Source of the DNA: Candidatus Omnitrophota bacterium
GTDB taxonomy: Bacteria; Omnitrophota; Gorgyraeia; Pluralincolimonadales; Pluralincolimonadaceae
Direction: 5' to 3'
DNA length: 64,000 bases
Assembly (NCBI GenBank): GCA_003141835.1
Contig: PLNR01000006.1
Span: forward strand, 78,558-142,557
Both the position numbers and the translations under genes were made by a program. The notes under the pieces were generated by a model. That model saw only the letters and a program-made list of their open reading frames with translations, ran no database searches and was not told the origin of the DNA. Shown here piece by piece: positions 1 to 64,000 of the stretch. How positions within the stretch are numbered: position 1 is the stretch's first letter; each line of letters starts with the position of its first letter.

Positions 1-1128
1 ACCCGACCACCTGTAAGGAAGGAACCCCTTGTCCGGGTACCAGCCCATGCTCGGCGTGGTGCCGTTGTCCATCATCCACGCCCAATCTACCCTGTCACAG
101 ATCTCCTTCGCGAGGCCTTCTATCTCGGTGTCTTTGTAATATTCCCCGACGAAGACGACGCCGGCCAGGAGGAGGGTCGTATCTATCGAAGAGAGCTCGC
201 AATCGCCCCAGCGCAGGCCTGTCTTCATGTCCAGGAAATGGTAATAGAAGCCGTGGACGCATTCAGCCCTGTCCCTGAAGAATTTAAGCGTCGTGATTAT
301 CCTCTCCTTGACCTTATCCTCGGGTATCCATCCGCGCTTCGCGGCAACGCACAGCGCCGGCAGTCCGAACCCGACCGAGGCGATGCTCGCCATAGGCGAA
401 TTATCCTTGAGGAGGGTATTGCAGGTGTCCTTGATAAGCCCGTTCTCGGGATTCGCCTCCTCCCAGAAGAACATGCATGCCGAATGTTCGATGAGGTCAA
501 GGAACTGGTCGTCGGTCATCGTAGACAGCTTAGGAGCCTCCCACCTGACGGGTTGCGGCTTGATGACACCGGTCCTTTCGCCCGACAGGGTAAGCCCGTC
601 CAAATAGATCACGCCGGTGAACGGCTGTCCGTAATCGTTATGGAAAGTGATCGAAAAATTATCCATATTATACCAGTCGTATATCGATTTGAAATCCGCC
701 AGCGGGACCGTGACTTTCTGCCATTCCGTAGTCACGCCTGCCGGGAGGTATGTCTTTATATCCAGCTTTTCCTCGAACGACGAGCCGTCTTTCATCCCTA
801 CTTTAAATACTTCTCCGCCCTTCTCGCCCTTCACCCAGAAAACGACGATCCCGTATTTGCTCAGGTCCTTTCCGACCAGGCCGAACCAAAAACCCGATTC
901 CTGTTTCTCTCCGCTTACGTTATATTTCAGCTGGCATACCTTCGCGCCTTCGGTGCGGGCGCCTTGCGAGGTATAGGACTGCTTCGCTGTCCCCTTATTC
1001 TCCCATGCCCCCTGCATCGCGCTCGGGATAAGCAAATCCCCGCCGGAACTCTCCTGCGCGCGGGCGATCCCGTTAAATGACAGGACCAGCACCGTTGTCC
1101 ACGCCAACACCCTCATCGCCGTCAGCAT
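1..1128 (-). CDS. Secreted glycosidase-like protein (partial; runs off the left edge): N-terminal signal peptide, CBM-like beta-sandwich domain, then an (alpha/alpha)-barrel-like domain
   Basis: Reverse-strand translation from the ATG at 1128 gives MLTAMRVLAWTTVLVLSFNGIARA (signal peptide), then FWFGLVGKDLSKYGIVVFWVKGEKGG...IYLDGLTLSG. This beta-sandwich segment resembles the C-terminal domain of the 18855..20084 protein. It is followed by ...WGDCELSSIDTTLLLAGVVFVGEYY...WYPDKGF. A GGAGG Shine-Dalgarno overlaps the stop codon of the upstream gene. The ORF is missing from the supplied track because it is truncated by the window edge. Confidence 0.6.
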   Translation of the reverse strand, partial: MLTAMRVLAWTTVLVLSFNGIARAQESSGGDLLIPSAMQGAWENKGTAKQSYTSQGARTEGAKVCQLKYNVSGEKQESGFWFGLVGKDLSKYGIVVFWVKGEKGGEVFKVGMKDGSSFEEKLDIKTYLPAGVTTEWQKVTVPLADFKSIYDWYNMDNFSITFHNDYGQPFTGVIYLDGLTLSGERTGVIKPQPVRWEAPKLSTMTDDQFLDLIEHSACMFFWEEANPENGLIKDTCNTLLKDNSPMASIASVGFGLPALCVAAKRGWIPEDKVKERIITTLKFFRDRAECVHGFYYHFLDMKTGLRWGDCELSSIDTTLLLAGVVFVGEYYKDTEIEGLAKEICDRVDWAWMMDNGTTPSMGWYPDKGFLPYRWSG

Positions 1129-1137
1129 CACTGCCTC

Positions 1138-2049
1138 CTATTTTGTTCCCCACAAATATGCGAAAGTGAAAAGTATCCCGAAAGAGAGATGTATCGCTAT
1201 CGTAAGAGCGTTTGCCGGCAACAGCTCTTTTATCTTGTCGAAATACATATCGACAATCTTTATCGCTTTTATAGCGACAGGCAATGTCACAAATGTTATT
1301 ACCGCTGTGAACGGGAAGATCCTGGCGGCTATGCCGGCCAGGACTATGACATACACCGATATTAAAAAGAACTTGTAATATCCGACCGCCTTCGCCTTCC
1401 CTACCATGACTACGGTATTGTTCTTGCGCGTCGCCTTATCCGCCTCGTAATCCGGGAATTGGTTTATGAATTGTACGAGCGAGATTAGTATAGCGATGGG
1501 GATAGAGGCGAAAAACGCCTCCCACGAAAGCTTCTTCGCCTGGACATAATATGCGCCCAGTACCATAAGCGTCCCGAACCCGAAACCCGTCGTCACCTCG
1601 GATAGCCGCGTATAGCCTATCTTCAGAGGGTCGGCGTTATAAAAATACGCGATAAATACTCCCACGATACCGATCAGCAGGATCGTATACCCTCTGCAAA
1701 TGTAATTGAGATAAAGGCCGATCGCGCTTCCCGCCGCGAAGCAGATAAATCCCGCCACTTGCACCTGCCGGGGCTTGAGCGTTCCTTCGCGCAAGAACCT
1801 GACTCCGCCGCTAAAAGGCGTGGGTGTCTTGTTGATGACATCGTTTCCCGTCTTGAAATCGTAATAAGCGTTGGTGAAATTGAGGCCGCCGTGTATGAAT
1901 ATGCCGCCTATCAAGGTAAGCCAGAAGAGCCCCCAATCAAAAACCCCCGTATCGTGGCGTGCGACCGCCGCACCCAACGCGATGGGGATTATAGCCGCCG
2001 TAAAGAATTGCGGCCTGACCGCTGTTATCCAAAGGAGTATCCTGTTCAT
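1138..2049 (-). CDS. UbiA-family aromatic prenyltransferase (MenA/UbiA-like)
   Basis: 303 aa, polytopic membrane protein. Carries the UbiA-type Asp-rich region NAYYDFKTGND and a second Asp motif FPDYEADK. Its start overlaps the stop of the upstream adenosyltransferase gene (ATGA). Confidence 0.75.
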   Translation of the reverse strand: MNRILLWITAVRPQFFTAAIIPIALGAAVARHDTGVFDWGLFWLTLIGGIFIHGGLNFTNAYYDFKTGNDVINKTPTPFSGGVRFLREGTLKPRQVQVAGFICFAAGSAIGLYLNYICRGYTILLIGIVGVFIAYFYNADPLKIGYTRLSEVTTGFGFGTLMVLGAYYVQAKKLSWEAFFASIPIAILISLVQFINQFPDYEADKATRKNNTVVMVGKAKAVGYYKFFLISVYVIVLAGIAARIFPFTAVITFVTLPVAIKAIKIVDMYFDKIKELLPANALTIAIHLSFGILFTFAYLWGTK

Positions 2050-2573
2050 ATTTTAAGCGGGTCGGAGGTTCTTTCCTCTCGGACGGCAAGGACGAATAAA
2101 AAGTCTGAAAGCCTGTTAAGGTAGGCCAGTATACAGGGATCTACCTTGGCCTTGCGGCCAAGTTCGACAACACAGCATTCGGCCCTGCGGGCGACCGTCC
2201 TTGCTACATGCAGGACCGCCGAACTCTCATTGACCCCCGGAACAATAAACCCCGAAGGCATATGGACGCGGCCTTCCATCAGGTCTCCGAACTGTTCGAG
2301 CATCTTCACGTCGCAATTTTTCACCGGGGGGATGGCGGCCTTCCTGCCGCCGGACGAGATGCATCCTATCACTTTGAAAAGATCCCTCTGTATGAGCGCG
2401 ATCTTCTTTTTCACGGAGCGGTCTTTTATCTTCGCCTTCGCGAGCCCGAGGAAAGAGATCAACTCGTCTATCGCGCCCTGTGCTTTTATGCACGGGTCGC
2501 ATTTGGAAACGGCCTTCCCGCCGCAGAGACGTGTCCTGCCGCCGTCGCCTGACCTTGTCGTGATACGCATCAC
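2046..2573 (-). CDS. ATP:cob(I)alamin adenosyltransferase, PduO/MMAB type
   Basis: 175 aa. N-terminus MMRITTRSGDGGRTRL matches the conserved RIYTRTGDxGxT opening of PduO-type adenosyltransferases. An ATGA overlap couples it to the neighbouring genes. Confidence 0.85.
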   Translation of the reverse strand: MMRITTRSGDGGRTRLCGGKAVSKCDPCIKAQGAIDELISFLGLAKAKIKDRSVKKKIALIQRDLFKVIGCISSGGRKAAIPPVKNCDVKMLEQFGDLMEGRVHMPSGFIVPGVNESSAVLHVARTVARRAECCVVELGRKAKVDPCILAYLNRLSDFLFVLAVREERTSDPLKI

Positions 2574-2980
2574 CTGGCCCCTCGGCTAACTTCAGGGACA
2601 ATCCTGTACCTGGCGGTCACAGTCGTCTTCATGCCCCCGCGCACGCTGAACTCTCCTGTCACTATACACCACTTCGGTTTGCACGATGAGACGACGTCTT
2701 TGAGTATCCTGTTCACCGCGTTCTCGTAGAATATTCCCATGTTCCTGAAGCCGAGGATGTAATATTTCAGGGACTTCAGCTCTATGCATGACCTGCCCGG
2801 CATATATCTTATCGTTATCGTACCAAAATCCGGAAGGCCGGTCTTCGGGCAGACCGAGGTAAACTCGGGTATCTCGATCTTTATATCATAATCTTTGTGA
2901 AAACTCGGAAAGGCCTCGATAGGCGGCAGTCTGTCATTTATGCCCTTGCCGGCATGCTTAGCAGTATATTCTTTCTTCAT
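2570..2980 (-). CDS. queF: NADPH-dependent 7-cyano-7-deazaguanine reductase QueF
   Basis: 136 aa. The signature EFTSVCPKTGLPDFGTI contains the QueF catalytic Cys motif. Size fits the unimodular QueF type. Confidence 0.9.
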   Translation of the reverse strand: MKKEYTAKHAGKGINDRLPPIEAFPSFHKDYDIKIEIPEFTSVCPKTGLPDFGTITIRYMPGRSCIELKSLKYYILGFRNMGIFYENAVNRILKDVVSSCKPKWCIVTGEFSVRGGMKTTVTARYRIVPEVSRGAR

Positions 2981-3007
2981 GAGTTTATTCGCGCTCCCTG
3001 GGATGTT

Positions 3008-3991
3008 TTACTGGCTCGACAGAAAAAACCCGGAAACCCTGAAATATATAAGAAGGGTTATGATATCGCACGTGGCCAGGACTATCGGCCCGGATGACAA
3101 CGCCGGGTCTATCTTGAACAGCTTGAACAAAAACGGCAGGCAGGAACCGATGACGCCTGAAAGGATTATCGACATCGACATCGAGATCGCCAGCGCCGCG
3201 CCCAGGTTCGCGTTTGCCTGCCACAGAGTGGCGACCCCGCCTACAAGCAAGCCGCATATAAGCCCTACGATGATCCCGACGGACATCTCCTTCTGGAGCA
3301 GCCACCTGACGTCCTTGAAAGACGCCCTGCCGAGGGCCATGTTCCTTACCACTATCGTTGACGACTGCATCCCGATGCTTTCGGAAAGACCAAGCACTAT
3401 CGGGATAAAAAGCGCCAGCGCTATGACCGACTTCATGTCGCGTTCGAACCATCCGAGGATGAACGCGGACACGAACCCGCTGATTATGCTTATCGCGAGC
3501 CACGGCAACCTCAGCCTGACTATTCGCGGTATTGACCTTGAGGTTATCTCGTCGACGCCGGTACCGACTATCTTGGCGATATCGTCTTCGGCCTCGAGTT
3601 CGGCTATATCTACCATCTCATCGGCCGTTATTATGCCGACGAGTTTCTCTTCGTTGTTGACTACCGGCAGCGCGAGGAACCTGTGCCTTATGAAGTACCT
3701 TACCACCTCTTCCTGGTCCATCTCCGCGTGCACCTTTACCACGTTCTTGATCATTATATCCCTTACGTGTACGCCCGGCGCGTGGCTCAAAAGGTCGCGC
3801 ATCTGGACTACGCCTACAAGATGGCCGCGGGGATCTACCACATATATATAGGAGGGCTTTGATACTTTCTCCAGCGAGGCGGTGCGGAAATGCTTTATAG
3901 TCTCTTCTATCGTGGATTCGCCGGAGACCGCCAGGAACTCATTCTTCATTATAGAGCCCAGCGTCTCGCCTTTTACCCTTCTAATGGTCAT
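3008..3991 (-). CDS. mgtE: Magnesium transporter MgtE
   Basis: 327 aa. A CBS-pair region (VVDPRGHLVGVV...GIITADEMVDI) is followed by the MgtE transmembrane domain with acidic selectivity residues (ISGFVSAF...ESIGMQSS). Confidence 0.88.
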   Translation of the reverse strand: MTIRRVKGETLGSIMKNEFLAVSGESTIEETIKHFRTASLEKVSKPSYIYVVDPRGHLVGVVQMRDLLSHAPGVHVRDIMIKNVVKVHAEMDQEEVVRYFIRHRFLALPVVNNEEKLVGIITADEMVDIAELEAEDDIAKIVGTGVDEITSRSIPRIVRLRLPWLAISIISGFVSAFILGWFERDMKSVIALALFIPIVLGLSESIGMQSSTIVVRNMALGRASFKDVRWLLQKEMSVGIIVGLICGLLVGGVATLWQANANLGAALAISMSMSIILSGVIGSCLPFLFKLFKIDPALSSGPIVLATCDIITLLIYFRVSGFFLSSQ

Positions 3992-4024
3992 CTTCCGTCC
4001 TGATTTTGGGTAATATTATAAAAC

Positions 4025-4060
4025 AAAAAGCCCCCTGATTCAATCATCAAAGGGCTTTCA
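4025..4060 (-). terminator. Rho-independent terminator downstream of the 4086..4442 gene
   Basis: On the minus strand the RNA reads AAAGCCC-(18-nt loop)-GGGGGCUUU, followed by UUGUUUUAUAAU. Confidence 0.55.
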
Positions 4061-4085
4061 GTAGATATCCTGATGAGCCTCCGCG

Positions 4086-4442
4086 CTACTTATGCGCGTT
4101 CGTCCCGGCCTGATAACCGGCTTGATAACCGGACTCATAACCCTTGGTGTAGCCTCTCTCGAACCCGCCCGAATCCGCTGCCGGAGCCGGAGCTACCTGC
4201 TGAGGAGCCGGTTTTTCATCCGGCATAAGCGCATCGGCTATAACGCCCGCCGCTATCCCGGTACCCGCTCCTATGAGCGCGCCCTGACCGGCCTTGCCGC
4301 CTGAAGCGCCTGAAGCTACGGCACCCGTCGCTGCGCCGATCAAACCGGTCTTAATGAGACTGCTGGCGCCGTCAGCAAATACCGGAGCTGAGACAGATAA
4401 CATAAGGGCAATTACCACTACAAATATTACCGCTATACGCAT
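4086..4442 (-). CDS. Small secreted/membrane Gly-rich protein (glycine-zipper type)
   Basis: 118 aa. Signal peptide MRIAVIFVVVIALMLSVSAPVFA, then GxxxG-rich LIGAATGAVASGASGGKAGQGALIGAGTGIAAGVIA and a Gly/Tyr-rich tail. A strong Shine-Dalgarno AAGGAGGGG precedes the ATG. Confidence 0.55.
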   Translation of the reverse strand: MRIAVIFVVVIALMLSVSAPVFADGASSLIKTGLIGAATGAVASGASGGKAGQGALIGAGTGIAAGVIADALMPDEKPAPQQVAPAPAADSGGFERGYTKGYESGYQAGYQAGTNAHK

Positions 4443-4465
4443 CTCTTCCCCTCCTTATTGGTTAA

Positions 4466-4474
4466 ATTATACCA
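4466..4474 (-). promoter_or_regulatory. Extended -10 promoter element (TGgTATAAT) for the 4086..4442 gene
   Basis: On the minus strand TGGTATAAT lies about 24 nt upstream of the ATG at 4442, with an AAGGAGGGG Shine-Dalgarno in between. No good -35 is present, which is compatible with an extended -10 promoter. Confidence 0.4.
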
Positions 4475-4498
4475 CAGAAAGCCAAAATGTCTATACCC

Positions 4499-5128
4499 TT
4501 ACCTTACCTTCTCGGCGAGGGCCCTGTAGTTCTCCTTCGGATCGCCTTTCCCGAATATCCCGCTCCCGACGCAAGCGAGGTCGACGCCCGCCTCCTTTAT
4601 CATCAGGATATTTTCCGTTTTCAAGCCGCCGTCCATCGCGATTATAGGCCTGCCGCTGCGCCCTTTTAACGCGCGCGCCTTATCGCATACCTCCGGGATG
4701 AACTTGCTGCCGTAAAAACCCGGGTTCACGGAAAGGAAAAGCAAGACATCAATATCCTTGAAATATCCCTCGACTTTCGACACGGGTGTCTCCGGGTTTA
4801 TCGCGATGCCCGCTTCCATGCCGAGCGCGCGGATCTTCGGGATGAGCCCGGCCGGGTCCTCTTTGGATTCATAGTGGAAGATGATCCTTCCCGCGCCGGC
4901 CCTTTTGAAGGGTTCGAGGTATTTGCCCGGCTCCTCGACCATGAGGTGTATCTCAAGTTTCAGCCCCGTCTTGACCTTCGCCAGGTCCCCGGCAGATATG
5001 CTCTTCGACGGGACGAATTTCCCGTCCATTATGTCTACTTGGACCAGGTCGCAGAAACCTCCGGATTGGGCGATCATCCTTTCCAATTCGCCGGGTTTGT
5101 CGGTCAGCAATGCCGGTACTATCCTCAT
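4499..5128 (-). CDS. rpe: Ribulose-phosphate 3-epimerase
   Basis: 209 aa. Motifs LVQVDIMDGKFVP and LLFLSVNPGFYGSKF are diagnostic of RPE. Confidence 0.9.
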   Translation of the reverse strand: MRIVPALLTDKPGELERMIAQSGGFCDLVQVDIMDGKFVPSKSISAGDLAKVKTGLKLEIHLMVEEPGKYLEPFKRAGAGRIIFHYESKEDPAGLIPKIRALGMEAGIAINPETPVSKVEGYFKDIDVLLFLSVNPGFYGSKFIPEVCDKARALKGRSGRPIIAMDGGLKTENILMIKEAGVDLACVGSGIFGKGDPKENYRALAEKVR

Positions 5129-5709
5129 CAGGTCGCTCCTTTGTTTATATAATCGAGTAAGAATTCCGCGAGATTATTTGAGGCGAGATCGACGTCCCTC
5201 TTGAGGCGCAGCAGCCTCGGCAGCCACAAGAGCTGCAGGAAAGACCTCGGCAGCTCATCCAACAGCGTGTCGCTTACCGCCTTCATGGCAATAAAGGGTA
5301 TACCATGTTTTTTTGCCACCGATAAGACCGCCCCTGATTCCATGTCAACGATGATGGCTCCTTCCCTTTCTGCTGCGGCCGTCTTCTCCTCACAAGTAAA
5401 TAACGGACGCGGGGAGCAGAACAACTTACGGTCTTCCGGGTCGGATACCACCACGTCACCGATCTTAAGGTCCCTGGAAAGCGCGCCGCAAAACCCGGCC
5501 GAGATTATCAGGTCGGGCTTGAAATCCCTTATGATATCCTCAGCCGTCACCCCGGCCTTGTCCGCGCCCATGCCGCTCCTCGCCAGTATCACATATCCGT
5601 CCGCCGCCTCTATCACGGGCCGCATCGACCTGAAAAGATCGATCCCCAAACGGCGCGCCAGGGGCCTGAGTTCCCAGTAAAACGCGAAGATAACGGCGAT
5701 CTTTTTCAT
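5128..5709 (-). CDS. PNP/MTA-nucleosidase-family protein; HpnG-like (adenosylhopane nucleosidase) candidate
   Basis: 193 aa. The IIVDMESGAV motif is typical of MTA/SAH-nucleosidase-type phosphorylases. It sits in the same operon as shc, hpnH, an hpnA-like gene and ispH, and its start overlaps the ispH stop. Confidence 0.65.
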   Translation of the reverse strand: MKKIAVIFAFYWELRPLARRLGIDLFRSMRPVIEAADGYVILARSGMGADKAGVTAEDIIRDFKPDLIISAGFCGALSRDLKIGDVVVSDPEDRKLFCSPRPLFTCEEKTAAAEREGAIIVDMESGAVLSVAKKHGIPFIAMKAVSDTLLDELPRSFLQLLWLPRLLRLKRDVDLASNNLAEFLLDYINKGAT

Positions 5710-6548
5710 TTCCGGCTGATATTCTTAAGTTTATTTTTGACTTCCTCTATCAGGACGTCGGGCGTCGACGCGCCCCCGATTATGCCCACGGACTTCACGC
5801 CTTTTAACGCGGAAGGCTTCAGGTACTTCGCGCTCTCTATCTGGATAGTGTTCTTGTTGTAATTATGGCAGAGTTTCTTGAGCTTCAGGGTGTTCGAACT
5901 GTGATGGCTTCCGACAACTATCATGAGGTCGACCTTTTGGGCAAGCTTTACTGCGTCTTCCTGCCTCTTCCTTATGTCGGCGCATATGGTGTTGATTATC
6001 TTTATTTCATGCGCTACCCTCATCACCTCGGCGACGACGTCCCTGCAGAGCTCCACCGAATGGGTAGTCTGGAAGATAAGCCCGACCTTGTATTTCAGTT
6101 TCGCCTGGTCCACCTCTTTATGGGTGGCTACCACGAGCGCCTTGGCGCTCAGGTGGCCCAGTATCCCTTTTATCTCGGCGTGGTCTTTATCCCCCACTAT
6201 CAGGACCTGGTAGCCTTCCTCTTCCAATTTCTTCGCCGCGATCTGCGCCTGCCTGACGATGGGACACGTGGCGTCGACTATCTCTATCTTCTTCGCCGCG
6301 ACCTTAGCCCTCTCGTCGGGAGATATCCCGTGCGCGCGAATGATAAGTATACCGTCTTTTTTTACGTCATTTATGCTCTTCGTTTCCCTCAAACCCCTTT
6401 CGGAAAGTTTGCGGGTTATGGCGTCGTTATGCACGAGCTCGCCGGTTATGTAGGCCGGCACGCCTTTCGAAAGCGCTTCTTCGGTCAGCTTGACCGCGCG
6501 GTTCACGCCGAAACAGCATCCTATCTTCTTGGGTGTCAATATCCTCAT
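5706..6548 (-). CDS. ispH: 4-hydroxy-3-methylbut-2-enyl diphosphate reductase IspH/LytB
   Basis: The conserved N-terminus MRILTPKKIGCCFGVNRAV carries the first Fe-S Cys. Further Cys lie in DATCP and NTICAD. The track start at 6704 would overlap the upstream gene. The ATG at 6548 gives an ATGA overlap with the hpnA-like stop. Confidence 0.9.
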   Translation of the reverse strand: MRILTPKKIGCCFGVNRAVKLTEEALSKGVPAYITGELVHNDAITRKLSERGLRETKSINDVKKDGILIIRAHGISPDERAKVAAKKIEIVDATCPIVRQAQIAAKKLEEEGYQVLIVGDKDHAEIKGILGHLSAKALVVATHKEVDQAKLKYKVGLIFQTTHSVELCRDVVAEVMRVAHEIKIINTICADIRKRQEDAVKLAQKVDLMIVVGSHHSSNTLKLKKLCHNYNKNTIQIESAKYLKPSALKGVKSVGIIGGASTPDVLIEEVKNKLKNISRK

Positions 6549-7561
6549 TTCTTTTCTCCCTGTTTCACGTAACCTTTCGAGCGGAACCAATCCACTGATT
6601 TTCGGAAGGCGTTCCCGATGTCGCCCTGCGGGAGCCCGAGTTCCTTTACCGCCTTTGAGCAGTCGAACGCGAACGGCTTGCCGCCAAGCCTCAAGCCCTC
6701 CCACGGGATCAACGGCTCTTTATGCGTAATATACTGGCATACCTTCTGCGACACAAAACCAAGCGGCAAAAAAAGCGCCGGGGGGAATTTCATCGCAGGC
6801 TTCGGCTTGCCTGACGCCTTGCTTAAGATATCAAACACTTCATCGAGTGTCAGGTTATCGGCTCCGAAGATATAGCGTTCCCCGGTCTTTCCCTTCTCTG
6901 CCGCGAGCAGGTGTCCGGCGGCGACATCCTCCACATCGATATAATTTATGACGGTATCTATATAACCCGGGAGCCTGCCGTTCAGATAATCGAGTATCAT
7001 CTTCCCTGGCGGGGTCAGGTTATAATCCCCTTCGCCCACAGGCGTAGTCAGGCTGACGGTGACGATCGGCAGCCCTGCCTTGACATATTTAACCGCCTCC
7101 TGGTAAGCCAGCCATTTTGAGCGGGCGTAGTGGCCCGGCATATTCTCCAAACCCAGGACCGCTCCTTCGTCTGACGGTTTCTTTTTCGTGCCCCCTTTTA
7201 AAATGGCCGCCGTGCTGGTAAAGATGACCTTATCGACCCCTTCTTCGAGCGCGGCCTGGAATAAATTCTTCGTCCCTGTCCAGTTGATATCATAGACTTC
7301 CTTGGGATTCGCATACCAGAGATGGACATAAGAGGCGAGGTGGTATACTGTCTTTACCCCGGCAAGTGCTTTTTTGAGCGAATCCTGGTCGCGCAGGTCG
7401 CCGTAGGCGAACTCGACATCGCATTTCAGTTTCTCCTCCCCGATGAGGTTAACGAGATTGGAATTCTTGCGCACGAGGCAGCGGACCCGGTCCCCTCTTT
7501 TGTCCAATAACCTCACTACGTGCGAACCCACGAACCCGTTCGAACCGGTGACGAGTATCAT
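6545..7561 (-). CDS. NAD-dependent epimerase/dehydratase, HpnA-like (hopanoid-associated sugar epimerase family)
   Basis: 338 aa. Rossmann motif MILVTGSNGFVGSHVV and catalytic YARSK (YxxxK). Operon context with shc, hpnH and ispH. Confidence 0.75.
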   Translation of the reverse strand: MILVTGSNGFVGSHVVRLLDKRGDRVRCLVRKNSNLVNLIGEEKLKCDVEFAYGDLRDQDSLKKALAGVKTVYHLASYVHLWYANPKEVYDINWTGTKNLFQAALEEGVDKVIFTSTAAILKGGTKKKPSDEGAVLGLENMPGHYARSKWLAYQEAVKYVKAGLPIVTVSLTTPVGEGDYNLTPPGKMILDYLNGRLPGYIDTVINYIDVEDVAAGHLLAAEKGKTGERYIFGADNLTLDEVFDILSKASGKPKPAMKFPPALFLPLGFVSQKVCQYITHKEPLIPWEGLRLGGKPFAFDCSKAVKELGLPQGDIGNAFRKSVDWFRSKGYVKQGEKK

Positions 7562-8535
7562 CTTTTAGTCTCCTGTTTAGGCGGCATCCAATATATGAAT
7601 AACCCGAAACCCGCCCAAGAAAGTTCCCGTATCCTCTTTATTATGCTGAGCGCGACCCCCATCTCCCCTCCTATGCCGAGGGCCGCCAGCGCCGCGTAAC
7701 CCGCGCCTTCCTGGACGCCTATCGCCGCCGGAACGAAGAAGAAAGCCGAATTAGCCGTCTTCATGAAAACTTCTATCACGAACGCTTTTACCCAATCGAC
7801 CGGGACGCCCAAGAAATATAATATTATATAGACCTCTATCGCTCCCGCGGCCCACCCAAGCAGGTGGAACGCGAAAGAACCGCAAAACCGCAGCCGCTCC
7901 TTAAGGTAAAAATCCCCTATTGTCCTGTCTATCTCTTCGATGCGGTCCTGCTTATCCTCAAAGGTCCCGCTTAATTTAAACCTGCGCGCGAACCGCAGTC
8001 CCACCATGAACAGCCCCTTCCTCTGGAGCAGGAGGAAGACTACAAATAACCCTAGGACGCCTATGAACGTCCAAAGTATCCCGGCGGCGACAACGCTTTC
8101 AAGCCGCAAAAATTTCAAGGCCAGCACGACGCCTATGAGCAGGAACGCGATCTTGCTCAGGAAGAGCGTGGTCTTGGCGATCACGACGCTGGCAAGCCCG
8201 TCGACCATATCGACGCCGTAGCGCCTGTTCAGAAGGATCGCCTTGACCGGTTCCCCTCCGATATACGCCGACGGGGTCGTGTAGTTAAGCGCTTCACCCG
8301 CCTGGCGCACCAGGAAAAACCTCCAAAGGCCCGGTAGTTTCACTCCTCTCCTGAATGACAGCCGCCAGCCCATCGTGTCGAAAAAATATATTACGAGATA
8401 AGCGAATATCACGGCCAATATGCGCCAATTTAGCGATACTACCTGGCTCCATATAAGCGCAGGGCCGGACCTCGCGATTATCCAGGCGAAAAGCGATACC
8501 GCGACGATAAATATTATTTTTTTAAATAAGCTCAT
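7558..8535 (-). CDS. UPF0104/flippase-like membrane protein (HpnL-like; lysyl-PG synthase C-terminal domain-like)
   Basis: 325 aa, about 8 predicted TM helices. It has the UPF0104 architecture usually found next to lipid glycosyl/phosphotransferases. It sits between the hpnA-like gene and a CDP-alcohol phosphatidyltransferase. Confidence 0.6.
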   Translation of the reverse strand: MSLFKKIIFIVAVSLFAWIIARSGPALIWSQVVSLNWRILAVIFAYLVIYFFDTMGWRLSFRRGVKLPGLWRFFLVRQAGEALNYTTPSAYIGGEPVKAILLNRRYGVDMVDGLASVVIAKTTLFLSKIAFLLIGVVLALKFLRLESVVAAGILWTFIGVLGLFVVFLLLQRKGLFMVGLRFARRFKLSGTFEDKQDRIEEIDRTIGDFYLKERLRFCGSFAFHLLGWAAGAIEVYIILYFLGVPVDWVKAFVIEVFMKTANSAFFFVPAAIGVQEGAGYAALAALGIGGEMGVALSIIKRIRELSWAGFGLFIYWMPPKQETKR

Positions 8536-9179
8536 TACTGCCGGCCTGTCAAATATTTGAAGTTCACAGCCAAAAGGACGATGCAGAATATATTGGCGCC
8601 TATCGCTCCCAGCCAGAGGAAAAGTTCCATCCTGTTCAGGACCGCGAAAAGCAGGACCACGAGCGAAAGATCACCGGCGCAAAAGACCTCGATCGCGCGA
8701 TCGGCGGCCGTTATCCTTTTTATCTCCCCCTCCGGCGCTTTCGGCATGCCATGGATGGCCGGGCCGAAGTTCATCGTCTTCTGCAGTATCGCCACAAATG
8801 TCGACAAAAACGTTCCTATGCCCGCCGCGACACCCAGGAATAGCATTATCGGGTCCTGGGTAAGGCGGAAGAGCCCCACGCTGATCCCGACAAAGGTAAG
8901 CGTGTGGATGCAGCAGTCTACCACAGTGTCCATCCAGCTCCCGAACGTCGAAGAGAGCCCCCTCGCCCGCGCCACTTCCCCGTCGCAATTGTCGAGGATA
9001 TAAAACATCTCGAACATGACGGCGCCGGCTATAAAGCCCGCTTTTGTCCCGGCCGAGAAAAAAAGGAACGCCAGGATCCCGGCCAGCCCCCCCAACAGGG
9101 TTATGAAATTAGGGTGCAGTCCGGACCTGATAAAAAAACCCGTGAACGGCGCAGCCAAAACGCGATTTATGCTTCTCAT
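8535..9179 (-). CDS. CDP-alcohol phosphatidyltransferase family protein
   Basis: 214 aa membrane protein. The signature D-x2-DG-x2-AR...G...D-x3-D is present as DNCDGEVARARGLSSTFGSWMDTVVD. Confidence 0.85.
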   Translation of the reverse strand: MRSINRVLAAPFTGFFIRSGLHPNFITLLGGLAGILAFLFFSAGTKAGFIAGAVMFEMFYILDNCDGEVARARGLSSTFGSWMDTVVDCCIHTLTFVGISVGLFRLTQDPIMLFLGVAAGIGTFLSTFVAILQKTMNFGPAIHGMPKAPEGEIKRITAADRAIEVFCAGDLSLVVLLFAVLNRMELFLWLGAIGANIFCIVLLAVNFKYLTGRQ

Positions 9180-9212
9180 CCCCCAACCCTCCCGGTCCCC
9201 GCCTTCCGGCGA

Positions 9213-9929
9213 TCAGCGTATCTTCAGGGATTCGGCTTTCTTTATATCTTCCGGAAAATCTACCTCGGTCCACTTCAACCCGGTTATCTCCTCGATCCCG
9301 GCCGGGACGTGCCTGATAAAATTATCGAGCGCTTCTTCGTAATCGGCCCCCCGGTCCAGGGCAATAGTCTCTTCGACGGCTTTAAGGAATTCCCTCCTGT
9401 GAGCGGCCGATGTCTTGAAAAAACCGACACCCTCGCCCACCTCATCGTGTTTGCGCGTTATCCGCCGCGCTATCTGGGTAACCCTCCAGCCGAGGACCGC
9501 GACCTTCATCTCCTCCCCGCTCTCGCTGAAATGCCTGTCTATAAGAAAACAATTTTCATTTTTGGAGCCGATAAGCCTTCCGATCAGGCGCGATTCAAAA
9601 ACGACGTCGGCGTCCATCAACAAAAGGTCATCCGCTGTTGAAAACTCCCTCCGCGCGACCCACAGGGAGACGATACTGCCGAGTTTATATTCCCTGTTTT
9701 CGATATATCTTATCTTCGCGCCGTTATGCTCTTCTCCGACCGCCTCCGCAATCATCTCCTTAAGATAGCCGGTGACCAAGCATATATCCCTGACGCCGGC
9801 GGCCGCGAGGGAATCGAGCATGCGTTCCAGGATGGTCCTTCCACCGATACGGATAAGGGATTTCGGGGTCTTGTCAATAATGGGTTTTAGGCGGTTGCCG
9901 ATCCCGGCCGCAAGTATTATCGCTTTCAC
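9213..9929 (-). CDS. Nucleotidyltransferase (LicC/phosphocholine- or aminoethylphosphonate-cytidylyltransferase-like)
   Basis: 238 aa. N-terminal MKAIILAAGIGNRLKP...PKSLIRIGG is the sugar/phospho-alcohol nucleotidyltransferase fold signature. Confidence 0.75.
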   Translation of the reverse strand: MKAIILAAGIGNRLKPIIDKTPKSLIRIGGRTILERMLDSLAAAGVRDICLVTGYLKEMIAEAVGEEHNGAKIRYIENREYKLGSIVSLWVARREFSTADDLLLMDADVVFESRLIGRLIGSKNENCFLIDRHFSESGEEMKVAVLGWRVTQIARRITRKHDEVGEGVGFFKTSAAHRREFLKAVEETIALDRGADYEEALDNFIRHVPAGIEEITGLKWTEVDFPEDIKKAESLKIR

Positions 9930-11041
9930 CCCGCCGCCCTCTTTCCTTTATGCGGGCCAGGTTTCCTTAGCACGGACTTTAACGACGCCAAAAACCTGCG
10001 CGCATCACCGGCGGTTATCTGCCCCATATTCGCTATCCTGAAAATGACCTTCTTGAGTTTTGACTGGCCCGCGTAGATGATAAAACCTTCCGCTTTCAGC
10101 GCATCATGCAACCTGGTGTAAGTCATCCCTTTAGGGAGGCGCAGCGCGGTTATCGTATTCGAAAGGTATTTTGGCGCGATGAGGTATTCAAAACCGGCGG
10201 CCTCGAAACCTTTCCTTAGAAAGACCGCCAGGTTTTTATAACGTTTAACGCGGTTATTCACCCCTTCTTTCAAAAGCTCGTCGAGCGCGACATCCAGGGC
10301 GTAAAACGCCTGGACCGCCGGCGTAAAGAGCGGCTCGCCTTTCTTCTGCCCCTCGAGATTCGAGGGGATATCGAAATACAACGAACGCGGGGCGATCTTT
10401 TTCAGCCCTGGCAGGGCGGTCTTTTTTACCAGCACAAACGATATCCCGGGGATGCCCTCTATGCACTTGTTGGCGGTCCCGACGCAAAGCCCGACGCCCG
10501 CCTTACCGGGATCCAGTTCTTCGCCGCCCAACGCGCTTATGGAATCCAGGAGATAGAGTTTTTTGTATTTCCTGCACAGCTTGCCTATGCCGTATACGGG
10601 GTTCAAGATCCCGGTCGACGTCTCGTGATGCACCATCGCTATAACGGAGATATCTTTATTTTTCCTTATCTTTTCTTCAGCGGCATCTATATCCGGCGTC
10701 TTTTTCACGTCGGAGGCAAGGTTTATAAGGCCTATGCCGTGCCTTCTCGCTATCTCGGCTATCCTTCCGGCGTAAATACCGTTATTAACCACCAACATCT
10801 TTTTGCCCCGCGGGACAGACGAGACGACCGCGGCCTCCAATGCCGCCGTACCTGAACCGGTAAAGAATACAGCCTCGTAAGCTCCGGCTATGCCGAACGC
10901 CCGGAGCAGTTTTTTCGCGCAGCCTGTCATGAGCCTGCCGAACTCCGGTTCCCGGTGGCACATATCCGGCGCGAGAAGCGACCTCCTCACCTTTTCCTTG
11001 ATATTCACCGGCCCGGGATTCAACAGTACGTATCTTTTCAT
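9926..11041 (-). CDS. Class V aminotransferase, 2-aminoethylphosphonate:pyruvate (PhnW)/serine-pyruvate type
   Basis: 371 aa. N-terminus YVLLNPGPVNI...HREPEF matches the LLTPGPxx...HRxxxF pattern of the PhnW/AGXT family. The PLP Lys region is TANKCIEGIPG. Confidence 0.7.
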   Translation of the reverse strand: MKRYVLLNPGPVNIKEKVRRSLLAPDMCHREPEFGRLMTGCAKKLLRAFGIAGAYEAVFFTGSGTAALEAAVVSSVPRGKKMLVVNNGIYAGRIAEIARRHGIGLINLASDVKKTPDIDAAEEKIRKNKDISVIAMVHHETSTGILNPVYGIGKLCRKYKKLYLLDSISALGGEELDPGKAGVGLCVGTANKCIEGIPGISFVLVKKTALPGLKKIAPRSLYFDIPSNLEGQKKGEPLFTPAVQAFYALDVALDELLKEGVNNRVKRYKNLAVFLRKGFEAAGFEYLIAPKYLSNTITALRLPKGMTYTRLHDALKAEGFIIYAGQSKLKKVIFRIANMGQITAGDARRFLASLKSVLRKPGPHKGKRAAG

Positions 11042-11589
11042 GCGTTTTTGAACCTTTTCGCTATCTCAGGAGGGGCGATGCCGACCCTCGGCACTTTTTC
11101 CGAAGGATCGCGCCCCACTTTTACCAGGATAAAACTCGGCCCCTCTTTTTTCAGGCAATCCTTGAATGCTTCGGCAAAATCCTGCCCGAGGTCTTTCTTT
11201 ATGACGTTTTTTATCCCGCATCCTTCGGCTGCCCGCGCCAGGTCCACCCGGGGGGAGATGGTCGGCTGGCCGCCCGTCGAATCATAGCATTCGTTATCGA
11301 GCACTACGTGGATATAGTTTTTTGGTGAGATATTCGATATCATCGAAAGCACGCCGAAGTTCATGAGCAGGTTACCGTCCCCGTCCAGGACGACGACCTT
11401 CTTTCCCGGCCGGGCCATCGCGAACCCCAGGCCGATCGATGACGCCTGGCCCATAGATCCGAGCATATAGAAATTCCGCGGCCGGTCTTTCGCGTTGAAG
11501 GCATCGCGGGAGATGAACCCGTTGGCGCAGACGACATATTCGTCGCCTATAAGGGAGATTATCTTCGTTATCGCCTCGCGCATGATCAT
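11038..11589 (-). CDS. Phosphonopyruvate/sulfopyruvate decarboxylase beta subunit (ComE-like, TPP-binding C-terminal domain)
   Basis: The TPP motif GDGNLLMNFGVLSMISN...N is present. The track start at 11619 (MHLHQ...) is an N-terminal extension that overlaps the alpha gene. The ATG at 11589 (MIMREAIT) forms an ATGA overlap with the alpha stop. Confidence 0.75.
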   Translation of the reverse strand: MIMREAITKIISLIGDEYVVCANGFISRDAFNAKDRPRNFYMLGSMGQASSIGLGFAMARPGKKVVVLDGDGNLLMNFGVLSMISNISPKNYIHVVLDNECYDSTGGQPTISPRVDLARAAEGCGIKNVIKKDLGQDFAEAFKDCLKKEGPSFILVKVGRDPSEKVPRVGIAPPEIAKRFKNA

Positions 11590-12059
11590 TCCAGCGTGTC
11601 CTCTTTGATGAAGATGCAATATGGCTTGCCTTTCGCGATCTCTTTATCGGCCTCGGCCAGGGCCGCGGCGAGATCCTCCCTGCCGCATACGCTGTTGCGG
11701 ATACCGAATGTCTCCATAAGCTCGACGCAATGCCTGCCCATGATTATGTGCTCCGGGGCGTCCTTCCCGCCGTATCCGCGGAAACTGACAAGCATAAGGA
11801 CCGGGATGTCATAGATCATGTTGAGGCTGGTGAGGACATTCAGTGAATAGCCCAGGCCGGAATTCTGCATCAGGACGCAGGGCTTTCTTCCGCCGAGATA
11901 CGCGCCGGCCGCCATGCCCAGCGCAGTGTCCTCCCTGACCGCCGGGATATATTCCCCGGCGAGGGCGGTTATTATGCCTCCCAGGAGGGAACAGGGCACA
12001 CCGGTAAAAAAATCGAACCCCAGGCCTTTAAGTCTCGTCTTTAGCGTTGTCGCATCCAT
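11586..12059 (-). CDS. Phosphonopyruvate/sulfopyruvate decarboxylase alpha subunit (ComD-like, TPP pyrimidine-binding domain)
   Basis: 157 aa. FFTGVPCSLLGGI...ALGMAAGAYLGGRKPCVLMQNSGLG is the N-terminal domain of the Ppd/ComD family. Confidence 0.75.
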   Translation of the reverse strand: MDATTLKTRLKGLGFDFFTGVPCSLLGGIITALAGEYIPAVREDTALGMAAGAYLGGRKPCVLMQNSGLGYSLNVLTSLNMIYDIPVLMLVSFRGYGGKDAPEHIIMGRHCVELMETFGIRNSVCGREDLAAALAEADKEIAKGKPYCIFIKEDTLE

Positions 12060-12070
12060 ACCGCTTCCTA

Positions 12071-12931
12071 TCAGACCGCCCTGGCGAACTTCCTGTATAT
12101 TATATTGGATATCTCGTCTTCGAGGTCATGCAGGAATTTCAGTTCGGCGTCGGCCCTCTGGTATTCGTTCACATCCATATACCTGAGAAAATCCCTCAGG
12201 CCCATGTCAACGATCTCGTAGGGGATAGCCGGCTGGCCCATCTCGCCCAGCCTTATTATTATTGCCTTCATGAGAGCCTCCGGCTTCAGCTCGACGTCCC
12301 AGACCTTGCTCTTTGCCACTTCTTTACGGAACGGGATTATATTCTCCGGCTTATAGAAATCCCCCCTGAACTTCATGTAATCTATTTTCGACCAAAAATC
12401 CCACTGGGCCGAACAGAGCGAACAATTGGGGAGGAATATCTGGACGGGGTTGTTATAGGTATCGAAATAGGTGTGCGAGAGCAGGCTCACCGCGGCCGAG
12501 AGCTTGTCCGTGGATATCTTGGTCACTCTCCCGTCGCCGACCACATCCCTGGCGTCGTCGAGCAGCTTAAGGAATCCGGGCGCCTCTTCGCTTATGCGCG
12601 TGAAAGCGTATATCTTCTTTTCGAGCTTCTGCCTTTTTGCGGCGTCGGCCGGCGGCGTGCCGTCAAATTCTTTCCGCAGCTGCGCCGCCTTCCCGTCCAC
12701 GAACCTGCCCAGGGCCGCAAAATCTTTCTTCTCCGCCTCCGGCCTCGCGAAAAGCTCGAGCGTGACGTCGAGGAAATCAGGCTGGTTCTCGAGTATATGG
12801 GCGTAGACCCTGTGGAAATGCGCGGGTTTCTGGTCGATAACGGGTATCACGGAATATATCGCGGCGCCAAGGTCAAGCTTACTGGAATCCAAAAGCCTCG
12901 CCGCCAAAACCATATGAGTCCCCCAGTCCAT
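12071..12931 (-). CDS. Hypothetical protein, possible Zn-dependent phospholipase C / S1-P1 nuclease-fold protein
   Basis: 286 aa with no signal peptide. N-terminus MDWGTHMVLAARLL resembles the W-x-x-H zinc-ligand start of the Zn-PLC/P1 family. Several conserved His/Asp follow (AHFHRVYAH, SHTYFD). A strong AAGGAG Shine-Dalgarno lies 5 nt upstream. Confidence 0.4.
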   Translation of the reverse strand: MDWGTHMVLAARLLDSSKLDLGAAIYSVIPVIDQKPAHFHRVYAHILENQPDFLDVTLELFARPEAEKKDFAALGRFVDGKAAQLRKEFDGTPPADAAKRQKLEKKIYAFTRISEEAPGFLKLLDDARDVVGDGRVTKISTDKLSAAVSLLSHTYFDTYNNPVQIFLPNCSLCSAQWDFWSKIDYMKFRGDFYKPENIIPFRKEVAKSKVWDVELKPEALMKAIIIRLGEMGQPAIPYEIVDMGLRDFLRYMDVNEYQRADAELKFLHDLEDEISNIIYRKFARAV

Positions 12932-12944
12932 GTTTCTCCTTTAT

Positions 12945-13016
12945 GGGGACGTCCCATTGGGGGACGCTCCATTTATCTATTTTCATCTAATGGGGTGTCC
13001 CCCAATGGGACGTCCC
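12945..13016 (-). repeat. Inverted-repeat element, copy 1 (two 26-nt arms made of GGGGACGTCCC-like palindromic units around a 21-nt A/T-rich core)
   Basis: Arm A (12945-12970) is ggggacgtcccattgggggacgctcc. Arm B (12992-13017) is ggggtgtcccccaatgggacgtcccc, the near-exact reverse complement of arm A. The element fills the gap between the hpnH stop (13017) and the Shine-Dalgarno/ATG of the 12071..12931 gene. Confidence 0.8.
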
Positions 13017-14015
13017 CTAGGTGAACTGCCAGCCGATCAAAGTCATTATATCCCTGAATGATTTCCCTTCGAGCACGCTGGCCGGCTCGAAGCCGCAATG
13101 GACCGCGCATTCCGCGCAGCGCGGGTTCTTGCTTTTGGGCCCGTACTTCTTCCATTCGGTCTTTTCGATAAGTTCCTTGTAAGTGGCGAAATGCTTGTCC
13201 GCAAGCTGGTAACAGGGCGAACGCCATCCTATGGGGTTGCGCGTCGGCGTCGACCAGGGCGCGCAATCCAGGTCGCGCTTGCCCTGCACAAATTCAAAAT
13301 ATAGCGGCGAGCCGAGAAAATTGTATTTTTTGAACTCCGGCTCAAGTTTCCGGAAGAAATCCGCGAGTTCTTTCTTGCGGAAGAAGAACTCCTCGCCTAC
13401 CTGCGGGTACCCGTAGGCCGGCGATATCAGGAAACCGTCCACCCCGGCGCCCTGGAGGGTCTTGAACAATTGCTTAAGCTCGTTTATATCCGTCTGCCTG
13501 TAGATGGTCGTATTGGTGCAGACGAAGAAACCCTTCTTCTTCGCCGCCTTTATCGCCTCGATCACCCTGGCGTATGTCCCCTTAAGCCCGGTTATCGCGT
13601 CATGCGTCTTCTCCAGCCCGTCGATATGGAAATTTACCATGAGGTTTCCGCTCGGCTTCAGCTTGTCGATCTTGTCCTTGAAAAGCAGGCCGTTGGTGCA
13701 GAGGTATATATATTTTCCCTTCCTGGCGAGTTTCTCTATCAGCTCGGAGATATACGGGTAGACGAGCGGCTCTCCGCCGCAGATCGACACTATCGGCGCC
13801 CCGCACTCATCCGCCGCCTTGAGGCATTCGGCGACGGTCATCATCTTGTGCAGGTCGCGCTTATATTCCCTTATGCGCCCGCAGCCTTCGCACGATAAGT
13901 TGCACATTAACGACGGCTCCAGCATCAAGACAAGCGAGAACCGTTTATTGTTCCTGAGCTTGTTCGCGATTATGTGTTTCGTCATTCTGGCCGTTAAGCC
14001 GGGCTTGAACCTCAT
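13017..14015 (-). CDS. hpnH: Radical SAM adenosyl-hopene transferase HpnH
   Basis: 332 aa. Radical-SAM Cys triad CNLSCEGCGR, plus C-terminal cysteines (CAPW...CYQ...CAECAVHCG) typical of HpnH. Lies immediately downstream of shc. Confidence 0.85.
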   Translation of the reverse strand: MRFKPGLTARMTKHIIANKLRNNKRFSLVLMLEPSLMCNLSCEGCGRIREYKRDLHKMMTVAECLKAADECGAPIVSICGGEPLVYPYISELIEKLARKGKYIYLCTNGLLFKDKIDKLKPSGNLMVNFHIDGLEKTHDAITGLKGTYARVIEAIKAAKKKGFFVCTNTTIYRQTDINELKQLFKTLQGAGVDGFLISPAYGYPQVGEEFFFRKKELADFFRKLEPEFKKYNFLGSPLYFEFVQGKRDLDCAPWSTPTRNPIGWRSPCYQLADKHFATYKELIEKTEWKKYGPKSKNPRCAECAVHCGFEPASVLEGKSFRDIMTLIGWQFT

Positions 14016-14018
14016 TTT

Positions 14019-15920
14019 TCAGACCTTTGTCTTTCCGCGGTTGGCCGCATATTCCGAGAGGGCAATAAGAGGAAAATAAACGGAATAAAGTTCGTAACGC
14101 AGGTAGCATACCCTCGGAAAACCCGTCCCGGTAAAACTATCCTCTTTCCAGTTGCCGTTCGCCTCCTGGCTCCCTATGAGATAATCTATTCCGCGCGCGG
14201 CTGCGCCGCTCTCGTGGTCGCCTGCGGCGAAGAGTATGAAAAGCGCCCAGGCCGTCTGCGAAGCGGTCGATGGGCCTTTGCCTTTCTTGAACGGGTCCTC
14301 GTAAGTCGCCGCCGATTCCCCCCACCCCCCATCGTCATTCTGGACGCCGTATATCCATTTCGCCGCGGCTTCGAGCTCGCCCTTCGACGATCCCCCGGAC
14401 GAGAAAGAAAGGCCGCGCGCGGCAAGGAACGTGCCGTATATATAATTCACTCCCCACCTGCCGTACCACGTGCCGTCGGCTATCCTGTCTTTTTTCAAAA
14501 ATCTTATCGCGTCCTTTAGCGGGGATTTTTTAGCGTCGAAGCCGAGCCGGCCCAAAAGCTCGCACGTCCTTCCGGTTACATCCGCGCACGTTGGGTCGAG
14601 CATCGCATTATGGTCCGAAAAAGGCACCTTGTTCAGGAAACGCTTGTTGTTATCCCTGTCGTAAGAGCTGAACCCGCCGTCGCTGGACTGCATCTTCAGC
14701 ATCCAGTCAAGGCCGCGGTCGAATCCGGCTTTCTTCTGCGGCTCTTCCGTCCCCATATCTATCTGCGTCAACCCGAGCAATACCTGCGCGGTATCGTCTA
14801 TATCCGGGTAAAATTCGTTCCTGAACTGGAAATACCATCCTCCGGGCGAAGCGTCCCCGGCCTTTACCTTCCAATCGCCGGTCTCGTTCACCTGCTTCGA
14901 GAGGAGCCAGCGCCCGGCCTTCCTCATCGCATCGTGGCCCTTCGGGAAACCCGATATCCCGAGGGCGTATGCGCAGAGCGCCGTATCCCAGACCGGCGAT
15001 ACGCAGGGCTGCATCTCCGCCTCATTGCCGTTATCTATAGTTAATTTCAGAACTTCTTCGAGATTCGATTTCAAGAGCGGATGGTCGTTCTTATAGCCCA
15101 GGCAGCTCAATGCCATTACGGAATTTATCATTGCCGGATAGATGGCGCACAAGCCGTCGCTCTTGTCGAACCTTTTTATCATCCATTGCCCGGCTTTCTT
15201 CACTGCCGCGCCCTTAAAGAACGCTAATCTCAATTTATATAAGGTCTTTATCGTGCCATCCAGGAAGAGGAAAAGGTTCTTCCAACTTACCACCCGCATG
15301 TCCCATCGTATGCCGCAATCTTTCGTCCTGTGTCCGGCCGTGTAAAGCTCATCGACGCTGAAATTTTTCGCGAGGGGCCGCACCGGCCTGGAAGCCCAGA
15401 TCACCGAAAGCGGCACGACGATCGTCCTCGTCCAGGCGCTGAAATCGTAAATATTCACCGGGGACCACTCCGGGAGCAGGATAAGCTCCGGCGGTATAGC
15501 CGGCGCTGCGTCCCAGTTCCCGAGGCCGAACATGGCCAGGTAGAACCTGTTATAGCTGTTGGACTTTTCGATTCCGCCGAGGCTTAATATTATCCGGCGG
15601 TCCCGCGCCATCAGCTGGTTCCCTTCTTCGAAGCCTTTAAGCTTCAGCGCCATATAGTTCTTTATGGTGGCGTTGAGTTCCGGCGGGCCGCCCGGATAGA
15701 CCGGCCATCCCCCGTCCTCAAGGCGCCCGGCCAAAATAAAATTCACAAGTTTACCTTCCAGCTCCTCGTCCCTTATGCCAAGGAACCGCAGAAGGAAGAT
15801 AGTATCCGCCTCCAGGCCCAGGTCCATATGGAAATTCGAATGGAAATGGCCGTCGGCATCCTGTTTGCCCAGGATATACTCCTGGGCGCTGTTTATCGCG
15901 TTCGAGAGTCTCTCGTTCAT
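14019..15920 (-). CDS. shc: Squalene-hopene cyclase
   Basis: 633 aa. Catalytic DIDDTA motif (DxDDTA) and multiple QW repeats (GGWxxxxxG...). The C-terminal GGWGE segment is present. Confidence 0.93.
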   Translation of the reverse strand: MNERLSNAINSAQEYILGKQDADGHFHSNFHMDLGLEADTIFLLRFLGIRDEELEGKLVNFILAGRLEDGGWPVYPGGPPELNATIKNYMALKLKGFEEGNQLMARDRRIILSLGGIEKSNSYNRFYLAMFGLGNWDAAPAIPPELILLPEWSPVNIYDFSAWTRTIVVPLSVIWASRPVRPLAKNFSVDELYTAGHRTKDCGIRWDMRVVSWKNLFLFLDGTIKTLYKLRLAFFKGAAVKKAGQWMIKRFDKSDGLCAIYPAMINSVMALSCLGYKNDHPLLKSNLEEVLKLTIDNGNEAEMQPCVSPVWDTALCAYALGISGFPKGHDAMRKAGRWLLSKQVNETGDWKVKAGDASPGGWYFQFRNEFYPDIDDTAQVLLGLTQIDMGTEEPQKKAGFDRGLDWMLKMQSSDGGFSSYDRDNNKRFLNKVPFSDHNAMLDPTCADVTGRTCELLGRLGFDAKKSPLKDAIRFLKKDRIADGTWYGRWGVNYIYGTFLAARGLSFSSGGSSKGELEAAAKWIYGVQNDDGGWGESAATYEDPFKKGKGPSTASQTAWALFILFAAGDHESGAAARGIDYLIGSQEANGNWKEDSFTGTGFPRVCYLRYELYSVYFPLIALSEYAANRGKTKV

Positions 15921-16705
15921 ATGTTAAGGCAGTATTTGACTATTTTTTCAAGCTCTTTTATGTCTACGGAAGTGTTTTTGCAAGGCCCTTCAGGGCGCTT
16001 GTTCGGGATGCCGAAGACCGGCATCTTCGGGGCGGTGTCCTGTATGCCTGAGATAAGGTCCCTCTCGCACGCGACGCCTATCACCGCGTCGGGATTGTTG
16101 TCTTTAACGGCTTTCCTGGCTTCATCGCCTCCAAAAGCCGTGTAAGCCACAAACTGGTATTTTTCGCCTAGTTCTTTTACCTTGGCCCTTACCTCGGCCG
16201 AGAGACAGCGCGGCAGGAGGACGAGTATCTTCTTTGAGCTCTTTCCCGTCCGCGTAGCGTACATAAGGTCGTTATGGAATTTGACGAAGGAATTGCCTAT
16301 CCTGTCTCTCGCTATGCCGGATATCCCGGCCAACCTCACCGCTCCGGAGAGTAAGACGCGCAACGAGATCCGCCTGACAAAATAAGACGGCGCAAGCTTG
16401 ACTTTCAAGAGCGCAGATAAGACCTGCGATAGGTACCAGGCAGCGAGTAAAGAAGCGGAAATACAGAATGCCGCACCGGCCATGCCGGTAAACCCGGGCC
16501 CAAAGCTTTCAAAACGCGGCAACGCGAGGTACCAAAACAACCAAACTCCAAGCAAGACAAGGATTAATACCAAAAAAGAAAAGAAGATGAATAGCGATTT
16601 CGGTGCGTCGCTCGAGCTTCCGCCCTTGGAGCCGGGCTGCCAATCGGCCCACTCGTCCCCCAATAACCTGTCTTCCAGCCTCTTACCCTGCCCTGTCTCT
16701 TTCAT
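15917..16705 (-). CDS. DUF116-family membrane protein
   Basis: 262 aa. Two N-terminal TM helices, then the conserved KKILVLLPRCL motif (DUF116 LLPHCL-like). Stop overlaps the shc start (ATGA). Confidence 0.55.
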   Translation of the reverse strand: MKETGQGKRLEDRLLGDEWADWQPGSKGGSSSDAPKSLFIFFSFLVLILVLLGVWLFWYLALPRFESFGPGFTGMAGAAFCISASLLAAWYLSQVLSALLKVKLAPSYFVRRISLRVLLSGAVRLAGISGIARDRIGNSFVKFHNDLMYATRTGKSSKKILVLLPRCLSAEVRAKVKELGEKYQFVAYTAFGGDEARKAVKDNNPDAVIGVACERDLISGIQDTAPKMPVFGIPNKRPEGPCKNTSVDIKELEKIVKYCLNI

Positions 16706-16751
16706 AAGTGGATAATTATATCACGAATAGGGGGTTGGCGCAATAATGCTA

Positions 16752-17750
16752 TTATGCGGATTTGCGGACGACCAGCTTGGGAGCGAAGAAACGCGTGAAG
16801 GATTTCTTATGGGGGGAGTTTATCGAGTTGAGCAGGTCTGAGCCGGCCTCATAGGAGATATCTGTAACCGGCTGGTCGATGGTGGTTATGGGAGGGTCGA
16901 AGAGCTCGCATATCGGTATGTTATCGAACCCGATTACGGCGACATCCTCCGGGACCTTCTTACCCGCCGCCTTGACAGCTTTTATCGCGCCGATGGCCAT
17001 CCTGTCGTTCGCCGCGAAGATCCCGTCGGGCGGGGAGTCCAGCGACAAGAATTTCTTGGTGGCGATCTCGGCGTCCTCGTACCTGAAATAGCCGCGCTCC
17101 ACGTAATCCGGCCTGAATTGCAGCCCGGCCTCTTCAAGCGCCTGCTTATAGCCCTTTAACCTCTCCTCGGCGTCGAACCAGTTCTCATGCCCGTGGATAA
17201 AGGCTATCCTCTTCCTGCCGGTGTCTATGAGATATTTTGTGGCGATATATCCGCCCTTCCTGTTGTCGCAGCCAAACGAGTCGGCCCTGTCTGAATACGC
17301 GAATAGCAGCGCTACCGGCACCTGGTACTTCCTCAATTCTTCGAGTTTCTCCGTATCGTCTTTCGAAATGGCGACCAGTATCAATCCGCCGACCAGTTTG
17401 CTCTTGTACATCTGGAGGCATTGGTTGCCGTCGAATTTGCCCTGGGTGAATATCATGAGCTGGTAGTTGTTCTCGTTGGCGGCGCGGGCCACCCCTTTGA
17501 TAGTATCTATCGCGAAAAAATCGGTATTTATAAAAGTGTCTTTGGGAAATATGAGGCCTATTACGTTTATCTTCTTTGAGGCGAGGCTCGCGGCGTGGAT
17601 GTTAGGGAAATATTTCTCTTTGTCGAGATGTTTTAAAATGAGCTCCCGCGTACCATCGGCCACGTTCTTGTCGTTCTTCAGGACCCTGGAGATGGTCCGG
17701 CGCGAGATGTTGAGTTTCTGCGCGAGTTCCTCCAGCGACTTTACGCTCAT
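16752..17750 (-). CDS. LacI-family transcriptional regulator
   Basis: 332 aa. N-terminal HTH LEELAQKLNISRRTISRVL followed by a periplasmic-binding-protein-like sugar-binding domain. Confidence 0.88.
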   Translation of the reverse strand: MSVKSLEELAQKLNISRRTISRVLKNDKNVADGTRELILKHLDKEKYFPNIHAASLASKKINVIGLIFPKDTFINTDFFAIDTIKGVARAANENNYQLMIFTQGKFDGNQCLQMYKSKLVGGLILVAISKDDTEKLEELRKYQVPVALLFAYSDRADSFGCDNRKGGYIATKYLIDTGRKRIAFIHGHENWFDAEERLKGYKQALEEAGLQFRPDYVERGYFRYEDAEIATKKFLSLDSPPDGIFAANDRMAIGAIKAVKAAGKKVPEDVAVIGFDNIPICELFDPPITTIDQPVTDISYEAGSDLLNSINSPHKKSFTRFFAPKLVVRKSA

Positions 17751-17807
17751 TTACCGACCTTTCCCATAAATGACATACTATCAGACAAGCCGGAAAAAGT
17801 AAACTCC

Positions 17808-17840
17808 GAAAAAAAGACCGCTGCCCTGAATAGCAGCGGT
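17808..17840 (-). terminator. Rho-independent terminator (minus strand) downstream of the PEP-CTERM gene
   Basis: On the minus strand the RNA reads ACCGCUGC-UAUUCAGG-GCAGCGGU, an 8-bp stem followed by CUUUUUUU. Confidence 0.6.
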
Positions 17841-18005
17841 TGGGTCATTTGCCTCTTAGGCAGCATCAGCATGGGGGGGTATCGCATGAACAAAGAAGCC
17901 GTAATATGTTCCCCCCTTCTGCCGATATCCTGATCAAGGAACCGGCCCTGCCTTGTCTTATTTGTGGGGGATGAGATTTTAGCAGGGCCGGCCCCCTAAA
18001 TCAAG

Positions 18006-18659
18006 TTACTTTTTCCTTCTCAACCCAAATATACCTACTAAACCTGAACCGAGCAATAAAAGGCTCGCCGGTTCCGGGACAGCAGCCGTATCGAGCTGTG
18101 CATCATCCCAGTAGAACGTACCGGTGTTTGAAGAGAGGTTCTTTTCAACCAGGAGGTTGGCCAGGACAATTGCCGTGCCATCCGGTGTTTTGAACCCTGC
18201 CGGAAGCGCCAACTGCGTCCAGTCAAACGTTCCTGTCGGAGCTGTAACAAACGTTTTAGCGATCTGAGCACCGTCGGAGTTCTTGAACTCAAGCTGAAGC
18301 TTGGGGTTCGCGCCATTACGGGCTGTGCTCTTAAGCCATACTGAAGCTGAGATGTCCTGATTACCGCCGATCTCTACTTCCTGGCCCCATCCTGCCCAAG
18401 TGTTTTTGTTGCCTGATGTAGGCGAAGTAAGTATTGAGATCCTTCCGCTCTGGTTGCCTGTATGCTTTTCCGCGGTTGACGTCTTCAGTTCGACATCACT
18501 AATCTCAGGAAACTGACGCAGGCCCCACCAGTTCTCCGGATCCGCATTGTTGGTCATAGGATTTTCGAAGCTCGAGTTGATCAACATGTTGGCATGCGCT
18601 GTTGAGGACAACAAAAGCACCATACCCGCTACTAACCCAAGGAAGAACAGTTTCTTCAC
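18006..18659 (-). CDS. Secreted CBM-like beta-sandwich protein with C-terminal PEP-CTERM sorting signal
   Basis: 217 aa with a GTG start. Signal peptide MKKLFFLGLVAGMVLLLSSTAHA. The C-terminus VPEPASLLLLGSGLVGIFGLRRKK is a PEP-CTERM anchor (PEP, hydrophobic helix, basic tail). Confidence 0.8.
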   Translation of the reverse strand: MKKLFFLGLVAGMVLLLSSTAHANMLINSSFENPMTNNADPENWWGLRQFPEISDVELKTSTAEKHTGNQSGRISILTSPTSGNKNTWAGWGQEVEIGGNQDISASVWLKSTARNGANPKLQLEFKNSDGAQIAKTFVTAPTGTFDWTQLALPAGFKTPDGTAIVLANLLVEKNLSSNTGTFYWDDAQLDTAAVPEPASLLLLGSGLVGIFGLRRKK

Positions 18660-18854
18660 TTGTCTACCCCCTTTCCCTTTTTATGTTTCTGTGCATATTC
18701 TGCCCCCGAGGGCAAAATAAAGGATAAAACAAAATGTGGTTATTTAGATCCGAGGATTGTTAAGGAACTACGTAAAATTTACCACGCTATCGCAGGTTTG
18801 TCAAGAAAACTAATTTGCTATTTTTTAGTAATTTTTTGCCCACGTGCGCAACGG

Positions 18855-20084
18855 CTATTTCCCGAACGATATATCGTCTACGTATATCCTTCCGGTCTTC
18901 TTATCGGAGTTCACTTCATCGTCAAAACGGATGACAAATTCCGACACCGAAGAGATATCCTTTAGATCGGTGAATTCCTTCACCGGTATCACGAACCTCT
19001 TCCAATCTTTTGTTATCCCGGAAAGCGTATATCTCCCGACTTCTCCTTTGCGGTTCTTGAGCTCCATCCTGATCCCTTTCGAGAAACCTACCGTCTCGTC
19101 GCCCTTTATCCAAAGGCTTAATTTTCCGTATTGGGAAAGGTCCAGGTTCTGCAGCGCCATCCAAAGACCGACCATGGCCTGGTTAGGTGAATCTACGTCA
19201 TAGTCAATCTGGAGGGAGAAACCGGAATCCCCGCGCTTGATATTCTGGTTATAAGTCAAGGTGCAACTCTGGGTATTGTCATTGGGGTCTTTTGCCCAGG
19301 TCCCGCCGCCTGATTCCAGATCGCCTGCGTTGAAATTGGCCACCACTAGCGACAATCCGGTCTCCTCTTCCTGGCCGCCGCTTGTCCCGGTTTCAACCTT
19401 TTCCGTCTTATCTTTTTCCACGAGCGTCACGGTCTTGGCGCCGGGGCGCGTATCCGCAAGCATATAGCCCTTAATGCCTCCCTTAGTTTTTATCTCTTCG
19501 GCCGCCGCGTCGTCAGCATAGAACCTCCCTGTGCCGTTCTCCTTATTGTCGAACTCCACGACGAAATTACAGCTATCGGTATCAGCCGGGGCTACGGCCG
19601 ACATTGTAACGGGTGTCCATTTCGTCGTCGACATCTCCGGCCCGAGCGTCCGCCCGTAATCGCGGCTTATCTCCACGTCTATCTCTTTGTTATCTTTATC
19701 CTTTCCCTTCTTACGCCATTCTATATGCAACTGGCCGAACGCATTGCCGCTTACCGGGTTTGATCCGTAGTTCAGGAAATATGCGGAAAAGTTATACCTG
19801 TACCCGGCTTTCGCGTTTCTATACGTATAGTAGACGCCGGTCGACTCGTTCTGTTTGGGGCAATCCATATAGACCGATTGCTGCCCTCTCCTGCGTTCCG
19901 TCGTAGAGATCCCGTTAAAATTATCATTCCAGCTTCCCCAACCGGACGGGGTCTGGTCCTTGAAACCGGGGCGATTTTCGAAACTCTCATTCTTAAGGAG
20001 GTTCTTCCCGATCAACGGGCTTTCGACGGCATACAGCGGCGCCGCAACAGCGATGATGAGCACTACTAAAAATATCCGCAGCAT
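18855..20084 (-). CDS. Secreted protein with two CBM-like (carbohydrate-binding-type) beta-sandwich domains
   Basis: The signal peptide MLRIFLVVLIIAVAAPLYA starts at the second ATG (20084), which is preceded by GGGAGAAAGG. The track start at 20105 lies only 4 nt from the upstream stop. The C-terminal domain (LWIKGDETVG...GRIYVDDISF) resembles the N-domain of the <1..1128 protein. Confidence 0.6.
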   Translation of the reverse strand: MLRIFLVVLIIAVAAPLYAVESPLIGKNLLKNESFENRPGFKDQTPSGWGSWNDNFNGISTTERRRGQQSVYMDCPKQNESTGVYYTYRNAKAGYRYNFSAYFLNYGSNPVSGNAFGQLHIEWRKKGKDKDNKEIDVEISRDYGRTLGPEMSTTKWTPVTMSAVAPADTDSCNFVVEFDNKENGTGRFYADDAAAEEIKTKGGIKGYMLADTRPGAKTVTLVEKDKTEKVETGTSGGQEEETGLSLVVANFNAGDLESGGGTWAKDPNDNTQSCTLTYNQNIKRGDSGFSLQIDYDVDSPNQAMVGLWMALQNLDLSQYGKLSLWIKGDETVGFSKGIRMELKNRKGEVGRYTLSGITKDWKRFVIPVKEFTDLKDISSVSEFVIRFDDEVNSDKKTGRIYVDDISFGK

Positions 20085-20109
20085 TAAAACACCTTTCTCC
20101 CTCATAGGA

Positions 20110-22869
20110 TCACTTTTTGGCCTTCTTCTCTTTCGCCACTATCTCCATGAAGATCGCCACGATCTTCGGGTCGAAATGCGTCCCTGATTCTTCTCTTATT
20201 ATCTTCAGGGCCTCCCTCTTCGGGTAGGCCTTCCGGTACGGCCTGTTGGAAACGAGGGCCTGGTATACGTCTACGACCGCGATTATCCTGGCGCCGATCG
20301 GTATCTCATCGCCCTTCAATTTGGAGCCGTACCCGTATCCGTCGTATCTCTCGTGGTGGTGCAGGATGATCGGGACGACATCCTTAAGGAAATGCACGGG
20401 CCTGATTATGTCCGCGCCGATCTGCGGGTGCTTCTTTATTACCTCGAACTCCTTCTTGGTGAGCTTGCCGCGCTTGAGGAGTATCTTCTCGCCGATGCCG
20501 AGCTTGCCTATGTCGTGGAGCATGGCGCCGTGCTTGAGGTCGTCGAGCTCCTGGTCCGTAAGATTCATTTTCTTGCCCACCTCGGTCGATAATTTCACCA
20601 TCTCTTCCGAGTGCTCCTCGGTATACGCGTTCTTGGCACCTACCGTGTGCGCCAGGGCATAGACCGCCTCTATCGTATTCTGTTTGTTGCGCCTGAGGAG
20701 TTCCAGGAATTTATTCGTGATACTGCTCAGACGTTTCTGCGAATCGGCATCTACGGGCGGCGCCGAGGCCTTCTTCTTGCGCAGCTGGCTGGAGACGCTT
20801 ATCGTGTCACCGCCTTGTTCTTTCGCGAGGCGCACGCACTTATCCGCGCTCGTAAGCAGCTGGTCTACGGTGGCGACGCCATCCGCAGGATATGAGCAGA
20901 TGCCGATGCTTATCCTGAGTTTCACTTTATTCGCCCCGAACCTGTGTTTCTTTATTATCCTTTGTATCCTGTCGGCAAAGGCCAGGGCGCCATTCTCTTC
21001 CGTATCCGGCAGGATGATGGCGAAACCCTCGCCTTCGAACCTCGTTACGACGTCTATGCCGCGTGAAGCGTGCTGCAGGACTATGGCGAACTCCTGCAGG
21101 ACCGTATCGCCGTACTCGTGCCCGTAGGTGTCGTTCACGGATTTGAAATAATCTATGTCCACCATGAGTATCGAAAGCGGCGTCGCCCTGCGTTTCGCCA
21201 GCTCGAATTCGGAATGTATCCTCCTCTGGAGGTAGCGGTAATTATAGAGCTGGGTGTGCGGGTCTATCAGGGCCAGGGCTTCGGCTTCCTTCTTTTCGCG
21301 TTCGATCCGCTTGAGCTCCGATATGTCCCTGAATATTCCCTGCGCCACTTTCTTGCCGCCAAGCTCGAAGACAGAGGCGCTTATATAGACAGGTATCCTT
21401 TCACCCTTTGAATTGAATATCTCCGCTTCAAGAGAGGGATTATGAGAGCCTTTAGATTCCTCCGCTGCCTTGACGATATCGCGGAATTTCTCCTGATAGC
21501 TCTCGGCTTCTTCCGGAGGATGGAGCCTGACCTGGTTAATCCCGATAAGCTCTTTCCTGGGCCTGCCAATAAGCTCTTCCACCTGTTTATTGACATCCAA
21601 TATTTCGCCTGTCCGCGTATCCATTATGACTATCGCGTCGTTTGCTGACTCGAAGATACTTTTGAATTTATCTTCGGATTCCTTGAGCTGGAACTCAAGT
21701 TTTCTCCTGACCGTTATGTCGCGCGCGATGCCTGTCGTCCCGATCACTTCGCCTTTTTCGTTGAAGATAGGGGTCTTGATCGTCTCGATCCATGTCACTA
21801 TTCCTTCCTTGTCGTGCATGGGCTCTTCTATGACTTTTCTCCTCCCGGTCCGCATGACCTCGGCATCATCAGCCCTGTAGCTCTGCGCGAGGTTCTTGGG
21901 CCAACAATCAAAATCCGTCTTTCCGACAATGTCTTTGGCCGCCATGCCGCAGGCTTTCGCGAATGATTCGTTTGCCGCGATAAACCTGCTTTCTTTATCT
22001 TTTAGCCATGCCATATCGGGTATATTGTCAAGTATAGCTTCCTGCTGCCTCTCGGCCTCTTTAAGTGTTTCTTCTGTCCGTTTCCGCTTTGTGATATCGA
22101 ACATGACACCCTGGAGGAAGAGCGGTTTCCCTGATTCGTCTTTTACTACTGACGCCTCATCGGTGATCCATATAACACGGCCGTCCTTCCTCATCATCCT
22201 GTAATCCACCCGGAAAGATGACATTGCCTTATGGCATTTCTCCAGCTCGGATAGTACCCTGTCCCGGTCTTCCGGATACAGCTGTTTCAGCCATACCTCC
22301 GCGCTCGACTTATAGTACTCTTCCGGGGTGAACCCCAGCAGGTCCTTGATCTGGGGGCTGATGAAAAGCGTCCTGCTGTCCTTGCCCAGTTCCGCGATGT
22401 AAGTGACCGCCGGAAGTTTTTCGACAAGTGAACGGTATTTTTTTTCCGTCTTCTCCCTCTCTTCGTCTAAATATTTACGCTCGGTCACATCTTCTACGAC
22501 TTCGATCGCGGCGATCACGTTGCCGTTCTTGTCTTTGACCGGAGAGGAGACTACGCGGAAATTGATTATTTTATCGAATCGGGGGGTCTCGGTGACCGCC
22601 TCGTGGACTTTTCCGTCTTTCAGGGTTTTGGCGGTCGGACAATATGTACATTTCTCGTTGCGCGGCGGATTATTGAAACAGGAATAACAGATAGGCTTTT
22701 TGTTTACGTCCACTTCGGGAAACCACTTCTTCATGACTTTGTTTAAAGCGAGGATCTCCATCTCCGGGCTTATTACGGAGACGCCCATGCCGAAGTCGTC
22801 GAATAACGCGAAAGCGGCTTTATTCTCTTTGACCCAGTTATCGTTCTTTACGAAGAGGTTTACGAACAT
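20110..22869 (-). CDS. Multidomain c-di-GMP signalling protein: several PAS/PAC domains, degenerate GGDEF, HD-GYP
   Basis: 919 aa. The GGDEF region has RFEGEGF in place of RYGGEEF, with the upstream RGID I-site retained. The HD-GYP domain (LHDIGK...HHHERYDGYGYG) has GYG in place of GYP. The first PAS-like domain contains CYSC...CTYC. Confidence 0.8.
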   Translation of the reverse strand: MFVNLFVKNDNWVKENKAAFALFDDFGMGVSVISPEMEILALNKVMKKWFPEVDVNKKPICYSCFNNPPRNEKCTYCPTAKTLKDGKVHEAVTETPRFDKIINFRVVSSPVKDKNGNVIAAIEVVEDVTERKYLDEEREKTEKKYRSLVEKLPAVTYIAELGKDSRTLFISPQIKDLLGFTPEEYYKSSAEVWLKQLYPEDRDRVLSELEKCHKAMSSFRVDYRMMRKDGRVIWITDEASVVKDESGKPLFLQGVMFDITKRKRTEETLKEAERQQEAILDNIPDMAWLKDKESRFIAANESFAKACGMAAKDIVGKTDFDCWPKNLAQSYRADDAEVMRTGRRKVIEEPMHDKEGIVTWIETIKTPIFNEKGEVIGTTGIARDITVRRKLEFQLKESEDKFKSIFESANDAIVIMDTRTGEILDVNKQVEELIGRPRKELIGINQVRLHPPEEAESYQEKFRDIVKAAEESKGSHNPSLEAEIFNSKGERIPVYISASVFELGGKKVAQGIFRDISELKRIEREKKEAEALALIDPHTQLYNYRYLQRRIHSEFELAKRRATPLSILMVDIDYFKSVNDTYGHEYGDTVLQEFAIVLQHASRGIDVVTRFEGEGFAIILPDTEENGALAFADRIQRIIKKHRFGANKVKLRISIGICSYPADGVATVDQLLTSADKCVRLAKEQGGDTISVSSQLRKKKASAPPVDADSQKRLSSITNKFLELLRRNKQNTIEAVYALAHTVGAKNAYTEEHSEEMVKLSTEVGKKMNLTDQELDDLKHGAMLHDIGKLGIGEKILLKRGKLTKKEFEVIKKHPQIGADIIRPVHFLKDVVPIILHHHERYDGYGYGSKLKGDEIPIGARIIAVVDVYQALVSNRPYRKAYPKREALKIIREESGTHFDPKIVAIFMEIVAKEKKAKK

Positions 22870-22895
22870 TGACCCTTTCGATCCGCTCAGGACTT

Positions 22896-23684
22896 TTACT
22901 TGCCCTTGAGGCTGGTTAACATCTGCTTCGCTTTATCGAAAGAAATATTGTCATGGACGATGGCCCGGATGGTCTTTATCATAGCCACCGGATCCCTGGA
23001 CTGCCATATATTGCGGCCCATATCCACGCCGCATGCGCCGCGCCTTATCGCCTCATACGCTATCTCGAGCGCGTCCGTTTCGGTCTTTAACTTCGGGCCG
23101 CCTGCGATGACTAGCGGGACAGGGCAGCTCTTTACCACTTTCTCGAAATCTTCGCAGTAATATGTCTTTACGAAGCTTGCGCCTAATTCGGCGGCTATCC
23201 TGCAGGAGAGCGAAAGGTAACGGGCGTCCCTCTTCTCGAGTTCTTTCCCGACCGCGGTCACGGCAAGCACCGGGACGCCGTATTCCATACCCTCGTCTAC
23301 AAGCCTTGAAAAACTCACGATTGTCTGGTGCTCATGTTTCGAGCCGATATATATCGAGAAAGCCACGGCTGAGACGTTGAGGCGCACCGCGTCCTTCATC
23401 GAAACCGTGATCTCCTCGTTCGAAAGGTCTTCGCCTATTATGGTGTTCCCGCCTGAGGCCCTGAGGACTATCGGTATATCGTTGCCTGCGTCAATACAAT
23501 TCCGCAGTACTCCCCGCGTGGGCATAAGGGCATCAGTATAAGGAAGCAGGGGTTTAACGGTCTTGGAAGGATCTTCTAATCTTTGGACGGGTCCGAGGAA
23601 ATACCCGTGGTCTATTGCGAGCATGACTGTGCGGCCGTCCGGTTTTATTATCCGGCTTAAACGGTTCTTGAGTCCCCAATCCAT
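22896..23684 (-). CDS. Class I (DhnA/archaeal-type) fructose-bisphosphate aldolase / ADH-synthase family protein
   Basis: Translated from the ATG at 23684 (MDWGLKNRLSRII...), the protein has the conserved AIDHG and Schiff-base Lys region (VKTYY) and the 262-aa size of this family. A Shine-Dalgarno AAGGAG sits 7 nt upstream. The track start at 23783 would translate through the inverted-repeat element and is rejected. Confidence 0.75.
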   Translation of the reverse strand: MDWGLKNRLSRIIKPDGRTVMLAIDHGYFLGPVQRLEDPSKTVKPLLPYTDALMPTRGVLRNCIDAGNDIPIVLRASGGNTIIGEDLSNEEITVSMKDAVRLNVSAVAFSIYIGSKHEHQTIVSFSRLVDEGMEYGVPVLAVTAVGKELEKRDARYLSLSCRIAAELGASFVKTYYCEDFEKVVKSCPVPLVIAGGPKLKTETDALEIAYEAIRRGACGVDMGRNIWQSRDPVAMIKTIRAIVHDNISFDKAKQMLTSLKGK

Positions 23685-23703
23685 GTTGTAGCTCCTTTTT
23701 AGC

Positions 23704-23781
23704 GGGGACGTTCCAAAAAGGGTACACTCCACTTTCTTATTTATCATCTGAAAGTGGGGTGTCCCTTTTTGGGACGTCCCC
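23704..23781 (-). repeat. Inverted-repeat element, copy 2 (homologous to 12945..13016)
   Basis: Arm A (23704-23730) is ggggacgttccaaaaagggtacactcc. Arm B (23756-23781) is ggggtgtccctttttgggacgtcccc, the reverse complement of arm A with 3 mismatches. The A/T-rich core resembles that of copy 1 (agatgaWaaaUa). The element sits between a sigma70-like promoter and the aldolase Shine-Dalgarno. Confidence 0.8.
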
Positions 23782-23784
23782 ATA

Positions 23785-23812
23785 ATTATACCCTATTTGC
23801 CTTATTTTTCAA
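23785..23812 (-). promoter_or_regulatory. Sigma70-type promoter (TTGAAA-16-TATAAT) firing into IR element copy 2 and the aldolase gene
   Basis: Minus strand: -35 TTGAAA (plus 23807-23812), 16-nt spacer, -10 TATAAT (plus 23785-23790). The predicted TSS falls in the first Gs of the IR arm. Confidence 0.55.
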
Positions 23813-23832
23813 GAGTCATAGAAACGTTTCGT

Positions 23833-25317
23833 TTATAACTCCCCGTTCCTGCTCTTTTCGATCAGGTACTGGAGCATCTCGAGCTCCCCCTTATCGAACC
23901 AGATATTTCCGCATTTTAAACATTTATCTATGATGACCGGGAGACCGTATGTGAAGAAGCCGCGTTCCATCGCCTCCCCGCACTTGGGACAGGGCAGCTT
24001 ATCTGTCACGTTAAAAAAATTAGGCGGGGCCTCCCTCCAATGGCTTTTCATGAGCGCTTCGGCAGCCTCTGTTATCTCGCCGGGAAATGAATAATTTTCC
24101 CTTGCGATCACCCTGCTCGCTACATCAGAGGCGGCCAAAACACCTCCGCAAAAACGGCACTTCATCGCAGGCGCGCCCTCATATGATATTTCCGAGAGCC
24201 CCTGGCCGCATTTAGGGCAAGAGAGCTGCCCTCCCTCACCTGAGGCGGAAAGCCCTTCCAATTCTACGGGTTCCTCTTCGACCACTGTTTTATAAGGCAT
24301 CCTTATGTTCCTCTTTAGCGATACCAGGTCGGAGTGCGCCATGCCAAGCAGGACTTTCAAGCGGTTCCTGACCGGGGGATGCGTCGAAAACAGGTCGGAA
24401 AAGATACCTTCGGATTCCTCAAGGCCTCCTGTATCCGGGCTCGTTATGAATATGGGCGATAGCGAATCAGGGATCACTCCGACACCACGCCATCCCCTGG
24501 AAATAAGGTAAAGCGCCTCGGAGAACGCGACCGGGTCCCTTGTAAGGCGGACCGCGACCGCGTCGGCCCGGTATTCGCGCTGCCTGGAGATGAACATATT
24601 AAGGAGGTAATTCGCGCCTTTTATGACGAAGAGCACCAGGTAGACGACCAAAAGGTATGCCCCGAACCTCGCGCCGACACTTACCCTCTCTTCGGAGCTG
24701 TCGCCGGACCTCGTCAAGGTGATCCTGTTGATCCCTTCGAGGAGCGCGCCGTATATGCCGAAGAGTGAGCATATTACCGTCGTAGAAAAGCTGTCTCCCG
24801 AGGCGATGTGCGCTGCCTCGTGGCCGATGACCGCCTCGAGCTGGCTCCTGCTAAGCCTTGAAAGCAGCCCCTCGGTGACGCCTATTGCGGAATTCCCCTC
24901 GAAATCCGATACGGCGAAGGCGTTCATCCCGCTCGACGGCACGACATAACAGCTTATCTTCCTTCCGCCTGTGGCGACCGAAACCTCATCGACGACATTT
25001 TGGAACATCTTGTGGTAGGTATCCTTGGGATCCGGCGGCCTCGCATCGAGCAATATCGTCACATCCGATATCATGTTCTTGGTCGAATAGTACCAATGGA
25101 GGGATGCAATTACGAGCGCAACGGCAAATACTATTACGAACTCTCCCGGGGAGAAGAGCCCGGCCGGGCCGGTAAACGAGGACGGAAAATTAAAAAATAA
25201 CCTCGTCACTATCCATAGGAGCTCGGCGGCGAGGAAATAAAAGACCATCAGGAAGGCGAAGACTATCGATATTACCCACGTCTTCTCTTTCTCTATCTCG
25301 ACGAATGAGTAGGGCAT
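23833..25317 (-). CDS. M48-family zinc metallopeptidase (HtpX-like) with C-terminal zinc-ribbon domains
   Basis: 494 aa. N-terminal TM helices. HExxH zinc site in VIGHEAAHIASGD. The C-terminus carries two CxxC...CxxC ribbons (CPKCGQG...CRFCGG and CPKCGEA...CLKCGN). Confidence 0.8.
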   Translation of the reverse strand: MPYSFVEIEKEKTWVISIVFAFLMVFYFLAAELLWIVTRLFFNFPSSFTGPAGLFSPGEFVIVFAVALVIASLHWYYSTKNMISDVTILLDARPPDPKDTYHKMFQNVVDEVSVATGGRKISCYVVPSSGMNAFAVSDFEGNSAIGVTEGLLSRLSRSQLEAVIGHEAAHIASGDSFSTTVICSLFGIYGALLEGINRITLTRSGDSSEERVSVGARFGAYLLVVYLVLFVIKGANYLLNMFISRQREYRADAVAVRLTRDPVAFSEALYLISRGWRGVGVIPDSLSPIFITSPDTGGLEESEGIFSDLFSTHPPVRNRLKVLLGMAHSDLVSLKRNIRMPYKTVVEEEPVELEGLSASGEGGQLSCPKCGQGLSEISYEGAPAMKCRFCGGVLAASDVASRVIARENYSFPGEITEAAEALMKSHWREAPPNFFNVTDKLPCPKCGEAMERGFFTYGLPVIIDKCLKCGNIWFDKGELEMLQYLIEKSRNGEL

Positions 25318-25323
25318 TTAACT

Positions 25324-25881
25324 CTAGGTGAAGCTGACTTTTGGCGGCTCCCTCTCCGCGAGGTCCTTGAGCTCGAAGAACTCTTCAGGCGCGAAACCCA
25401 GCGCCGGGGCGACCGTATTGGCCGGGAAGGTCTTGACGGCCGTGTTAAAGCGCGTGACTTCGTCGTTGTAATACTGCCTTGAGAAGGCGATCTTGTTCTC
25501 GGTTGAGGTTAGCTCCTCCTGCAGGGCCAGCATGTTCTGGTTCGCCTTCAGGTCGGGATATTTCTCCGCGACGGCAAATAAGGAACGCAACGCGCCGGTA
25601 AGCATATTTTCCGCGCCCTCTTTGTCCTTGACCGTCGTCGCCTGTGTCGCCTGGGTGCGCGCTTTGATGACGTTCTCTAAGGTCTCGCGCTCGAATTTCA
25701 TGTATCCCTTGGCCGTCTCTACAAGGTTCGGGATAAGGTCGTGCCTTCTCTTGAGCTGCACGTCTATCTGCGCCCAACCGTTCTTGACCCGCATCTTCAG
25801 CTGGACGAGGCCGTTATAGACGCCGATCAGCCAAAGCGCGGCGACGACAACGATGACGAGGATGACAAATAATATGACCAT
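25324..25881 (-). CDS. LemA-family protein
   Basis: 185 aa. N-terminal TM helix followed by the LemA domain (YNGLV...KRRHDLIPNLVETAKGY...AEKYPDLKA). Forms the typical LemA-M48 peptidase gene pair. Confidence 0.88.
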   Translation of the reverse strand: MVILFVILVIVVVAALWLIGVYNGLVQLKMRVKNGWAQIDVQLKRRHDLIPNLVETAKGYMKFERETLENVIKARTQATQATTVKDKEGAENMLTGALRSLFAVAEKYPDLKANQNMLALQEELTSTENKIAFSRQYYNDEVTRFNTAVKTFPANTVAPALGFAPEEFFELKDLAEREPPKVSFT

Positions 25882-25916
25882 CGCGCTACCTCCTGTTTTT
25901 TAAACTATGGGATATC

Positions 25917-25945
25917 ATTATATACGTTTTATTTCTGGGGTTCAA
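25917..25945 (-). promoter_or_regulatory. Sigma70-type promoter (TTGAAC-17-TATAAT) for the LemA-M48 operon
   Basis: Minus strand: -35 TTGAAC (plus 25940-25945, inside the 3' end of the ADH gene), 17-nt spacer, -10 TATAAT (plus 25917-25922). An AGGAGG Shine-Dalgarno lies before the LemA ATG. Confidence 0.45.
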
Positions 25946-26960
25946 TGATGACTTTTATGGAATCCGCGGCGCTTGCGACGAGCTTAAAACCTTTTCCCGT
26001 GTCGGCCAGGGCGAACCGGTGCGTTATCATATCCTTGACGTTGACCTTGCGCGACCTGATCAATTCGATGGCCTCAAGGTGTTCTTTGGGGCTCGCCGCG
26101 TAAGAGCTCGTAAGGGTCACTTCGTTGCGCCAGAAGATATCATTTATGGACTTGGGAAGCATAAGGTCTTTCTCCGCGGCCGCGAAGAAGAGGACGGTCC
26201 CGCCGCGCTCGACCGAGGCCAGCGCCTGCTCCACGGCCGGCCTTGCGCCGGCGCACAGGATGACAACGTCAGCTAGCATGCCGCCGTTTACAGCTTTCAA
26301 TTTTTCAGGGGAATATTCTTTCGCGTCAAATGCGTTGTCCGCGCCGAATTTCTTAGCAGCGTCAATACGGTATTGCGAAATATCTGTCGCTGCGACAAGT
26401 TTCGCGCCGAGAGAGCGCGCATATTGGATATGCAGGAGCCCAGATATCCCACTTCCTATCACGAGGACGGTCCGGCCTTTTTTGACCCCGGCCAGCCTCT
26501 GGCCGCGCAGGACGCACGAAAGGGGCTCGATGAATGTTGCTTCGTCAAAAGAGACGTCTGCCGGCAGATTATAAACTCCGCCCTGCTCGATATTTACCGC
26601 CGGGACGCGGACAAATTCGGAGAAACCTCCCGGGTAGAAATTCGTCTTGCGCAGCGTCTCGCAGACGGTCTCATGCCCGCTTAGGCAATAATGGCATTTA
26701 TGGCACGGGACATGATGGGAGGCCGCGACGCGGTCGCCTATTTTAAGATTTTTAACGCCAGCGCCGGCCTTCTCTATAGTTCCGGCTATCTCGTGTCCGA
26801 GGACAAGCGGCACCCTGTTGATGCGGTACCATTCCATGACGTCACTGCCGCATATGCCGCTCGAGACTACCCGGATAAGGATTTCGCCCGGCCCGATCTC
26901 AGGGACAGGAGCTTCTTCGAGACGAACATCATTATTACTGTAATACATCGCGACGCGCAT
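25929..26960 (-). CDS. Zn-dependent alcohol dehydrogenase (MDR family; threonine/sorbitol dehydrogenase-like)
   Basis: 343 aa. Catalytic zinc site GICGSDVMEW...GHEIAGTIE. Structural zinc Cys cluster CHKCHYCLSGHETVC. Rossmann motif VIGSGISG. Confidence 0.88.
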   Translation of the reverse strand: MRVAMYYSNNDVRLEEAPVPEIGPGEILIRVVSSGICGSDVMEWYRINRVPLVLGHEIAGTIEKAGAGVKNLKIGDRVAASHHVPCHKCHYCLSGHETVCETLRKTNFYPGGFSEFVRVPAVNIEQGGVYNLPADVSFDEATFIEPLSCVLRGQRLAGVKKGRTVLVIGSGISGLLHIQYARSLGAKLVAATDISQYRIDAAKKFGADNAFDAKEYSPEKLKAVNGGMLADVVILCAGARPAVEQALASVERGGTVLFFAAAEKDLMLPKSINDIFWRNEVTLTSSYAASPKEHLEAIELIRSRKVNVKDMITHRFALADTGKGFKLVASAADSIKVIIEPQK

Positions 26961-26972
26961 AATCGGCCTTTT

Positions 26973-27224
26973 TTATTTATGTTTATGCTTGCAGCCTGAA
27001 GGGCAACTCGATGTCGCCTTCTCGCAAGGAGCCGGCTGGGATTTCTTCTTGTAATCGGTCTCGTAAAAACCCGAACCCTTGAATATCACCCCGGCGCCGC
27101 CGCTTATGAGGCGCTTGACCTTGCCTCCGCATTTGGGGCATTTCTCGAGGCGTTTGTCGGACATCGACTGGAAGACCTCAAATATATGCTTGCATTTCTG
27201 GCACTCGTAATCATAAGAAGGCAT
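26973..27224 (-). CDS. FmdB-family zinc-ribbon protein
   Basis: 83 aa. MPSYDYECQKCKHIFE...CPKCGG is the FmdB CxxC...CxxC signature. A Cys-containing C-terminal tail follows (PAPCEKATSSCPSGCKHKHK). Confidence 0.8.
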   Translation of the reverse strand: MPSYDYECQKCKHIFEVFQSMSDKRLEKCPKCGGKVKRLISGGAGVIFKGSGFYETDYKKKSQPAPCEKATSSCPSGCKHKHK

Positions 27225-27242
27225 CTTCGAAAGCTATCTCCT

Positions 27243-28241
27243 TTATATCCAGCAGAGGCCGTCTTCGGCCAGGTAATCGTTCCCCACCGCGTAGGCGAAA
27301 GCCCTGCATCCGCGGCATTTATCTATGCGGCAGGTGCCGCACTTTCCTTTTAATTTGCTCTTATCGGTCACTTCCTTGAGTACCCTGCTTTCGCTTATTA
27401 TATCCTTCAAGCCCTTGTCGAGGAGGTTGCCGATCTTCATGGCAAACCTGCGGCACGGGAGCAGGTCCCCGTTTGGCATTATCGCGAATGCATCCTCGCC
27501 GAGGTTGCATTCGGCTCCCAGCAGTTCGGCGTCACCCTCTTTGAACTTTATCCAGAACGCCTTGCACGGGAGCATATCATCCCCGGCCGAGTCGACCTCC
27601 ATGTATTCGCATATCTCGCCGACAAGCCGCTTCCAATCCTCTTTGCCTATGACCTCGGATTTGAGGCCTTTGCTCTGGCCAAGCGGTATGAAGCGCTCTA
27701 TTATAAGGCCGTCGACCTTCAGGTCCCTGCATAACTGGAAAAGCGCGGGCAGCTCATAGGTGTTCGACCGCATGGCGGTAAGCATTATTATGACCTCGAA
27801 GGCGCCCTTCTCCTGGAGCAGGTTTATCTTTTCAAGCACGGTTTTGAAAGCGCCGGGCCTGCGTATCGCGTCGTTAGTCTTCTCTGTCGCCCCGTCGAGG
27901 GATATCTTTATCTGTTTTAATTTCTTTATCCCCTTAAGTTCCGTGACGGTATCATCGCCGATGAGGCTCGCGTTCGTTATCACTGCGAGCTCTTCGGTGG
28001 TGTCGTGTTTGTCGAGATAACGCAGCAGGCTGAGGAAGTCCTTCCTCAGGAAAGGTTCCCCGCCGGTCAGGTTTATTTTCGTCTTCCTGCCGCCTGCGCT
28101 CGAGGCGATGTTCTCATATATCTTAATGAGGGCTGCCAACGGAAGGTCGGAGGCCTTCGTGAAATCATTCTGGTAACAATGGCGGCACCTGAAATTGCAC
28201 GCGTCGGTTATGTGCCACTGGAAAAAAAGGTTCTCCCCCAT
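27243..28241 (-). CDS. Radical SAM / SPASM-domain enzyme (peptide- or protein-modifying maturase-like)
   Basis: 332 aa. Radical-SAM CNFRCRHC (Cx3Cx2C) near the N-terminus. C-terminal SPASM-type Cys cluster CNLGEDAFAIMPNGDLLPC...CGTCRIDKCRGC. Confidence 0.8.
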   Translation of the reverse strand: MGENLFFQWHITDACNFRCRHCYQNDFTKASDLPLAALIKIYENIASSAGGRKTKINLTGGEPFLRKDFLSLLRYLDKHDTTEELAVITNASLIGDDTVTELKGIKKLKQIKISLDGATEKTNDAIRRPGAFKTVLEKINLLQEKGAFEVIIMLTAMRSNTYELPALFQLCRDLKVDGLIIERFIPLGQSKGLKSEVIGKEDWKRLVGEICEYMEVDSAGDDMLPCKAFWIKFKEGDAELLGAECNLGEDAFAIMPNGDLLPCRRFAMKIGNLLDKGLKDIISESRVLKEVTDKSKLKGKCGTCRIDKCRGCRAFAYAVGNDYLAEDGLCWI

Positions 28242-28242
28242 C

Positions 28243-28740
28243 TTATGACACGCCCCTCCAGATCTTCAGGATCCCTTTTAGCGACTCGAGGTGCTTCTCC
28301 TCTTCTTTTATTATATCCTCAAAAGCCTTCTTTGCCGGCGCGTCGGTGGTCTTGACCAGGCAGGCCTTAAAGAAGCTGACCGAGCGTTTTTCGAAAAATA
28401 TGCCCAACTCTATCGCTTTCTTCTCGTCTTTTATTATGTCAGCCAGGTCGACCGACTCGCCGAGAGCCCCGAAGACCCTCGTATCTATCTCGTCGACTAT
28501 GCTGTTCTCGTCGAAAGGCCCGGAGAGTTCTTCGACCTTTTGGTTGAAGAACTTCAAGTGCTTCCTCTCCTCTGTAAGGAGCGAATAGACCGCCTTCTCG
28601 GCCTCCACATCATCCACTGACGACAGGAAGAGGCTGTAAAAATTTATCCCCTCGGCCTCGAGCCTGCGCGCGATCTTGTACGCCTCCAGCGGCTTGAAGT
28701 CCGATATGATTATCTCGTCGCCTTTATAGTCTATCTTCAT
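28243..28740 (-). CDS. Rubrerythrin/ferritin-like di-iron domain protein
   Basis: 165 aa with two ExxH-containing helices (TEERKHL and EEEKHLESL). Lacks a rubredoxin domain. Separated from the radical-SAM gene by 1 nt. Confidence 0.65.
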   Translation of the reverse strand: MKIDYKGDEIIISDFKPLEAYKIARRLEAEGINFYSLFLSSVDDVEAEKAVYSLLTEERKHLKFFNQKVEELSGPFDENSIVDEIDTRVFGALGESVDLADIIKDEKKAIELGIFFEKRSVSFFKACLVKTTDAPAKKAFEDIIKEEEKHLESLKGILKIWRGVS

Positions 28741-28741
28741 T

Positions 28742-29158
28742 TCACTCCCCTATTATCTTGACCAGAACCCTTTTGCGCCTCTGGCCGTCGAACTCGCCGT
28801 AGAATATCCTCTCCCACGGCCCGAAATCCAGCTTTCCCTTCGTCACGGCCACGACGACCTCGCGGCCCATGATCGTCCTTTTAAGGTGCGCGTCGCCGTT
28901 GTCCTCGCCGGTGCGGTTGTGCCTGTATTTCTCGACGCCGTAAGGCGCCAGCTTCTCGACCCAATCAAGGAAATCCTGGTGCAACCCTTCCTCGTCGTCG
29001 TTTATGAAGACGCTCGCCGTGATATGCATGGCGTTCACGAGGCAAAGCCCTTCTTTGATACCGCTCTTATCGAGCGCCTTCTCGACCTGGGCGGTAATAT
29101 TAACTATCTCGTACCTTTTTTCGGTATTGAACGCGAGATACTCGGTATAGGCTTTCAT
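28742..29158 (-). CDS. YjbQ/UPF0047 family protein (secondary thiamin-phosphate synthase-like)
   Basis: 138 aa. Conserved [20 protein letters not shown]...HLKRTIMG segments of the YjbQ family. Confidence 0.85.
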
Positions 29159-29184
29159 CGCCTGATAATTATAACAATAAAAAT

Positions 29185-29227
29185 GGTGACAGTATACTTA
29201 ATTATTGGGAGATAAGTATACCGTCAC
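29185..29227 (-). terminator. Rho-independent terminator (minus strand) after the SYLF-domain gene
   Basis: On the minus strand the RNA reads GGUGACGGUAUAC-(18-nt loop)-GUAUACUGUCACC, a 13-bp stem with one mismatch, followed by AUUUUUAUUGUU. Confidence 0.55.
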
Positions 29228-29233
29228 CAAATT

Positions 29234-29920
29234 TTATTTCGAATAGCTCTGGATCTCCGCGATGAGGGAGACGCCTGCCGGCGTGGGTTGTATCTTGCCG
29301 CTCTTAAGTATCTCTTTCGCGGTCACGTCAGCTTTGTACAGCGCCTTGTCTCCTTCTTTATTCTGGGTGATCCCCGCGCCTTCAAGTTTCAGCCCGATAA
29401 AGGCGCCTCTTGACCTCGAATACGAGAATATACCGCCCTTCAACTGGAGGTCGGTCGAGGCCTGCGCGTCCCTTCCTACCGGGCCCGCGGCCACCGAAGC
29501 GTCGGCGCCTAGAGTCAATTTGCTCGCGAGGAAACCGTCGACCCCGCGGTCGCTCATTATAATGAGTATCGAATCCGTCGCCTGCCCGCCTATCTGCCAT
29601 CCGAAGCTCCCCCCTCCTATATTAAAGACGGCTGGGGGACTCCAGTTGCCGTTATTGTCTTTGTAGAGCACGACGCCCTGGCCGTATTTCGCGCCGATTA
29701 TGAAACCGCCGCCGACCGTCGAGGGGAATATCGCTATACCCCTGCATTTCCTTAACAGGTCCGTCGGGATCGAGGTATCGGGCATTGAATTCACTTCCTT
29801 GAGCACCTTGCCCGCTTCCGTAATAAGGTCTTCCCATTTGTCGGCGTATGCCTTTGCGCCGGTCAACAACATCGACGCCGTTAACGCGCCGATCAACAGC
29901 AGAACATATACCTTCCTCAT
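29234..29920 (-). CDS. SYLF (Ysc84/DUF500) lipid-binding domain protein, secreted
   Basis: 228 aa. Signal peptide, then the SYLF core (AIFPSTVGGGFIIGAKYGQGV...FNIGGGSFGWQIGGQATD...ADASVAAGPVGRDA). Confidence 0.82.
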   Translation of the reverse strand: MRKVYVLLLIGALTASMLLTGAKAYADKWEDLITEAGKVLKEVNSMPDTSIPTDLLRKCRGIAIFPSTVGGGFIIGAKYGQGVVLYKDNNGNWSPPAVFNIGGGSFGWQIGGQATDSILIIMSDRGVDGFLASKLTLGADASVAAGPVGRDAQASTDLQLKGGIFSYSRSRGAFIGLKLEGAGITQNKEGDKALYKADVTAKEILKSGKIQPTPAGVSLIAEIQSYSK

Positions 29921-30564
29921 GCAGCACCTCCTTTTTCTCCGTTAGTTTCAAGGAACTTCGCCATATCTTCCGGGACCGGCGCCGTAAAAACAAGCTGTTC
30001 CCCGGTCACGGGATGCGTGAACCCGATCTTTTGGGAATGGAGCGCCGCCCTCCTGAATTTAAGCTCATAATCCTTGGCGAACGCGAATTTTCTTTCGCCC
30101 ACCAGCGGATGGCCTATCGACTTAAAATGTATCCTTATCTGGTTGGTCCTGCCCGTTTCCGGCTCGATCTCCACGACCGAAAAACTCCTCCATTCCTCGA
30201 TCACCTTATATTTCGTCACGGACTTTTTTCCCTCGATCGGGAGGTCGATGGCGCCGGCCTTCCTGGCGAGCCGCCCGTGGACAAAAGCGATATAAGTCTT
30301 ACTGACCCTGCGGTTCCTGAACTCCTCCATCATCGCCTGCTGGGTCTTCTTCCCTTTCGCGTATATTATCAGCCCGGAAGTCTCCCTGTCAAGGCGGTGG
30401 CACGGGTGAGCGTTCGCCTCGATGCCGCGGGCGTCGAGCTCCCGGTTTAAAAGGGCAGTAAGGGTATTCGATTCTCCCTTAGGGGTCGGTATAACCAGCA
30501 TCCCGGCCGGCTTATCGGCGACTATTATGTGGTCATCTTCATAGAGTATTTTGGATCCGCTCAT
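29917..30564 (-). CDS. RluA-family pseudouridine synthase
   Basis: 215 aa. Catalytic Asp motif HRLDRETSGLIIYAK. Confidence 0.88.
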   Translation of the reverse strand: MSGSKILYEDDHIIVADKPAGMLVIPTPKGESNTLTALLNRELDARGIEANAHPCHRLDRETSGLIIYAKGKKTQQAMMEEFRNRRVSKTYIAFVHGRLARKAGAIDLPIEGKKSVTKYKVIEEWRSFSVVEIEPETGRTNQIRIHFKSIGHPLVGERKFAFAKDYELKFRRAALHSQKIGFTHPVTGEQLVFTAPVPEDMAKFLETNGEKGGAA

Positions 30565-30613
30565 CGACGTGATTATACCTCCGCCGGTGAGGGATTGACA
30601 ATGTAATATTTAT

Positions 30614-31867
30614 ATGCTAACTTTATTCAATAGCATGGACATAAATACAACCCGTACTATTAACGAGCTAGTCTCCGCTATTGCTTATGTCCTTGATGTG
30701 ATGAGTGAAGGCACAAACCTCTACCACTCTTGGCGCGTAAGCATATTCGCTTCCCAATTCGCGAAAACGCTCATCCCCGACGAAAGAAAAACGATATTCT
30801 ACGCCTCGCTCCTGCATGATATCGGTTATCTCGCGCTTCCCGAACATATAACGCATTACCTTTCATCGCAGGAAGACCCTTCGAAGGACCCGGTGATCCT
30901 TTCCCATCCTATCATCGGCGCGGAACTGACCAGCCAGATACCGAACCTCTCGACGATAGCGAAGCTTATCCTGAACCACCACGAATGGTACAACGGCAGG
31001 GGTTATCCGCTCGGCAAGCAGCGCAACGAGATCCCGCTGGGCGCGCAGATAATATTGCTCGCCGACCAGATGGACATGCTCATGAGGAGCAAATCGATAA
31101 CCGGCATAAAGGCGATCGAGAAAGAAATATCCTTATGGTCAAATGAGCGCGTCTCGGCCGAGCTCCTTGAAACGGCAATGAGGGTCCTCACGGATGAGGG
31201 ACTGGTCGAAGAAGTATCGGATAAAGAGAAAATACCGGCGGTATTCAACAGGGTAAGGGCTGAGACCGGGCCGGTGGACATTCCCGGGAGCGTCGACGCG
31301 GTAGGCATCGCCTGCGAGGTATTTTCGCAGCTGATAGACACTAAACATCCCTCGATGATCGGGCATTCCAAGAGGGTCTCGGTCTATTCGATACTCATCT
31401 CGCTGGCAATGAACCTCTCCCACGACGATATAACCAAAACGAAATGGGCGGCCCTGCTCCACGACGTAGGTAAGCTCGGCATCGCCAAGGGCCTCATCAG
31501 CAAACCCGGAAAACTTACCCCGCAGGAATTTGACGCGATGAAGATACATGCCGTATTTACGCGCGAACTGCTCGAGACGATAGTGGATTTTAAAGAGATA
31601 GCCTTGATAGCGAGCTCCGATCACGAGCGTTTTGATGGGAAGGGTTATCCGATGGGCATCAAGGGCAACCAGATACCTTTAGGAACAAGGATAATCTCAG
31701 TCGCCGACGCCTTCGACGCGATGACATCTACAAGGACCTACCGCAGGGCGATGTCCAAGGAAGCGGCCTGCGACGAGATCGAAAGATGCGCCGGGACCCA
31801 GTTCGACCCGGCCGTGGTCAAGGAAGCTATTCCGGTCCTGCGCAATCTCTCTGTTTCCCTCCTCTAA
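30614..31867 (+). CDS. Tandem HD-GYP domain phosphodiesterase-family protein
   Basis: 417 aa with two complete HD-GYP modules: (LLHDIGY...HHEWYNGRGYPLG) and (LLHDVGKLG...DHERFDGKGYPMG). The only clear plus-strand gene. The true start may be the second ATG (30635, MDINTT...). Confidence 0.82.
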   Translation: MLTLFNSMDINTTRTINELVSAIAYVLDVMSEGTNLYHSWRVSIFASQFAKTLIPDERKTIFYASLLHDIGYLALPEHITHYLSSQEDPSKDPVILSHPIIGAELTSQIPNLSTIAKLILNHHEWYNGRGYPLGKQRNEIPLGAQIILLADQMDMLMRSKSITGIKAIEKEISLWSNERVSAELLETAMRVLTDEGLVEEVSDKEKIPAVFNRVRAETGPVDIPGSVDAVGIACEVFSQLIDTKHPSMIGHSKRVSVYSILISLAMNLSHDDITKTKWAALLHDVGKLGIAKGLISKPGKLTPQEFDAMKIHAVFTRELLETIVDFKEIALIASSDHERFDGKGYPMGIKGNQIPLGTRIISVADAFDAMTSTRTYRRAMSKEAACDEIERCAGTQFDPAVVKEAIPVLRNLSVSLL

Positions 31868-31868
31868 T

Positions 31869-32561
31869 TTATTCTTTCCCGAGCTTGCGGCTGAGGTAGC
31901 CCCCTGTGAGGCCGTCAATTGTGGCGGTGAGCTCTTCTATCCTGATCTCTCTTTCCGTGTAAGCAGGGTTTTCTGTATCGGTTACCCTGGTAAGTTGCCT
32001 CTGGAGTTTCTTTCTTTCGAAATAGGCGGTATTAAGGGCCTCCATTATTTCATTCCTTAGCTCAACCATAAGTTTCGAGCGCGAGTCTATCGAGGTCTGG
32101 GCGGTGTTATATATAAGATCTCCCAAGTCCCATTTCGCCGTGAAATCCCAGCCACTGCTCATGTTATCGGGACCGACGAAGAAATTTGTCTTGCCGCTTG
32201 CGGTGGCGTAGGTTATGGTATCGTCGATATCGTTATTGTAGCCGACGGATACCTCGGGCATAAGTGCGCGCGCGGCGGCCTGCGCTCGCCAGTTGGCTAT
32301 CTTATCGGGATTGACCTCAGCGTATCTGATCGCGGCGCGCTGGAGTTCTAGGATGGCCGGTTCGTTGGGATCAGGATGATAAGAAGCTTTATTTTGGACT
32401 AAGGCTGTTTCAGCAGCTTCCTCTTTAGAGGCCACGGCCTCTTCATTAACAACGGGAGCCGGTTTGATTGATGTTTTCTCCACCTTCTCCCGAGCACAAC
32501 CATTTATCCACGGCACAGTCATACACAATACCAAAATCACGCTCAGTTTATCAGGACGCAT
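31869..32561 (-). CDS. Hypothetical lipoprotein
   Basis: 230 aa. The signal peptide ends in the lipobox-like WINGC. The C-terminal half is predicted helical. Last gene of the low-GC three-gene block. Confidence 0.45.
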   Translation of the reverse strand: MRPDKLSVILVLCMTVPWINGCAREKVEKTSIKPAPVVNEEAVASKEEAAETALVQNKASYHPDPNEPAILELQRAAIRYAEVNPDKIANWRAQAAARALMPEVSVGYNNDIDDTITYATASGKTNFFVGPDNMSSGWDFTAKWDLGDLIYNTAQTSIDSRSKLMVELRNEIMEALNTAYFERKKLQRQLTRVTDTENPAYTEREIRIEELTATIDGLTGGYLSRKLGKE

Positions 32562-32649
32562 TTGCTTGTGTCTCCTTTCTAAGGTAATAGACGTTAATTG
32601 GAAGGAAAAACTTTCAAAAATATTTTTTCAATGAGTTAATTTACGCCTC

Positions 32650-33615
32650 TCATTTAACTTCTGGATTTACGGGGTACGCCACGGGATCATCAGGCATATG
32701 TTCAGCTTTGGGATTTAACGGAGGCCTGTTCCAAATTTTATCTACCTCCAGATTCCTTGAGCCATCTGGCTGGAGGTAGTAGTCGAAGTCTCCACTAAAA
32801 CAAATCTTTCCATACCTGCCCTCTGGAGTCTTGAAATAACAAAACTTGCGATACCTGTCGTCAGGTTTATGTTCCGCCGGAGTGAAAGTTGGTACATAGC
32901 CTGATTCAGGGGCTTCGGGCATTAGATCAAAGTCAGCATAATATCGCTCCGTGCTATTTTCGAATTTCGGGTATCCTTCAAAATATATAAAGCCGCCTGG
33001 TTCTTTTATGGTATAAGTACTCTTACCGTCCTCATTAACACCGCGAACTATATCAACAGCCTTATCTCCGTCAACGGGGAAATACCACCTCTTCGAGAAG
33101 GACCAGCCGCATTGCTTGCCTCCTGATTTCTGCTCGTCTATGTCAGGGATTTCACCGCCCCTGGTAAACTCAAGGCTCGAGGGGTTGCCCTTTGGAATAA
33201 GATAAATCAGGATGTCTTTTTCGGTTAGCTGGAATGGTATAAAAGCATATTTTCCATTCACAACATCCGGGCCGCCCGAAAATGGAACATCCACCTCAGT
33301 GCTATAATAGCTGTCTTTTTGCGCTAAAACCGAAACGCTGGTAGCTTCTCCTGTCCAGCTAAAACGGCTTCCCTGCGATTTCAGCTCTAAAGTATCTTTG
33401 ATTTCAACGAATCCATACATATTCGAAGCATCATCTTTGTGTTTACTAACTTTGATTATCAAAGTTACATCCCCGGAAATTTCTTTCCCATCTTTGTCTA
33501 GAATTTTCCCGGATATATCGACCGGCAACAATTTACGCTCCGAACAATAACCGCCCTCAGATAATAACGCTATCAAGAAAATGGACAAAATAAAACCAAG
33601 CGATACTTTATTCAT
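32650..33615 (-). CDS. Hypothetical secreted protein
   Basis: 321 aa with a signal peptide (MNKVSLGFILSIFLIALLSEGGYC). No recognisable motif. Its start overlaps the stop of the 1136-aa gene. AT-rich codon usage. Confidence 0.45.
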   Translation of the reverse strand: MNKVSLGFILSIFLIALLSEGGYCSERKLLPVDISGKILDKDGKEISGDVTLIIKVSKHKDDASNMYGFVEIKDTLELKSQGSRFSWTGEATSVSVLAQKDSYYSTEVDVPFSGGPDVVNGKYAFIPFQLTEKDILIYLIPKGNPSSLEFTRGGEIPDIDEQKSGGKQCGWSFSKRWYFPVDGDKAVDIVRGVNEDGKSTYTIKEPGGFIYFEGYPKFENSTERYYADFDLMPEAPESGYVPTFTPAEHKPDDRYRKFCYFKTPEGRYGKICFSGDFDYYLQPDGSRNLEVDKIWNRPPLNPKAEHMPDDPVAYPVNPEVK

Positions 33616-36600
33616 TTATTTCCTCCATTCTGTTTTTTATGTCTCTCGGGATCGAGAACATACTCGTAGAAGTTTAGAACATCAGAATAATACTCGTCCA
33701 TCATGCTTCCATGGTTTCTTATGCCATAGGGATGATTGTTTTCGTTTAAGAATAATGACCAATTTTCGAAATTCGCTAGACCTGATTCGGCTGCATTCAA
33801 TCCAAGGGGCGCTCTTAAAGCTTCTTGTGGAAAAATGAAGCCAATTGGATTTCTATTAATTAGATTATAATCGTTATCCAGGGGCGTCTCAAGCCCAGAC
33901 AAGCAATTATTCGTTAACCAAGCATCTTTTAACGCCTTGTCTTTCTCAGAATAAGTATTATAAACTTTTTTTACTACCGTGGCGTCTATTCCGTACATAT
34001 TATCAAAATAGTATCCTCTTCTCTTTGGGTCGTATCCGGAAAATGTTTCCCCTGGAACTGCCGCTTCAGCCAATATAAGATTATTTAGAGTTATCTTGTT
34101 TTCAACTGGTTTTTTTGCGTTCTCAACCGCAATCAATCTTATCGCATAAGAAATCGCATTATTGCCCAGCGAATGCGCGCTTAAATTAATATTGGCGTTG
34201 GGGTATTTGTTTCTATAAGTCGTTAGTATATCAGCAACGATCTGGCCGGATTGAAACGAATTAATCCAATCCGCATTGAAGGCTAATTGAGTCCAGCCTT
34301 CATGCGCGTGCCATGTAATTCCGATAAAGGCTCCTCGGTAACCGGTCCTGTACATCCTCTTAAATATAGTATCGGTAACTACCTTTGCCTGTTTGGCATC
34401 GCTGTAATAACCATGGGTCCAAAATACTACCTCTTTAGGGTTATCAGGATAAATGTGACCGGTCTCATGATTATAGAGATATCTGTATATGCCATTATTA
34501 TCCTTCTCCGGACCCTGCATTTTATTATCAGTAATAATCTCTTTGCTTGAAACGGCATTTCCATATCCTACGGTATTATACCTAACGTTACAAAACAAAT
34601 ACATATCATTAAGGTCTTTTAAAGTGATAACCGCCTCATCCAAAACCACCCTCTTTTTATCTTGGCCTACGCCTAACTCTACCTCTAATGTGAGTTTGAG
34701 CTCTCCTGTGGAGACGCCTTCGAAGATACCGTAGAAATTGCCTTCGGAATTGAACCACATAGGATCAAGAATTATCTCATTTTTGTCATCCTTATCCGGA
34801 ATAGAAAATTCCATTTCTTTTATAAATTGTTGTTTTGCGTAGTGCAAATCTGTTAAATAGGCGTCGTTTACTCTTTCAAAAACCCTTATTCTGCCCGTTC
34901 CTTTGGCTTTTAGATAGAATTTTACATTCTGGTTGGTAGTCCATTCCTTAATGTTGGGTATTGATAGATTAATTGGCATAAAGTCCTCGAGATCGCGGAT
35001 GCCATTTATCTTACCATCAAAAGCATCGGCTGCGCCGCTCGCCAAATTAGGATCATTGTCATCGGAATGGATCGTTGACTCATTATAATCATCGTCATCA
35101 TTCACCCACAACACGCACCCCGGCGCGACCTGCTCGACGGCATTATCATCACCGCCCAGGAAGCCGTCGTTATTGGAGTCTACGAGGATGTCGCCTTCAA
35201 GAGTTTGCATGTCATAACAAGTAAAACTTCTTCTATACCACCCGTAGCTCCAAGACACGCCGTCATCATGGCTGATGCCGTAGGCGGGCGCTTCCATGGT
35301 TATATCGATATCGGTATCGGGATTAGGGTTCTCCATAATAATATATGCCGGCCTCTTGAAAACTGTGTCTTGATGCAATCCTCCCGCGGGATCGGAGATT
35401 AACTTATGCGCTGGATCGAATAAGGCAACTAAAGGGTATTTGCCGTTTATTTTGTATTTTGAAGGATCGAGTGAAAGTTGGCTATTGCCCGTGATCATAG
35501 GTTCGGTCTCGATAAAATGGCAGTCCTTGAATATGACGATAAAGGGCCTTTCCTTTAACGGCGGAGAATGAATAGTTGTAATTAACTTGCCCCAGCCTCT
35601 TCCGGGACGCCCATAATATTCCCATGGTTCACTAACAGGATACATTAACCAGGGAACCTCCGAGACATAGCAGTATGACGATATGCCGCTACCATATACA
35701 AAACCGCCGGCGGAACCGTATCGATTAAAAGGCGGACCGGCTGGGAAATGCTCACGGAAATTGAAGTTTATATCCGACCAGCCAAGAAAAGGCGGCTCCC
35801 TCAAGAAATCGCTATTGAATGCCTGAGCGTAGATGTTCTCAAGCTTTATCTCCTTGACGGTCCCCCACCAGTTGATGTCTGTTTCACGATGGTAAGGATC
35901 ATTAGGCTTCTCGGCATAAACGGGAGGAAACACATAAGATTCGCCTGTCGAATATAGTTTCACAAACAACTGATAATAATAAAACGTTATCTTCTCTTCG
36001 GTAACATGCCCGCTATCATCGGTTACCTGCGCGGTGAGGATGTTTTTCCCGGAATGCGTGACGGGATCGACCTTCATAATGATATAATCCGGTGAGTCGC
36101 TTTCAATATTCCTGCGGCGCGCTTCTCCCGGGGAAATAAGCGTCGGACCCGTAAAGGTAGAACTGGCTTGATCTATCGTGCATTGCTGGCCGCCTATAGT
36201 TATGTTTCTTACGTGGGCGGTTCCACTGAACCTGCCGCCTATTTGAAGGGCATTTTCGGTTATGATCTGGTCTTTATAGGGAGAAGAAAAAGACAGTATC
36301 GGCTCGCCATTATAATAATCTTCTTTATTATTGGGAGCCGGTGTTTGCGTTTGGGCGACATCAGCCTGGGAACTTGGGTTATTGACGGCGTCGGCTCCGG
36401 TGGTAACGCCGCCTGTTATCTGCTGGATAACGGAAATGACTTGCGAATTATCATTCTTAATACTATAACCCGAAGTTGCTGGCGTTGGGGCAGGCGCAAT
36501 ATCAATAGGCGAACTGTTAGACGCGGTAACCGCCGGTGTAAAACCCTCTGCTACGATGGCAGTATCTGTTGACGGAACTTTTTTAGCTTCTGTCTCATTA

Positions 36601-37022
36601 GTTCCTGTCGCTTCCAGGAGTTTTCCGGCCTCGTCCTTTAATTCTTCTTTACGATATAGCGAATAAGAATAAAACTTCCTTTTACCGGTCGAATCAAGTA
36701 TCTCAAATAGGAAGACATTTTTTCCTATTGATAACGGCAGGTTAGATATCGTGAATTTGGATCCTCTAAATTTGACCGGCTTGCCGTCTATCCGCAAAGA
36801 TAAGATATTTGATCCTGTCACTATACGGCCGCTGATATCTACCGTTTTGGTATCTATTATAGAGAAGGCTGGCGGAACTATCGATTCCAGGGTTGGTAAG
36901 CGATAATTTATGCCCTCGTGAGCATAAGAAGGCGTAAAAAATAGCGTCAATGACGCTAACGCGACAAATATAACTGCGGCTATTCTCTTGTACATAGGAG
37001 AAATTAATATACAATATTCCAC
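33612..37022 (-). CDS. Large secreted multidomain protein with C-terminal lipase-like alpha/beta-hydrolase (DUF900/PGAP1-like) domain
   Basis: 1136 aa with a GTG start in the track. Signal peptide MYKRIAAVIFVALASLTLFFTPSYA. Asp-rich putative Ca-binding stretch DSNNDGFLGGDDN...VNDDDDYNE. The C-terminal domain has THGYYSD...NLSAHSLGNNA, a GxSxG-type nucleophile elbow. GC content is clearly lower than the flanking DNA. Confidence 0.55.
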   Translation of the reverse strand: MEYCILISPMYKRIAAVIFVALASLTLFFTPSYAHEGINYRLPTLESIVPPAFSIIDTKTVDISGRIVTGSNILSLRIDGKPVKFRGSKFTISNLPLSIGKNVFLFEILDSTGKRKFYSYSLYRKEELKDEAGKLLEATGTNETEAKKVPSTDTAIVAEGFTPAVTASNSSPIDIAPAPTPATSGYSIKNDNSQVISVIQQITGGVTTGADAVNNPSSQADVAQTQTPAPNNKEDYYNGEPILSFSSPYKDQIITENALQIGGRFSGTAHVRNITIGGQQCTIDQASSTFTGPTLISPGEARRRNIESDSPDYIIMKVDPVTHSGKNILTAQVTDDSGHVTEEKITFYYYQLFVKLYSTGESYVFPPVYAEKPNDPYHRETDINWWGTVKEIKLENIYAQAFNSDFLREPPFLGWSDINFNFREHFPAGPPFNRYGSAGGFVYGSGISSYCYVSEVPWLMYPVSEPWEYYGRPGRGWGKLITTIHSPPLKERPFIVIFKDCHFIETEPMITGNSQLSLDPSKYKINGKYPLVALFDPAHKLISDPAGGLHQDTVFKRPAYIIMENPNPDTDIDITMEAPAYGISHDDGVSWSYGWYRRSFTCYDMQTLEGDILVDSNNDGFLGGDDNAVEQVAPGCVLWVNDDDDYNESTIHSDDNDPNLASGAADAFDGKINGIRDLEDFMPINLSIPNIKEWTTNQNVKFYLKAKGTGRIRVFERVNDAYLTDLHYAKQQFIKEMEFSIPDKDDKNEIILDPMWFNSEGNFYGIFEGVSTGELKLTLEVELGVGQDKKRVVLDEAVITLKDLNDMYLFCNVRYNTVGYGNAVSSKEIITDNKMQGPEKDNNGIYRYLYNHETGHIYPDNPKEVVFWTHGYYSDAKQAKVVTDTIFKRMYRTGYRGAFIGITWHAHEGWTQLAFNADWINSFQSGQIVADILTTYRNKYPNANINLSAHSLGNNAISYAIRLIAVENAKKPVENKITLNNLILAEAAVPGETFSGYDPKRRGYYFDNMYGIDATVVKKVYNTYSEKDKALKDAWLTNNCLSGLETPLDNDYNLINRNPIGFIFPQEALRAPLGLNAAESGLANFENWSLFLNENNHPYGIRNHGSMMDEYYSDVLNFYEYVLDPERHKKQNGGNK

Positions 37023-37073
37023 CTTCCTTGTCTAGTAAATTTAATTGCTTTTTTGGGGTAATATTTTTGGGGA

Positions 37074-37652
37074 TTAGGCAAAGAGGTCAATATCTATTTT
37101 TTTAAGCATCTTTGCCAACTTTGCGAGCGGCAGGCCGATGACATTATTAAAGCAGCCTTCTATCCTGTTGATGAATATACTGCCTAATCCCTGTATATCG
37201 AAACTTCCCGCCTTATCGAGCGGCGAGACCTTCCTGAAATAATTCTTTATCTGCCTGTCGCTTAACCGGTACATATAGATCTTCGTCTTCTCATAATCTG
37301 TAAGGACTTTTTTATTATCAATATCTATGACCGCCATCCCGGTATAGACCCATTGGGGCCTGCGCGAGATGAGCTTTAACGTCCTGAACGCGTCGTCGAG
37401 GTCCTTCGGTTTGCCGATTATCTTCTTGCCGGAGAGGACGACCGTATCGGCCGCGATGACGATTCCGGAGCGGTACCTTTTCGCGGCGTCTTTCGCTTTT
37501 TTCAGCGCGTTATCCATGACCAGGTCAGCGCAGCCGCTTTTAAGGCGCATATCCTCTTTAACATCGGACTTCGCGGAAATAAAACGCAGGCCTATCTGTT
37601 TGAGAAGCCGCTGTCTTTGTTTGGATTGCGACGCTAAAATTATTTTTCGCAC
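37074..37652 (-). CDS. maf: Maf-like nucleoside triphosphate pyrophosphatase
   Basis: 192 aa. N-terminal ILASQSKQRQRLL and the conserved acidic motifs of the Maf/Ham1 fold. Confidence 0.85.
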   Translation of the reverse strand: MRKIILASQSKQRQRLLKQIGLRFISAKSDVKEDMRLKSGCADLVMDNALKKAKDAAKRYRSGIVIAADTVVLSGKKIIGKPKDLDDAFRTLKLISRRPQWVYTGMAVIDIDNKKVLTDYEKTKIYMYRLSDRQIKNYFRKVSPLDKAGSFDIQGLGSIFINRIEGCFNNVIGLPLAKLAKMLKKIDIDLFA

Positions 37653-38905
37653 GACGCGCTCTCCCCTGCCAAATAACCCGTCGAAAACGCCTGCTGGAGG
37701 TTATAACCGCCGCTCGGAGCGGTCAAGTCTATTATCTCTCCGGCAAAATACAAGCCCGGAATGATACGCGACTCCATCGTGCGCGGGTTGATGTCCTTGA
37801 CCGGGATGCCGCCGCACGTGACCATCGCCTCCTCGAGCGGTAAAGCGCCCGTAATCGTCATCCTGAAATCCTTGAGCAGCGCCGTTATCCCTTCCCTCTC
37901 TCCCTTGGCAAGCTGGTTTATCCTCTTTGCCGGGTCGAGGTTTAGCATCGACGCGAATACCGGGATCATCTTCAGCGGCAGCATATCTTTAAGGAGCGTC
38001 TTGATATTTATGCTCCCGTGCTCCTCTATATCACGCAGCATCCTGTTATCGAGCTGCTCCATCGTGAGCCCGGGTTTAAGGTCAATGGAAAGTGAAACTT
38101 CTTTTCTGTCCCCGAGGAGTTCGACGACCTGCGAGCTTAAGTCGAGGACCAGCGGCCCGGAGACGCCGAAATGCGTTAAGAGCATCTCTCCTATCTCGGA
38201 ATGTATTTTCTTGCCGCCGCATTCGAAAGTGATGCGCACGTTCTTGAGCGTCAGCCCCTGCATCTCGATCACCCAGGGTTCTTTGGTCTTTAACGGCACG
38301 AGACCGGGCCTTAAAGGGTTAAAGGTGTGTCCGAGCAATTTCGCGAAATGGAAACCGTCGCCGGTGGAGCCCGTCGCCTTATAGGATGCCCCGCCTGTCG
38401 CGAGGATGAGCCTGTTGGTCCACATCTCTGTCCTGCCTTCGACCTTCAAATGGAATATGCCGGCGTCGTTCCTGATGCCCATCACGCGCGAGCCGGTGAA
38501 GACATTGACGCCGGTCTCGGCGAGCGCTTTCTCGAGGGCCCTGACCACCGACATCGACTTGTCGTCGGACGGGAAGACCCTGCCCTGCCTTTCCGCCTTT
38601 GCCGAGAGGCCGTATTCCTTGAAGAAATCGATAAGGTCGTTGTTGAAAAATTCGTAGAACGCCGAACGCAGGAACTGTCCCTGCTTGCCGAATTTCTGCA
38701 TGAACGGATCCATGTCGGCGGTGTTGGTCAGGTTGCACCTGCCCTTGCCGGTTATCAGTATCTTCCTGCCGACAGAGGCGTTCCGCTCGACCAGCGCGAC
38801 GTTCTTTTTTAATTGCGCTGCGCGTATCGCGGCCATCGTGCCGGCCGGCCCGGCTCCGACGACCACGACATCATAATAATCAACGGCAGCCGTGCGGCCG
38901 GTCAT
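37640..38905 (-). CDS. NAD(P)/FAD-dependent oxidoreductase, HI0933/BaiN-like family
   Basis: 421 aa. Dinucleotide motif VVVVGAGPAGTMAA. The GKGRCNLTN motif is typical of the HI0933 family. Confidence 0.85.
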   Translation of the reverse strand: MTGRTAAVDYYDVVVVGAGPAGTMAAIRAAQLKKNVALVERNASVGRKILITGKGRCNLTNTADMDPFMQKFGKQGQFLRSAFYEFFNNDLIDFFKEYGLSAKAERQGRVFPSDDKSMSVVRALEKALAETGVNVFTGSRVMGIRNDAGIFHLKVEGRTEMWTNRLILATGGASYKATGSTGDGFHFAKLLGHTFNPLRPGLVPLKTKEPWVIEMQGLTLKNVRITFECGGKKIHSEIGEMLLTHFGVSGPLVLDLSSQVVELLGDRKEVSLSIDLKPGLTMEQLDNRMLRDIEEHGSINIKTLLKDMLPLKMIPVFASMLNLDPAKRINQLAKGEREGITALLKDFRMTITGALPLEEAMVTCGGIPVKDINPRTMESRIIPGLYFAGEIIDLTAPSGGYNLQQAFSTGYLAGESASCEK

Positions 38906-39489
38906 TTCTTTTTCCTGTTCATGTAAAATATCCTCTTCGTTATTTTATAAGATATGAATATCAATACCAGCAGGCCAACGACGATGATCGTCGGTTTAGT
39001 GTATTTCACGAGGCTCGCGCCGAAGATCGTAAGCAGGATTATCCTCGGTACGACGCCTATAAACGTGCACAGGATGAAAGGCCCTAAAGGGATCTTCGTT
39101 ATCCCCGATGCGATGGAGAATACTTTAAACGGGATGATCGGCAAAAGGCGGCCGACCAGGACACCCCATAGGCCGTGTTTTTTCGCGAATGCTTCGGCTT
39201 TGTCTATGTGGTGGGGCTTTATTAATATATATTTGCCGTACCTTTTGATGACTGGCGCGCCGGCGTATTTCCCGATCATGTACCCGACTATCGCGCCGAG
39301 CGTCGCGCCGAGCGAGCCGAAGACCGTCACCGACCAGAATGAAAGGCCTAGCGCCCCGGCCCCGATTATTATGACCTCCGAGGGCAAGGGAACGATACTC
39401 GACTCGAGGAACATCGCGATAAAGACGCCGAAGTCGCCCAGTTCGGCGACGAGCTTTGTCACATGAGGCTGCATTCCGGCATCTAACAT
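38902..39489 (-). CDS. DedA/SNARE-associated family membrane protein
   Basis: 195 aa. DedA core FLESSIVPLPSEVIII...G...Y..GK..G with 4-5 TM segments. Confidence 0.8.
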   Translation of the reverse strand: MLDAGMQPHVTKLVAELGDFGVFIAMFLESSIVPLPSEVIIIGAGALGLSFWSVTVFGSLGATLGAIVGYMIGKYAGAPVIKRYGKYILIKPHHIDKAEAFAKKHGLWGVLVGRLLPIIPFKVFSIASGITKIPLGPFILCTFIGVVPRIILLTIFGASLVKYTKPTIIVVGLLVLIFISYKITKRIFYMNRKKK

Positions 39490-39526
39490 AGGTAGTATTT
39501 TAACTTCTTTGGGGGGATTTGTCCAT

Positions 39527-39988
39527 CTATCTGAGCGGCGGCGGGGTGAGGTCGACTATATCGCTTACTGTCATCACTATAAGGTACTTCGGCTTCGGGA
39601 ACTGCGCCTCGGGATGCCTCTCGTGGCCCTGCTCGCCCTTCAGGTTCTTGATGAGGCGGTGGGCTATCCTTGCGGTGAGCTTTTCTTCCCAGGCTTTTAT
39701 AATATGCGGTTTCAGCTCTTCCTCTTTTATTATCTTCGCCGTGCCTTTCAGGCTGTAGCCCTTGAATTTATGCTCGTCGACGGCGCTCAAGCTTATCGCG
39801 GGATTCCTCTCGAGGTTAGCGCGCGTCTTTCCGGTATAAAGGTCGAGGAGATATATCGTCCCGTCGGCGTCTATCTTTACTATGCCCTTGCACGAGATAT
39901 GCGGCATCCCGTCAGGGTCTACCGTAGAGACGATGGTAAAATGCTGGCTGTGGAAAAATTTTATGACATCTTCCGGAAGCTTAACCAT
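39527..39988 (-). CDS. Pyridoxamine 5'-phosphate oxidase-like FMN-binding protein
   Basis: 153 aa with split-barrel PNPOx-like hallmarks (FFHSQHFTIVSTVDPDGMPHIS...YLLDLYTGKTRANLERNPAISLS). Start overlaps the RND pump stop. Confidence 0.75.
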   Translation of the reverse strand: MVKLPEDVIKFFHSQHFTIVSTVDPDGMPHISCKGIVKIDADGTIYLLDLYTGKTRANLERNPAISLSAVDEHKFKGYSLKGTAKIIKEEELKPHIIKAWEEKLTARIAHRLIKNLKGEQGHERHPEAQFPKPKYLIVMTVSDIVDLTPPPLR

Positions 39989-42900
39989 CTTTTAACCCTT
40001 TCTTTTTCCAAAGCAGGTATATTGCGGGGTATACGACCAGTTCCATCAAAAATGACGTAAATATGCCGCCCACCATGGGCGCGGCAATCCTCTTCATCAT
40101 ATCCGCCCCGATCTCGTAGGTCTGCGCCCACATTATCGGCAGCAACCCTATGAACAATACGCAGGCGGTCATCATCTTCGGCCTGACCCTTTTTACCGCG
40201 CCGTGGATGATGGCCTCTTTGAGGTCGGCTACCGTATTAAGCAGGCCTTTCTTCTTCATATCCTCGTAAGAGAGGTCGAGATAGAGGAGCATGAATATGC
40301 CGGTCTCTGCGTCGACGCCGAGGAGCGCTATTATGCCCGCCCAGACGCCGATGCTCATATTATAATGCAGCAGCCAAAGTATCCAGACGACGCCTACGAG
40401 GGAGAACGGCACCGCAAGAAGTATTATGAACGTCTTTACGTAACTGCGCGTATTCATGTGAATGAGGAAGAATATTATGAATATCGTGAGCGGCAGGACT
40501 ACCTTCATCCGCTCTTTGACCCTTTCCATAAATTCATACTGGCCGCTGAAAGCTACCGAATATCCGGCGGGAAGCTTCAGCTCTTTCTTCAATATCTTCT
40601 TCGCTTCGTCGACATAACTTCCGATATCCCGGCCGGCGATATCGACATAGACGTAGCCGGCGAGCCGGCCGTTCTCGTCGCGTATCATCGACGGGCCGGT
40701 CGTGATCTTTATATCGGCCAATTGGCCAAGCGGGATATTCGCTCCGCCCGGGGTCGAGATATAAGTCCTCTTTATCTTCTCTATGTCATCCCTCAGTCCG
40801 CGCGGATAACGGATATTTACCGGGAACCTCTCCCGCCCTTCGATCGTCTGGGTGATATTCTCGCCGCCGATAGCCGACATGAGCGTCGTATGCACCTCTT
40901 CGGTCCTCAGTCCGTATCTGGCTATCTCGTCTTTCTTAAGGGTAAAGTCAACAAAGTATCCGCCGGAGGTCCTCTCGGCGTAAATGCTCCTCGTCCCGTT
41001 AAGCCCCTTAAGCAGGCCTTCTATCTCGGTGCCGAGTTTTTCGGTCACTTTCAAGTCGTCGCCGTATATTTTTATCCCGACCGGGGTGCGCACACCGGTC
41101 GTCAGCATGTCTATCCTCGCCTTTATCGGCATAGTCCACGCGTTGACCTGCCCGGGTAGCTGCAGTTTCGCGTCCATCTCGTTTATCAGGCCGTCCCAAG
41201 TCAGGCCCTTCCTCCATTCGTTCTGGGGCTTGAGGTTTACGACCGTCTCCATCATCGAAAATGGCGCCGGGTCGGTGGAACTATCGGCGCGCCCTGCCTT
41301 CCCGAATACGCTTGTCACCTCCGGGAATGTCTTAAGTATCCGGTCCTGCGTTTTAAGCAGTTTCGACGCTTCGGTCACCGAGATCCCGGGCGGCGTAGTC
41401 GGCATATAGAGGACCGTGCCTTCGTTTAAGGGCGGCATGAACTCCTTGCCGAGCGTTAAGAATAGCGGCATTGAAACCAAAAATATTACCGCCGCGCAGG
41501 ATATTATGAAAAACGGCCGCTTCAGGACAAACCGGACGACGGGTTCATACCATTTGAACATGACCCTGCTTACCGGATGTTTCTCTTCCGGTTGGATCTT
41601 CCCGACAAGGACATGGTTGGTAATGCTGCACAACCATTTCGGCCTGAACTTATAGAAATCGAGCCGCGTGAACAGCAGCCTTATCGCCGGGTCGAGCGTT
41701 ATCGCCAGCAGTGCCGCGAAGAACATCGCGAACGTCTTCGTAAATGCCAACGGCTTGAATAACCTTCCCTCTATCCCCTCAAGAGTGAATATCGGCAGGA
41801 AAGCTACGGCTATGACCATCAATGAGAAGAACGACGGCCTGCCCACCTCTTTTATCGACGCGATGAGCACTTCTTTATAATCGCCTTTCCTGCCTTCTTC
41901 CTGCCAGCGCGAGAGGCGTTTATGCGAGTTCTCGACGACCACGATGGCCGCGTCGACCATGGCTCCTATCGCTATGGCTATGCCGCCCAGACTCATCACA
42001 TTCGAGGTGAGCCCCATAAAATACATCGGGATGAACGCGATAGCTACGGCGATCGGAAGCGTGATGATCGGTATGATAGCGGAAGGGATATGGAGCAGGA
42101 ATATAAGTATGATGATGCTTACTACCGCCATTTCTTCGTAGAGTTTCCTTTTTAACGTATCTACCGCCTTGATGATAAGGTCGGACCGGTCGTAAGTGAC
42201 TACGAGTTTCACCCCTTCGGGAAGCTGGATATCCTTTATCTTATCCTTGACCCTCTCGATAACGGCGAGCGCGTTCTCTTTATACCTCATCACGACTATG
42301 CCGCCGACGACTTCGCCCTTGCCGTTCAATTCGGCCACGCCCCTTCTTATCTCGGGGCCGAACTGCACCTTCGCAACATCTTTTATCCTGACCGGGACGC
42401 CGTTCTTATCCGACCGCAGCACGATATCTTCAATGTCCTTAAGGGAGGTTATATAACCTCTCAGCGTCACCATATATTCTTTGCCCGAGAATTCCAAAAG
42501 CCTGGCGCCCGCGTCGTGATTTGATACTTTGAGCGCCATAACGACATCAGTCATGGGTATATTGTAGGCAAGCAGGGCGTTGGGATCGATCATCACCTGG
42601 TATTGTTTCACGAACCCGCCGACGCTCGTCACTTCGGCCACGCCCTTGACCGACTGGAGGGCGTATTTCAAGTGCCAGTTCTGGAATGTGGTCAGGTCCC
42701 GGATGGAATGCTTGCCGCTTTCGTCGACGAGGGCATACTCAAAGACCCATCCGACGCCTGTCGCGTCCGGGCCCAGCTCGGTCTTCGAATCGGCGGGCAG
42801 CTGGGGTATTACTTTCGAAAGATATTCCAGCACCCTTGAACGGGCCCAGTAAACATCCGTGCCATCTTCAAAAATAACATAAACGTATGAGAAACCGTAA

Positions 42901-43166
42901 TCCGAATACGCGCGGATATCTTTTACTTTAGGGGCGCCGAGAAGCGCGGCGACGATGGGATACGTGACCTGGTCCTCGATGAGCTGCGGTGGCCTGTCCC
43001 ATTTAGAAAATACGATGACCTGCGTGTCGGAAAGGTCGGGGATGGCGTCGAGCGGTATATTTTTTATGGCGAACCAGCCGCATAATACGGCGACACCCAC
43101 CATCACCAGGACGATGAACTTGTTCCTGGCGCAAAAATCGATTATCCGGTCTATTATATTTCCCAT
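39981..43166 (-). CDS. Heavy-metal-efflux RND transporter (CusA/CzcA family)
   Basis: 1061 aa, 12-TM RND architecture. N-terminus MGNIIDRIIDFCARNKFIVLV...DAIPDLSDTQVIV is near-canonical for the CusA/CzcA HME family. Confidence 0.9.
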   Translation of the reverse strand: MGNIIDRIIDFCARNKFIVLVMVGVAVLCGWFAIKNIPLDAIPDLSDTQVIVFSKWDRPPQLIEDQVTYPIVAALLGAPKVKDIRAYSDYGFSYVYVIFEDGTDVYWARSRVLEYLSKVIPQLPADSKTELGPDATGVGWVFEYALVDESGKHSIRDLTTFQNWHLKYALQSVKGVAEVTSVGGFVKQYQVMIDPNALLAYNIPMTDVVMALKVSNHDAGARLLEFSGKEYMVTLRGYITSLKDIEDIVLRSDKNGVPVRIKDVAKVQFGPEIRRGVAELNGKGEVVGGIVVMRYKENALAVIERVKDKIKDIQLPEGVKLVVTYDRSDLIIKAVDTLKRKLYEEMAVVSIIILIFLLHIPSAIIPIITLPIAVAIAFIPMYFMGLTSNVMSLGGIAIAIGAMVDAAIVVVENSHKRLSRWQEEGRKGDYKEVLIASIKEVGRPSFFSLMVIAVAFLPIFTLEGIEGRLFKPLAFTKTFAMFFAALLAITLDPAIRLLFTRLDFYKFRPKWLCSITNHVLVGKIQPEEKHPVSRVMFKWYEPVVRFVLKRPFFIISCAAVIFLVSMPLFLTLGKEFMPPLNEGTVLYMPTTPPGISVTEASKLLKTQDRILKTFPEVTSVFGKAGRADSSTDPAPFSMMETVVNLKPQNEWRKGLTWDGLINEMDAKLQLPGQVNAWTMPIKARIDMLTTGVRTPVGIKIYGDDLKVTEKLGTEIEGLLKGLNGTRSIYAERTSGGYFVDFTLKKDEIARYGLRTEEVHTTLMSAIGGENITQTIEGRERFPVNIRYPRGLRDDIEKIKRTYISTPGGANIPLGQLADIKITTGPSMIRDENGRLAGYVYVDIAGRDIGSYVDEAKKILKKELKLPAGYSVAFSGQYEFMERVKERMKVVLPLTIFIIFFLIHMNTRSYVKTFIILLAVPFSLVGVVWILWLLHYNMSIGVWAGIIALLGVDAETGIFMLLYLDLSYEDMKKKGLLNTVADLKEAIIHGAVKRVRPKMMTACVLFIGLLPIMWAQTYEIGADMMKRIAAPMVGGIFTSFLMELVVYPAIYLLWKKKGLKDG

Positions 43167-43167
43167 A

Positions 43168-44193
43168 TTAACGTAACGTGCTCTCCGAATCGATGAAGAA
43201 ATTTCCGGACGTCACGACCTCTTCCCCTTCGGACAGCCCGGAAATGACCTTATAATAATTCCCCGCCTTCACTCCTAATTTAACATCGCGTTTCTCGAAA
43301 TAACCGTCGGGCTTGACTACAAAGACGACCTGCCGCTCACCGGTATCGACCACGGCCTCTTCCGGGACGGCAAGGGCTTCTTCCGGGTCCCCTTTCATGA
43401 CCACATCGACGCGCATCTCAGGTTTGAGTCTATTTCCGGGGTTATCTATCTCAGCCCTCGCGTTTAAAGTCCTTGTCACGGGATCGGCTACAGGCGTCAG
43501 CGCGGCGATCTTCCCTTCAAATCTTTCTCCGGGAAAAGCAACCGCTGTTATTTCCACCGGCATGCCTTCTTTAACGGCTGCGATATCGGATTCGTATATC
43601 GCTATATAGACCCATGCCTTATCGCCCTCTTCCGGCAGGTAGAGGTTCCTCTGCGGCTGCCCTTTCTGCGCTAATTCTTTTATCTGGTCTTTGCTCATCC
43701 CCAGGAGGAGAAGCCGCTTCTCCGCAGCCGCGATCATGGAGTCCATCTGCTGTTTTATGACCGGCAATGTGGAATCCACGGTTAAATCTTTCGCCTTCAG
43801 CGCCTGCAGGTACTCGGCCTGGGCAACGTATAATTCCGGGTCGTAGGCAATCCTTCCCACTGTCCGTATCTCGCGTTCGAGATGCTGCTTGCCGATCTTT
43901 TCTCTCTGTATGCCGACAAGCTCCTGTTTCTCCGGGCTCACGTAAACGCCCTTTGCCGCGCCTGCCGGCTGGGTTTTCTCGTCGTAGACAGGCACATAGT
44001 CCATCCCCATCTGGTCCTTCGCCGGGACCGGGGATGTTATTTGCGGGTTCATTGGATTGCGGTAGTAAAGTATCTTCGGTTTTGCGGATTCCTGCGGCTT
44101 GTTAACCTTACGGCCGGCAGCCGTACCGATAACCGCGGCCGCGGCCACCACCAAAATTATTAAAATGATCTCGATAAAAATATTCTTCTTCAT
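43168..44193 (-). CDS. RND efflux periplasmic adaptor (membrane fusion protein, CusB/CzcB-like)
   Basis: 341 aa. N-terminal TM anchor, then MFP beta-barrel and lipoyl motifs (YYRNPMNPQITSPVPAKDQMGMDYVPV is the CusB-type metal-binding region). Lies 1 nt from the RND gene. Confidence 0.82.
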   Translation of the reverse strand: MKKNIFIEIILIILVVAAAAVIGTAAGRKVNKPQESAKPKILYYRNPMNPQITSPVPAKDQMGMDYVPVYDEKTQPAGAAKGVYVSPEKQELVGIQREKIGKQHLEREIRTVGRIAYDPELYVAQAEYLQALKAKDLTVDSTLPVIKQQMDSMIAAAEKRLLLLGMSKDQIKELAQKGQPQRNLYLPEEGDKAWVYIAIYESDIAAVKEGMPVEITAVAFPGERFEGKIAALTPVADPVTRTLNARAEIDNPGNRLKPEMRVDVVMKGDPEEALAVPEEAVVDTGERQVVFVVKPDGYFEKRDVKLGVKAGNYYKVISGLSEGEEVVTSGNFFIDSESTLR

Positions 44194-45452
44194 TTTTGCG
44201 CCCCCGTAAATTCAGTGCCGGTAGCCTTTTCCAAGTCCGCAACATCAGTATTATATTTCACCAGGATCCTGTAATAATCCATCTTCGTATCTATGAGCAT
44301 CCTCTCGCTGTCCAGCAGCGCCATCAGGTCGCCTCTTCCGGAACGGAAATTGGCGATAGACGAATTTATCGAGCTTTCCAGCATCGGTATCAGGTTATTT
44401 TTATTGAGGTCTATTTTGCTTTTAGAGACCGCTATATCGGTAAAAAGGTTCTTTGTCTCCAGCAGGGCCTTGTTCTTCATCGCCTCATACGCGGCCTTCG
44501 CCTCATCGAGGTTTGATATCGCTTCCTTGATCTCGTATTTTTGTTTTGTCCAGAACCAGAACGGCACCGTAAAGGCGAGCATCAGATCCCACAATCCGAA
44601 ACTGCCCGTGCCTATCCCCCTTAAAGTGATCCCGGCCGCCAGGTCGGGCCAGTTATTTTTTTCGGCGAGCGTCTTCGCGTGTTTGTTCCTCTCGATCGCG
44701 TAAGAAAAGGTAAGCAATTCCGGCTCGTTCTCCAGGGTGAGCTTGTATAAGGAGGTTATATCCCTGTTAAAGACGACATCCTCGCGCAATTCAGGCGCGG
44801 CTAAGGGGCTTTCCGGGTCGCGGCTTAAAAGGCTGTTCACGCGCGCCTTCTTTGCCGCCTGTTCCAGTTTCAGGTTTGCGATCTTATTGCTGAGATTCGC
44901 TATCTCGAGATTTATCTTGAAGAGGTCTTCCTGCGTGGTTTTTCCCGTGATGTATTTCGCTTCCGATATCCCGGCCACCGACTCAAGCAGTCCGAGGCTC
45001 TGCTCGTTCAGCTCAATCTCTTTGTAATTCATGAAGAGGTCATAATATGCGCCCTTGACCTCATTCACCACTTCCAGTTCTTTATTTTTATACTCGGACG
45101 CGAATATCTGCGATTCGGCAAGCGCGATCTTCCCCTTTGTCGATAACTTCCCGAAAAGCGGCAGGAACTGCGAAATAGTGAGCATATGTTCGTCGTTCGG
45201 CGCCTTGAACACATTTAAAGTATTGGGTATTTTCCAGAATGAAACGCCGATCGTGGGAGCGTCGAGGGATTTCGCCATGGGCACTCTCGCCAAAGACGCG
45301 TCCCATCGGTTCTTCGCCGCCAGGATCTCGGGATTCTTCTCTTTTGCCTCTTTGATAAGGCTGTCTAGAGAAAGTACATCGGAGGGATAAGAAAGGGTTT
45401 CGGTAAATAATAACGCGGCCGCCAGGAATAATGCGGAGAGCCTCTTCGGCAT
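44190..45452 (-). CDS. TolC-family outer-membrane efflux protein (CusC-like)
   Basis: The signal peptide MPKRLSALFLAAALLF starts at the ATG at 45452, 12 nt after the nifU stop. The track start at 45524 would overlap nifU by 60 nt. Two TolC repeat halves are recognisable. Confidence 0.78.
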   Translation of the reverse strand: MPKRLSALFLAAALLFTETLSYPSDVLSLDSLIKEAKEKNPEILAAKNRWDASLARVPMAKSLDAPTIGVSFWKIPNTLNVFKAPNDEHMLTISQFLPLFGKLSTKGKIALAESQIFASEYKNKELEVVNEVKGAYYDLFMNYKEIELNEQSLGLLESVAGISEAKYITGKTTQEDLFKINLEIANLSNKIANLKLEQAAKKARVNSLLSRDPESPLAAPELREDVVFNRDITSLYKLTLENEPELLTFSYAIERNKHAKTLAEKNNWPDLAAGITLRGIGTGSFGLWDLMLAFTVPFWFWTKQKYEIKEAISNLDEAKAAYEAMKNKALLETKNLFTDIAVSKSKIDLNKNNLIPMLESSINSSIANFRSGRGDLMALLDSERMLIDTKMDYYRILVKYNTDVADLEKATGTEFTGAQK

Positions 45453-45463
45453 ATGGTCAGCTC

Positions 45464-46075
45464 TTATTTTGAGAAATGTTTCTTCTTGTACTCCTCGAGC
45501 ACCTGTATCGCCTTGTCCTTGCATTGCCCGCAGACGGTGCCGAGTTTCGTGTGTTCCTGCAATTCAAGGTATGTCCTGGCGCCCTCCAACACGGCATTTT
45601 CTATCTCCGTATCCGTGACATTCATGCACTGGCATACGGTATGGGCCTTTTCTTCCTCGACCTTATCGGTCATGCCGTTTCTGGTGTAATAATCGCTTAT
45701 GGCGGCGCGCAGGGCCTTATGGCCGAGGACCGAACAATGTATCTTATGCTCCGGCAGGCCGCCGAGCTCTTTCGCTATATCTTTCGCGGTCAGGTGGTAC
45801 GCCTTATCGAGGGTCTTGCCAATCACGATCTCTGAAAGTATGGACGTGCTGGCGATCGCGCTCGCGCAGCCGTATGTCTTCCATTTGCATTCGGCGATCG
45901 TATTCTTCTTCTTGTCGACCTTTATCGCGACGACCATCTCGTCGCCGCATTTTATATTGCCGACGATGCCCCTGCCGTCCGGATCGTATTTTGCCTCGTC
46001 CTCAAGGACGTTGCGGGGATGCATGAAGTGGTCTTTTACTTTTTCCGAATATACCCATTCAAAATTTTTGTCCAT
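45464..46075 (-). CDS. nifU: NifU-type Fe-S cluster scaffold (IscU-like domain fused to BFD-like [2Fe-2S] domain)
   Basis: 203 aa. IscU-like segment GNIKCGDEMVVAIK...WKTYGCASAIASTS and C-terminal BFD-like Cys pairs (CQCMNVT...CGQCK). Confidence 0.88.
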   Translation of the reverse strand: MDKNFEWVYSEKVKDHFMHPRNVLEDEAKYDPDGRGIVGNIKCGDEMVVAIKVDKKKNTIAECKWKTYGCASAIASTSILSEIVIGKTLDKAYHLTAKDIAKELGGLPEHKIHCSVLGHKALRAAISDYYTRNGMTDKVEEEKAHTVCQCMNVTDTEIENAVLEGARTYLELQEHTKLGTVCGQCKDKAIQVLEEYKKKHFSK

Positions 46076-46078
46076 GGC

Positions 46079-47251
46079 TTACCTCACCGTAGACATTTTC
46101 CTGATCTTGTCTATGACCAGGGCGGTCTTTTCGACCGTATAATCGATGTCCTCTTCGGTGTTATCCCTGCCGAGGCTCATCCTGATCGAGCCGTGCGCCT
46201 CTTCAGCCGGGAGGCCAGCCGCTATCAGGACATGCGACGGGTCGAGCGAGCCGGACGCGCATGCCGAACCGGTCGATACGGCTATTCCCTCGAGGTCGAG
46301 GTAGAGGAGTATCGCTTCTCCCTCGGCGCCAAAGAATGAGACGTTCAAAGTCCCGGGCAGCGAATCGGTCGGATGGCCGTTGAACTGGATATTGGGGATA
46401 TTTTTTTCGATGCCGGCTTTAAGCCTGGCCTTAAGCGACAACAAACGCTTCGCCTCGGGGCCCATTTCGGTAACACGCATCTCGATGGCTTTACCGAAAC
46501 CGGCTATGCCTATCGTATTCTCGGTTCCCGCGCGCCTGCCCCTCTCCTGGTGCCCGCCCCGTATAAAAGGACAGAACGGCACTCCGGGCGAGACATAAAG
46601 CGCGCCTACGCCTTTCGGCCCGTATATCTTATGGGCCGAGAGCGAAAGATAATCGACGCCCAGCTCGTGGACATTGACGGGTATCTTGCCGACCGCCTGT
46701 ATCGCGTCGGTATGGAACATCGCGCCGTGTTTATGGGCGATCCTGCCTATCTCTTTTATGTCCTGTATCGTGCCGATCTCGTTATTGGCCATCATGATCG
46801 TGACGAGCGCGGTCTTATCCGATATGACCGAAGAATATTTCTCCATGTCTATCTTCCCGGTCTTATGCACGGGCAGGTAGACGACGTCGATGCCTCTCTC
46901 CTCGAGGCATGCCGCCGCTTCCAGGATACACGGATGCTCTATTTGGGACGTTATTATCTGGTGTCTTTTTGTGTGGGGCGCCTCGCAGTGCCTCGCGGCG
47001 CAATAAAGCAGGTTCAGGACGGTGTTGTTCGCCTCGGATCCGCTTCCGGAAAATACAATGTCCTCGGCCTTTCCCCCGATAAACGTGCCTATTTTTTCCC
47101 TCGCGTCATCGATGAGGCGCCGCGCCTGCCTGCCGAAACTGTGTAAACTGGAGGGATTCCCGAAGGCGTCCATCGCTTCTATCATCGCCTTCTTTACTTC
47201 CGGATGCAATGGCGTTGTCGCGTTATGATCCAGATATACTTTGCGTTTCAA
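46079..47251 (-). CDS. nifS: Cysteine desulfurase NifS/IscS
   Basis: VYLDHNATTP...SAHKIYGPKGVGALYV (PLP Lys)...SACAS (active Cys). The probable TTG start at 47251 is preceded by AAGGAG. The ATG at 47383 in the track adds a 44-aa non-conserved extension. Confidence 0.9.
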   Translation of the reverse strand: MKRKVYLDHNATTPLHPEVKKAMIEAMDAFGNPSSLHSFGRQARRLIDDAREKIGTFIGGKAEDIVFSGSGSEANNTVLNLLYCAARHCEAPHTKRHQIITSQIEHPCILEAAACLEERGIDVVYLPVHKTGKIDMEKYSSVISDKTALVTIMMANNEIGTIQDIKEIGRIAHKHGAMFHTDAIQAVGKIPVNVHELGVDYLSLSAHKIYGPKGVGALYVSPGVPFCPFIRGGHQERGRRAGTENTIGIAGFGKAIEMRVTEMGPEAKRLLSLKARLKAGIEKNIPNIQFNGHPTDSLPGTLNVSFFGAEGEAILLYLDLEGIAVSTGSACASGSLDPSHVLIAAGLPAEEAHGSIRMSLGRDNTEEDIDYTVEKTALVIDKIRKMSTVR

Positions 47252-47271
47252 TTTAGTTTCTCCTTGGAAGT

Positions 47272-48198
47272 TTACTCCTGGAACAGCCAGGTCGAAAGGT
47301 ACCTTTCTCCCGTATCGGGAAGCAGGGCAACTATCGTTTTCCCTGCAGATTCCGGGCGTTTTGCCACCTCTAATGCCGCCCATAATGCGGCGCCGCTCGA
47401 GATCCCCACGAGGATGCCCTCTTCTTTTGCAAGCCTGCGGGAGGTCGCTCCGGAGTCTTCGGCGGTCACCTGGATTATCTCATCAATTATGTTTTTGTTC
47501 AATACTTTCGGGACGAATCCCGCGCCTATCCCCTGTATCTTGTGGGGTCCCGGATTACCGCCGGATAGAACGGGAGAATCCTTCGGCTCAACCGCTATTA
47601 TCTTCACTTTAGGATTTTTCTTTTTCAGGACTTCGCCGACGCCTGTTATCGTTCCGCCGGTGCCGACCCCTGAGATGAACACGTCGACTTTACCGTCGGT
47701 ATCCTTCAGGATCTCTTCCGCCGTCGTCCTGCGGTGTATCTCGGGATTGGCCGGGTTGTCGAATTGCTGCGGCATAAAAGCATTAGGGGTGCTATTTACA
47801 AGTTCTTCCGCTTTCTGGATAGCGCCCTTCATGCCTTTTGCGCCCTCTGTCAAAACTATCTCCGCTCCCAGGATCTTAAGCAGCTGCCTGCGTTCGACAC
47901 TCATTGTCTCGGGCATCGTTAAGACCAGTTTATAGCCTTTTGCGGCGGCGACAAATGCCAAAGCAATGCCCGTATTCCCGCTCGTCGGCTCGATGATCAC
48001 GGTGCCTTTCTTAAGCTTGCCCGCCTTCTCGGCCGCCTCGATCAGCGCGACGCCTAACCTGTCCTTGACGCTGGATAGCGGATTGAATGATTCAAGTTTT
48101 GCAATAACCGTCGCGTTCAAGCCTTTCGTAAGGCGATTTATCCTGACCAGTGGCGTGTTACCCACCGTCTTTGTTATATCGTCAAATATTCTCGCCAT
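47272..48198 (-). CDS. cysK: Cysteine synthase A (O-acetylserine sulfhydrylase)
   Basis: 308 aa. [12 protein letters not shown]...SVKDR (PLP Lys)...TSGNTG...GTGGT are canonical CysK motifs. Confidence 0.9.
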
Positions 48199-48217
48199 CT
48201 TATTGTCTCCTTGATAG

Positions 48218-50451
<2,234 letters not shown>

Positions 50452-50510
50452 CTCCAGGTGACTGGTCGTCCAGGTGCTTTTTTGATTTTTTTAAGTTCCC
50501 GGTGATCCGG

Positions 50511-50553
50511 AAAACACAAAAACCTAAACTACCCTTCGGCTGCGCCGCAGGGT
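50511..50553 (-). terminator. Rho-independent terminator (minus strand) after the DUF2292 gene
   Basis: On the minus strand ACCCUGCGGCGCAGCCGAAGGGU forms a stem of about 9-10 bp with a 3-nt loop, followed by AGUUUAGGUUUUUGUGUUUU. Confidence 0.45.
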
Positions 50554-50745
50554 TCAGATACCACCTCCTTCCTCTATTGTCCACACATCGTCAAACCGCT
50601 TCTTTTCCGAGACCTCTACCTGGACTATCTTCGAATTATGCACGGTGATGTTTATCGTGCCGTATTTCAGGCCGCGGACCGAATTGTTAAGCTCCTTGAT
50701 TATAGCGTCATTGATTATGCTCTTGTTCTGCTTATCCGTCTCCAT
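50554..50745 (-). CDS. DUF2292 (YezD-like) small protein
   Basis: 63 aa. GLKYGTINITVHNSKIVQVEVSEKKR matches the G-x-V-x-I-x-V-x-D-G-K-V-V-Q-I-E-x-T-E-K core of the YezD family, which is often found beside sulfur-assimilation genes. Confidence 0.6.
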   Translation of the reverse strand: METDKQNKSIINDAIIKELNNSVRGLKYGTINITVHNSKIVQVEVSEKKRFDDVWTIEEGGGI

Positions 50746-50765
50746 CGTCTTTTTCCTGTCCGGCC

Positions 50766-50945
50766 TTAGCCCAATAGTTTGTCGCCATGGGCCCAGTTCT
50801 CGCCGTTGACCTCGTCGAAGACCAGATACAGGCTATCTTTAGGTTTTCCGGCCACTTTCAGGAGCGTCTCTGAAAATCTCTCGGCGATCTCTTTCTTCTG
50901 TTCTTTCGTCAGCTTACCGACCAACTTTAAATTTACGAACGGCAT
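50766..50945 (-). CDS. 4-oxalocrotonate tautomerase-family protein (59 aa; below the ORF-track cutoff)
   Basis: Manual translation of the minus strand gives MPFVNLKLVGKLTKEQKKEIAERFSETLLKVAGKPKDSLYLVFDEVNGENWAHGDKLLG. Pro2 plus the beta-alpha-beta fold length are the tautomerase hallmark. A GGAGG Shine-Dalgarno lies 5 nt upstream. Confidence 0.7.
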   Translation of the reverse strand: MPFVNLKLVGKLTKEQKKEIAERFSETLLKVAGKPKDSLYLVFDEVNGENWAHGDKLLG

Positions 50946-50959
50946 CTTCTCCTCCTTTT

Positions 50960-51406
50960 TTAAATTACGTAATTGTATGCGGCCGCAGACCCGTATTTAT
51001 TCTTCTGCTTCTCTACTATATCCTCGAGCGTTACCGATTCCAATATCTGCAAAAATTTTTCCGATAATTCACTCCAAATATCCCTCGTTGCGCACGTCTC
51101 AGACCTTTTACACACGGCGGAATCGTCTACGCACGTGACAAAAGTTATAGGCCCTTCCACCGCCAGCAATATCTCTTTCAGGGTTATGTGGGCCGGCGGC
51201 CTGGCCAGGGAATAACCTCCGTGAGCGCCCCTGACAGACGTTATCAGGCCTGCGTTTTTCAAGGGCGGTACCAAATGCCACAGGTATTTCTCCGATATCT
51301 CCTGTCTTTTGGCTGCATCCTTCAGGAAAACAGGCTGCTCACCGAAATGAAGCGCCAGGTCCAGCATCAGCCGCGTCCCATACCTGCCTTTTGTCGTTAA
51401 CTTCAT
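50960..51406 (-). CDS. Rrf2-family transcriptional regulator (IscR-like, 3-Cys cluster)
   Basis: 148 aa. N-terminal wHTH MKLTTKGRYGTRLMLDLA. Cys ligands C-x6-C-x5-C (CVDDSAVCKRSETC). Confidence 0.88.
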   Translation of the reverse strand: MKLTTKGRYGTRLMLDLALHFGEQPVFLKDAAKRQEISEKYLWHLVPPLKNAGLITSVRGAHGGYSLARPPAHITLKEILLAVEGPITFVTCVDDSAVCKRSETCATRDIWSELSEKFLQILESVTLEDIVEKQKNKYGSAAAYNYVI

Positions 51407-51455
51407 CAGGACCTCTCCTTATTTCATTTCCTACTAATTCCATTGAATTGGTGTA

Positions 51456-51483
51456 ATTATAGCACCAAAAAAAACTCTGTCAA
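51456..51483 (-). promoter_or_regulatory. Sigma70-type promoter TTGACA-16-TATAAT for the Rrf2 regulator gene
   Basis: Minus strand: -35 TTGACA (plus 51478-51483), 16-nt spacer, -10 TATAAT (plus 51456-51461). The imperfect palindrome TAATTCCATTGAATTGGTGTAATTA covers the predicted +1 region and is a possible autoregulatory operator. An AAGGAGAG Shine-Dalgarno lies before the ATG. Confidence 0.55.
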
Positions 51484-51501
51484 GTAAAAAAATGTACCCG
51501 C

Positions 51502-52170
51502 CTATTCGAGCTTTTCAGGATGGTGCCTTACGACCTTCGCCTGGACCATGTATATCACGTCCTCGGCGATGTTTGTCGCGTGGTCGCAGATGCGCTCGAG
51601 ATGGCGGGCTATCAGGAGGAGCGGCACCGCGCGCGGGGCGGTGGACTTATCCTTGGCTATGTAATCGTTTATAAGCTCGTCCTGGACAAAATTCCTCAGT
51701 TTATCGGCTTCCGGATCCGTAAGGACGACCTTCTTCGCCAATTCTATGTCCCTGTTGACGAAAGCGTCTATCCCCTGCTTTACCATGCTTTGCGCTATGG
51801 CGCAGAGCTTCGGTATGTCGACCAGGGGCTTGAGCAATGGCTTATCCACTATCTCGAGGACGCGCTGCGCGATATCGACCGCGAGGTCGGCTATCCTCTC
51901 GAGCTCGTTGTTAAGCTTCATAGCAGTAGTGATGAACCTGAGGTCTATGGCGATCGGCTGGTGCAGGGCAAGCATCTCAAGGCAGCGCTCTTCTATCTCG
52001 AGCTCCATCATGTCTATCTGCTTGTCCGAATCGATGACCTTCAGGGCCAGGGCCTTGTCCTGCTCTTTAAGGGACTTGACCGAGCTCATTATCGCCTCCT
52101 CGGCCAGGGCGCCCATCTTTAATATTCGCGCGTTAAGATCCTTTAATTCCTCGTCAAAATGCCTTTCCAT
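51502..52170 (-). CDS. phoU: Phosphate-specific transport regulator PhoU
   Basis: 222 aa with two PhoU repeats (ELERIADLAVDIA and ERICDHATNIAEDVIY). Confidence 0.9.
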   Translation of the reverse strand: MERHFDEELKDLNARILKMGALAEEAIMSSVKSLKEQDKALALKVIDSDKQIDMMELEIEERCLEMLALHQPIAIDLRFITTAMKLNNELERIADLAVDIAQRVLEIVDKPLLKPLVDIPKLCAIAQSMVKQGIDAFVNRDIELAKKVVLTDPEADKLRNFVQDELINDYIAKDKSTAPRAVPLLLIARHLERICDHATNIAEDVIYMVQAKVVRHHPEKLE

Positions 52171-52592
52171 TATTTATCTCCTCTTTTGCGCTTATCCGCT
52201 TCCGCAACTTCGAATATGAGTTTCAGCACCTTCTCCTTGATAGTATCCCTTACCGTCCTGAAAAATTCTATGCCCTTGCCTTTCGGGTCAGGGATGTCCC
52301 ATTCGATATGTTTCTTCGCCGGTACGAAAGGGCACGTGTCCTGACAACCCATGGAAATGACATAGCCGAACTCCTTGACCGGCAGGTCGTTGAAACCTTT
52401 GGATTTCTGCGAAAATATATCCACCTTCTCTTCCCACATCACTTTCGTCGCGTACGGGTTTATCTTTCCCGATGGCTTGGAGCCGGCGCTGTAAGCTTCC
52501 AGCACATGCCCGCCGATGTTCCGCGCAAATCCCTCGGCCATCTGGCTGCGGCAGGAATTTTCTATGCACACGAACAATATTTTTTTCTTCAT
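52170..52592 (-). CDS. LMW protein-tyrosine phosphatase family protein, ArsC (thioredoxin-coupled arsenate reductase)-like
   Basis: 140 aa. P-loop CIENSCRS (Cx5R). Downstream Cys pair GCQDTCP at the position of the ArsC Cys82/Cys89 relay. Confidence 0.75.
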   Translation of the reverse strand: MKKKILFVCIENSCRSQMAEGFARNIGGHVLEAYSAGSKPSGKINPYATKVMWEEKVDIFSQKSKGFNDLPVKEFGYVISMGCQDTCPFVPAKKHIEWDIPDPKGKGIEFFRTVRDTIKEKVLKLIFEVAEADKRKRGDK

Positions 52593-52654
52593 GGTTAGAC
52601 TCGCTCCTCTCGCTCACCATGACCCTGAGCAAACGTAGTGCGTCGAAGGGTCAT

Positions 52655-53419
52655 TTAACCGAACCTCCCGGTGATATAATCTTCCGTCCTCTTGTCTTTC
52701 GGGGCCGTGAAGATATCCTGCGTCTTGCCGAATTCTATCAGTTCGCCCAGGAGGAAGAACGCGGTGTAATCCGAGACGCGGGCGGCCTGCTGCATGTTAT
52801 GGGTCACGATGACTATAGTATAATACTTTTTCAATTCGAGTATGAGCTCTTCTATCTTGCTGGTGGATATAGGATCGAGGCTCGCGCACGGCTCGTCGAA
52901 CAGCAATACCTCCGGCTCGACCGCGAGACAGCGCGCTATGCAAAGCCTCTGCTGCTGCCCGCCGGATAATTTGAGCGCGTTCTCGTGTATCCTGTCCTTT
53001 ACCTCGTCCCAGAGAGCTGCTTTTTTCAGCGACTCCCCGACCTTCTTCTCGATGAAATTCCCGTCGGTTATCCCGTTTATCTTAAGCCCGTAACTGACAT
53101 TCTCAAATATGCTCTTCGGGAACGGGTTCGGCTTCTGGAAGACCATCCCTATGCGCCTCCTGATCTCGACCGGGTCCACCGACGGGTCGAAGATGTCCTC
53201 TTCCTCCAGTAATATCGCCCCTTTCAATGACGTGTTGGGCACAAGCTCGTTCATCCGGTTCAAAAGCCTTATGAAAGTCGATTTGCCGCAACCCGACGGC
53301 CCTATGATGGCAGTAACCTGGTTCTTATAAATTTCAATGCTTACCGAACTCAACGCCTGGCGGCTCCCGTAAAAGAAATTTATATCCCTCGCCTCTATTT
53401 TGACTATCCGCCTATCCAT
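52655..53419 (-). CDS. pstB: Phosphate ABC transporter ATP-binding protein PstB
   Basis: 254 aa. Walker [13 protein letters not shown] signature LSGGQQQRL, Walker B LLFDEP. Confidence 0.93.
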
Positions 53420-54263
53420 GGATGACCCTCTGTTTTTGCCGTATGACTATCGCTATGGTAGAGATCAATAAGACCAGGACCAAAAGTATCAAGCCGCATC
53501 CGTAGGCGATCGCCGCCTGTTTATCCGGATGCGTGCCTTCGGTCATCAACGCGTAAATGTGGTAAGGAAGCGCCATAACTTCCGAAAATACCGAATCCGG
53601 ATAATGCCGCGTATAAAATGTGGCTGCGGTAAAAAGGATCGGCGCCGTCTCTCCCGCGACGCGCCCGATGCTCAATATCACGCCTGTCAAAATACCGGGC
53701 AGGGCAGTCGGAAGGACGATCTTCTTTATCGTTTGCCATTTTGACGCGCCGAGTGCCAGGGAAGCTTCCCTTAAAGATTGGGGAACAGCCGTAAGCGCCT
53801 CCTGCGACGCGGATATTATCACGGGAAGGGCTAATATTCCTAACGTGAGGCTGCCGGATAATATCGAAACTCCGAATTTCATGTATTTTACGAATACCGC
53901 AAAACCAAAAAGCCCGAATACGACCGACGGGACGCCCGCGAGGTTGTTTATGCTCATCCTGATCAAATTCACCAACGCGCTTTTCGGGGAATATTCGCAA
54001 AGGTATATCGCGCACGCCAGGCCGAGCGGCAATGAGACGAGTATAGCTCCCATCGTAAGATAAAATGTCCCTAATATCGCCGGCGCCACGCCGCCTTCGG
54101 TCATCCCGTTCCGCGGGACCTGGGTCAGGAATTCCCACGATATGACCTTTATTCCCCTGATGGTAATAAAATAGATTATCGCCCCGAGGAAGAACAGGGT
54201 GACCGCCATGCAAAGGAAGAGCAGCGCAAAACCTATATTCTGCGTTACCTTGTGTTTTTTCAT
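53412..54263 (-). CDS. pstA: Phosphate ABC transporter permease PstA
   Basis: 283 aa, 6 TM. The EAA-type motif region ([19 protein letters not shown]) is typical of PstA. Confidence 0.85.
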
Positions 54264-55144
54264 CCGCCCAACCCCAGTTTTATCCTGAACCTGCGGCTGA
54301 TAAGTTCAGCGACGATATTAAATACAAAAGTTATAAGGAACAGGACCAGCGCGATCGCGAAGAGCGAATGGTAATGCGCGCTGCCCATCGGCGCCTCGCC
54401 CATCTCAGCGGCTATGGCCGAGGTCATCGGCCGCACCGGTTCAAAGAACGAATGTGGTATAACGGCTGCGCCTCCGGCTACCATCAGGACCGTCATCGTC
54501 TCTCCTATGGCCCTGCTCATGCCGAGGATTATCGCCGTGGATATCCCTGAGCCTGCCGCCGGGATCACGACGTTCACAAGCGTCTGCCAACGGTTCGCGC
54601 CCACGGCGAATGAGGCCTCCCTGAAACTTTTCGGGACATAGCTCAGCGCGTCCTCGGCGATGCTGCAGACCGTAGGCGTCGCCATTATCCCCAGTGTAAG
54701 GCTCGCGGTGAAAGCGCATAATCCCGTCGGAAGATGGAGCAAATTTTGCAAAAAAGGCGCGATCATCATCATACCGAAAAATCCGTATACTACCGACGGT
54801 ATGCTGGCCAATATTTCGACAAGCGGTTTTAATACCGCCCTCTGCCGGTGGCCCGCCAGCTCGTTCAGGTAAAGGGCGCTTCCTACGCCTAACGGGACGC
54901 AGACGAACATTGCGCCTACGGTGACCCAGAACGACGCCAGTATCAAAGGCAGGATCCCGAATTCCGGCGGGTCAAATGTCGGATACCATGCCTTCCCGAA
55001 GATAAAGTCCGCCGGCTTGACCTCTTTAAATACCGGCAGCCCTTCTTTAAAAAGGACGATTATTATGCCGACCAGAAAAATAAGGGAAGAGAAGGCCAGC
55101 ACAGTGAAGATCCACCGGTAGGCCTTCTCTTTTAACTTAGCCAT
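54260..55144 (-). CDS. pstC: Phosphate ABC transporter permease PstC
   Basis: 294 aa, 6 TM. EAA motif EASFAVGANRWQTLVNVVIPAA. Confidence 0.85.
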   Translation of the reverse strand: MAKLKEKAYRWIFTVLAFSSLIFLVGIIIVLFKEGLPVFKEVKPADFIFGKAWYPTFDPPEFGILPLILASFWVTVGAMFVCVPLGVGSALYLNELAGHRQRAVLKPLVEILASIPSVVYGFFGMMMIAPFLQNLLHLPTGLCAFTASLTLGIMATPTVCSIAEDALSYVPKSFREASFAVGANRWQTLVNVVIPAAGSGISTAIILGMSRAIGETMTVLMVAGGAAVIPHSFFEPVRPMTSAIAAEMGEAPMGSAHYHSLFAIALVLFLITFVFNIVAELISRRFRIKLGLGG

Positions 55145-55148
55145 ATGC

Positions 55149-55973
55149 TTATTTTAACGCTACAAACCCTTCTTCATCAACGATTTTCTGCCCGTCGTCG
55201 CTCATTATAAAATCGATGAACGCTTTGGTCGCGCCTTGCGGGGCGCCATTCGTATACATGAACAACGGCCTCGAGAGCGGGTATTTGCCGGAAAGGACCG
55301 TCTCTTTGGAAGGTTCAACCCCGTTTATGGGTATCGCCTTGACCTCACCGTTAATATATCCCAAGCCCACGTAACCTATCGCGCCCGGCGTCTTCGCTAT
55401 GACTGAAGCCACCGCCTGGTTAGAGGCCTGCATCAACGCGTCCGCCCTTACCTTATGGCCGTCAAGCGCGAGCGCGCCGAAAGCCTCGAACGTCCCGCTC
55501 GAGCTGTCGCGCGAGACGACTACTATCTTATCACCGGTCCCGCCCACATCGGACCATTTAGAGACCGAGCCGGTAAAGATCTCTTTCAGCTGCTGTTTCG
55601 TCAAAGCGCTCAGGCCGTTGGAGGGGTTCACTATCACCGCTATCCCGTCCATTGATATTACATTCGCTTTCGGGCTCTTGCCTCTCTGGCCCGCCTTCTC
55701 TAATTCGGCATCTTTCATCGAACGCGACGAATCACCGATATCGCAGGTGCCGTCTATCAATGACGCGATACCTACGCCGGAGCCGCCCCCGCGCACCGAT
55801 ATATCCACGGCCGGGTTCTTCGACATGAAAACCTCAGCTGCCTTCTGCGCGATCGGCAGGACCGTAGTCGATCCCTCGACCACTATCTTGTTAGTAGCTG
55901 CGGATGCCGCGGGCACACAGGAACCCGCAGCCACAAAGACCGCAATAACCGCCAACCAAATAACCTTTTTCAT
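55149..55973 (-). CDS. pstS: Phosphate-binding protein PstS
   Basis: 274 aa. Signal peptide, then the PBP motifs VEGSTTVLPIA...VRGGGSGVG...SRDSSSGT. Confidence 0.88.
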   Translation of the reverse strand: MKKVIWLAVIAVFVAAGSCVPAASAATNKIVVEGSTTVLPIAQKAAEVFMSKNPAVDISVRGGGSGVGIASLIDGTCDIGDSSRSMKDAELEKAGQRGKSPKANVISMDGIAVIVNPSNGLSALTKQQLKEIFTGSVSKWSDVGGTGDKIVVVSRDSSSGTFEAFGALALDGHKVRADALMQASNQAVASVIAKTPGAIGYVGLGYINGEVKAIPINGVEPSKETVLSGKYPLSRPLFMYTNGAPQGATKAFIDFIMSDDGQKIVDEEGFVALK

Positions 55974-55982
55974 TTTTCCTCC

Positions 55983-57284
55983 TTAGAATTTTATGTTCCA
56001 ATCCGCCTGGATAACCTGCGCCGGCAGCCTCGAGCTTTCGCTATCTGCTGTCAACCTGGTCAAATTATACGTGTTGAAATAACTGAGCGCAAGCCAGGAA
56101 TTCTTGCTCAGGCCGAAGTTTAACGATACATGATTGCCGCCCACGTTCGTCTTGCCTCCGTAGAAATCAGAATCCGGATAGGCATCCAAAAAGGCGTCCC
56201 TCTCGATGATCCTGTGGTCGTAGACCAGCTGCCACTGGTATTTATCCGCCACCTTCTCGTTGCCGATCTTGAAGCCGGCGATCCAACCTGTGCCCTTGGC
56301 GCTGGCGCTCATATTATCCATGTACTCGCCGAAGACAGCAAAGTACGGGAAACCCAGGTTATAACCGAAGAACGGCTCGGTAAAACCCAGTTCCAGTTTC
56401 GGGACGACAGAGTTGTAATCATTTTGGTAGACTATGTCACTGGTCCTGCCCTGGTCGGAATTCCTTGCAAGGGTGTTCGTCCCGGGAGTATTGGCTATCT
56501 GCGTCTGGCCTTTTACTTCGGCCAACCAGAAATCGACTGTGGATTTCAGTTTGACGTTGTCAAGCACGCTCCAGGAAACACCCGGCTGGATGACATTCTG
56601 CAGTTGGTTCTTTGATTTCGGAAAGGTGTCACCCAGATACAGGAAACCGTAGTTCAAAAACACATTGGCGCTTGGATTGACATTATAGCTTAACTGCAGC
56701 GCTGCGCCTTCGGGATTGATATCAGGATCCACGAGCGCGTTTATCGGTTCCCAGAACGGGTTCTTGAATTTACCCGCCGTGAAAGTGGTATCGACCGGCG
56801 CTGTCCACTGAGGCAGATACTGGCCGTAACCGTAGTCCAGTATTATATTCTTGAACGAAAAACCGTTGCCTAAAGTTACATTCGTGGATTTCGGGTCAGT
56901 GGTCGTTCCGGTAGCTATACCCAAACCCACCTTGAAATCCTCGATCACCCTCGTTTCGGCGCCGAGCCTTACCCTTATCCTATCCCTGTTCTCCTCTGTA
57001 CCGGTCGTAGTCGCGCTCTTCGCCTTGTCCCACTGGTACCTGTTCCTGAAATCGCCCTTGAATTTGATATCCTGCACCCACTGCGGGATATTTGCCGCCT
57101 TGCCTTGCGCTACTTCTTTCCTTGCTTCCTCTTTCGTTTCTGCGAGGACCTGCGCGCCTTCCCCCTGCGTCAGGACACCCTTGTCTACGAGCTTCTGGAC
57201 GAGGATCTCCATCTCGCCCGCGTAGGAACGGCTTGCCAACAGAACCATCCCCATCACGCCTAACAGCAACGTCGCCTTTTTCAT
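55983..57284 (-). CDS. Putative phosphate-selective porin (OprO/OprP-like) with N-terminal coiled-coil extension
   Basis: The signal peptide MKKATLLLGVMGMVLLASRSYAG starts at the ATG at 57284, preceded by GAGGAGAGGG. The rest is a beta-barrel pattern ending in an aromatic residue (WNIKF). It lies immediately upstream of pstSCAB. Confidence 0.55.
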   Translation of the reverse strand: MKKATLLLGVMGMVLLASRSYAGEMEILVQKLVDKGVLTQGEGAQVLAETKEEARKEVAQGKAANIPQWVQDIKFKGDFRNRYQWDKAKSATTTGTEENRDRIRVRLGAETRVIEDFKVGLGIATGTTTDPKSTNVTLGNGFSFKNIILDYGYGQYLPQWTAPVDTTFTAGKFKNPFWEPINALVDPDINPEGAALQLSYNVNPSANVFLNYGFLYLGDTFPKSKNQLQNVIQPGVSWSVLDNVKLKSTVDFWLAEVKGQTQIANTPGTNTLARNSDQGRTSDIVYQNDYNSVVPKLELGFTEPFFGYNLGFPYFAVFGEYMDNMSASAKGTGWIAGFKIGNEKVADKYQWQLVYDHRIIERDAFLDAYPDSDFYGGKTNVGGNHVSLNFGLSKNSWLALSYFNTYNLTRLTADSESSRLPAQVIQADWNIKF

Positions 57285-57380
57285 ACCCTCTCCTCTTTTT
57301 GTTGGACTTCCGGTTAGCATGGTGGTTTTTTAACTTCAAGGAGAGTATAAGATTTGAAGGTTACGGACAAAGGGAGGAAA

Positions 57381-57398
57381 TGTGAACTTTCTGTGAAC
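57381..57398 (-). promoter_or_regulatory. Candidate Pho box: direct repeat TGTGAAC-N4-TGTGAAC (11-nt period) upstream of the porin-pst operon
   Basis: tgtgaactttctgtgaac at 57381-57398. On the coding (minus) strand it reads GTTCACA-GAAA-GTTCACA, resembling TT(A/C)ACA-type PhoP/PhoB half-sites with helical periodicity. A TATACT -10-like hexamer lies at 57344-57349. Confidence 0.4.
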
Positions 57399-57424
57399 TA
57401 TAAACGGGGTATTTTAGGGGGGTT

Positions 57425-59197
57425 TCAGGCCTTGGGGACGGTAAAACTGAAGGTGGAGCCGTGGCAAGCTTCTGACTTTACCCACACTTGTCCACCATGG
57501 GACTGGACGATGTGTTTAACGATGGATAGGCCGAGGCCTGTGCCGCCGAGCTGGCGTGAACGGGCCTTATCTACCCGGTAGAACCTCTCAAAGACCCTCG
57601 GGAGGTCGCTTTCCGGGATCCCGACGCCGGTATCGGTGACATCGACTTGAAGATACTTATCCTGCGGGAAGACCGAGACCTTCACCGACCCGCCTTCAGG
57701 GGTATATTTTATCGCGTTATCGAGCAGGTTCAAGAATACCTGCGAAAGCCTGTTCTCGTCCGCCATGACCTTAGGCAGGCCCTCAGGAATATTAAATTCT
57801 ACCTTAATGGACTTATCGCGAGCTGATTTTTCAAGCACTCCGGCAGAACGTTTTACTACCGGGGCTATTCCCACAGGCATGAAGACCATGGCCATTTTGC
57901 CCGATTCTATCTTCGAAAGGTCAAGTAGGTCATCTATGAGCTTCGCCAGGCGGTCGCTCTCGCGGTAAATTATCCCGAGGAACTCCTGCCGTTCTTCCGC
58001 TTTCGGCACGCCGTCCATAAGCGTTTCCGAATATCCCTTTATGCTCGAGAGCGGGGTCCTCAACTCGTGCGATACGTTAGCGACAAAATCCTGCCTTACC
58101 TTCTCTAGCCGGCGCAGCTCGGTTATATCATGGAAGACGAATATTGCCCCGTCAACCTGATTTTCTTTCATTATCGCGACGCCGCTGACTTTAATGGATT
58201 TTTCCTCGGGGCTGCTTACGGATATCTCCTCCGCGGCTATCCTCTGGCCGCCTTTAAGCACTCGGTCGACGATATTTTGGACGGCGGAGTTGCGGACCAC
58301 TTCGAGCGGGGTCTTCCCCTCGGGCGCCGTATCGATAAAGAACAGCTTCCTGAGCGAAGGGTTCGCCAGGATTATCTTTCCTTTTGCGTCCGTCACTATG
58401 ACGCCTTCCACCATGCCGGAAAGCACCGTCTCGAGTTTCGCCTCGCCCGACCTTACTTTTTCTATCTTGGCCTTTATTTCATCTGACATATAATTCAATG
58501 TCGCGGCAAGGTCACCTATCTCGTCCCGGGAAACGTTAAATATTTTCCTGGAAAAATCCCCTGATGCCATCGCCTTCGCCGCCGATGAGATATTAGCCAG
58601 CGGGCGCGTCACGGCCATGGATATCAGGAAGCTCAGGATCAGCGAAGCAAAAAAGACCATTATGACCCCGACCGCCAGTATCTTCTGCATCCCTGATTCG
58701 AATTCCGCGACTTTTGCGACCGGGATCACGAGGCGCAGTATGGCCGCGGGTTTGTCCTTCCCGACGACCGCGGCGTTATAGAGCATGTACTTCTTTAAGG
58801 TATAGCTATAACGCTGGCTGGCCCCGAAACCCTCTTTCAACGCCTGTTGGACCTCGGGACGGCCCAGGTGGTTCTCTAATTTCGGCAGGTCTTCTTTTTT
58901 TACTTCAGAGTCGCCGAGCACGATCCCGTCCGGCGCGATAATCGTCACCCTGACGCCGAGGTCCGCTCCTATCCTGTCAGCCAAAGCCGCGGATCCCGCA
59001 GCCGCAGGCTGCCTACTGAACTCACTCTCCAGATAATCCTTGCTCAAGATGAGCTCTTTTTTCAGGTTGCTCTCGATATCCCTCAGGAGGAAAGATTTCA
59101 GGTGGGAATTAAAATATGTGTAGGCCGCCGCCAGGATAAAAACAGCGAGCAGGCAGAAGATCGCCGTCAATTTCCACTGCAGTTTAATCCTCATCAC
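57425..59197 (-). CDS. Sensor histidine kinase, PhoR-like (TM-HAMP-PAS-HisKA-HATPase)
   Basis: 590 aa. H-box SHELRTPLSSI. N, G1 and G2 boxes are present (NLLDNAIKY, DTGVGI, GGTGLGLSI). Its stop overlaps the start of the upstream response-regulator gene. Confidence 0.85.
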   Translation of the reverse strand: MMRIKLQWKLTAIFCLLAVFILAAAYTYFNSHLKSFLLRDIESNLKKELILSKDYLESEFSRQPAAAGSAALADRIGADLGVRVTIIAPDGIVLGDSEVKKEDLPKLENHLGRPEVQQALKEGFGASQRYSYTLKKYMLYNAAVVGKDKPAAILRLVIPVAKVAEFESGMQKILAVGVIMVFFASLILSFLISMAVTRPLANISSAAKAMASGDFSRKIFNVSRDEIGDLAATLNYMSDEIKAKIEKVRSGEAKLETVLSGMVEGVIVTDAKGKIILANPSLRKLFFIDTAPEGKTPLEVVRNSAVQNIVDRVLKGGQRIAAEEISVSSPEEKSIKVSGVAIMKENQVDGAIFVFHDITELRRLEKVRQDFVANVSHELRTPLSSIKGYSETLMDGVPKAEERQEFLGIIYRESDRLAKLIDDLLDLSKIESGKMAMVFMPVGIAPVVKRSAGVLEKSARDKSIKVEFNIPEGLPKVMADENRLSQVFLNLLDNAIKYTPEGGSVKVSVFPQDKYLQVDVTDTGVGIPESDLPRVFERFYRVDKARSRQLGGTGLGLSIVKHIVQSHGGQVWVKSEACHGSTFSFTVPKA

Positions 59198-59879
59198 CTT
59201 CCCTGCATCTGTAGCCCAGCCCTCTTACGGTTTCCAGCAGTTCTCCGGCCTTGCCCAGTTTTTCCCTCAACCTCTTGATGTGCGTATCGATGGTGCGCGT
59301 ATCGACATCGGCGGCGATATCCCAGACGTCAGTCAGCAGCTGTTCGCGCGACTGGACGCGGCCCTGCCTCTCGACCAATGTCGCGAGCAATTTGAATTCC
59401 ATCGGCGTGAGCTCTACATCCTTGCGGTTCGCCGTGACTTTATGCTTCGCGATATCTATGGTGATATTCCCCGCCTTTAGGACATTTTTCTTTATCTCCG
59501 GGACTTTTCCGCGCCTCAATATCGCTTTTACCCTCAGGACGAGCTCGCGCGGGCTGAACGGCTTTACGATATAATCATCGGCGCCTAATTCCAACCCCAC
59601 GACCCTGTCGACCTCTTCACCCTTTGCCGTTACCATGATGACCGGGATATTCTTGAGCTTGGGGTCCTGTTTTATGGAGCGGCAGACTTCGAAACCGTCT
59701 ATCTTGGGAAGCATCAGGTCGAGGATGACCAGGTCGGTGTGGTATTTTTTGAGGTGTTCGAGGGCCTCCTCGCCGCTCGGGACCGCGAAGGCGTCATAAC
59801 CATCTTTCTCCAGGTTGAATTTTATAAGCCTGGAGATGTTCTTGTCGTCTTCTACTATAAGGATCTCTTCTTTTTGCAT
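59184..59879 (-). CDS. phoB: OmpR-family response regulator, PhoB-like
   Basis: From the ATG at 59879 the protein reads MQKEEILIVEDD...DLVILDLMLPKIDGFEV...IPVIMVTAKGEEVDRVVGLELGADDYIVKPFSPRELVLRVKAILRR. This closely parallels PhoB. The winged-helix C-terminus is LTPMEFKLL. Confidence 0.82.
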   Translation of the reverse strand: MQKEEILIVEDDKNISRLIKFNLEKDGYDAFAVPSGEEALEHLKKYHTDLVILDLMLPKIDGFEVCRSIKQDPKLKNIPVIMVTAKGEEVDRVVGLELGADDYIVKPFSPRELVLRVKAILRRGKVPEIKKNVLKAGNITIDIAKHKVTANRKDVELTPMEFKLLATLVERQGRVQSREQLLTDVWDIAADVDTRTIDTHIKRLREKLGKAGELLETVRGLGYRCREGDED

Positions 59880-60514
59880 TTTTTGCTTACCTGTAAAAGG
59901 TCTGTGAGTTTCCCGGCTATCCCGCACGGCCGGGCTTTCTTCAATTCCGAATGCGACGAAGAACCGCCCAGGACCGCGACAACTTTCACGCCCGCGTTAT
60001 GGCCGGCATGGACGTCGACCGTCATGTCTCCGACATACAGGGCTTCGCTTTTTTTGACGCCCAGTTCTTTCAATATCCTCGGTATCAGGAAAGGTTTCGG
60101 CTTTATCTCGGTCTTATCTTTCGCGCACGCGATAGCGTCGAAATATTTAACAAGGCCGAGGTGCTTTAACAGTATCATGCTGAACTTCGGAGGCCTGTTG
60201 CTGGCAACAGCGAGCTTATAGCCCCTCTTCTTAAGGTCCCGCAAAAGCTGCCTTGCCCCGGGTATGACCTTCGAATATTTCAAAAGCGCTTTCCCGTGAT
60301 GCGCGCGATATAGCTTTAACCCCTCCGCGACATCCTTCTTCTCGACGAAATACTCTATGAAATTCTTGTCGCCGTGCCCGACTGCCCTGCGCGCGACAGC
60401 CATCTTCGCCTTGGGATATCCGAGCTTTACCAGGGTATAATTCAGGCTCTTCTCGATCGCGGTATACGCGTCGACTATCGTCCCGTCTATATCGAATATT
60501 ATCAGTTTAAGCAT
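59855..60514 (-). CDS. HAD-superfamily hydrolase (phosphoglycolate phosphatase-like)
   Basis: 219 aa. Motif I LIIFDIDGTIVD, motif II SNRP, motif III/IV K...GDMTVD. Confidence 0.85.
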   Translation of the reverse strand: MLKLIIFDIDGTIVDAYTAIEKSLNYTLVKLGYPKAKMAVARRAVGHGDKNFIEYFVEKKDVAEGLKLYRAHHGKALLKYSKVIPGARQLLRDLKKRGYKLAVASNRPPKFSMILLKHLGLVKYFDAIACAKDKTEIKPKPFLIPRILKELGVKKSEALYVGDMTVDVHAGHNAGVKVVAVLGGSSSHSELKKARPCGIAGKLTDLLQVSKKCKKKRSL

Positions 60515-60728
60515 CTATTTCGAATATCTTCTGTTTGGAGGTGCGGCCCTTTATGAGGCTTACCCTTGATTTCGCGATATCGAAATGCCCGGCGAGGGCT
60601 TTGGCGACCGCCTCGTTCGCTTTCCCGTCGGTAGGTTTCGCCTTCACCCATACCGCGTACTTGCTATCATCGATCTTTTCGACCTTCTCCCGGCTGGAGC
60701 TGGCCTTGACCTTGACGCTGATCTTCAA
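60507..60728 (-). CDS. DUF167 (YggU) family protein
   Basis: 73 aa. KASSSREKVE...GKANEAVAKALAGHFDIAKSRVSLIKGRTSKQK is the DUF167 consensus. Confidence 0.8.
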   Translation of the reverse strand: MKISVKVKASSSREKVEKIDDSKYAVWVKAKPTDGKANEAVAKALAGHFDIAKSRVSLIKGRTSKQKIFEIDA

Positions 60729-61295
60729 TTATTTATTCTTCCACTCGTACGAGCCGGACGCGTTCATTACCTCGATAGGCGTCCCGGAAGGCGCGTCGTT
60801 CTGCAGGCGCTGCGCGTAAAGTTTCCGTACATCTTCGAGAGCCGCGCCGTTCTTCTGCGATAACGCTTTGTATATCGTCATCCTGTCTGCATTTTCCGCG
60901 CTGATAAGGTCCGCGGGAGCGCCGCTTCCTTTTGCCTCGACCATGCCGGATCTATTCTCGCCTATCACGCCTTTTCCCTCAAGTGATGAAAGCTCCGCGT
61001 ATCTGGCCTTACGGCTTGCCGCCGCCTGTACCACTTCCGGTGATAAAGATTCCTCGGCATAAGCATTGACCATGAGGAAATTAAGTTTCATGCCGTCTTC
61101 CGGTTTCGGAGCGGCTTTGCCGGATACCGCATTCTCGATACTGTTGATGTCGTTTGCCACATGCTGATACACGTCGAGCCGCATGGTCACATCGACCTTT
61201 ATCGGATCTTTCGGCGCTTTGACCTGCATGCTCATGCATCCCATACCCAAAAACACGACCAGCAAGACCGCCAAGACTGCCATTTCTTTTTTCAT
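60729..61295 (-). CDS. YdbL-like (DUF1318) periplasmic lipoprotein
   Basis: 188 aa. Lipobox LGMGC. The C-terminal GKGVIGENRSGMVEAKG...ISAENADRMTIYKALSQKNG matches the DUF1318 core. Confidence 0.65.
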   Translation of the reverse strand: MKKEMAVLAVLLVVFLGMGCMSMQVKAPKDPIKVDVTMRLDVYQHVANDINSIENAVSGKAAPKPEDGMKLNFLMVNAYAEESLSPEVVQAAASRKARYAELSSLEGKGVIGENRSGMVEAKGSGAPADLISAENADRMTIYKALSQKNGAALEDVRKLYAQRLQNDAPSGTPIEVMNASGSYEWKNK

Positions 61296-61307
61296 CTTTC
61301 CCTCTCC

Positions 61308-62171
61308 TTAAAATCCGTGTAATGCGACCGTAACGTCCCTTTTCCCTTTCACCCCTTCCAGGATCACATGCAGGAGTATCGAATCCTCGTTCCTGGATAT
61401 CCCAAGCGTCCCTTTCGTGAAGTCATAATTCCCGAAGCTATCCTCGATAAGCGAAAGCGGCTGTTTCGTGTTATCCGCGAGCCTTTTGAGGATCTCCTTG
61501 TCGGTGATGACCAGCGAGCCTCCCGGAGACACAGTCGAAAAATCCCCTTTTATATCGGTGATCTTCGCTTGCTCGCCGCGGAGCATGATCGCGCCGCCCA
61601 TAATGCCTTTCATCTCCACGCGGCCTTCGGCATTCAACCCTTTCGGCAGCAAGGCAAGATCGATCCCTCCGGCTTCAATATTCGCGTCGTAGACTATCGT
61701 CTTGCCTATTGTCATATTGCCGCTCGCGTCGGCGTTAAGCTTCCAGTCGGCCGTATTCAGGACCACTGTCATGCCCGTCATGACGAGCGACCTGACCGCA
61801 AAAGCCTTCCCGGGTTTGAGGGCCGGATATTCGATAATGTCGCGTAATTTTTTTCCGGGAGAGTTAAATTCCAAAGAGCCGCCCTTGACGGTTATCTCGG
61901 GTATTATCCTCGTAAACAGCGAAAGCGGCGAAAATCTTATCTCTACCTGCTTGATACGGTAGCGCAGGGTATCGCCTTTCTTTATGTCGATCCCGGTGAT
62001 CGCGACCGTATTCGCGTTCCTGAGTCCTGCGTTCCCGATCGAAACATCATAGCCGGGAAACGCGCTTTTTATCTGCCCGACGGCGATATTGACTAACAGG
62101 GGCCTGCCGATCAACCACAGGGCCGGCAAGATCGCCAGGATAACCGCTAAGATAACTAATTTCCGTCTCAA
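61308..62171 (-). CDS. Membrane-anchored protein, paralog A (YdbH/AsmA-like domain candidate)
   Basis: 287 aa with an N-terminal TM helix. Shares extended similarity with 62179..62913 (for example ITGIDIKKGDTLRYRIKQVEIRFSPLSLFTR versus ITGIKATRGADLSYRINGLEIKFSPLSLFTR). Confidence 0.5.
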   Translation of the reverse strand: MRRKLVILAVILAILPALWLIGRPLLVNIAVGQIKSAFPGYDVSIGNAGLRNANTVAITGIDIKKGDTLRYRIKQVEIRFSPLSLFTRIIPEITVKGGSLEFNSPGKKLRDIIEYPALKPGKAFAVRSLVMTGMTVVLNTADWKLNADASGNMTIGKTIVYDANIEAGGIDLALLPKGLNAEGRVEMKGIMGGAIMLRGEQAKITDIKGDFSTVSPGGSLVITDKEILKRLADNTKQPLSLIEDSFGNYDFTKGTLGISRNEDSILLHVILEGVKGKRDVTVALHGF

Positions 62172-62178
62172 TAGTTTT

Positions 62179-62913
62179 TCATAATCCGCGCAAAGGAAAA
62201 GTCAGGTCCTTCTTGCCCTTCACGCCTTTGAGTGTCATATGAAACACCAGAGATCCCGTCTTTCCCGATATCTGCAGGGTGCCTTCCGTGAAATCGAAAT
62301 CTTTCAGGTCTTCGATATCAGCCAGCGGTTGTTTCGCGTTATCCGCAAGCCTTTTAAGGAATGCCTCATCCTTAATGGCAATGTTCCAACTGCCCGGGGC
62401 GACGGAAAAATCGCCTTTTATCTCCGTCTCGCCTGACGGTGTCTTACGTATCTCTATATTCCCGCCGACTACAGTGTTAAGTTTCCAGTCGGCCGTTTCC
62501 AATATCGGGTTAAAATTCAATATCACAATGGATTTAGCCGTAAAACCTTTCCCCGGATTAAATACCGGGTACCCGATGACATCTTTGAGCTTTTTATCCA
62601 CGGAACTGACTTCCATAAGAGAATTTTTTATAATGATCTTCGGGACTTTCCTCGTAAATAGCGAGAGCGGCGAAAATTTTATCTCTAACCCGTTTATCCT
62701 GTAAGAAAGGTCCGCGCCCCGCGTAGCCTTTATTCCGGTTATCGCGATCATGTCGGCATTCCTGATCTCGGCGGCGCCGATCGAAACATTATAGCCGGGG
62801 AACATCTCCTTGATCTCCTTTACCGCGATGCCGGTTATCAGGGACCTGCCGAATAATCCCACACCTAGCACGAGCGCCAGGATGACCGCGAAAATGACTA
62901 TTTCCCGTCTCAT
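62179..62913 (-). CDS. Membrane-anchored protein, paralog B (YdbH/AsmA-like domain candidate)
   Basis: 244 aa. Tandem duplicate of the preceding gene, lacking an internal segment of about 45 aa. Confidence 0.5.
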   Translation of the reverse strand: MRREIVIFAVILALVLGVGLFGRSLITGIAVKEIKEMFPGYNVSIGAAEIRNADMIAITGIKATRGADLSYRINGLEIKFSPLSLFTRKVPKIIIKNSLMEVSSVDKKLKDVIGYPVFNPGKGFTAKSIVILNFNPILETADWKLNTVVGGNIEIRKTPSGETEIKGDFSVAPGSWNIAIKDEAFLKRLADNAKQPLADIEDLKDFDFTEGTLQISGKTGSLVFHMTLKGVKGKKDLTFPLRGL

Positions 62914-64000
62914 CTTTTGAATGTATGCCTTACGGCTTTACCTTTCAGGTTATACTTTACTTCGATATTCCCGCCGTGGAAATCTTCCGGAACGAGCTTG
63001 GGCCTCAACGCGACTTTACCGAAATCGAATTTTACGCCGAGGACCTCGTCTATCAGCGTGTAAATATACCAGCTCGCCGAGCCGGTCAGGTAAAAATAAA
63101 GCCCCCGTCCCTCGTTGTTGAAATATTCCGGTATCATGGGATATATCCGGGCCGCGCCGCTCGTCGACATCTTATAGATGGAATCGAAGACCTCATGCCC
63201 TTCCTTGACGAAACCCCTTTTATACAGGGCATTCGCCAGCATCACGTTCATGTGGTTGAAGAACGCCCCGTTCTCCTTGTCGCCGTACGCGAACCCGTAC
63301 GCCCGCCCGAAGTCCATATATACCGTCCTGAAATCCGTCCCGAGGCGGAACCCTCCGAGCACGGGGTCTTTCAGGTTTTTTTTGATCGACTGCCATATCT
63401 TCCTTATCTGCTCATCGGTCGCGCAGCCGCTCATTATCGCGAAGACCTGCGAGGCCAGCTTCATGCGTACCCTGTCTCTAAATTTCCCCCGCTGAGGCGG
63501 GACCTTGCCCTCCACACGACATCCCTTATTATCGTAGTAACCGTTGAAGAATCCTGCGTCGGCGATCCATTCTTTCTTCCTCAGCCACGCGAAGAGATGG
63601 TCGGCCTTTTTGCGCAGGTCGTCGATCAGGTCGTCGATATCCACCTCGACTGCCTCGCCGGTGATCGCCCTGCAGGATTCGAGGTATTCTTCAAGCCGTC
63701 TCTGTTTCTCTTTATGATCATTATAATCGACCGGAGTGCCCATGCTATCGAGCAGCATCAGGAATTCTGTCAATAATTTGACGCTCTTGTGCCTCTTCTT
63801 CATCTCTTCGAGGATAACGCAGATGTCGCGCAGGTTATGCGCGTACATGAAGCTGAAAGCCACGCTCTCGCCCCTGTCGGATGCCATGTCAAGGCCGTCG
63901 TTCCAGTCGGCGTTCTCGAGGCGTATGACGTTATGCTCGCCGACGTTGAAGAATTGGACGAGATTCTGGACGAGGATATGTTCCAGGACGCTGCCCTTGT
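62910..64000 (-). CDS. Glycoside phosphorylase/hydrolase-like (alpha/alpha)6-barrel protein, C-terminal part (GH94/GH65-like), truncated by window edge
   Basis: RIYPMIPEYFNNEGRGLYFYLTGSASWYIYTL resembles the catalytic-barrel region of cellobiose-phosphorylase-type enzymes. The ORF continues past position 64000. Confidence 0.55.
   Translation of the reverse strand, partial: KGSVLEHILVQNLVQFFNVGEHNVIRLENADWNDGLDMASDRGESVAFSFMYAHNLRDICVILEEMKKRHKSVKLLTEFLMLLDSMGTPVDYNDHKEKQRRLEEYLESCRAITGEAVEVDIDDLIDDLRKKADHLFAWLRKKEWIADAGFFNGYYDNKGCRVEGKVPPQRGKFRDRVRMKLASQVFAIMSGCATDEQIRKIWQSIKKNLKDPVLGGFRLGTDFRTVYMDFGRAYGFAYGDKENGAFFNHMNVMLANALYKRGFVKEGHEVFDSIYKMSTSGAARIYPMIPEYFNNEGRGLYFYLTGSASWYIYTLIDEVLGVKFDFGKVALRPKLVPEDFHGGNIEVKYNLKGKAVRHTFKR

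Follow-up and report, generated by a model that had tools for sequence, protein, structure and literature searches.

A 12-kb minus-strand operon from an Omnitrophota bacterium, located in the 64-kb stretch of DNA analyzed here (the window), is a hopanoid-lipid operon, and between hpnH and hpnL it carries a cassette of five to six genes, including one from a new protein family, that resembles the synthesis of an aminoethylphosphonate head group. From the families represented we infer, with a probability of about one-half, that the operon makes C35 hopanoids together with its own CTP-activated aminoethyl-phosph(on)ate head group for them.

Table 1. Features of the operon and its flank, in order of transcription (scores in bits, against the curated cut-off where one applies).
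Feature	Position	Strand	Evidence
LacI-family regulator	16752..17750	-	Pfam LacI and Peripla_BP_3; 46 nt upstream of the first operon gene
DUF116 membrane protein	15917..16705	-	PF01976 95.8; 4-nt overlap with shc start
Squalene-hopene cyclase (shc)	14019..15920	-	TIGR01507 638.3 (cut-off 431.1); DIDDTA in translation
HpnH, adenosylhopane synthase (radical SAM)	13017..14015	-	TIGR03470 389.1 (225); Radical_SAM and DUF3463; CNLSCEGC cluster motif in translation
Inverted repeat	12945..13017		Perfect 21-nt arms (12945-12965, 12997-13017), 31-nt loop; in the hpnH/new-family gene spacer
New conserved protein family (formerly "Zn-PLC-like")	12071..12931	-	Predicted all-alpha; 164 homologues
TPP decarboxylase, alpha subunit (phosphonopyruvate/sulfopyruvate decarboxylase family)	11586..12059	-	TIGR03297 118, TIGR03845 113, both below cut-off
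TPP decarboxylase, beta subunit	11038..11589	-	TIGR03846 185.9 (221.5); TIGR03297 181.2
Class-V aminotransferase, 2-aminoethylphosphonate (AEP) type	9926..11041	-	TIGR03301 324.9 (360.8)
LicC/PntC-type nucleotidyl (probably cytidylyl) transferase	9213..9929	-	Pfam NTP_transf_3 and NTP_transferase
CDP-alcohol phosphotransferase, membrane protein	8535..9179	-	PF01066; closest families PIP, AIP and DIPP synthases
HpnL-like flippase-like membrane protein	7558..8535	-	TIGR03476 172.4 (195.65); TIGR00374 62.5 (43.2); PF03706 120
HpnA-like NAD-dependent SDR	6545..7561	-	TIGR03466 357.2 (367.65)
IspH (HMBPP reductase)	5706..6548	-	TIGR00216 258.4 (187.85)
HpnG-like PNP/MTAN-family nucleosidase or phosphorylase	5128..5709	-	Top match TIGR03468, 84 (187.1); PF01048 86
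Rpe-type epimerase	4499..5128	-	PF00834 155; TIGR01163 166.8 (212.6)

Fourteen ORFs run head-to-tail on the minus strand from 16705 to 4499, in agreement with the single operon proposed in an earlier note on this DNA. The same 14 genes recur in the same order in further Omnitrophota MAGs (loci L008, L010, and L042, with genes 3 to 14 in L011); hence, the arrangement is not an assembly accident. When gene starts are set from alignments of homologues and from public gene calls, the junctions measure, in gene order, -4, +3, +85, +11, -4, -4, -4, +33, -1, -4, -4, -4, and -1 nt, so that at 11 of 13 the genes overlap or are at most 11 nt apart. The cassette genes and the following hpnL, hpnA, ispH, and hpnG are mostly coupled by 4- or 1-nt overlaps, the hpnL-like gene overlapping the stop of the CDP-alcohol transferase by 1 nt. 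The two exceptions are the 85-nt spacer between hpnH and the new-family gene, which contains the inverted repeat, and 33 nt between the nucleotidyltransferase and the CDP-alcohol transferase, a gap absent from the earlier note. For ispH we used the start at 6548, which agrees with the 280-aa public gene call, instead of the longest-ORF start at 6704; the new-family gene was started at 12931, with an MDWGTH N terminus that is kept across phyla (public gene calls begin six codons later).

SHC (with the DIDDTA motif noticed earlier), HpnH, and IspH score above the curated cut-offs of their families, which upholds the hopanoid reading, while the HpnA-, HpnL-, and HpnG-like genes have those families as their best matches at subthreshold scores. 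The earlier note had made the TIGRFAM thresholds of the PNP-family and epimerase genes decisive for that reading, and both genes fall below them. This criterion is too strict, since an NC10 hopanoid locus with a full-scoring HpnH likewise has an HpnG-like gene below threshold (99.5). By family membership, SHC cyclizes squalene to hopene, HpnH adds 5'-deoxyadenosyl to yield adenosylhopane, and IspH is a source of isoprenoid precursors. Best hits and synteny suggest that adenine is then removed by the HpnG-like enzyme, leaving ribosylhopane, from which bacteriohopanetetrol is made; the presence of this PNP-family gene makes the route from adenosylhopane to ribosylhopane, as first proposed, a reasonable one. 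Neither tblastn with an NC10 SQS nor Pfam on 10 further ORFs revealed a squalene-synthase-type gene in the window, consistent with the reported absence of hpnCDE.

The "head-group module" of the earlier note is indeed there, and its genes, then left unnamed, can now be assigned to a decarboxylase, an aminotransferase, a cytidylyltransferase, and a CDP-alcohol transferase. The top PDB matches of the decarboxylase are 9iz3_A, described as "putative phosphonopyruvate decarboxylase alpha subunit" (2e-34), for the alpha subunit and 9iz3_B (6e-38) for the beta subunit. Those of the aminotransferase are AEP-pyruvate transaminases and the PntC-AEPT fusion 6pd1 (all ~1e-51), and those of the nucleotidyltransferase are LicC 1jyk (1e-14) and again 6pd1 (2e-13). 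The CDP-alcohol phosphotransferase, whose top PDB match is AF2299 (4o6m), has the complete catalytic motif DxxDGxxARx8Gx3Dx3D, as DNCDGEVARARGLSSTFGSWMDTVVD. In the proposed pathway, the new protein would probably supply or condition the decarboxylase substrate, the split TPP decarboxylase would convert a 3-phosphono-type 2-oxo acid to the aldehyde, the AEP-type aminotransferase would produce 2-aminoethyl-phosph(on)ate, and the LicC/PntC-type transferase would activate it with CTP. The CDP-alcohol phosphotransferase would then move the head group to a lipid hydroxyl, the predicted acceptor being most likely a hopanoid polyol rather than a glycerolipid, and the HpnL-like protein may handle the modified lipid afterwards. 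A scheme in which AEP is activated with CTP and then passed on to glycans or lipids is established for Pnt (phosphonyl tailoring) pathways (PMC6697681).

Similar cassettes adjoin hpnH/hpnG or hpnI/J/K genes in other phyla, and 33 of 39 loci from Omnitrophota, Brocadiales/Planctomycetota, and NC10 contain at least one hopanoid gene. In NC10, the cassette is flanked by hpnH/hpnG-like and hpnL/hpnA-like genes (HpnH 551; HpnA 460 against a cut-off of 368), and in Brocadiales it abuts hpnJ, hpnK, and hpnI, all three above their cut-offs. In 29 of the 30 informative loci of these groups, the decarboxylase immediately follows the new-family gene, the sole exception having a 7-kb restriction-modification insertion at this junction.

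The new family is small, with 121 cluster representatives among 1.84 billion proteins, and has 44 invariant positions (38 sequences). The window protein matches nothing in Pfam or NCBIfam, nor in the PDB by sequence or profile, and its AF2 model, all-alpha with a pLDDT of 90.2, has no Foldseek match against the PDB; an all-alpha enzyme is predicted from this model, possibly metal dependent. The synteny, including that of a Bathyarchaeota locus described below, makes membership in the head-group half of the pathway the best reading, although the family is not tied to that pathway alone, since close orthologues in Scalinduaceae (63 to 67% identity) adjoin Fur, thioredoxin-like, and rubrerythrin genes where there is no cassette. 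Distant homologues (25 to 28% identity; hhalign probability, 99.8%) are also found in Bacillales phosphonate clusters with PEP mutase, which shows that the two can occur together.

The earlier identification of this protein as Zn-PLC-like received no support from Pfam, NCBIfam, PDB, or Foldseek. The N-terminal WGTH and the conserved H6, D33, H40, H45, H153, and D157 are compatible with a metal site, but for a Zn-dependent phospholipase C-like hydrolase of membrane lipids the only family signal is a weak match to YdjM (PF04307) in 3 of 40 family members. Considering that hhalign gives just 14% probability against Escherichia coli YdjM, that neither PF00882 nor any other Pfam model matches, that profile searches found no PDB sequence relative, and that the confident model retrieves no PLC or P1 nuclease with Foldseek, such a hydrolase is very improbable. 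The protein might instead be an accessory (a hydrolase, tailoring enzyme, or regulator) to a classical AEP pathway, with a PEP mutase encoded elsewhere in each genome. The cooccurrence of its distant homologues with PEP mutase in Bacillales fits this arrangement, as does the finding that all three downstream enzymes most resemble those of the AEP pathway. However, searches with the EDKxxxxxNS motif and tblastn revealed no PEP mutase, neither in the 64-kb window nor at up to 10 kb from the new-family gene in any of 48 non-Bacillales loci (at least four phyla and one archaeon), so a phosphonate could be made only with a mutase encoded at another site or by a new chemistry. The PEP mutase gene usually adjoins that of its decarboxylase or is fused to it, since the mutase reaction strongly favors PEP, and a cassette moved between phyla would not work in the great majority of its host genomes, where there is no mutase. 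We therefore regard an unlinked mutase as rather doubtful.

The missing mutase could also mean that the decarboxylase acts on a nonphosphonate 2-oxo acid (for example, 3-phosphohydroxypyruvate or sulfopyruvate), in which case the head group would be phosphoethanolamine-like or a sulfonate (for example, taurine or isethionate) devoid of a C-P bond. Sulfopyruvate decarboxylase models score as well as the phosphonopyruvate ones (185.9 versus 181.2 for the beta subunit, all models being below cut-off), and one NC10 locus has no aminotransferase and two Zn alcohol dehydrogenases nearby. Against this, the nearest relatives of the aminotransferase are AEP transaminases, the usual activation by a nucleotidyltransferase and transfer by a CDP-alcohol transferase are closed to a sulfonate, and we know of no 3-phosphohydroxypyruvate decarboxylase, making such a substrate quite unlikely. 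A different question is whether the hopanoid genes are mere neighbors, with the AEP or phosphoethanolamine head group destined for ordinary glycerolipids or surface glycans. A Bathyarchaeota locus has the new protein, decarboxylase, aminotransferase, and nucleotidyltransferase without hopanoid genes, beside a GT-C/PMT_2 glycosyltransferase in place of the CDP-alcohol transferase; the families nearest the latter use inositol phosphates or phospholipids, and known Pnt pathways decorate glycans (PMC6697681). Nevertheless, the Omnitrophota cassette is nested among hpn genes with overlapping stop and start codons, two further phyla have it beside different hopanoid side-chain genes, and in one NC10 group an hpnL-like gene sits between the CDP-alcohol transferase and the nucleotidyltransferase, so we consider a nonhopanoid acceptor unlikely.

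Three further features of the locus, DUF116, rpe, and the inverted repeat, probably lie outside the proposed mechanism. DUF116 is upstream of shc in those Omnitrophota loci whose sequence extends far enough, and all three non-Omnitrophota DUF116 contexts lack shc; the association of this accessory gene, listed earlier as unusual, with shc is confined to Omnitrophota. The epimerase has Gln in place of the first metal-binding His, as do all orthologues, and its homologues in other Omnitrophota (53 to 55% identity) occupy nonhopanoid, housekeeping contexts; its description as an unusual operon gene needs revision, as it is probably the ordinary rpe of the lineage. Both genes are probably lineage-specific passengers. 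The inverted repeat noted earlier is real (-57.7 kcal/mol when folded as RNA; z = -8.8), is missing from the equivalent spacer in 13 other Omnitrophota loci, and contains the break point of a public contig of the same organism; it is a strain-specific insertion. The LacI-family gene is directly upstream of DUF116 in five Omnitrophota loci, with no terminator-like site found between the two, and might regulate the operon or be cotranscribed with it.

Canonical hpn clusters of Proteobacteria (Rhodopseudomonas palustris, Burkholderia, Zymomonas) comprise shc, hpnH, hpnG, hpnA, hpnL, and ispH. The window shares full-scoring shc, hpnH, and ispH, the hpnA-, hpnL-, and hpnG-like genes, and the side-chain order from hopene through adenosylhopane to ribosylhopane. 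Unlike them, it has hpnA, hpnL, and hpnG below cut-off, lacks hpnCDE, hpnN, hpnO, hpnP, and hpnR, and has the six-gene head-group cassette inserted between hpnH and hpnL, whose product still has no known function in the literature (PMC12324291).

The pseudomonad-type fosfomycin cluster consists of PepM, Pmm synthase, PsfC, Psf3, HppE, and FomA/B. The related clusters of Priestia flexa and Salinibacillus kushneri, where no PsfC homologue was seen, combine PepM, an HMGL-like Pmm synthase, a cupin, an amino-acid kinase, a thymidylate-kinase-like protein, and a Psf3-like reductase with the homologues of the new protein; these are just 25 to 28% identical to it, and the clusters differ from the window in having PepM and lacking the decarboxylase, aminotransferase, and transferase set. 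IPCT/DIPPS (CTP:inositol-1-phosphate cytidylyltransferase and CDP-inositol transferase) and AF2299-type systems also pair a soluble cytidylyltransferase with a membrane CDP-alcohol transferase and move a phospho-alcohol from a CDP donor onto a polyol acceptor. Both window proteins match the bifunctional model NF041135, but at 88 and 43 bits against a cut-off of 580, and instead of inositol-phosphate synthase genes, absent from the window, the cassette brings a decarboxylase and an aminotransferase as a supply line of its own.

The Pnt/AEP pathway (Ppm, Ppd, AEPT, and PntC; Rice et al. 2019, PMC6697681) has the same succession of decarboxylase, AEP-type aminotransferase, LicC/PntC-type cytidylyltransferase, and a transferase, and the PntC-AEPT fusion found among the top PDB matches is that of T. 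denticola. The window cassette departs from it in its two-subunit decarboxylase, in a CDP-alcohol phosphotransferase as the last transferase, in a hopanoid context, and in lacking the defining PEP mutase, in whose position there is an unrelated conserved protein; hence, it would be missed by Ppm-seeded surveys. Counting against the proposed pathway, no phosphorus-containing hopanoid was found in the searchable literature, and the decarboxylase, aminotransferase, HpnA, HpnL, and HpnG matches stay below their curated cut-offs. An uncharacterized family holding the usual place of the C-P bond-forming enzyme suggests an as yet undescribed hopanoid head group.

We found that 14 consecutive minus-strand ORFs of the window form a block that very probably constitutes a hopanoid operon. 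When gene starts are taken from alignments with homologues and from gene calls in public databases, the junctions measure -4, +3, +85, +11, -4, -4, -4, +33, -1, -4, -4, -4 and -1 nt in operon order. The tight coupling claimed in the earlier note is therefore correct, the exceptions being the 85-nt spacer, which contains an inverted repeat, and the 33 nt ahead of the CDP-alcohol transferase gene. The interval between the operon and a LacI-family gene upstream, also on the minus strand, is 46 nt long and contains no terminator-like site, and such sites were found on both sides of the whole block. Directly 3' of the rpe stop codon is a strong promoter-like site that appears positioned to drive a glycine-zipper gene and may mark the 3' boundary of the operon, despite there being no terminator. 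The DNA comes from a member of the Omnitrophota, and several genes of the window have their closest relatives among Omnitrophota MAG proteins.

Positions of features in the window and in comparison loci (L numbers) that carry homologues of the new gene
Feature	Position	Strand	Remark
Operon	16705-4499	minus	14 ORFs
New gene	12931-12071	minus	no Pfam, NCBIfam or PDB sequence match
MDWGTH N terminus of the new protein	12913-12931	minus	dropped in public gene calls, which start at Met7 (280 aa)
Head-group module	12059-8535	minus	five genes
rpe	4499-5128	minus	
Sigma-70-like promoter, near-consensus	4466-4493	minus	TAGACA, 16-nt spacer, TG-TATAAT; 11/12 matches
Glycine-zipper gene	4442-4086		
Terminator-like site	17840-17817		
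Terminator-like site	4059-4026		
PEP-CTERM-anchored protein	18006-18659	minus	upstream of LacI gene
416-aa ORF	18855-20105	minus	upstream of LacI gene
919-aa ORF	20110-22869	minus	resembles a PAS/GGDEF/HD-type signalling protein (translation read by eye)
ABC-transporter-like block	52655-57320	minus	two BPD_transp_1 permease genes within 53412-55144
Fosfomycin-like phosphonate cluster	L054:5269-11058		Priestia flexa NBRC 15715, cultured Bacillales
Fosfomycin-like phosphonate cluster	L055:8793-14573		Salinibacillus kushneri, cultured Bacillales
Copies without decarboxylase cassette	L025:8524-12527; L026:9246-13329		Scalinduaceae MAG Maj_2_bin.64
Locus with 7-kb insertion	L017:11347-17434		Omnitrophota MAG
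Tandem copies (example)	L048:10001-11890		Methylomirabilota/Planctomycetota group
Locus lacking the aminotransferase	L001:16003-18068		Methylomirabilales (NC10)

Scores above the curated cut-offs establish, at the level of sequence profiles, squalene-hopene cyclase (TIGR01507, 638.3 bits against 431.1), HpnH (TIGR03470, 389.1 against 225) and IspH (TIGR00216, 258.4 against 187.85). All three had been named in the earlier note, as had the DIDDTA form of the DxDD catalytic motif, which the cyclase translation contains; HpnH combines PF04055 with a C-terminal PF11946 (DUF3463) and carries the radical-SAM CxxxCxxC motif as CNLSCEGC. The HpnG, HpnA and HpnL assignments stand only as best-matching families, since all three are sub-threshold: TIGR03468 gives 84 bits against 187.1, TIGR03466 gives 357.2 (10 short of 367.65) and TIGR03476 gives 172.4 against 195.65. 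For the HpnG-like gene, membership of PNP_UDP_1 alone is certain, and the HpnL-like protein passes PF03706 and the broader flippase-like model TIGR00374 (62.5 against 43.2). Previously it had been proposed that the hopanoid reading would be wrong if the PNP-family and epimerase genes scored below the hopanoid TIGRFAM thresholds, and formally this is the case, since the HpnA-like and HpnG-like proteins miss theirs. We judge this criterion too strict, because an NC10 hopanoid locus with full-scoring HpnH (551) and HpnA (460; 459.7 on TIGR03466) also has sub-threshold HpnG-like (99.5) and HpnL-like proteins, which suggests that the HpnG and HpnL models are tuned to other phyla. In line with the earlier note, no squalene synthase gene was found in the window, either by tblastn with an NC10 squalene synthase or in Pfam scans of ten additional ORFs.

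Three other elements of the operon appear to be passengers. The DUF116 gene is a genuine member of its family (PF01976, 95.8 bits against 25), but a role as general hopanoid partner was rejected because the family is large and found in many phyla, including archaea, and shc was absent from the three contexts inspected outside Omnitrophota. The rpe product matches PF00834 (155 bits) and scores 166.8 on TIGR01163, under the equivalog cut-off of 212.6; the first ligand of its His-Asp-His-Asp metal set is Gln (LVQVDIMDG). A role as a hopanoid side-chain epimerase producing bacteriohopanetetrol (BHT) stereoisomers was rejected, since the Gln variant (xQ[VI]DIMDG), which scores under the curated rpe cut-off, is the general form in Omnitrophota, being common to diverse members of the phylum and a Dehalococcoidia MAG (proteins P0446, P0447, P0459 and P0461), and two other Omnitrophota genomes have it in housekeeping surroundings (yqeY, prfA and similar). 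The inverted repeat, with perfect arms of 21 nt and a very stable predicted hairpin, was discarded as a conserved regulatory element, since 13 related loci lack it in the equivalent spacer and no T-run comes after it. It seems to be an insertion specific to this strain, and a public assembly of this organism has a break within it.

The head-group module encodes a split TPP decarboxylase, a class-V aminotransferase, a nucleotidyltransferase and a CDP-alcohol phosphotransferase. The decarboxylase subunits score 118.3 and 181.2 bits on the single-chain phosphonopyruvate decarboxylase model TIGR03297 (cut-off 312.5), each below the cut-off but with a sum of about 300, and among solved structures a split "putative phosphonopyruvate decarboxylase" is nearest to them (E values of 2e-34 and 6e-38). 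The sulfopyruvate decarboxylase ComD/ComE was considered as well, and its models fell short (TIGR03845, alpha, 113.2 against 147.95; TIGR03846, beta, 185.9 against 221.5). For the aminotransferase, 2-aminoethylphosphonate (AEP) aminotransferase is the best family and AEP transaminases are the best PDB matches, at scores below both curated cut-offs (TIGR03301, 324.9 against 360.8; NF010006, 251.7 against 296). The nucleotidyltransferase is nearest to LicC and to the Treponema denticola PntC-AEPT fusion, and the specificity determinants of such cytidylyltransferases are steric (PMC6697681) and do not tell phosphonate from phosphate here. The CDP-alcohol phosphotransferase (PF01066, 45.3 bits against 22) has a complete DxxDGxxARx8Gx3Dx3D catalytic motif, as DNCDGEVARARGLSSTFGSWMDTVVD, and is nearest to AF2299 and inositol-phosphate transferases. 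In the Methylomirabilales locus L001, the aldehyde could be reduced instead of transaminated, since the aminotransferase is absent and two Zn-dependent alcohol dehydrogenase genes are found downstream of the hopanoid/squalene-synthase genes.

At the front of this module is a gene described in the earlier note as Zn-phospholipase-C-like. This identity was rejected on the basis of Pfam, NCBIfam, PDB sequence/profile searches and Foldseek, which gave neither PF00882, PF02265 nor a PLC/P1 nuclease fold. The AlphaFold model built from the family alignment (pLDDT 90.2) is all-alpha and had no PDB match at E below 1. The family is rare, with 164 homologues in a collection of 5.8 billion proteins and no more than 121 cluster representatives in 1.84 billion, and highly conserved, with 50-67% identity between phyla and 44 invariant positions in 38 sequences. 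The invariant residues include H40, H45, H153, D33, D157, N160, N161 and several Arg, and H6 is nearly so (at least 90%), a pattern compatible with an active site that binds a metal and an anion. The gene probably starts at 12931, because the MDWGTH N terminus is nearly invariant across phyla. A relation to YdjM was too weak to retain (weak matches in 3 of 40 members; hhalign 14% on an SHxxxD motif). An analogy with PsfC, a solved PHP-fold enzyme, was also dropped, since neither the Bacillales homologue nor the family profile matched any PDB sequence and the model is all-alpha.

The genomic context of the new gene was surveyed in one genome per GTDB species, giving 50 loci onto which the 14 window proteins were mapped by tblastn. 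Three Omnitrophota MAGs share the complete 14-gene order, and a fourth has genes 3-14 of it. Omnitrophota, Brocadiales/Planctomycetota, NC10 and two Nitrospirae-labelled MAGs account for 39 loci, 33 of which have at least one hopanoid gene. Where there was enough downstream sequence (30 loci), the decarboxylase directly follows the new gene in all but one, L017, in which a 7-kb insertion with RadC and type I restriction-modification genes (HsdM-like, HsdS-like) parts them. The cassette is located between hpnH/hpnG-like and hpnL/hpnA-like genes in NC10, and back-to-back with hpnJ, hpnK and hpnI, all three above cut-offs, in Brocadiales. In one NC10 group, an hpnL-like gene separates the transferase gene from that of the nucleotidyltransferase, and the new gene is duplicated in tandem (L045, L046, L048 and L050); conserved residues are missing from the second copy (H45N, D157L and the NN motif), which thereby resembles a degenerate partner subunit. 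A Bathyarchaeota locus without hopanoid genes encodes the aminotransferase, the nucleotidyltransferase, the new protein and the decarboxylase, with a GT-C glycosyltransferase in place of the CDP-alcohol transferase. From these loci, the new gene goes with the soluble head-group enzymes, the transferase being the context-specific part.

A Pnt/AEP cluster is recognized by a PEP mutase (PF13714 with EDKxxxxxNS) fused with or adjacent to the pathway genes. Neither a search for the motif in six-frame translations nor tblastn with two PEP mutase proteins found the enzyme in the 64-kb window or 48 related loci, and Pfam models run on ten additional ORFs of the window gave none either. Among the loci scanned, it was detected solely in two Bacillales loci (L054 and L055). 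These fosfomycin-like clusters code for an HMGL-like Pmm synthase, a homologue of the new protein, an HppE-like cupin, PEP mutase, a FomA-like amino-acid kinase, a thymidylate-kinase-like protein and a Psf3-like reductase; no PsfC homologue was seen in them, and a haem-oxygenase-like iron enzyme is divergently encoded. Their homologues are only 25-28% identical to the new protein, but the hhalign probability is 99.8% and the conserved His, Asp and Asn are kept. Thus, the family is linked to phosphonate chemistry and can coexist with PEP mutase. Other contexts were found in a Scalinduaceae MAG, with two near-identical copies (63-64% identical to the window protein), each followed by a TlpA/AhpC-like thioredoxin-fold gene. 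One copy is accompanied by Fur, rubrerythrin and an NAD(P)H oxidoreductase, and the other by an HMA-domain protein and DsbD_TM, which hints at a redox or metal connection. In Gemmatimonadota, distant relatives are located upstream of a VanW-like gene.

We propose that the HpnG-like enzyme would lead to ribosylhopane and then bacteriohopanepolyol, and that the cassette would make 2-aminoethyl-phosph(on)ate, activate it with CTP and attach it to the hydroxyl group of a lipid, the hopanoid polyol being the most plausible one; in Brocadiales, a cyclitol ether of this polyol could be the acceptor. The HpnL-like flippase-like protein would act afterwards on the head-group product, and the new protein would supply or condition the decarboxylase substrate. 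We give a probability of roughly 60% to the cassette making a CTP-activated aminoethyl-phosph(on)ate head group. The chances of a C-P bond in the product are about even, and those of a hopanoid acceptor fall slightly short of that. It seems improbable that the new protein is a non-homologous replacement of PEP mutase, or a phosphonopyruvate source free of it, with the cassette leading to phosphono-hopanoids; if true, biology would have a second way of making the carbon-phosphorus bond, and Omnitrophota, NC10 and deep-branching Brocadiales would have an undescribed phosphono-hopanoid class.

Among bacterial membrane lipids, hopanoids are a major class that also serves as geological biomarkers; the head groups known for them comprise sugars, cyclitols, amines and adenosine. 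The novelty here lies in the head-group cassette and the protein family that this hopanoid cluster contains. In the literature searched, we found no link of hopanoids with phosphonates, AEP or phosphonopyruvate decarboxylase. To our knowledge, all genome surveys of phosphonate biosynthesis use PEP mutase as seed; hence, the cassette is invisible to them, since it consistently lacks this enzyme. A 2025 survey of shc-neighbouring genes leaves phosphonates and CDP-alcohol enzymes unmentioned and lists the function of HpnL as unknown, as it still is (PMC12324291); our finding offers a testable role for HpnL-like proteins. A dedicated CTP-dependent aminoethyl-phosph(on)ate pathway within hopanoid loci, in at least three phyla that are poorly cultured, would predict a new class of composite hopanoids that would escape acetylation- or periodate-based workflows. 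The new conserved protein occupies the place of PEP mutase, and the cassette would be a new route of the phosphoethanolamine type or else a source of phosphonates that has been overlooked. Compared with the Pnt/AEP pathway (Rice et al., PMC6697681), the module lacks the defining enzyme, PEP mutase, but has the same enzyme set otherwise, with a membrane transferase in addition.

Follow-up and report, generated by a model that had tools for sequence, protein, structure and literature searches.

A putative 2-aminoethylphosphonate head-group cassette nested in a hopanoid operon of Omnitrophota

What would a run of genes resembling the 2-aminoethylphosphonate (AEP) pathway, save for its PEP mutase (PepM), contribute to a hopanoid operon? 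The question is raised by a locus in the window, i.e., the whole 64-kb stretch of Candidatus Omnitrophota DNA that was analyzed. The genes concerned all lie on the minus strand, with DUF116-shc-hpnH upstream of the module and HpnL-like, hpnA, ispH, HpnG-like, and rpe genes downstream:

15917..16705, minus: DUF116 protein, the first gene of the unit (Pfam PF01976, 95.8 bits; 4-nt overlap with shc)
14019..15920, minus: squalene-hopene cyclase, shc (TIGR01507, 638 bits; cut-off, 431)
13017..14015, minus: adenosyl-hopene transferase HpnH, radical SAM (TIGR03470, 389 bits; cut-off, 225)
12071..12931, minus: Unk286, an unannotated 286-aa protein between hpnH and TPP alpha (ORF without a family match)
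11586..12059, minus: TPP decarboxylase alpha subunit, Ppd/ComD family (PF02776, TPP_enzyme_N; TIGR03297, 118 bits, and TIGR03845, 113 bits, both below cut-off)
11038..11589, minus: TPP decarboxylase beta subunit, Ppd/ComE family (PF02775, TPP_enzyme_C; TIGR03846, 186 bits; TIGR03297, 181 bits)
9926..11041, minus: class V aminotransferase (Aminotran_5), AEP-transaminase family (TIGR03301 PhnW-AepZ, 325 bits; cut-off, 361)
9213..9929, minus: LicC/PntC-like cytidylyltransferase (PF12804, NTP_transf_3; PF00483, NTP_transferase)
8535..9179, minus: CDP-alcohol phosphotransferase, membrane protein (PF01066, CDP-OH_P_transf)
7558..8535, minus: HpnL-like flippase-like membrane protein, LPG_synthase_TM (PF03706, 120 bits; TIGR03476, 172 bits; cut-off, 196)
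6545..7561, minus: HpnA-like NAD-dependent epimerase/dehydratase (TIGR03466, 357 bits; cut-off, 368)
5706..6545, minus: IspH, HMBPP reductase (TIGR00216, 258 bits; start set at 6545 to agree with 279-aa orthologues)
5128..5709, minus: HpnG-like nucleoside phosphorylase (PF01048; TIGR03468, 84 bits, below cut-off)
4499..5128, minus: ribulose-phosphate 3-epimerase, rpe (TIGR01163, 167 bits; 1-nt overlap with hpnG)
4026..4059, minus: terminator-like hairpin, a 14-bp stem and then a T run (hairpin search)

The hopanoid flanks described in the sequence-only reading, on both sides and on a single strand, are borne out by the shc and hpnH scores, and the DUF116 gene upstream of shc is likewise kept in related Omnitrophota loci. 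The hairpin at 4026..4059 probably marks the end of the transcription unit; the sole other strong minus-strand hairpin, at 17817-17840, lies upstream of the unit. That reading had also described the five enzyme genes as overlap-coupled, which holds for three of their four junctions (4-nt overlaps), the cytidylyltransferase and CDP-alcohol phosphotransferase genes being 33 nt apart. The HpnL-like gene overlaps the module by 1 nt, and the module extends functionally into it. The dN/dS values of the cassette genes (0.04-0.14) resemble those of shc, hpnH, and ispH, indicating that they are functional and under purifying selection. Since, in addition, at least 15 contigs of related Omnitrophota share this gene order, the arrangement is not due to chance.

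Matches to Pfam, NCBIfam, and PDB agree with the five enzyme families originally assigned, and these families together make up the AEP route minus PEP mutase. Counting against our preferred explanation, all equivalog HMM scores of the cassette proteins fall below the curated cut-offs. The beta subunit of the split TPP enzyme displays the GDG...N TPP motif and has as its top PDB match 9iz3_B, a “putative phosphonopyruvate decarboxylase beta subunit” (E 6e-38). Where at least 12 of 13 PepM-linked homologues share a residue, the alpha subunit retains it at 36 of 41 positions and the beta subunit at 45 of 49. The aminotransferase best matches the AEP transaminases 9kk8 and 1m32 and the PntC-AEPT fusion 6pd1 (E ~1e-50), and the cytidylyltransferase matches LicC (1jyk, 1e-14), PntC-AEPT (6pd1, 2e-13), and IPCT (2xme). 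In the CDP-alcohol phosphotransferase, whose top PDB matches are AF2299 (4o6m), PIPS, and IPCT-DIPPS, the motif DNCDGEVARARGLSSTFGSWMDTVVD is intact and aligns with Dx2DGx2ARx8Gx3Dx3D. A further point against is that the window's lineage has private substitutions, Y126I in the TPP beta subunit and S15K, R42A, E233K, and P238L in the aminotransferase, at sites where nearly all the other sequences compared agree (53/54 and 32-34/34 in the TPP beta and aminotransferase sets).

Taking these assignments together, we propose that 7558-12059 encodes the Omnitrophota form of a conserved and widespread AEP head-group cassette, one that accompanies hopanoid genes and transfers AEP to a membrane alcohol, a reading for which we hold confidence and doubt in about equal measure. 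The split TPP enzyme would convert phosphonopyruvate to phosphonoacetaldehyde, which the aminotransferase would convert to AEP; the LicC/PntC-like enzyme would then form CMP-AEP from AEP and CTP, and the CDP-alcohol phosphotransferase would place the aminoethylphosphonyl group on a membrane-bound hydroxyl. The HpnL-like protein may act on the resulting product. Because translational coupling ties the cassette into the stretch between hpnH and hpnA-ispH-hpnG, and hopanoid loci of several other phyla also contain it, we infer that the acceptor could be a C35 bacteriohopanepolyol, yielding a phosphono-hopanoid; diacylglycerol is the alternative. Against this, no phosphono-hopanoid is known to have been reported. 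The formation of the C-P bond, from PEP to phosphonopyruvate, would fall to an enzyme encoded outside the 64 kb.

The absence from the window of a gene with the ICL/PEPM fold, as originally noted, stands: the ED[KRQ]x5NS motif is missing from all stop-to-stop ORFs 60 aa or longer, a PepM HMM run unfiltered at a threshold as loose as E<=10 matches none of the ORFs 50 aa or longer, and tblastn with an Omnitrophota PepM-like protein recovers only the nucleotidyltransferase gene. Nor is a PepM of either type found in ~15 close relatives, with flanks of up to ~10 kb on each side, and both absences speak against the preferred reading. The second type comprises PepM-like proteins of uncultured lineages, in which ED[N/A/S]xFPK[K/R]CS replaces EDKx5NS, placing a Cys where the canonical enzymes have an Asn; in the Mytilus enzyme this Asn holds the phosphoryl group being transferred. 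Published inventories filter out this variant motif, and the mutase activity of its bearers is putative, another count against that reading. Canonical PepM accompanies the cassette in Roseomonas and Mycetohabitans; Rokubacteria, Chlamydiae, and a sister lineage within Omnitrophota pair it with the PepM-like variant, in the form ED[N/A]xFPKxCS. In every examined locus with sufficient flanks, the variant lies within ~8 kb of Ppd (L085 stops at the contig end), so an unlinked copy would be unusual. In the window's lineage, the PepM-type gene may either be elsewhere in the genome or have been replaced. The former, one of three explanations offered by the sequence-only reading, gains support from the hopanoid-embedded cassette of the sister lineage (L089), ordered shc, hpnH, TPP alpha, TPP beta, aminotransferase, CDP-OH transferase, HpnL-like, hpnA, hpnG, and, further on, a 464-aa NTP~CDP-OH fusion collinear with our cytidylyltransferase and CDP-OH transferase genes, followed by a convergent PepM-like/NTP fusion 6-8 kb from the TPP genes. 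This support is qualified by the noncanonical motif of the PepM-like fusion. Another of the three, a new lipid head-group chemistry, may be a further reading of the cassette.

Beyond Omnitrophota, where two lineages have it, nesting of the cassette in hopanoid operons recurs in Rokubacteria (shc/hpnH), Binatia (hpnN/M/K/I/J), Brocadiia (hpnI/J/K), Acetobacteraceae, and Burkholderiaceae. Roseomonas marmotae has the order VacJ, MMPL, PntC, aepX, aepY, LPG-synthase-domain protein, AEPT, CDP-OH transferase, ispH, hpnH, hpnG, shc, hpnEDC. In the Mycetohabitans rhizoxinica cluster, the LPG-synthase-domain gene scores as a genuine HpnL (330 bits; cut-off, 196); close to this cluster are ispH and a genuine HpnN (1244 bits; cut-off, 1100). 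An HpnL-like gene accompanies the cassette in both these genera as well as in Nitrospirales, Chlamydiae, and Rokubacteria.

The same chemistry could instead serve an ordinary phosphonolipid, with diacylglycerol or another glycerolipid as the acceptor and the hopanoid linkage reflecting only co-regulated membrane remodeling. We regard this as possible, if rather unlikely: it has been predicted in publications for the homologous clusters of Burkholderia and Nostoc (PMC5987646; PMC8942020), hardly any hopanoid genes lie near the cassette in Scalindua, and the closest solved CDP-OH transferases take soluble or glycerolipid substrates, but the recurrent nesting just described and the overlap coupling between hpnH and hpnA in the window argue against it. 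The sulfonate route, with a ComDE-type sulfopyruvate decarboxylase and an aminotransferase converting sulfoacetaldehyde to taurine, is very improbable, despite a two-subunit organization like that of ComDE, a beta subunit scoring marginally higher on TIGR03846 than on TIGR03297, and some sources naming homologues sulfopyruvate decarboxylase. Split beta subunits directly adjoining pepM score the same on both models, so that this comparison, put forward in the sequence-only reading as a check, cannot discriminate. Against this route, the concatenated TPP subunits share 43-48% identity with PepM-linked split Ppd versus 35% with an annotated bacterial ComDE, and tblastn with the window TPP beta subunit matched annotated comD/comE only on Roseobacter-group plasmids (~38-43% identity). 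Further, LicC/PntC-type cytidylyltransferases require a phosphoryl or phosphonyl nucleophile and cannot activate a sulfonate; this weakens the sulfopyruvate reading, under which two of the five genes would have no function to perform.

Two other alternatives address the missing mutase. In PepM-less lineages, the substrate could be a phosphate rather than a phosphonate, with the decarboxylase turning 3-phosphohydroxypyruvate, the SerA product, into phosphoglycolaldehyde, the aminotransferase yielding phosphoethanolamine, the cytidylyltransferase forming CDP-ethanolamine, and the transferase placing phosphoethanolamine on the lipid; if true, bacteria would here have a de novo pathway to CDP-ethanolamine linked to hopanoids. 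Such a route can dispense with PepM, in agreement with the lack of that enzyme in the window, in Scalindua, in most Nitrospirales, and in Binatia loci, and is consistent with the private substitutions in the N-terminal PGP-loop region and at R42 of the aminotransferase. We nevertheless think it unlikely, as no enzyme is known to decarboxylate 3-phosphohydroxypyruvate and a literature search found none, the PepM-less Scalindua, Nitrospirales, and Binatia enzymes keep the PepM-linked conserved residues at most compared positions, and PepM or PepM-like genes are present in homologous cassettes of several phyla. In its favor, LicC-family enzymes use phospho-amines (PMC6697681), and two distant Unk286 relatives adjoin D-2-hydroxyacid dehydrogenase family genes, one judged SerA-like by eye. 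Unk286 itself, an ORF missing from the sequence-only description, has no Pfam, NCBIfam, or PDB sequence match; its AlphaFold model is confidently all-alpha (pLDDT 96, 14 helices) with no PDB neighbor in structure comparison, and its near-invariant D2, H6, D33, H40, H45, H153, and D157 form a putative metal site. It could feed the decarboxylase, either as a nonhomologous PEP mutase replacement or as the maker of a different 3-substituted pyruvate. This would be in keeping with its dN/dS of ~0.06-0.08, its location directly upstream of TPP alpha, the place of pepM in canonical clusters, and the persistence of the Unk286-Ppd pair in at least six architectures, some of them hopanoid clusters and others LicD glycan clusters that contain AEPT~NTP fusions, across ~40 metagenome loci, none with a PepM HMM match. 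Yet Unk286 is found in some related operons but not in others (seven close relatives carry the cassette but no Unk286), neither it nor PepM is present in Scalindua, Nitrospirales, and Binatia loci, and its exclusivity with PepM is a modest signal because PepM absence is common in this Ppd clade anyway. Moreover, 65-67% identical homologues occur away from any Ppd, in Fur-Unk286-AhpC-rubrerythrin operons, and so point to a redox or metal role, making a supply function quite doubtful.

The preferred reading, an AEP cassette, accords with the literature on the gene set. A near-identical cluster (CDP-alcohol phosphatidyltransferase, NTP transferase, pepM, ppd, AEPT, hpnL, with or without a 2OG oxygenase) was predicted to specify a phosphonolipid in Burkholderia and Nostoc (PMC5987646 Fig. 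7), a matching one was named the “Burkholderiales_CDP-OH” family (PMC8942020 section 13), AEP preference was shown for PntC enzymes (PMC6697681), and a “terpene-phosphonate” was guessed from pepM-terpenoid linkage in Acetobacteraceae (PMC8776678). The window's genes match this predicted “Group 1 phosphonolipid / Burkholderiales_CDP-OH” cluster (Ppm-PntC, Ppd, AEPT, PntC, CDP-OH transferase, HpnL). The gene set is less unfamiliar than the sequence-only reading had it, being already predicted, with no product characterized; that reading's observations are confirmed and its interpretation is partly supported. What we add is the placement of this cassette inside or beside hopanoid loci across several phyla.

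The five consecutive minus-strand genes at 8535-12059, which the sequence-only reading had taken for a phosphonate-type head-group activation module, are borne out by an ORF listing and profile searches as follows:

11586-12059, minus strand: TPP_enzyme_N subunit (alpha)
11038-11589, minus strand: TPP_enzyme_C subunit (beta)
9926-11041, minus strand: class V aminotransferase
9213-9929, minus strand: MobA/LicC-type nucleotidyltransferase
8535-9179, minus strand: CDP-alcohol phosphotransferase

These genes had been described as coupled by overlaps throughout. This holds for the alpha/beta, beta/aminotransferase, and aminotransferase/cytidylyltransferase junctions, each with an overlap of 4 nt, but not for the cytidylyltransferase and CDP-OH transferase genes, which are separated by a gap of 33 nt. 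Profile searches recover the expected hopanoid flanks, with DUF116, shc, and hpnH upstream and an HpnL-like LPG_synthase_TM gene (joined by a 1-nt overlap), hpnA, ispH, an HpnG-like phosphorylase gene, and rpe downstream. The families assigned to these genes at the outset stand, but an ORF of 286 amino acids between hpnH and TPP alpha (12071-12931, minus strand; hereafter Unk286) had been overlooked. The only strong minus-strand terminator-like hairpins in the region lie at 17817-17840 and 4026-4059, a placement consistent with a single unit extending from the DUF116 gene to just past rpe. The DUF116 gene (15917-16705) is itself overlap-coupled upstream of shc, a position it keeps in all related Omnitrophota loci.

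The TPP beta subunit shows 62-83% identity to about 55 proteins, the named ones of which come from Candidatus Omnitrophota MAGs, and at most 56% identity to proteins of other lineages. Relatives drawn from public assemblies, GTDB genomes, and JGI metagenomes show a recurrent gene order: DUF116, shc, hpnH, (Unk286), TPPa, TPPb, aminotransferase, NTP transferase, CDP-OH transferase, HpnL-like, hpnA, ispH, hpnG, and rpe. An Omnitrophica MAG carrying P0178 was set aside as a close relative, as it belongs to a distant lineage whose LytB is 24% identical to the IspH of the window. Against three relatives, the cassette genes yield dN/dS values of 0.04-0.14, next to 0.07-0.11 for shc, hpnH, and ispH; these values are rough because dS is near saturation. 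The cassette is clearly under purifying selection, and the values rule out a relic or decaying cassette. In one related locus (L002:1247-8080), DUF116, shc, and a truncated hpnH are tandemly repeated ahead of the full copy, which could reflect a genuine duplication or an error in the assembly.

Elsewhere in the window, a low-GC island at 32000-38000 (43-47% GC versus about 53%) is possibly horizontally acquired; its ORFs encode a protein of 1136 amino acids that matches only DUF900 (alpha/beta-hydrolase), and weakly (33612-37022), as well as one of 321 amino acids that matches nothing in Pfam (32650-33615). Genes of cyclic-di-GMP-type signalling also lie near the operon, coding for a PAS-PAS-GGDEF-HD(HD_5) protein (20110-22869) and a tandem HD/HD_5 protein (30614-31867).

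The identity of the TPP enzyme bears directly on the chemistry of the cassette. Both subunits carry their expected domains (PF02776 and PF02775), and the TPP motif residues G70-D71-G72 and N99 of the beta subunit are invariant in the alignment of homologues. Against TIGR03297 (Ppd), which is modelled on the fused enzyme and against which the two window subunits were scored one by one, alpha attains 118.3 bits and beta 181.2 bits (cut-off 312.5); against the curated ComDE models, alpha scores 113.2 bits with TIGR03845 (ComD; cut-off 147.95) and beta 185.9 bits with TIGR03846 (ComE; cut-off 221.5), so that the pair falls below both ComDE cut-offs. Split beta subunits encoded next to PEP mutase (PepM) range from 177 to 194 bits with TIGR03297, and the window beta falls inside this range. 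A best-match comparison of Ppd and ComDE had been proposed as a means of telling the two apart, and it proved uninformative: beta subunits encoded beside pepM show the same near-tie (for example, 180.6 versus 176.9 and 191.6 versus 191.2). Hence, the score comparison carries no information, and after this calibration on PepM-adjacent enzymes the ComE-versus-Ppd HMM scores were dropped as a discriminator. A TPP-dependent sulfopyruvate decarboxylase of the ComDE type would also belong to this superfamily and have two subunits, and its models give the window proteins similar HMM scores. However, the surroundings of the window genes do not point to coenzyme M synthesis or to the catabolism of sulfonates, in contrast to those of the Leisingera comDE genes; the window genes have as neighbours hopanoid genes together with those for the AEPT-like aminotransferase, the cytidylyltransferase, and the CDP-OH transferase. 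Further, the closest solved relative of TPP beta is 9iz3, a “putative phosphonopyruvate decarboxylase beta subunit”; of the residues shared by 12 or more of 13 PepM-linked enzymes, the window alpha keeps 36 of 41 and the window beta 45 of 49; and the two subunits together are 43-48% identical to PepM-linked split enzymes, as opposed to 35% to the annotated Leisingera ComDE. The evidence beyond HMM scores thus leans toward the identification of the window enzyme as a Ppd. In a neighbor-joining tree of the concatenated subunits, the window and a sister Omnitrophota lineage were joined in 14 of 60 replicates, and the deep nodes had no usable support.

The aminotransferase possesses an Aminotran_5 domain and scores 324.9 bits with TIGR03301 (PhnW-AepZ; cut-off 360.8), and its top PDB matches are AEP transaminases (E of about 1e-50) and a PntC-AEPT fusion. 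The cytidylyltransferase (PF12804, 57 bits) has LicC (1jyk, 1e-14) and PntC-AEPT (6pd1, 2e-13) as its closest solved relatives; with its NTP_transf_3 fold, it fits the PntC/LicC group. The CDP-OH transferase (PF01066, 45 bits) presents a complete Dx2DGx2ARx8Gx3Dx3D motif, DNCDGEVARARGLSSTFGSWMDTVVD. The LPG_synthase_TM protein matches TIGR03476 over its full length with 172.4 bits, below the cut-off of 195.65, is 30% identical to the bona fide HpnL of Mycetohabitans, and also matches the “flippase-like domain” model TIGR00374, making it a relative of the MprF-type flippase domain; on these scores we file it as HpnL-like rather than as HpnL. The comparison of specificity residues that had been suggested for the decarboxylase yielded lineage-private substitutions only, namely Y126I in TPP beta (11038-11589), at a position nearly invariant in all other groups. 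Private changes in the aminotransferase (9926-11041) are S15K, R42A, E233K, and P238L. All other groups, including the sister lineage linked to a variant PepM, keep the consensus at these positions, and the substitutions may leave room for an altered specificity in the window lineage.

The absence of PEP mutase from the window, noted from the sequence, withstood every search. The ORFs contain no EDKx5NS motif, and the HMM search that had been proposed gave zero PepM matches among the window ORFs at E<=10 with filters off. A tblastn search of the window with an Omnitrophota PepM-like query found the nucleotidyltransferase gene only, and none of the window ORFs has the ICL/PEPM fold, including Unk286, whose model is all-alpha with no TIM barrel. 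The window Ppd accordingly has no adjacent PepM within the 64 kb, whereas such adjacency is found in the homologous clusters L030, L055, L070, L089, L088, L178, and L181. An initial screen of related loci with the expression ED[KRQ]x5NS had wrongly suggested that all hopanoid-linked cassettes lack PepM; an HMM search of the same loci exposed an ED[N/A/S]...CS variant in L028, L030, L035, L055, and L070. This PepM-like type, a putative mutase, has ED[N/A/S]xFPK[K/R]CS instead of EDKx5NS, is mostly fused to a C-terminal nucleotidyltransferase domain, and adjoins the cassette in L030, L055, L070, L035, L028, and L181. The variant loci are as follows:

L030:7589-9256: Chlamydiae
L089:10001-11653: sister Omnitrophota lineage
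L035:3807-5480, minus strand: Nitrospiria
L055 and L070: Rokubacteria
L028:5103-6008 and L181:10001-11641: listed as Verrucomicrobia

The best NCBIfam model for these variants is PEP_mutase, with 264-273 bits, next to 295 bits for a canonical PepM found among the same loci (L076) and a cut-off of 319.55. Among the best-scoring matches the variant dominates: in two protein searches, in which 7701 and 5757 proteins passed the E-value thresholds, the N...C form occurs in 111 of the 120 best-scoring matches listed for the one and in 87 of the 102 new ones among the best listed for the other. The residue replaced by Cys in the variant is an Asn that in the Mytilus enzyme presumably contacts the transferring phosphoryl group, and we take a Cys at this motif position to be the catalytic residue in the lyase branch of the superfamily. 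Published phosphonate inventories require EDKX5NS (PMC6697681; PMC8942020), and the variant is missing from them because of this requirement.

One of the two Omnitrophota lineages, the sister lineage (L089), has retained a PepM-like gene in its cluster. A search with an Omnitrophica PepM-variant fragment recovered full-length PepM-variant/NTP fusions from several Omnitrophica MAGs. A 697-kb contig of GCA_023818695.1 encodes shc, hpnH, TPPa, TPPb, aminotransferase, CDP-OH transferase, HpnL-like, hpnA, and hpnG, and, beyond hpnG, a 334-aa protein, a Rieske protein, an NTP~CDP-OH fusion, a convergent PepM-variant/NTP gene, and a lytB paralogue. The 464-aa NTP~CDP-OH fusion is collinear with the adjacent cytidylyltransferase and CDP-OH transferase genes of the window. 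The proteins of the two lineages are 37-54% identical, with HpnG at only 28%. Given the shared gene order and this level of identity, the hopanoid-embedded cassette is, as judged from these comparisons, older than the split of the two lineages. The Rieske protein and the 334-aa protein, which has a faint squalene-cyclase-C-like repeat (together at L089:13020-14395), are both absent from the window.

A scan of GTDB with TPP beta returned 80 loci in three groups: (a) pepM-ppdA-ppdB with a canonical PepM and, in every case, no hopanoid genes nearby (Chloroflexota, Bathyarchaeia, and Acidobacteriota); (b) the full cassette of TPPa, TPPb, aminotransferase, and NTP transferase, with or without the CDP-OH transferase and the HpnL-like gene; and (c) an SDR gene with TPPa-TPPb only, in Nitrospinota. 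The neighbours of the cassette by lineage are as follows:

Omnitrophota: shc, hpnH, hpnG, hpnA, ispH
Rokubacteria / Methylomirabilota: shc, hpnH, hpnN
Binatia: cassette between hpnM-hpnN and hpnK/hpnI/hpnJ (HpnK, HpnI, and HpnJ above cut-off; HpnN and HpnM below)
Brocadiia: hpnI/J/K
Nitrospirales and a Chlamydiae MAG: HpnL-like, with or without hpnA
Scalindua: almost no hopanoid neighbours

In Mycetohabitans rhizoxinica pBRH01 (L088), the order is CDP-OH transferase, 2OG oxygenase, LPG-synthase-domain protein, PntC, aepX (fused), aepY, and AEPT, followed by dxs, two hypothetical proteins, MMPL, a substrate-binding protein, and ispH; with 330 bits (cut-off 196), the LPG-synthase-domain protein here counts as a bona fide HpnL, and with 1244 bits (cut-off 1100), the MMPL protein as a bona fide HpnN. 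Roseomonas marmotae p1318-3 carries a complete cassette with a canonical aepX between hpnN/VacJ and ispH-hpnH-hpnG-shc-hpnEDC. The physical joining of cassette and hopanoid loci is therefore a robust feature of several phyla. In the Binatia loci (L074, L048, L053, L058, L084), hpnK/hpnI/hpnJ adjoin a cassette without the CDP-OH transferase, and some loci of a set that also includes L017, L059, and L068 have an ArnT-like GT39 membrane transferase after the cytidylyltransferase, an arrangement that suggests a different acceptor or transferase. The Nitrospinota loci (L014, L020, L034, L083, and others), with only an SDR (HpnA-like) gene upstream of TPPa-TPPb and with no aminotransferase, nucleotidyltransferase, or PepM, have glyS, a pyruvate-phosphate dikinase gene, and an MsbA-like ABC transporter as neighbours in translations read by eye; this looks like another use of the decarboxylase.

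Several parallels are offered by known systems. The closest is the “Group 1 phosphonolipid” cluster, a name credited to Yu et al. 2013 by PMC8942020, whose core consists of Ppm(-PntC), Ppd, AEPT, a 2OG oxygenase, a second PntC, a CDP-OH transferase, and an HpnL-type membrane protein. With L088 as the reference, five of these seven are present in the window (Ppd, AEPT, one PntC-type cytidylyltransferase, the CDP-alcohol phosphatidyltransferase, and the HpnL/LPG-synthase-TM protein), and Ppm-PntC and the 2OG oxygenase are missing. As in the window, the Group 1 clusters of Mycetohabitans and Roseomonas lie beside or inside hopanoid genes; the window differs in having neither the Ppm-PntC fusion nor the 2OG-Fe(II) oxygenase, in its split Ppd, in its phylum, and in the additional Unk286. 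This gene set has been drawn, with hpnL, as a predicted phosphonolipid cluster in Burkholderia and lichen Nostoc (PMC5987646 Fig. 7), and as “Burkholderiales_CDP-OH” it is the largest RefSeq family, from which, its authors state, a phosphonolipid has never been characterised (PMC8942020). The AEP surface-tailoring systems of Treponema denticola, Atopobium, and Olsenella (Ppm-Ppd-AEPT-PntC; PMC6697681) share the three soluble steps after Ppm, and PntC enzymes favour AEP over phosphocholine (PMC6697681). However, AEP glycan-tailoring systems use LicD-type or glycosyl transferases, whereas the window has a CDP-alcohol phosphotransferase in a lipid context and no Ppm. IPCT-DIPPS, a bifunctional inositol-1-phosphate cytidylyltransferase and CDP-inositol phosphotransferase, also pairs a nucleotidyltransferase with a CDP-OH transferase (two adjacent genes in the window, a single fused one in L030 and L089), with weak NCBIfam/PDB similarity to both halves (88 and 43 bits, far under the cut-off of 580), but the window has no inositol-phosphate synthase genes, and its context is that of Ppd and AEPT. 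As for hopanoid side-chain tailoring (HpnH/HpnG, HpnI/J/K, HpnO), the cassette shares an operon with hpnH and hpnG in the window and abuts hpnI/J/K in Binatia and Brocadiia. In the open-access literature, we found no report of a bacteriohopanepolyol with a phosphonate or phosphate head group, and none joining hopanoids with phosphonopyruvate decarboxylase, or sulfopyruvate decarboxylase with a cytidylyltransferase and a lipid. HpnL still figures as a protein of unknown function in recent hopanoid papers, in which phosphonates go unmentioned (PMC12324291; PMC12583986). In Acetobacteraceae, a survey of genomes recorded terpenoid genes beside pepM and proposed an “undiscovered terpene-phosphonate” (PMC8776678). 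Taking these comparisons together, the window cluster is a PepM-less, split-Ppd, Unk286-bearing Omnitrophota form of an already predicted cluster type that lacks a characterised product.

For Unk286, sequence-family searches and a PDB sequence search returned no match, and its family is small, with 104 representatives among 1.84 billion. Its AlphaFold model (pLDDT 96) is all-alpha, with a fold that has no neighbour in the PDB, and this confident prediction excludes a divergent or hidden PepM. Conserved residues (D2, H6, D33, H40, H45, H153, and D157, with an SHxYFDxxNNPVQxFxP stretch) suggest a metal site. Unk286 is present in five of eleven close relatives from the public-assembly and GTDB retrievals and in six further ones from a metagenome scan, and in close relatives and Brocadiia it always lies directly upstream of TPPa. 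Family members are found at 12071-12931 in the window, at L091:6827-8675, and in L105-L107, and in some cases the gene is followed or preceded in tandem by a degenerate paralogue. The metagenome scan returned 80 loci, 52 of them at 36% identity or more, of which about 40 have a Ppd-like gene immediately beside Unk286. The pairing is seen in six or more architectures:

LicD, Unk, Unk-paralogue, fused Ppd, with an AEPT~NTP fusion nearby
hpnJ, hpnK, hpnI, Unk, TPPa, TPPb, AT~NTP, CDP-OH transferase
shc, hpnH, Unk, Unk, TPPa, TPPb, HpnL-like, CDP-OH transferase
three further arrangements beside a Ppd-like gene

There were no PepM matches in these roughly 40 Unk286-Ppd loci. One bold reading is that the family represents an unrecognised metalloenzyme with a non-PDB fold that feeds a Ppd-type decarboxylase in clusters without PEP mutase, the product going onto hopanoids in the window organism; we regard this as improbable. 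It could take the form of a non-homologous route to phosphonopyruvate, and hence a second C-P bond route, or of an entry to a different, aminoethyl-X-phosphoryl head group, two forms that even jointly amount to a long shot. Against Unk286 as a replacement for PepM, seven close relatives carry no Unk286, the Scalindua, Nitrospirales, and Binatia loci have neither Unk286 nor PepM, and homologues of 65-67% identity sit in Fur-Unk-AhpC-rubrerythrin operons.

The initial observation of a head-group activation module within a hopanoid operon and with no PEP mutase is thus confirmed, and its interpretation is partly supported. We propose that TPP alpha/beta would decarboxylate phosphonopyruvate to phosphonoacetaldehyde, which would be transaminated to AEP; the cytidylyltransferase would convert AEP to CMP-AEP, the CDP-OH transferase would move the aminoethylphosphonyl group onto a membrane alcohol, and the HpnL-like protein would handle the product. 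The searches and comparisons establish the gene identities, motifs, selection, synteny, linkage to hopanoid genes across phyla, and the occurrence of PepM or its variant in homologous clusters; what each enzyme acts on, a hopanoid as the acceptor, what HpnL does, and the source of phosphonopyruvate in the window genome are parts of the scheme that we infer.

The wider value of these findings lies in the link between hopanoids and the phosphonate cassette, in the variant PepM overlooked by a filter, and in the association of Unk286 with Ppd. For phosphonate surveys, they point to a large family of PepM-like proteins that is lost to the standard EDKx5NS filter through its variant motif, and for enzyme discovery, to a small family of unrepresented fold tightly linked to Ppd in PepM-less clusters. 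They also connect two previously unconnected fields, that of phosphonates, with its most abundant predicted “phosphonolipid” cluster, and that of hopanoids, with HpnL, through the hypothesis of an AEP-modified bacteriohopanepolyol handled by HpnL, for which Roseomonas, Mycetohabitans, and Burkholderia are culturable carriers. If true, AEP-bacteriohopanepolyol would be a new class of hopanoid head group, with a bearing on biomarker interpretation and on microbial phosphorus redox cycling.

Follow-up and report, generated by a model that had tools for sequence, protein, structure and literature searches.

Inverted repeat doublets at two gene junctions of an Omnitrophota bacterium are probable REPIN-like mobile elements

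The 64-kb stretch of Omnitrophota DNA analysed here (the window) contains two copies of a long inverted repeat, which we interpret below as REPIN-like REP doublets. The closest homologues of its proteins bear names that also point to Candidatus Omnitrophota. The genes next to both copies are all on the minus strand. Copy 1 (12945..13017, minus strand), recognised as an inverted repeat and by its fold, lies between an hpnH-like gene and an open reading frame (ORF) for a protein of 286 aa. The hpnH-like ORF (13017-14015, minus strand) has Radical_SAM and DUF3463 domains, and a gene for squalene-hopene cyclase is directly upstream. The hpnH-like gene ends in TAG (13017..13019, minus strand), and the element overlaps this stop codon by one base, starting on the mRNA strand with the G. 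At its far end the element adjoins ATAAAGGAGAAAC-ATG of the 286-aa ORF with a gap of 0 nt, and not the 1 nt given in an earlier note on this DNA. The Shine-Dalgarno sequence AAGGAG of this ORF (12936..12941, minus strand) is 3 nt past copy 1, and its ATG is at 12931-12929. The 286-aa ORF had no match in Pfam. Past it are genes for a split TPP enzyme, a class-V aminotransferase, a nucleotidyltransferase and a CDP-alcohol phosphatidyltransferase, which together look like a phosphonate-lipid cluster. Since a promoter scan found no promoter near copy 1, we place the element inside a polycistronic transcript. Copy 1 is identical, base for base, in a contig from an independent ENA assembly (ERZ27254250 k141_277284), and is therefore not an assembly artefact.

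Copy 1 has two arms of 29 nt (12945-12973 and 12989-13017) that are 93% complementary and are separated by 15 nt, as determined by a repeat search. The 26-nt arms and 21-nt core described in the earlier note are the same structure, before additional ATT/AAT pairs are counted. The element had been placed at 12945-13016; it is indeed there, with its end one base further, at 13017. In the mRNA sense, the 5' arm (12991..13017, minus strand) reads GGGGACGTCCC-ATTGG-GGGACACCCCA, an exact match to the arm pattern that we call a C-type REP unit. It is identical to the arms around a transposase gene in a related contig (L165, see below). The second arm (12945..12971), read on the plus strand, is GGGGACGTCCC-ATTGG-GGGACGCTCCA, a variant unit that differs from the C-type arm by two changes, A to G and C to T. 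These produce two mismatches on the mRNA strand, and G-U and U-G pairs on the plus strand. The A/T-rich spacer between the arms (12972..12990, minus strand) provides the hairpin loop and the A-T pairs that close it.

Copy 2 (23704..23781, minus strand) is in the 5' leader of an lsrF-like operon. On one side is a gene for an M48 peptidase, and on the other a gene for an LsrF-type aldolase of the DeoC family, followed by one for a PAS-GGDEF-HD protein. As the earlier note had proposed, the sequence at 23704-23781 is a homologue of copy 1; the two align with 77% identity. The 5' arm of copy 2 in the mRNA sense (23755..23781, minus strand) is GGGGACGTCCC-AAAAA-GGGACACCCCA, again an exact match to the pattern. 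The second arm (23704..23731, read on the plus strand) is GGGGACGTTCC-AAAAA-GGGTACACTCCA, a T-type unit with a 1-nt insertion. A promoter scan identified a sigma-70-like promoter (TTGAAA-16-TATAAT, 11 of 12 matches; 23785..23812, minus strand) that stops 3 nt short of copy 2. The Shine-Dalgarno sequence of the aldolase gene, AAGGAG, is at 23692..23697 (minus strand) and its ATG is at 23684-23682.

The arms of both copies are ~27 nt long and have the form GGGGACGTYCC-N5-GGGACACYCC. The two-unit arm pattern had three matches in the 64-kb window when up to three mismatches were allowed, compared to 0.01 expected, and none of 100 shuffled sequences reached three, so the repeat is beyond chance, as had been argued. 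The 5-nt linkers are not the same in the two copies, yet the pair inside each copy is complementary: copy 1 has ATTGG/CCAAT and copy 2 has AAAAA/TTTTT.

Both copies are predicted to fold into hairpins, and the very stable stem that the earlier note anticipated was found. On the mRNA strand, the RNA folds had energies of -54.1 kcal/mol for copy 1 and -50.2 kcal/mol for copy 2; on the opposite strand, the values were -61.0 and -57.5 kcal/mol. The z-scores for both copies and both strands were between -10 and -12. The hairpins are followed on the mRNA strand by AUAAAGGAG and GCUAAAAAGG. Neither is a U-tract, and a terminator scan of the minus strand called neither hairpin. Based on this, we rejected an intrinsic (Rho-independent) terminator, in agreement with the earlier note. 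Pairing of GUCCCC in the 3' arm with GGGGAC in the coding sequence was also considered, and it was not present in the MFE or centroid folds.

A single C-type arm can also fold. The lone 27-nt arm GGGGACGTCCCATTGGGGGACACCCCA, modelled as ssDNA, had the structure ((((..(((((.....))))).)))) with an energy of -8.9 kcal/mol and a z-score of -2.3, laid out as GGGG / AC / GTCCC - loop N5 - GGGAC / A / CCCC. This predicted self-folding is the behaviour expected of a REP unit. The degenerate T-type arm of copy 2 folded poorly on its own.

We found that close relatives lack the element at both junctions. In related loci (L151-L157) with homologues of the 286-aa ORF that are 84-95% identical, the spacer between hpnH and this ORF is 19-33 nt of unrelated sequence and the element is absent. 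The position of the hpnH stop codon is unchanged, and the start of the next gene, ATGGACTGGGG (MDWG), is the same as in the window. Similarly, relatives with aldolases that are 85-95% identical (L158-L163) have a leader of 17-25 nt, compared to the 78-nt element in the window. These relatives keep the promoter TTGAAA-N16-TATAAT, the AAAAAGGAG Shine-Dalgarno sequence and ATGGATTGGGG. The promoter next to copy 2 is thus native host sequence, outside the element, because it is conserved in relatives that do not have the element; the Shine-Dalgarno sequence of the aldolase gene is likewise kept in relatives and is host sequence. We had considered that the Shine-Dalgarno sequence and first codons (ATGGAYTGGGGGACTCA, MDWG) were part of the element. 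This was rejected since relatives without the element also start with MDWG. In addition, aldolases of the LsrF type have DWG as a motif of their own.

Not one unit was found in the loci from relatives (L151-L164, ~225 kb), indicating that both copies in the window are recent, lineage-specific insertions. Neither is a clean insertion: ~13-20 nt of ancestral spacer is missing at each filled site relative to the relatives. The search for such arms elsewhere that the earlier note had suggested came up empty in these loci; arms were found in 31 metagenome stretches, described below. The element is not conserved at orthologous junctions. In close relatives these are empty, with promoter, Shine-Dalgarno sequence and start codons intact.

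The empty sites bear directly on the notion that the repeat is a dedicated cis-regulatory RNA, such as a thermosensor, a riboswitch-like RNA or a processing site, that is conserved for its function as RNA. The hairpin is very stable, the linkers show a compensatory change between the two copies, and a position next to a Shine-Dalgarno sequence would suit a role in translation. However, the orthologous leaders of close relatives do without the element. In addition, no Rfam family matched: Rfam 15 at the gathering score gave no hit in the window and only one tRNA in 16 related loci, and in E-value mode copy 1 gave only sub-threshold, generic miRNA-hairpin noise. Arms are also found alone, past stop codons, between convergent genes and around a transposase gene. 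The stem has C-A mismatches on the mRNA strand, with the G-U pairs antisense. The complementary linkers are not evidence of selection on RNA, because inverted duplication of one unit would produce them anyway. We conclude that this explanation, including the thermosensing element put forward earlier, is largely refuted by the empty sites, and we consider it highly unlikely.

The linkers are informative about how doublets form. Among 16 distinct doublets of this subfamily, 12 have perfectly complementary linkers, with 11 different linker sequences. Linkers that are complementary but diverse fit a model in which doublets arise from, and spread as, inverted copies of one unit. Most of the dispersed doublets are heterodimers, in which one arm is GGGGACGTCCC..GGGACACCCC and the other is GGGGACGTTCC..GGGACACTCC. 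Consequently, one strand has C-A mismatches where the other has G-U pairs; in the window copies the mismatches fall on the mRNA strand and the G-U pairs on the plus (antisense) strand. The same asymmetry between C-type and T-type arms is seen in copies from Clostridia and Aminicenantes. The possibility that the plus-strand G-U pairs reflect an antisense RNA was dropped, as the asymmetry is more simply that of a heterodimer of two variants, comparable to the Y/Z BIMEs. Heterodimers are frequent in REP families, and a long palindrome without mismatches is unstable (PMC3733652).

To define how widespread the element is, we scanned genomes, one per species, for the pattern GGGGACGTYCC-N40-70-GGRACGTCCCC. 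The outer pair of 11-mers was found at no fewer than 119 genome loci (that is, at least 119) in more than 10 phyla, often several times per genome or MAG. The hosts among the matches listed were Myxococcota, other 'Deltaproteobacteria', Spirochaetales, Collinsella, Clostridia, Aminicenantes, Elusimicrobia, Omnitrophica, Acidobacteriota, Planctomycetota and others. Among these listed matches, a long, lineage-specific hairpin lies between the 11-mers, and complementarity frequently runs on beyond them. Also among the matches listed, the sites are mostly just past stop codons, and convergent gene pairs outnumber divergent ones (29 vs 12, p=0.012); both the stop-codon placement and the gene-pair counts are from crude ORF calls. 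There was no target-site duplication in the 120 copies examined among the matches listed. The flanks have no conserved tetranucleotide; the 5' flanks vary, and CCTA is one of many sequences seen there. A full-text literature search for the 11-mer strings returned nothing relevant. In viral contigs there was one match in 2.9 million.

These results bear on two other explanations. The first is that the repeat is an array of operators for a dimeric or tetrameric transcription factor, a function that had been suggested in the earlier note. The repeat has palindromic half-sites (GGGACGTCCC) that recur at a spacing of 15-16 bp, and copy 2 overlaps the expected transcription start. On the other hand, copy 1 has no promoter nearby, the sites in other genomes are mostly downstream of genes (among the matches listed), and relatives keep the promoter next to copy 2 and are missing the site. 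A neighbouring gene of the LacI family is present in element-free relatives too. Long lineage-specific stems and complementary linkers would be of no use to an operator in duplex DNA. Recognition of the repeat by a protein, which the operator proposal implied, is still probable, but the protein associated with it is an arm-flanked Y1/HUH transposase (below) and not a regulator. We give this explanation almost no weight.

The second is that the repeat is a MITE that came from an insertion sequence of the DDE type and would have terminal inverted repeats and target-site duplications. A short, repeated element with inverted repeats and insertion polymorphism is what one would expect of a MITE. 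In contrast, the 120 copies examined among the matches listed had no target-site duplication, the 11-mers are not termini because complementarity often extends outside them, and the only recurrently associated gene is that of the Y1/HUH transposase. A MITE is thus just as improbable as an operator array. We also rejected an integron attC site: the ends are GGGGACG ... CGTCCCC and not RYYYAAC ... GTTRRRY, there are no arrays, and there is no integrase among the recurrent neighbours.

A scan of metagenomes for the arm found in the window, GGGGACGTCCC-N5-GGGACACCCC, yielded 31 stretches with an exact arm, alone or in a doublet. Some have full doublets like those in the window, for example at the lptB-hpf and dnaK-dnaJ junctions of other Omnitrophota. 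Many have a single arm with no partner. One contig of 46 kb (L128+L134) has the transposase gene described below and four or more arm sites, of which one is a doublet and three are solo arms. For comparison, the window has two doublets in 64 kb.

We found a transposase gene recurrently associated with the arms. In an all-against-all clustering of ORFs from 150 loci, a protein of ~200 aa directly adjoined arms in six loci. It matches Pfam Y1_Tnp (PF01797) with E values of 1e-15 to 4e-18. In NCBIfam, it fits the model for the REP-associated tyrosine transposase best, with scores of 69 and 63 bits, compared to 23 bits for IS200; these scores fall below the curated cut-off of 80 bits for the REP-associated model. 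The protein has an HUH motif (NHxHLL) and a Tyr motif (RYIERNP). A sequence search of the PDB gave no match to the transposase, and the C-terminal ~80 residues had no match in Pfam even at E<=5.

Inverted arms flank the Y1/HUH gene in five independent related contigs (L128/L148, L165, L131/L133, L065 and L045). In L128/L148 and L165, the gene lies between CCTA-GGGGACGTCCC-ATTG(A/G)-GGGACACCC and an inverted copy, GGGGTGTCCCC-CAAT-GGGACGTCCCC. By sequence, the arms that bound the transposase gene in these contigs are the arms found in the window. The transposase of L165 is a homologue with 78% identity. Transposases that are ~50% identical have arms that co-vary with them, GGGGCCATCCC-N5-GGGGCCACCC and GGTGCCATCCC-N5-GGTGCCACCC. 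Both window copies, and also the arms of L128, L165 and L167, have an inner unit, GGGGACAC, that is an exact fit to GGGGWSAS (GGGG[AT][CG]A[CG]). There is no transposase gene inside the 64-kb window. Based on the flanked genes in related contigs, we infer that the source genome probably has an active cognate RAYT. The conserved HUH and Tyr motifs suggest that this enzyme would bind and cleave single-stranded REP DNA.

Taken together, these findings make it very likely that each copy is a non-autonomous REP doublet (REPIN-like or BIME-like) mobilised by a Y1/HUH RAYT of the 'TIRYT' variant. Mobility, and not conservation as a regulator site or a riboswitch-like RNA, would then explain why the repeat is shared between sites. 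Several properties of REP systems are present. The C-type arm of 27 nt is a short (20-40 nt) imperfect palindrome with its own hairpin. Inverted units with a short spacer form a long hairpin, and 16 distinct doublets of this kind were found across the loci. Presence of the element at a site differs in relatives, with no target duplication. The architecture that defines REP/RAYT systems, a Y1/HUH gene between inverted units, is present in the related contigs. The canonical 5' GT[AG]G at the foot of the hairpin is absent from the arms, which places the element outside the GTAG super-family, the RAYT-like enzyme notwithstanding. We conclude that a known kind of mobile DNA, the REPIN/RAYT-type system, is present in a new host phylum, the Omnitrophota.

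In the simplest form of this model, a doublet consists of two inverted REP units of ~27 nt around a short A/T-rich spacer. The RAYT would copy the doublet in trans, with transposition proposed by homology to known systems. The transposase gene would be elsewhere in the source genome, itself between two such arms. By analogy to IS200/IS605 and to TnpA-REP of E. coli, the enzyme would act on hairpins in ssDNA and would not generate a target duplication.

Insertion at these positions could affect the host genes. Because copy 2 begins 3 nt past the -10 box, the mRNA of the lsrF-like operon is predicted to start within the first arm, at about position 23778. It would then have, almost at its 5' end, a hairpin of about -50 kcal/mol that leaves the Shine-Dalgarno sequence free in the fold. 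Near-terminal 5' hairpins protect bacterial mRNA against 5'-end-dependent degradation. The hairpin of copy 2 probably does so as well. By analogy to the REPs of E. coli, the hairpin of copy 1 is probably a barrier to 3' exonucleases or a partial attenuator. It may also interfere with termination at hpnH or with initiation at the next gene. In the MFE fold of copy 1, UUCACCU at the 3' end of hpnH is brought up to AGGAGAA and paired with it. Work by Liang, Rudd and Deutscher in 2015 reportedly found that a REP no more than about 15 nt from a stop codon lowers expression of the upstream gene by way of ribosome stalling and trans-translation. The distance of copy 1 from the hpnH stop codon is zero. 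An mRNA-stabilising or translational effect, as put forward in the earlier note, is thus plausible, but any effects of the two hairpins on expression would be by-products of insertion.

It is possible that the doublets arrived by transposition and are now kept since their hairpins tune expression. According to this notion, copy 2 stabilises the mRNA of the lsrF-like/PAS-GGDEF operon from its 5' terminus, and copy 1 is a decay barrier or a translational uncoupler that separates the hopanoid genes (shc-hpnH) from the phosphonate-lipid-like genes. The placement is precise, with the elements 3 nt past the -10 box, 3-6 nt ahead of a Shine-Dalgarno sequence and overlapping a stop codon. The layout is the same at the lptB-hpf and dnaK-dnaJ junctions of other Omnitrophota, and the MFE fold brings the hpnH 3' end beside the Shine-Dalgarno sequence. 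REPs are reported to stabilise upstream mRNA, to attenuate or terminate transcription and to affect translation (backgrounds of PMC3733652 and PMC6006769). In addition, the asymmetric doublet is oriented alike, with the C-type arm first in the direction of transcription, in all five of the tandem-gene cases (p=0.06). This bias is too weak to interpret, and it could equally be explained by strand-specific transposition of ssDNA coupled to replication. Furthermore, relatives do without the element at both junctions. We regard retention for function as a possibility worth keeping in mind, though an unlikely one.

A broader version is more doubtful still. It holds that the near-invariant GGGGACGTYCC/GGRACGTCCCC module found in more than 10 phyla belongs to a single, widespread RAYT/TIRYT clade whose DNA recognition code is unusually fixed, and that the doublets here have been co-opted as 5'-terminal and intercistronic hairpins that set expression of the hopanoid/phosphonate-lipid and lsrF-like/c-di-GMP genes.

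The preferred interpretation, that the copies are REP doublets moved by a RAYT, accounts for a conspicuous repeat by ordinary mobile DNA and avoids its annotation as a riboswitch, operator or terminator. It also extends REPIN/RAYT-type systems to the Omnitrophota, an uncultured phylum. The empty sites in close relatives indicate that the doublets are currently moving, and the elements could be used as strain-level markers in metagenomes. Because the two insertions are in sensitive positions, one at a transcription start and one at a junction of stop codon and ribosome binding site, they are natural experiments on the effect of REP hairpins on operon expression.

Among known systems, the CGTC-tagged REPs (Di Nocera et al. 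2013, PMC3733652) share with our elements the sequence CGTC, loops of 4-5 nt and head-to-head dimers. They have an unpaired tag, a stem of 8-9 bp that begins with A-T pairs, a CCA tail and no transposase. In our elements, CGTC is paired within a GACGTC core, the stems are rich in G+C and there is an associated transposase, and we rejected membership in this group. The BIMEs of E. coli are heterodimers of two variants, Y-type and Z-type REPs, as the elements here are of C-type and T-type units. In both, the stem has fixed mismatches because the arms are two slightly different REP variants. BIMEs are also found between co-transcribed or convergent genes and are reported to act on mRNA stability, termination and translation; their sequence is unrelated to that of the elements described here. 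The subterminal hairpins of IS200/IS605 elements, and the miniature elements derived from these (PATEs), have in common with this system the Y1/HUH fold (PF01797), recognition of hairpins in ssDNA and the absence of target duplication. The transposase here is a far better match to the RAYT model than to the IS200 model (69 vs 23 bits), and its gene is apparently single-copy with dispersed hairpins.

REPINs are two inverted REPs and a spacer that are mobilised by RAYTs (PMC3337134, PMC3116915). Like the REPINs of Pseudomonas fluorescens and E. coli (Bertels & Rainey 2011), the elements described here have inverted palindromic units that form a long hairpin around a spacer, are dispersed in extragenic sites, and have a single Y1/HUH gene between inverted units. 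In both cases target duplications are absent and insertion sites vary among close relatives. Unlike REPINs, the units in the window have no 5' GT[AG]G tag, and each is a tandem pair of GGGGAC-NN-YCC sub-repeats. In addition, the host is from the Omnitrophota rather than the Proteobacteria, and the copy number seen was low (2 in 64 kb).

The RAYT-like 'TIRYT' genes have flanking inverted repeats with GGGGWSAS, and these repeats are also found as dimers or clusters (Di Nocera et al. 2013, PMC3733652). Quentin et al. (2018) give the motif in the form GGGG[AT][CG]A[CG] (PMC6006769). The elements described here are similar to these TIRtrons/TIRYTs in that GGGGACAC fits GGGGWSAS, the arms flank a Y1 transposase with HUH and Tyr motifs, and the repeats are also present in genomes as dimers or clusters. 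The published cases are from other phyla, for example Acidobacteria and Stenotrophomonas. Proteins of subclass 2.1 mostly have a C-terminal HTH or DnaA_C domain; Pfam finds none in the transposase described here, and membership in this subclass is that of a candidate. Quentin et al. reported no REP-like hairpins for subclass 2.1 (PMC6006769), whereas the arms and doublets here clearly fold. Our results indicate that the GGGGWSAS-type repeats of RAYT-like transposases can be true hairpin doublets.

In the window, the minus strand at 8535-16705 carries hopanoid genes that run without a break into a phosphonate-lipid-like gene set. The hopanoid genes encode a DUF116 protein, a squalene-hopene cyclase and an HpnH-like radical SAM protein. 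The phosphonate-lipid-like set encodes a 286-aa protein that matched no Pfam family, followed by a split TPP decarboxylase, a class-V aminotransferase, a nucleotidyltransferase and a CDP-alcohol phosphatidyltransferase. Relatives continue with genes for LPG_synthase_TM, an epimerase, LytB and a PNP_UDP_1 nucleosidase. The linkage between the hopanoid and phosphonate-lipid-like genes is kept across Omnitrophota and extends to homologues that the 286-aa protein has in anammox bacteria and Methylomirabilales.

We found that several copies of the element start exactly on the final G of a TAG stop codon (TA/GGGG). This overlap occurs in the window (TAG at 13017-13019) and in two loci from other genomes or metagenomes, L064 (about 3041-3043) and L146 (about 11916-11918). 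The arms that flank transposases are preceded by CCTA; overall, the flank of the element is not conserved. The element may insert preferentially after TA, or it may provide the G of the stop codon.

At L135 (9680-9760), a solo arm lies directly upstream of a near-consensus promoter, TTGACA-N17-TATACT. Promoter-proximal arm positions therefore exist in other genomes too. In some genomes the GGGGACGTCCC unit is arranged head-to-tail in arrays rather than as hairpin doublets. Such arrays were found in L023 (321-407), L090 (3654-3810) and L106 (724-865), with periods of 34-65 nt, and L086 (4938-5082) has an array of at least five repeats of GGGGACGTCCCATTCGGGT with a 19-nt period.

Separately, in the Omnitrophica contig L166, precomputed Pfam matches indicate that a GATase/SIS-domain glutamine-fructose-6-phosphate aminotransferase-like gene (249-3635) contains an intein whose endonuclease domain is of the LAGLIDADG type.

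A larger conserved noncoding element, found in MAGs of Eubacteriales and in one Aminicenantes MAG, has the same doublet embedded off-centre in it. This larger element occurs in multiple copies, measures about 410-560 bp and ends in terminal inverted repeats of ~21 nt; the conserved part is its right half (GCGCAGTTCCGCAGCCGCCGAGAAGAGCG...GTGAGGGAATGGCGTTAAAAATCTGA). It is present at L036 (4331-4892) and L013 (4613-5022), and also in L027, L035, L041, L055, L003, L067, L104 and L150. It matches no Rfam family. A composite MITE is one possible identity, a structured RNA not yet described another.
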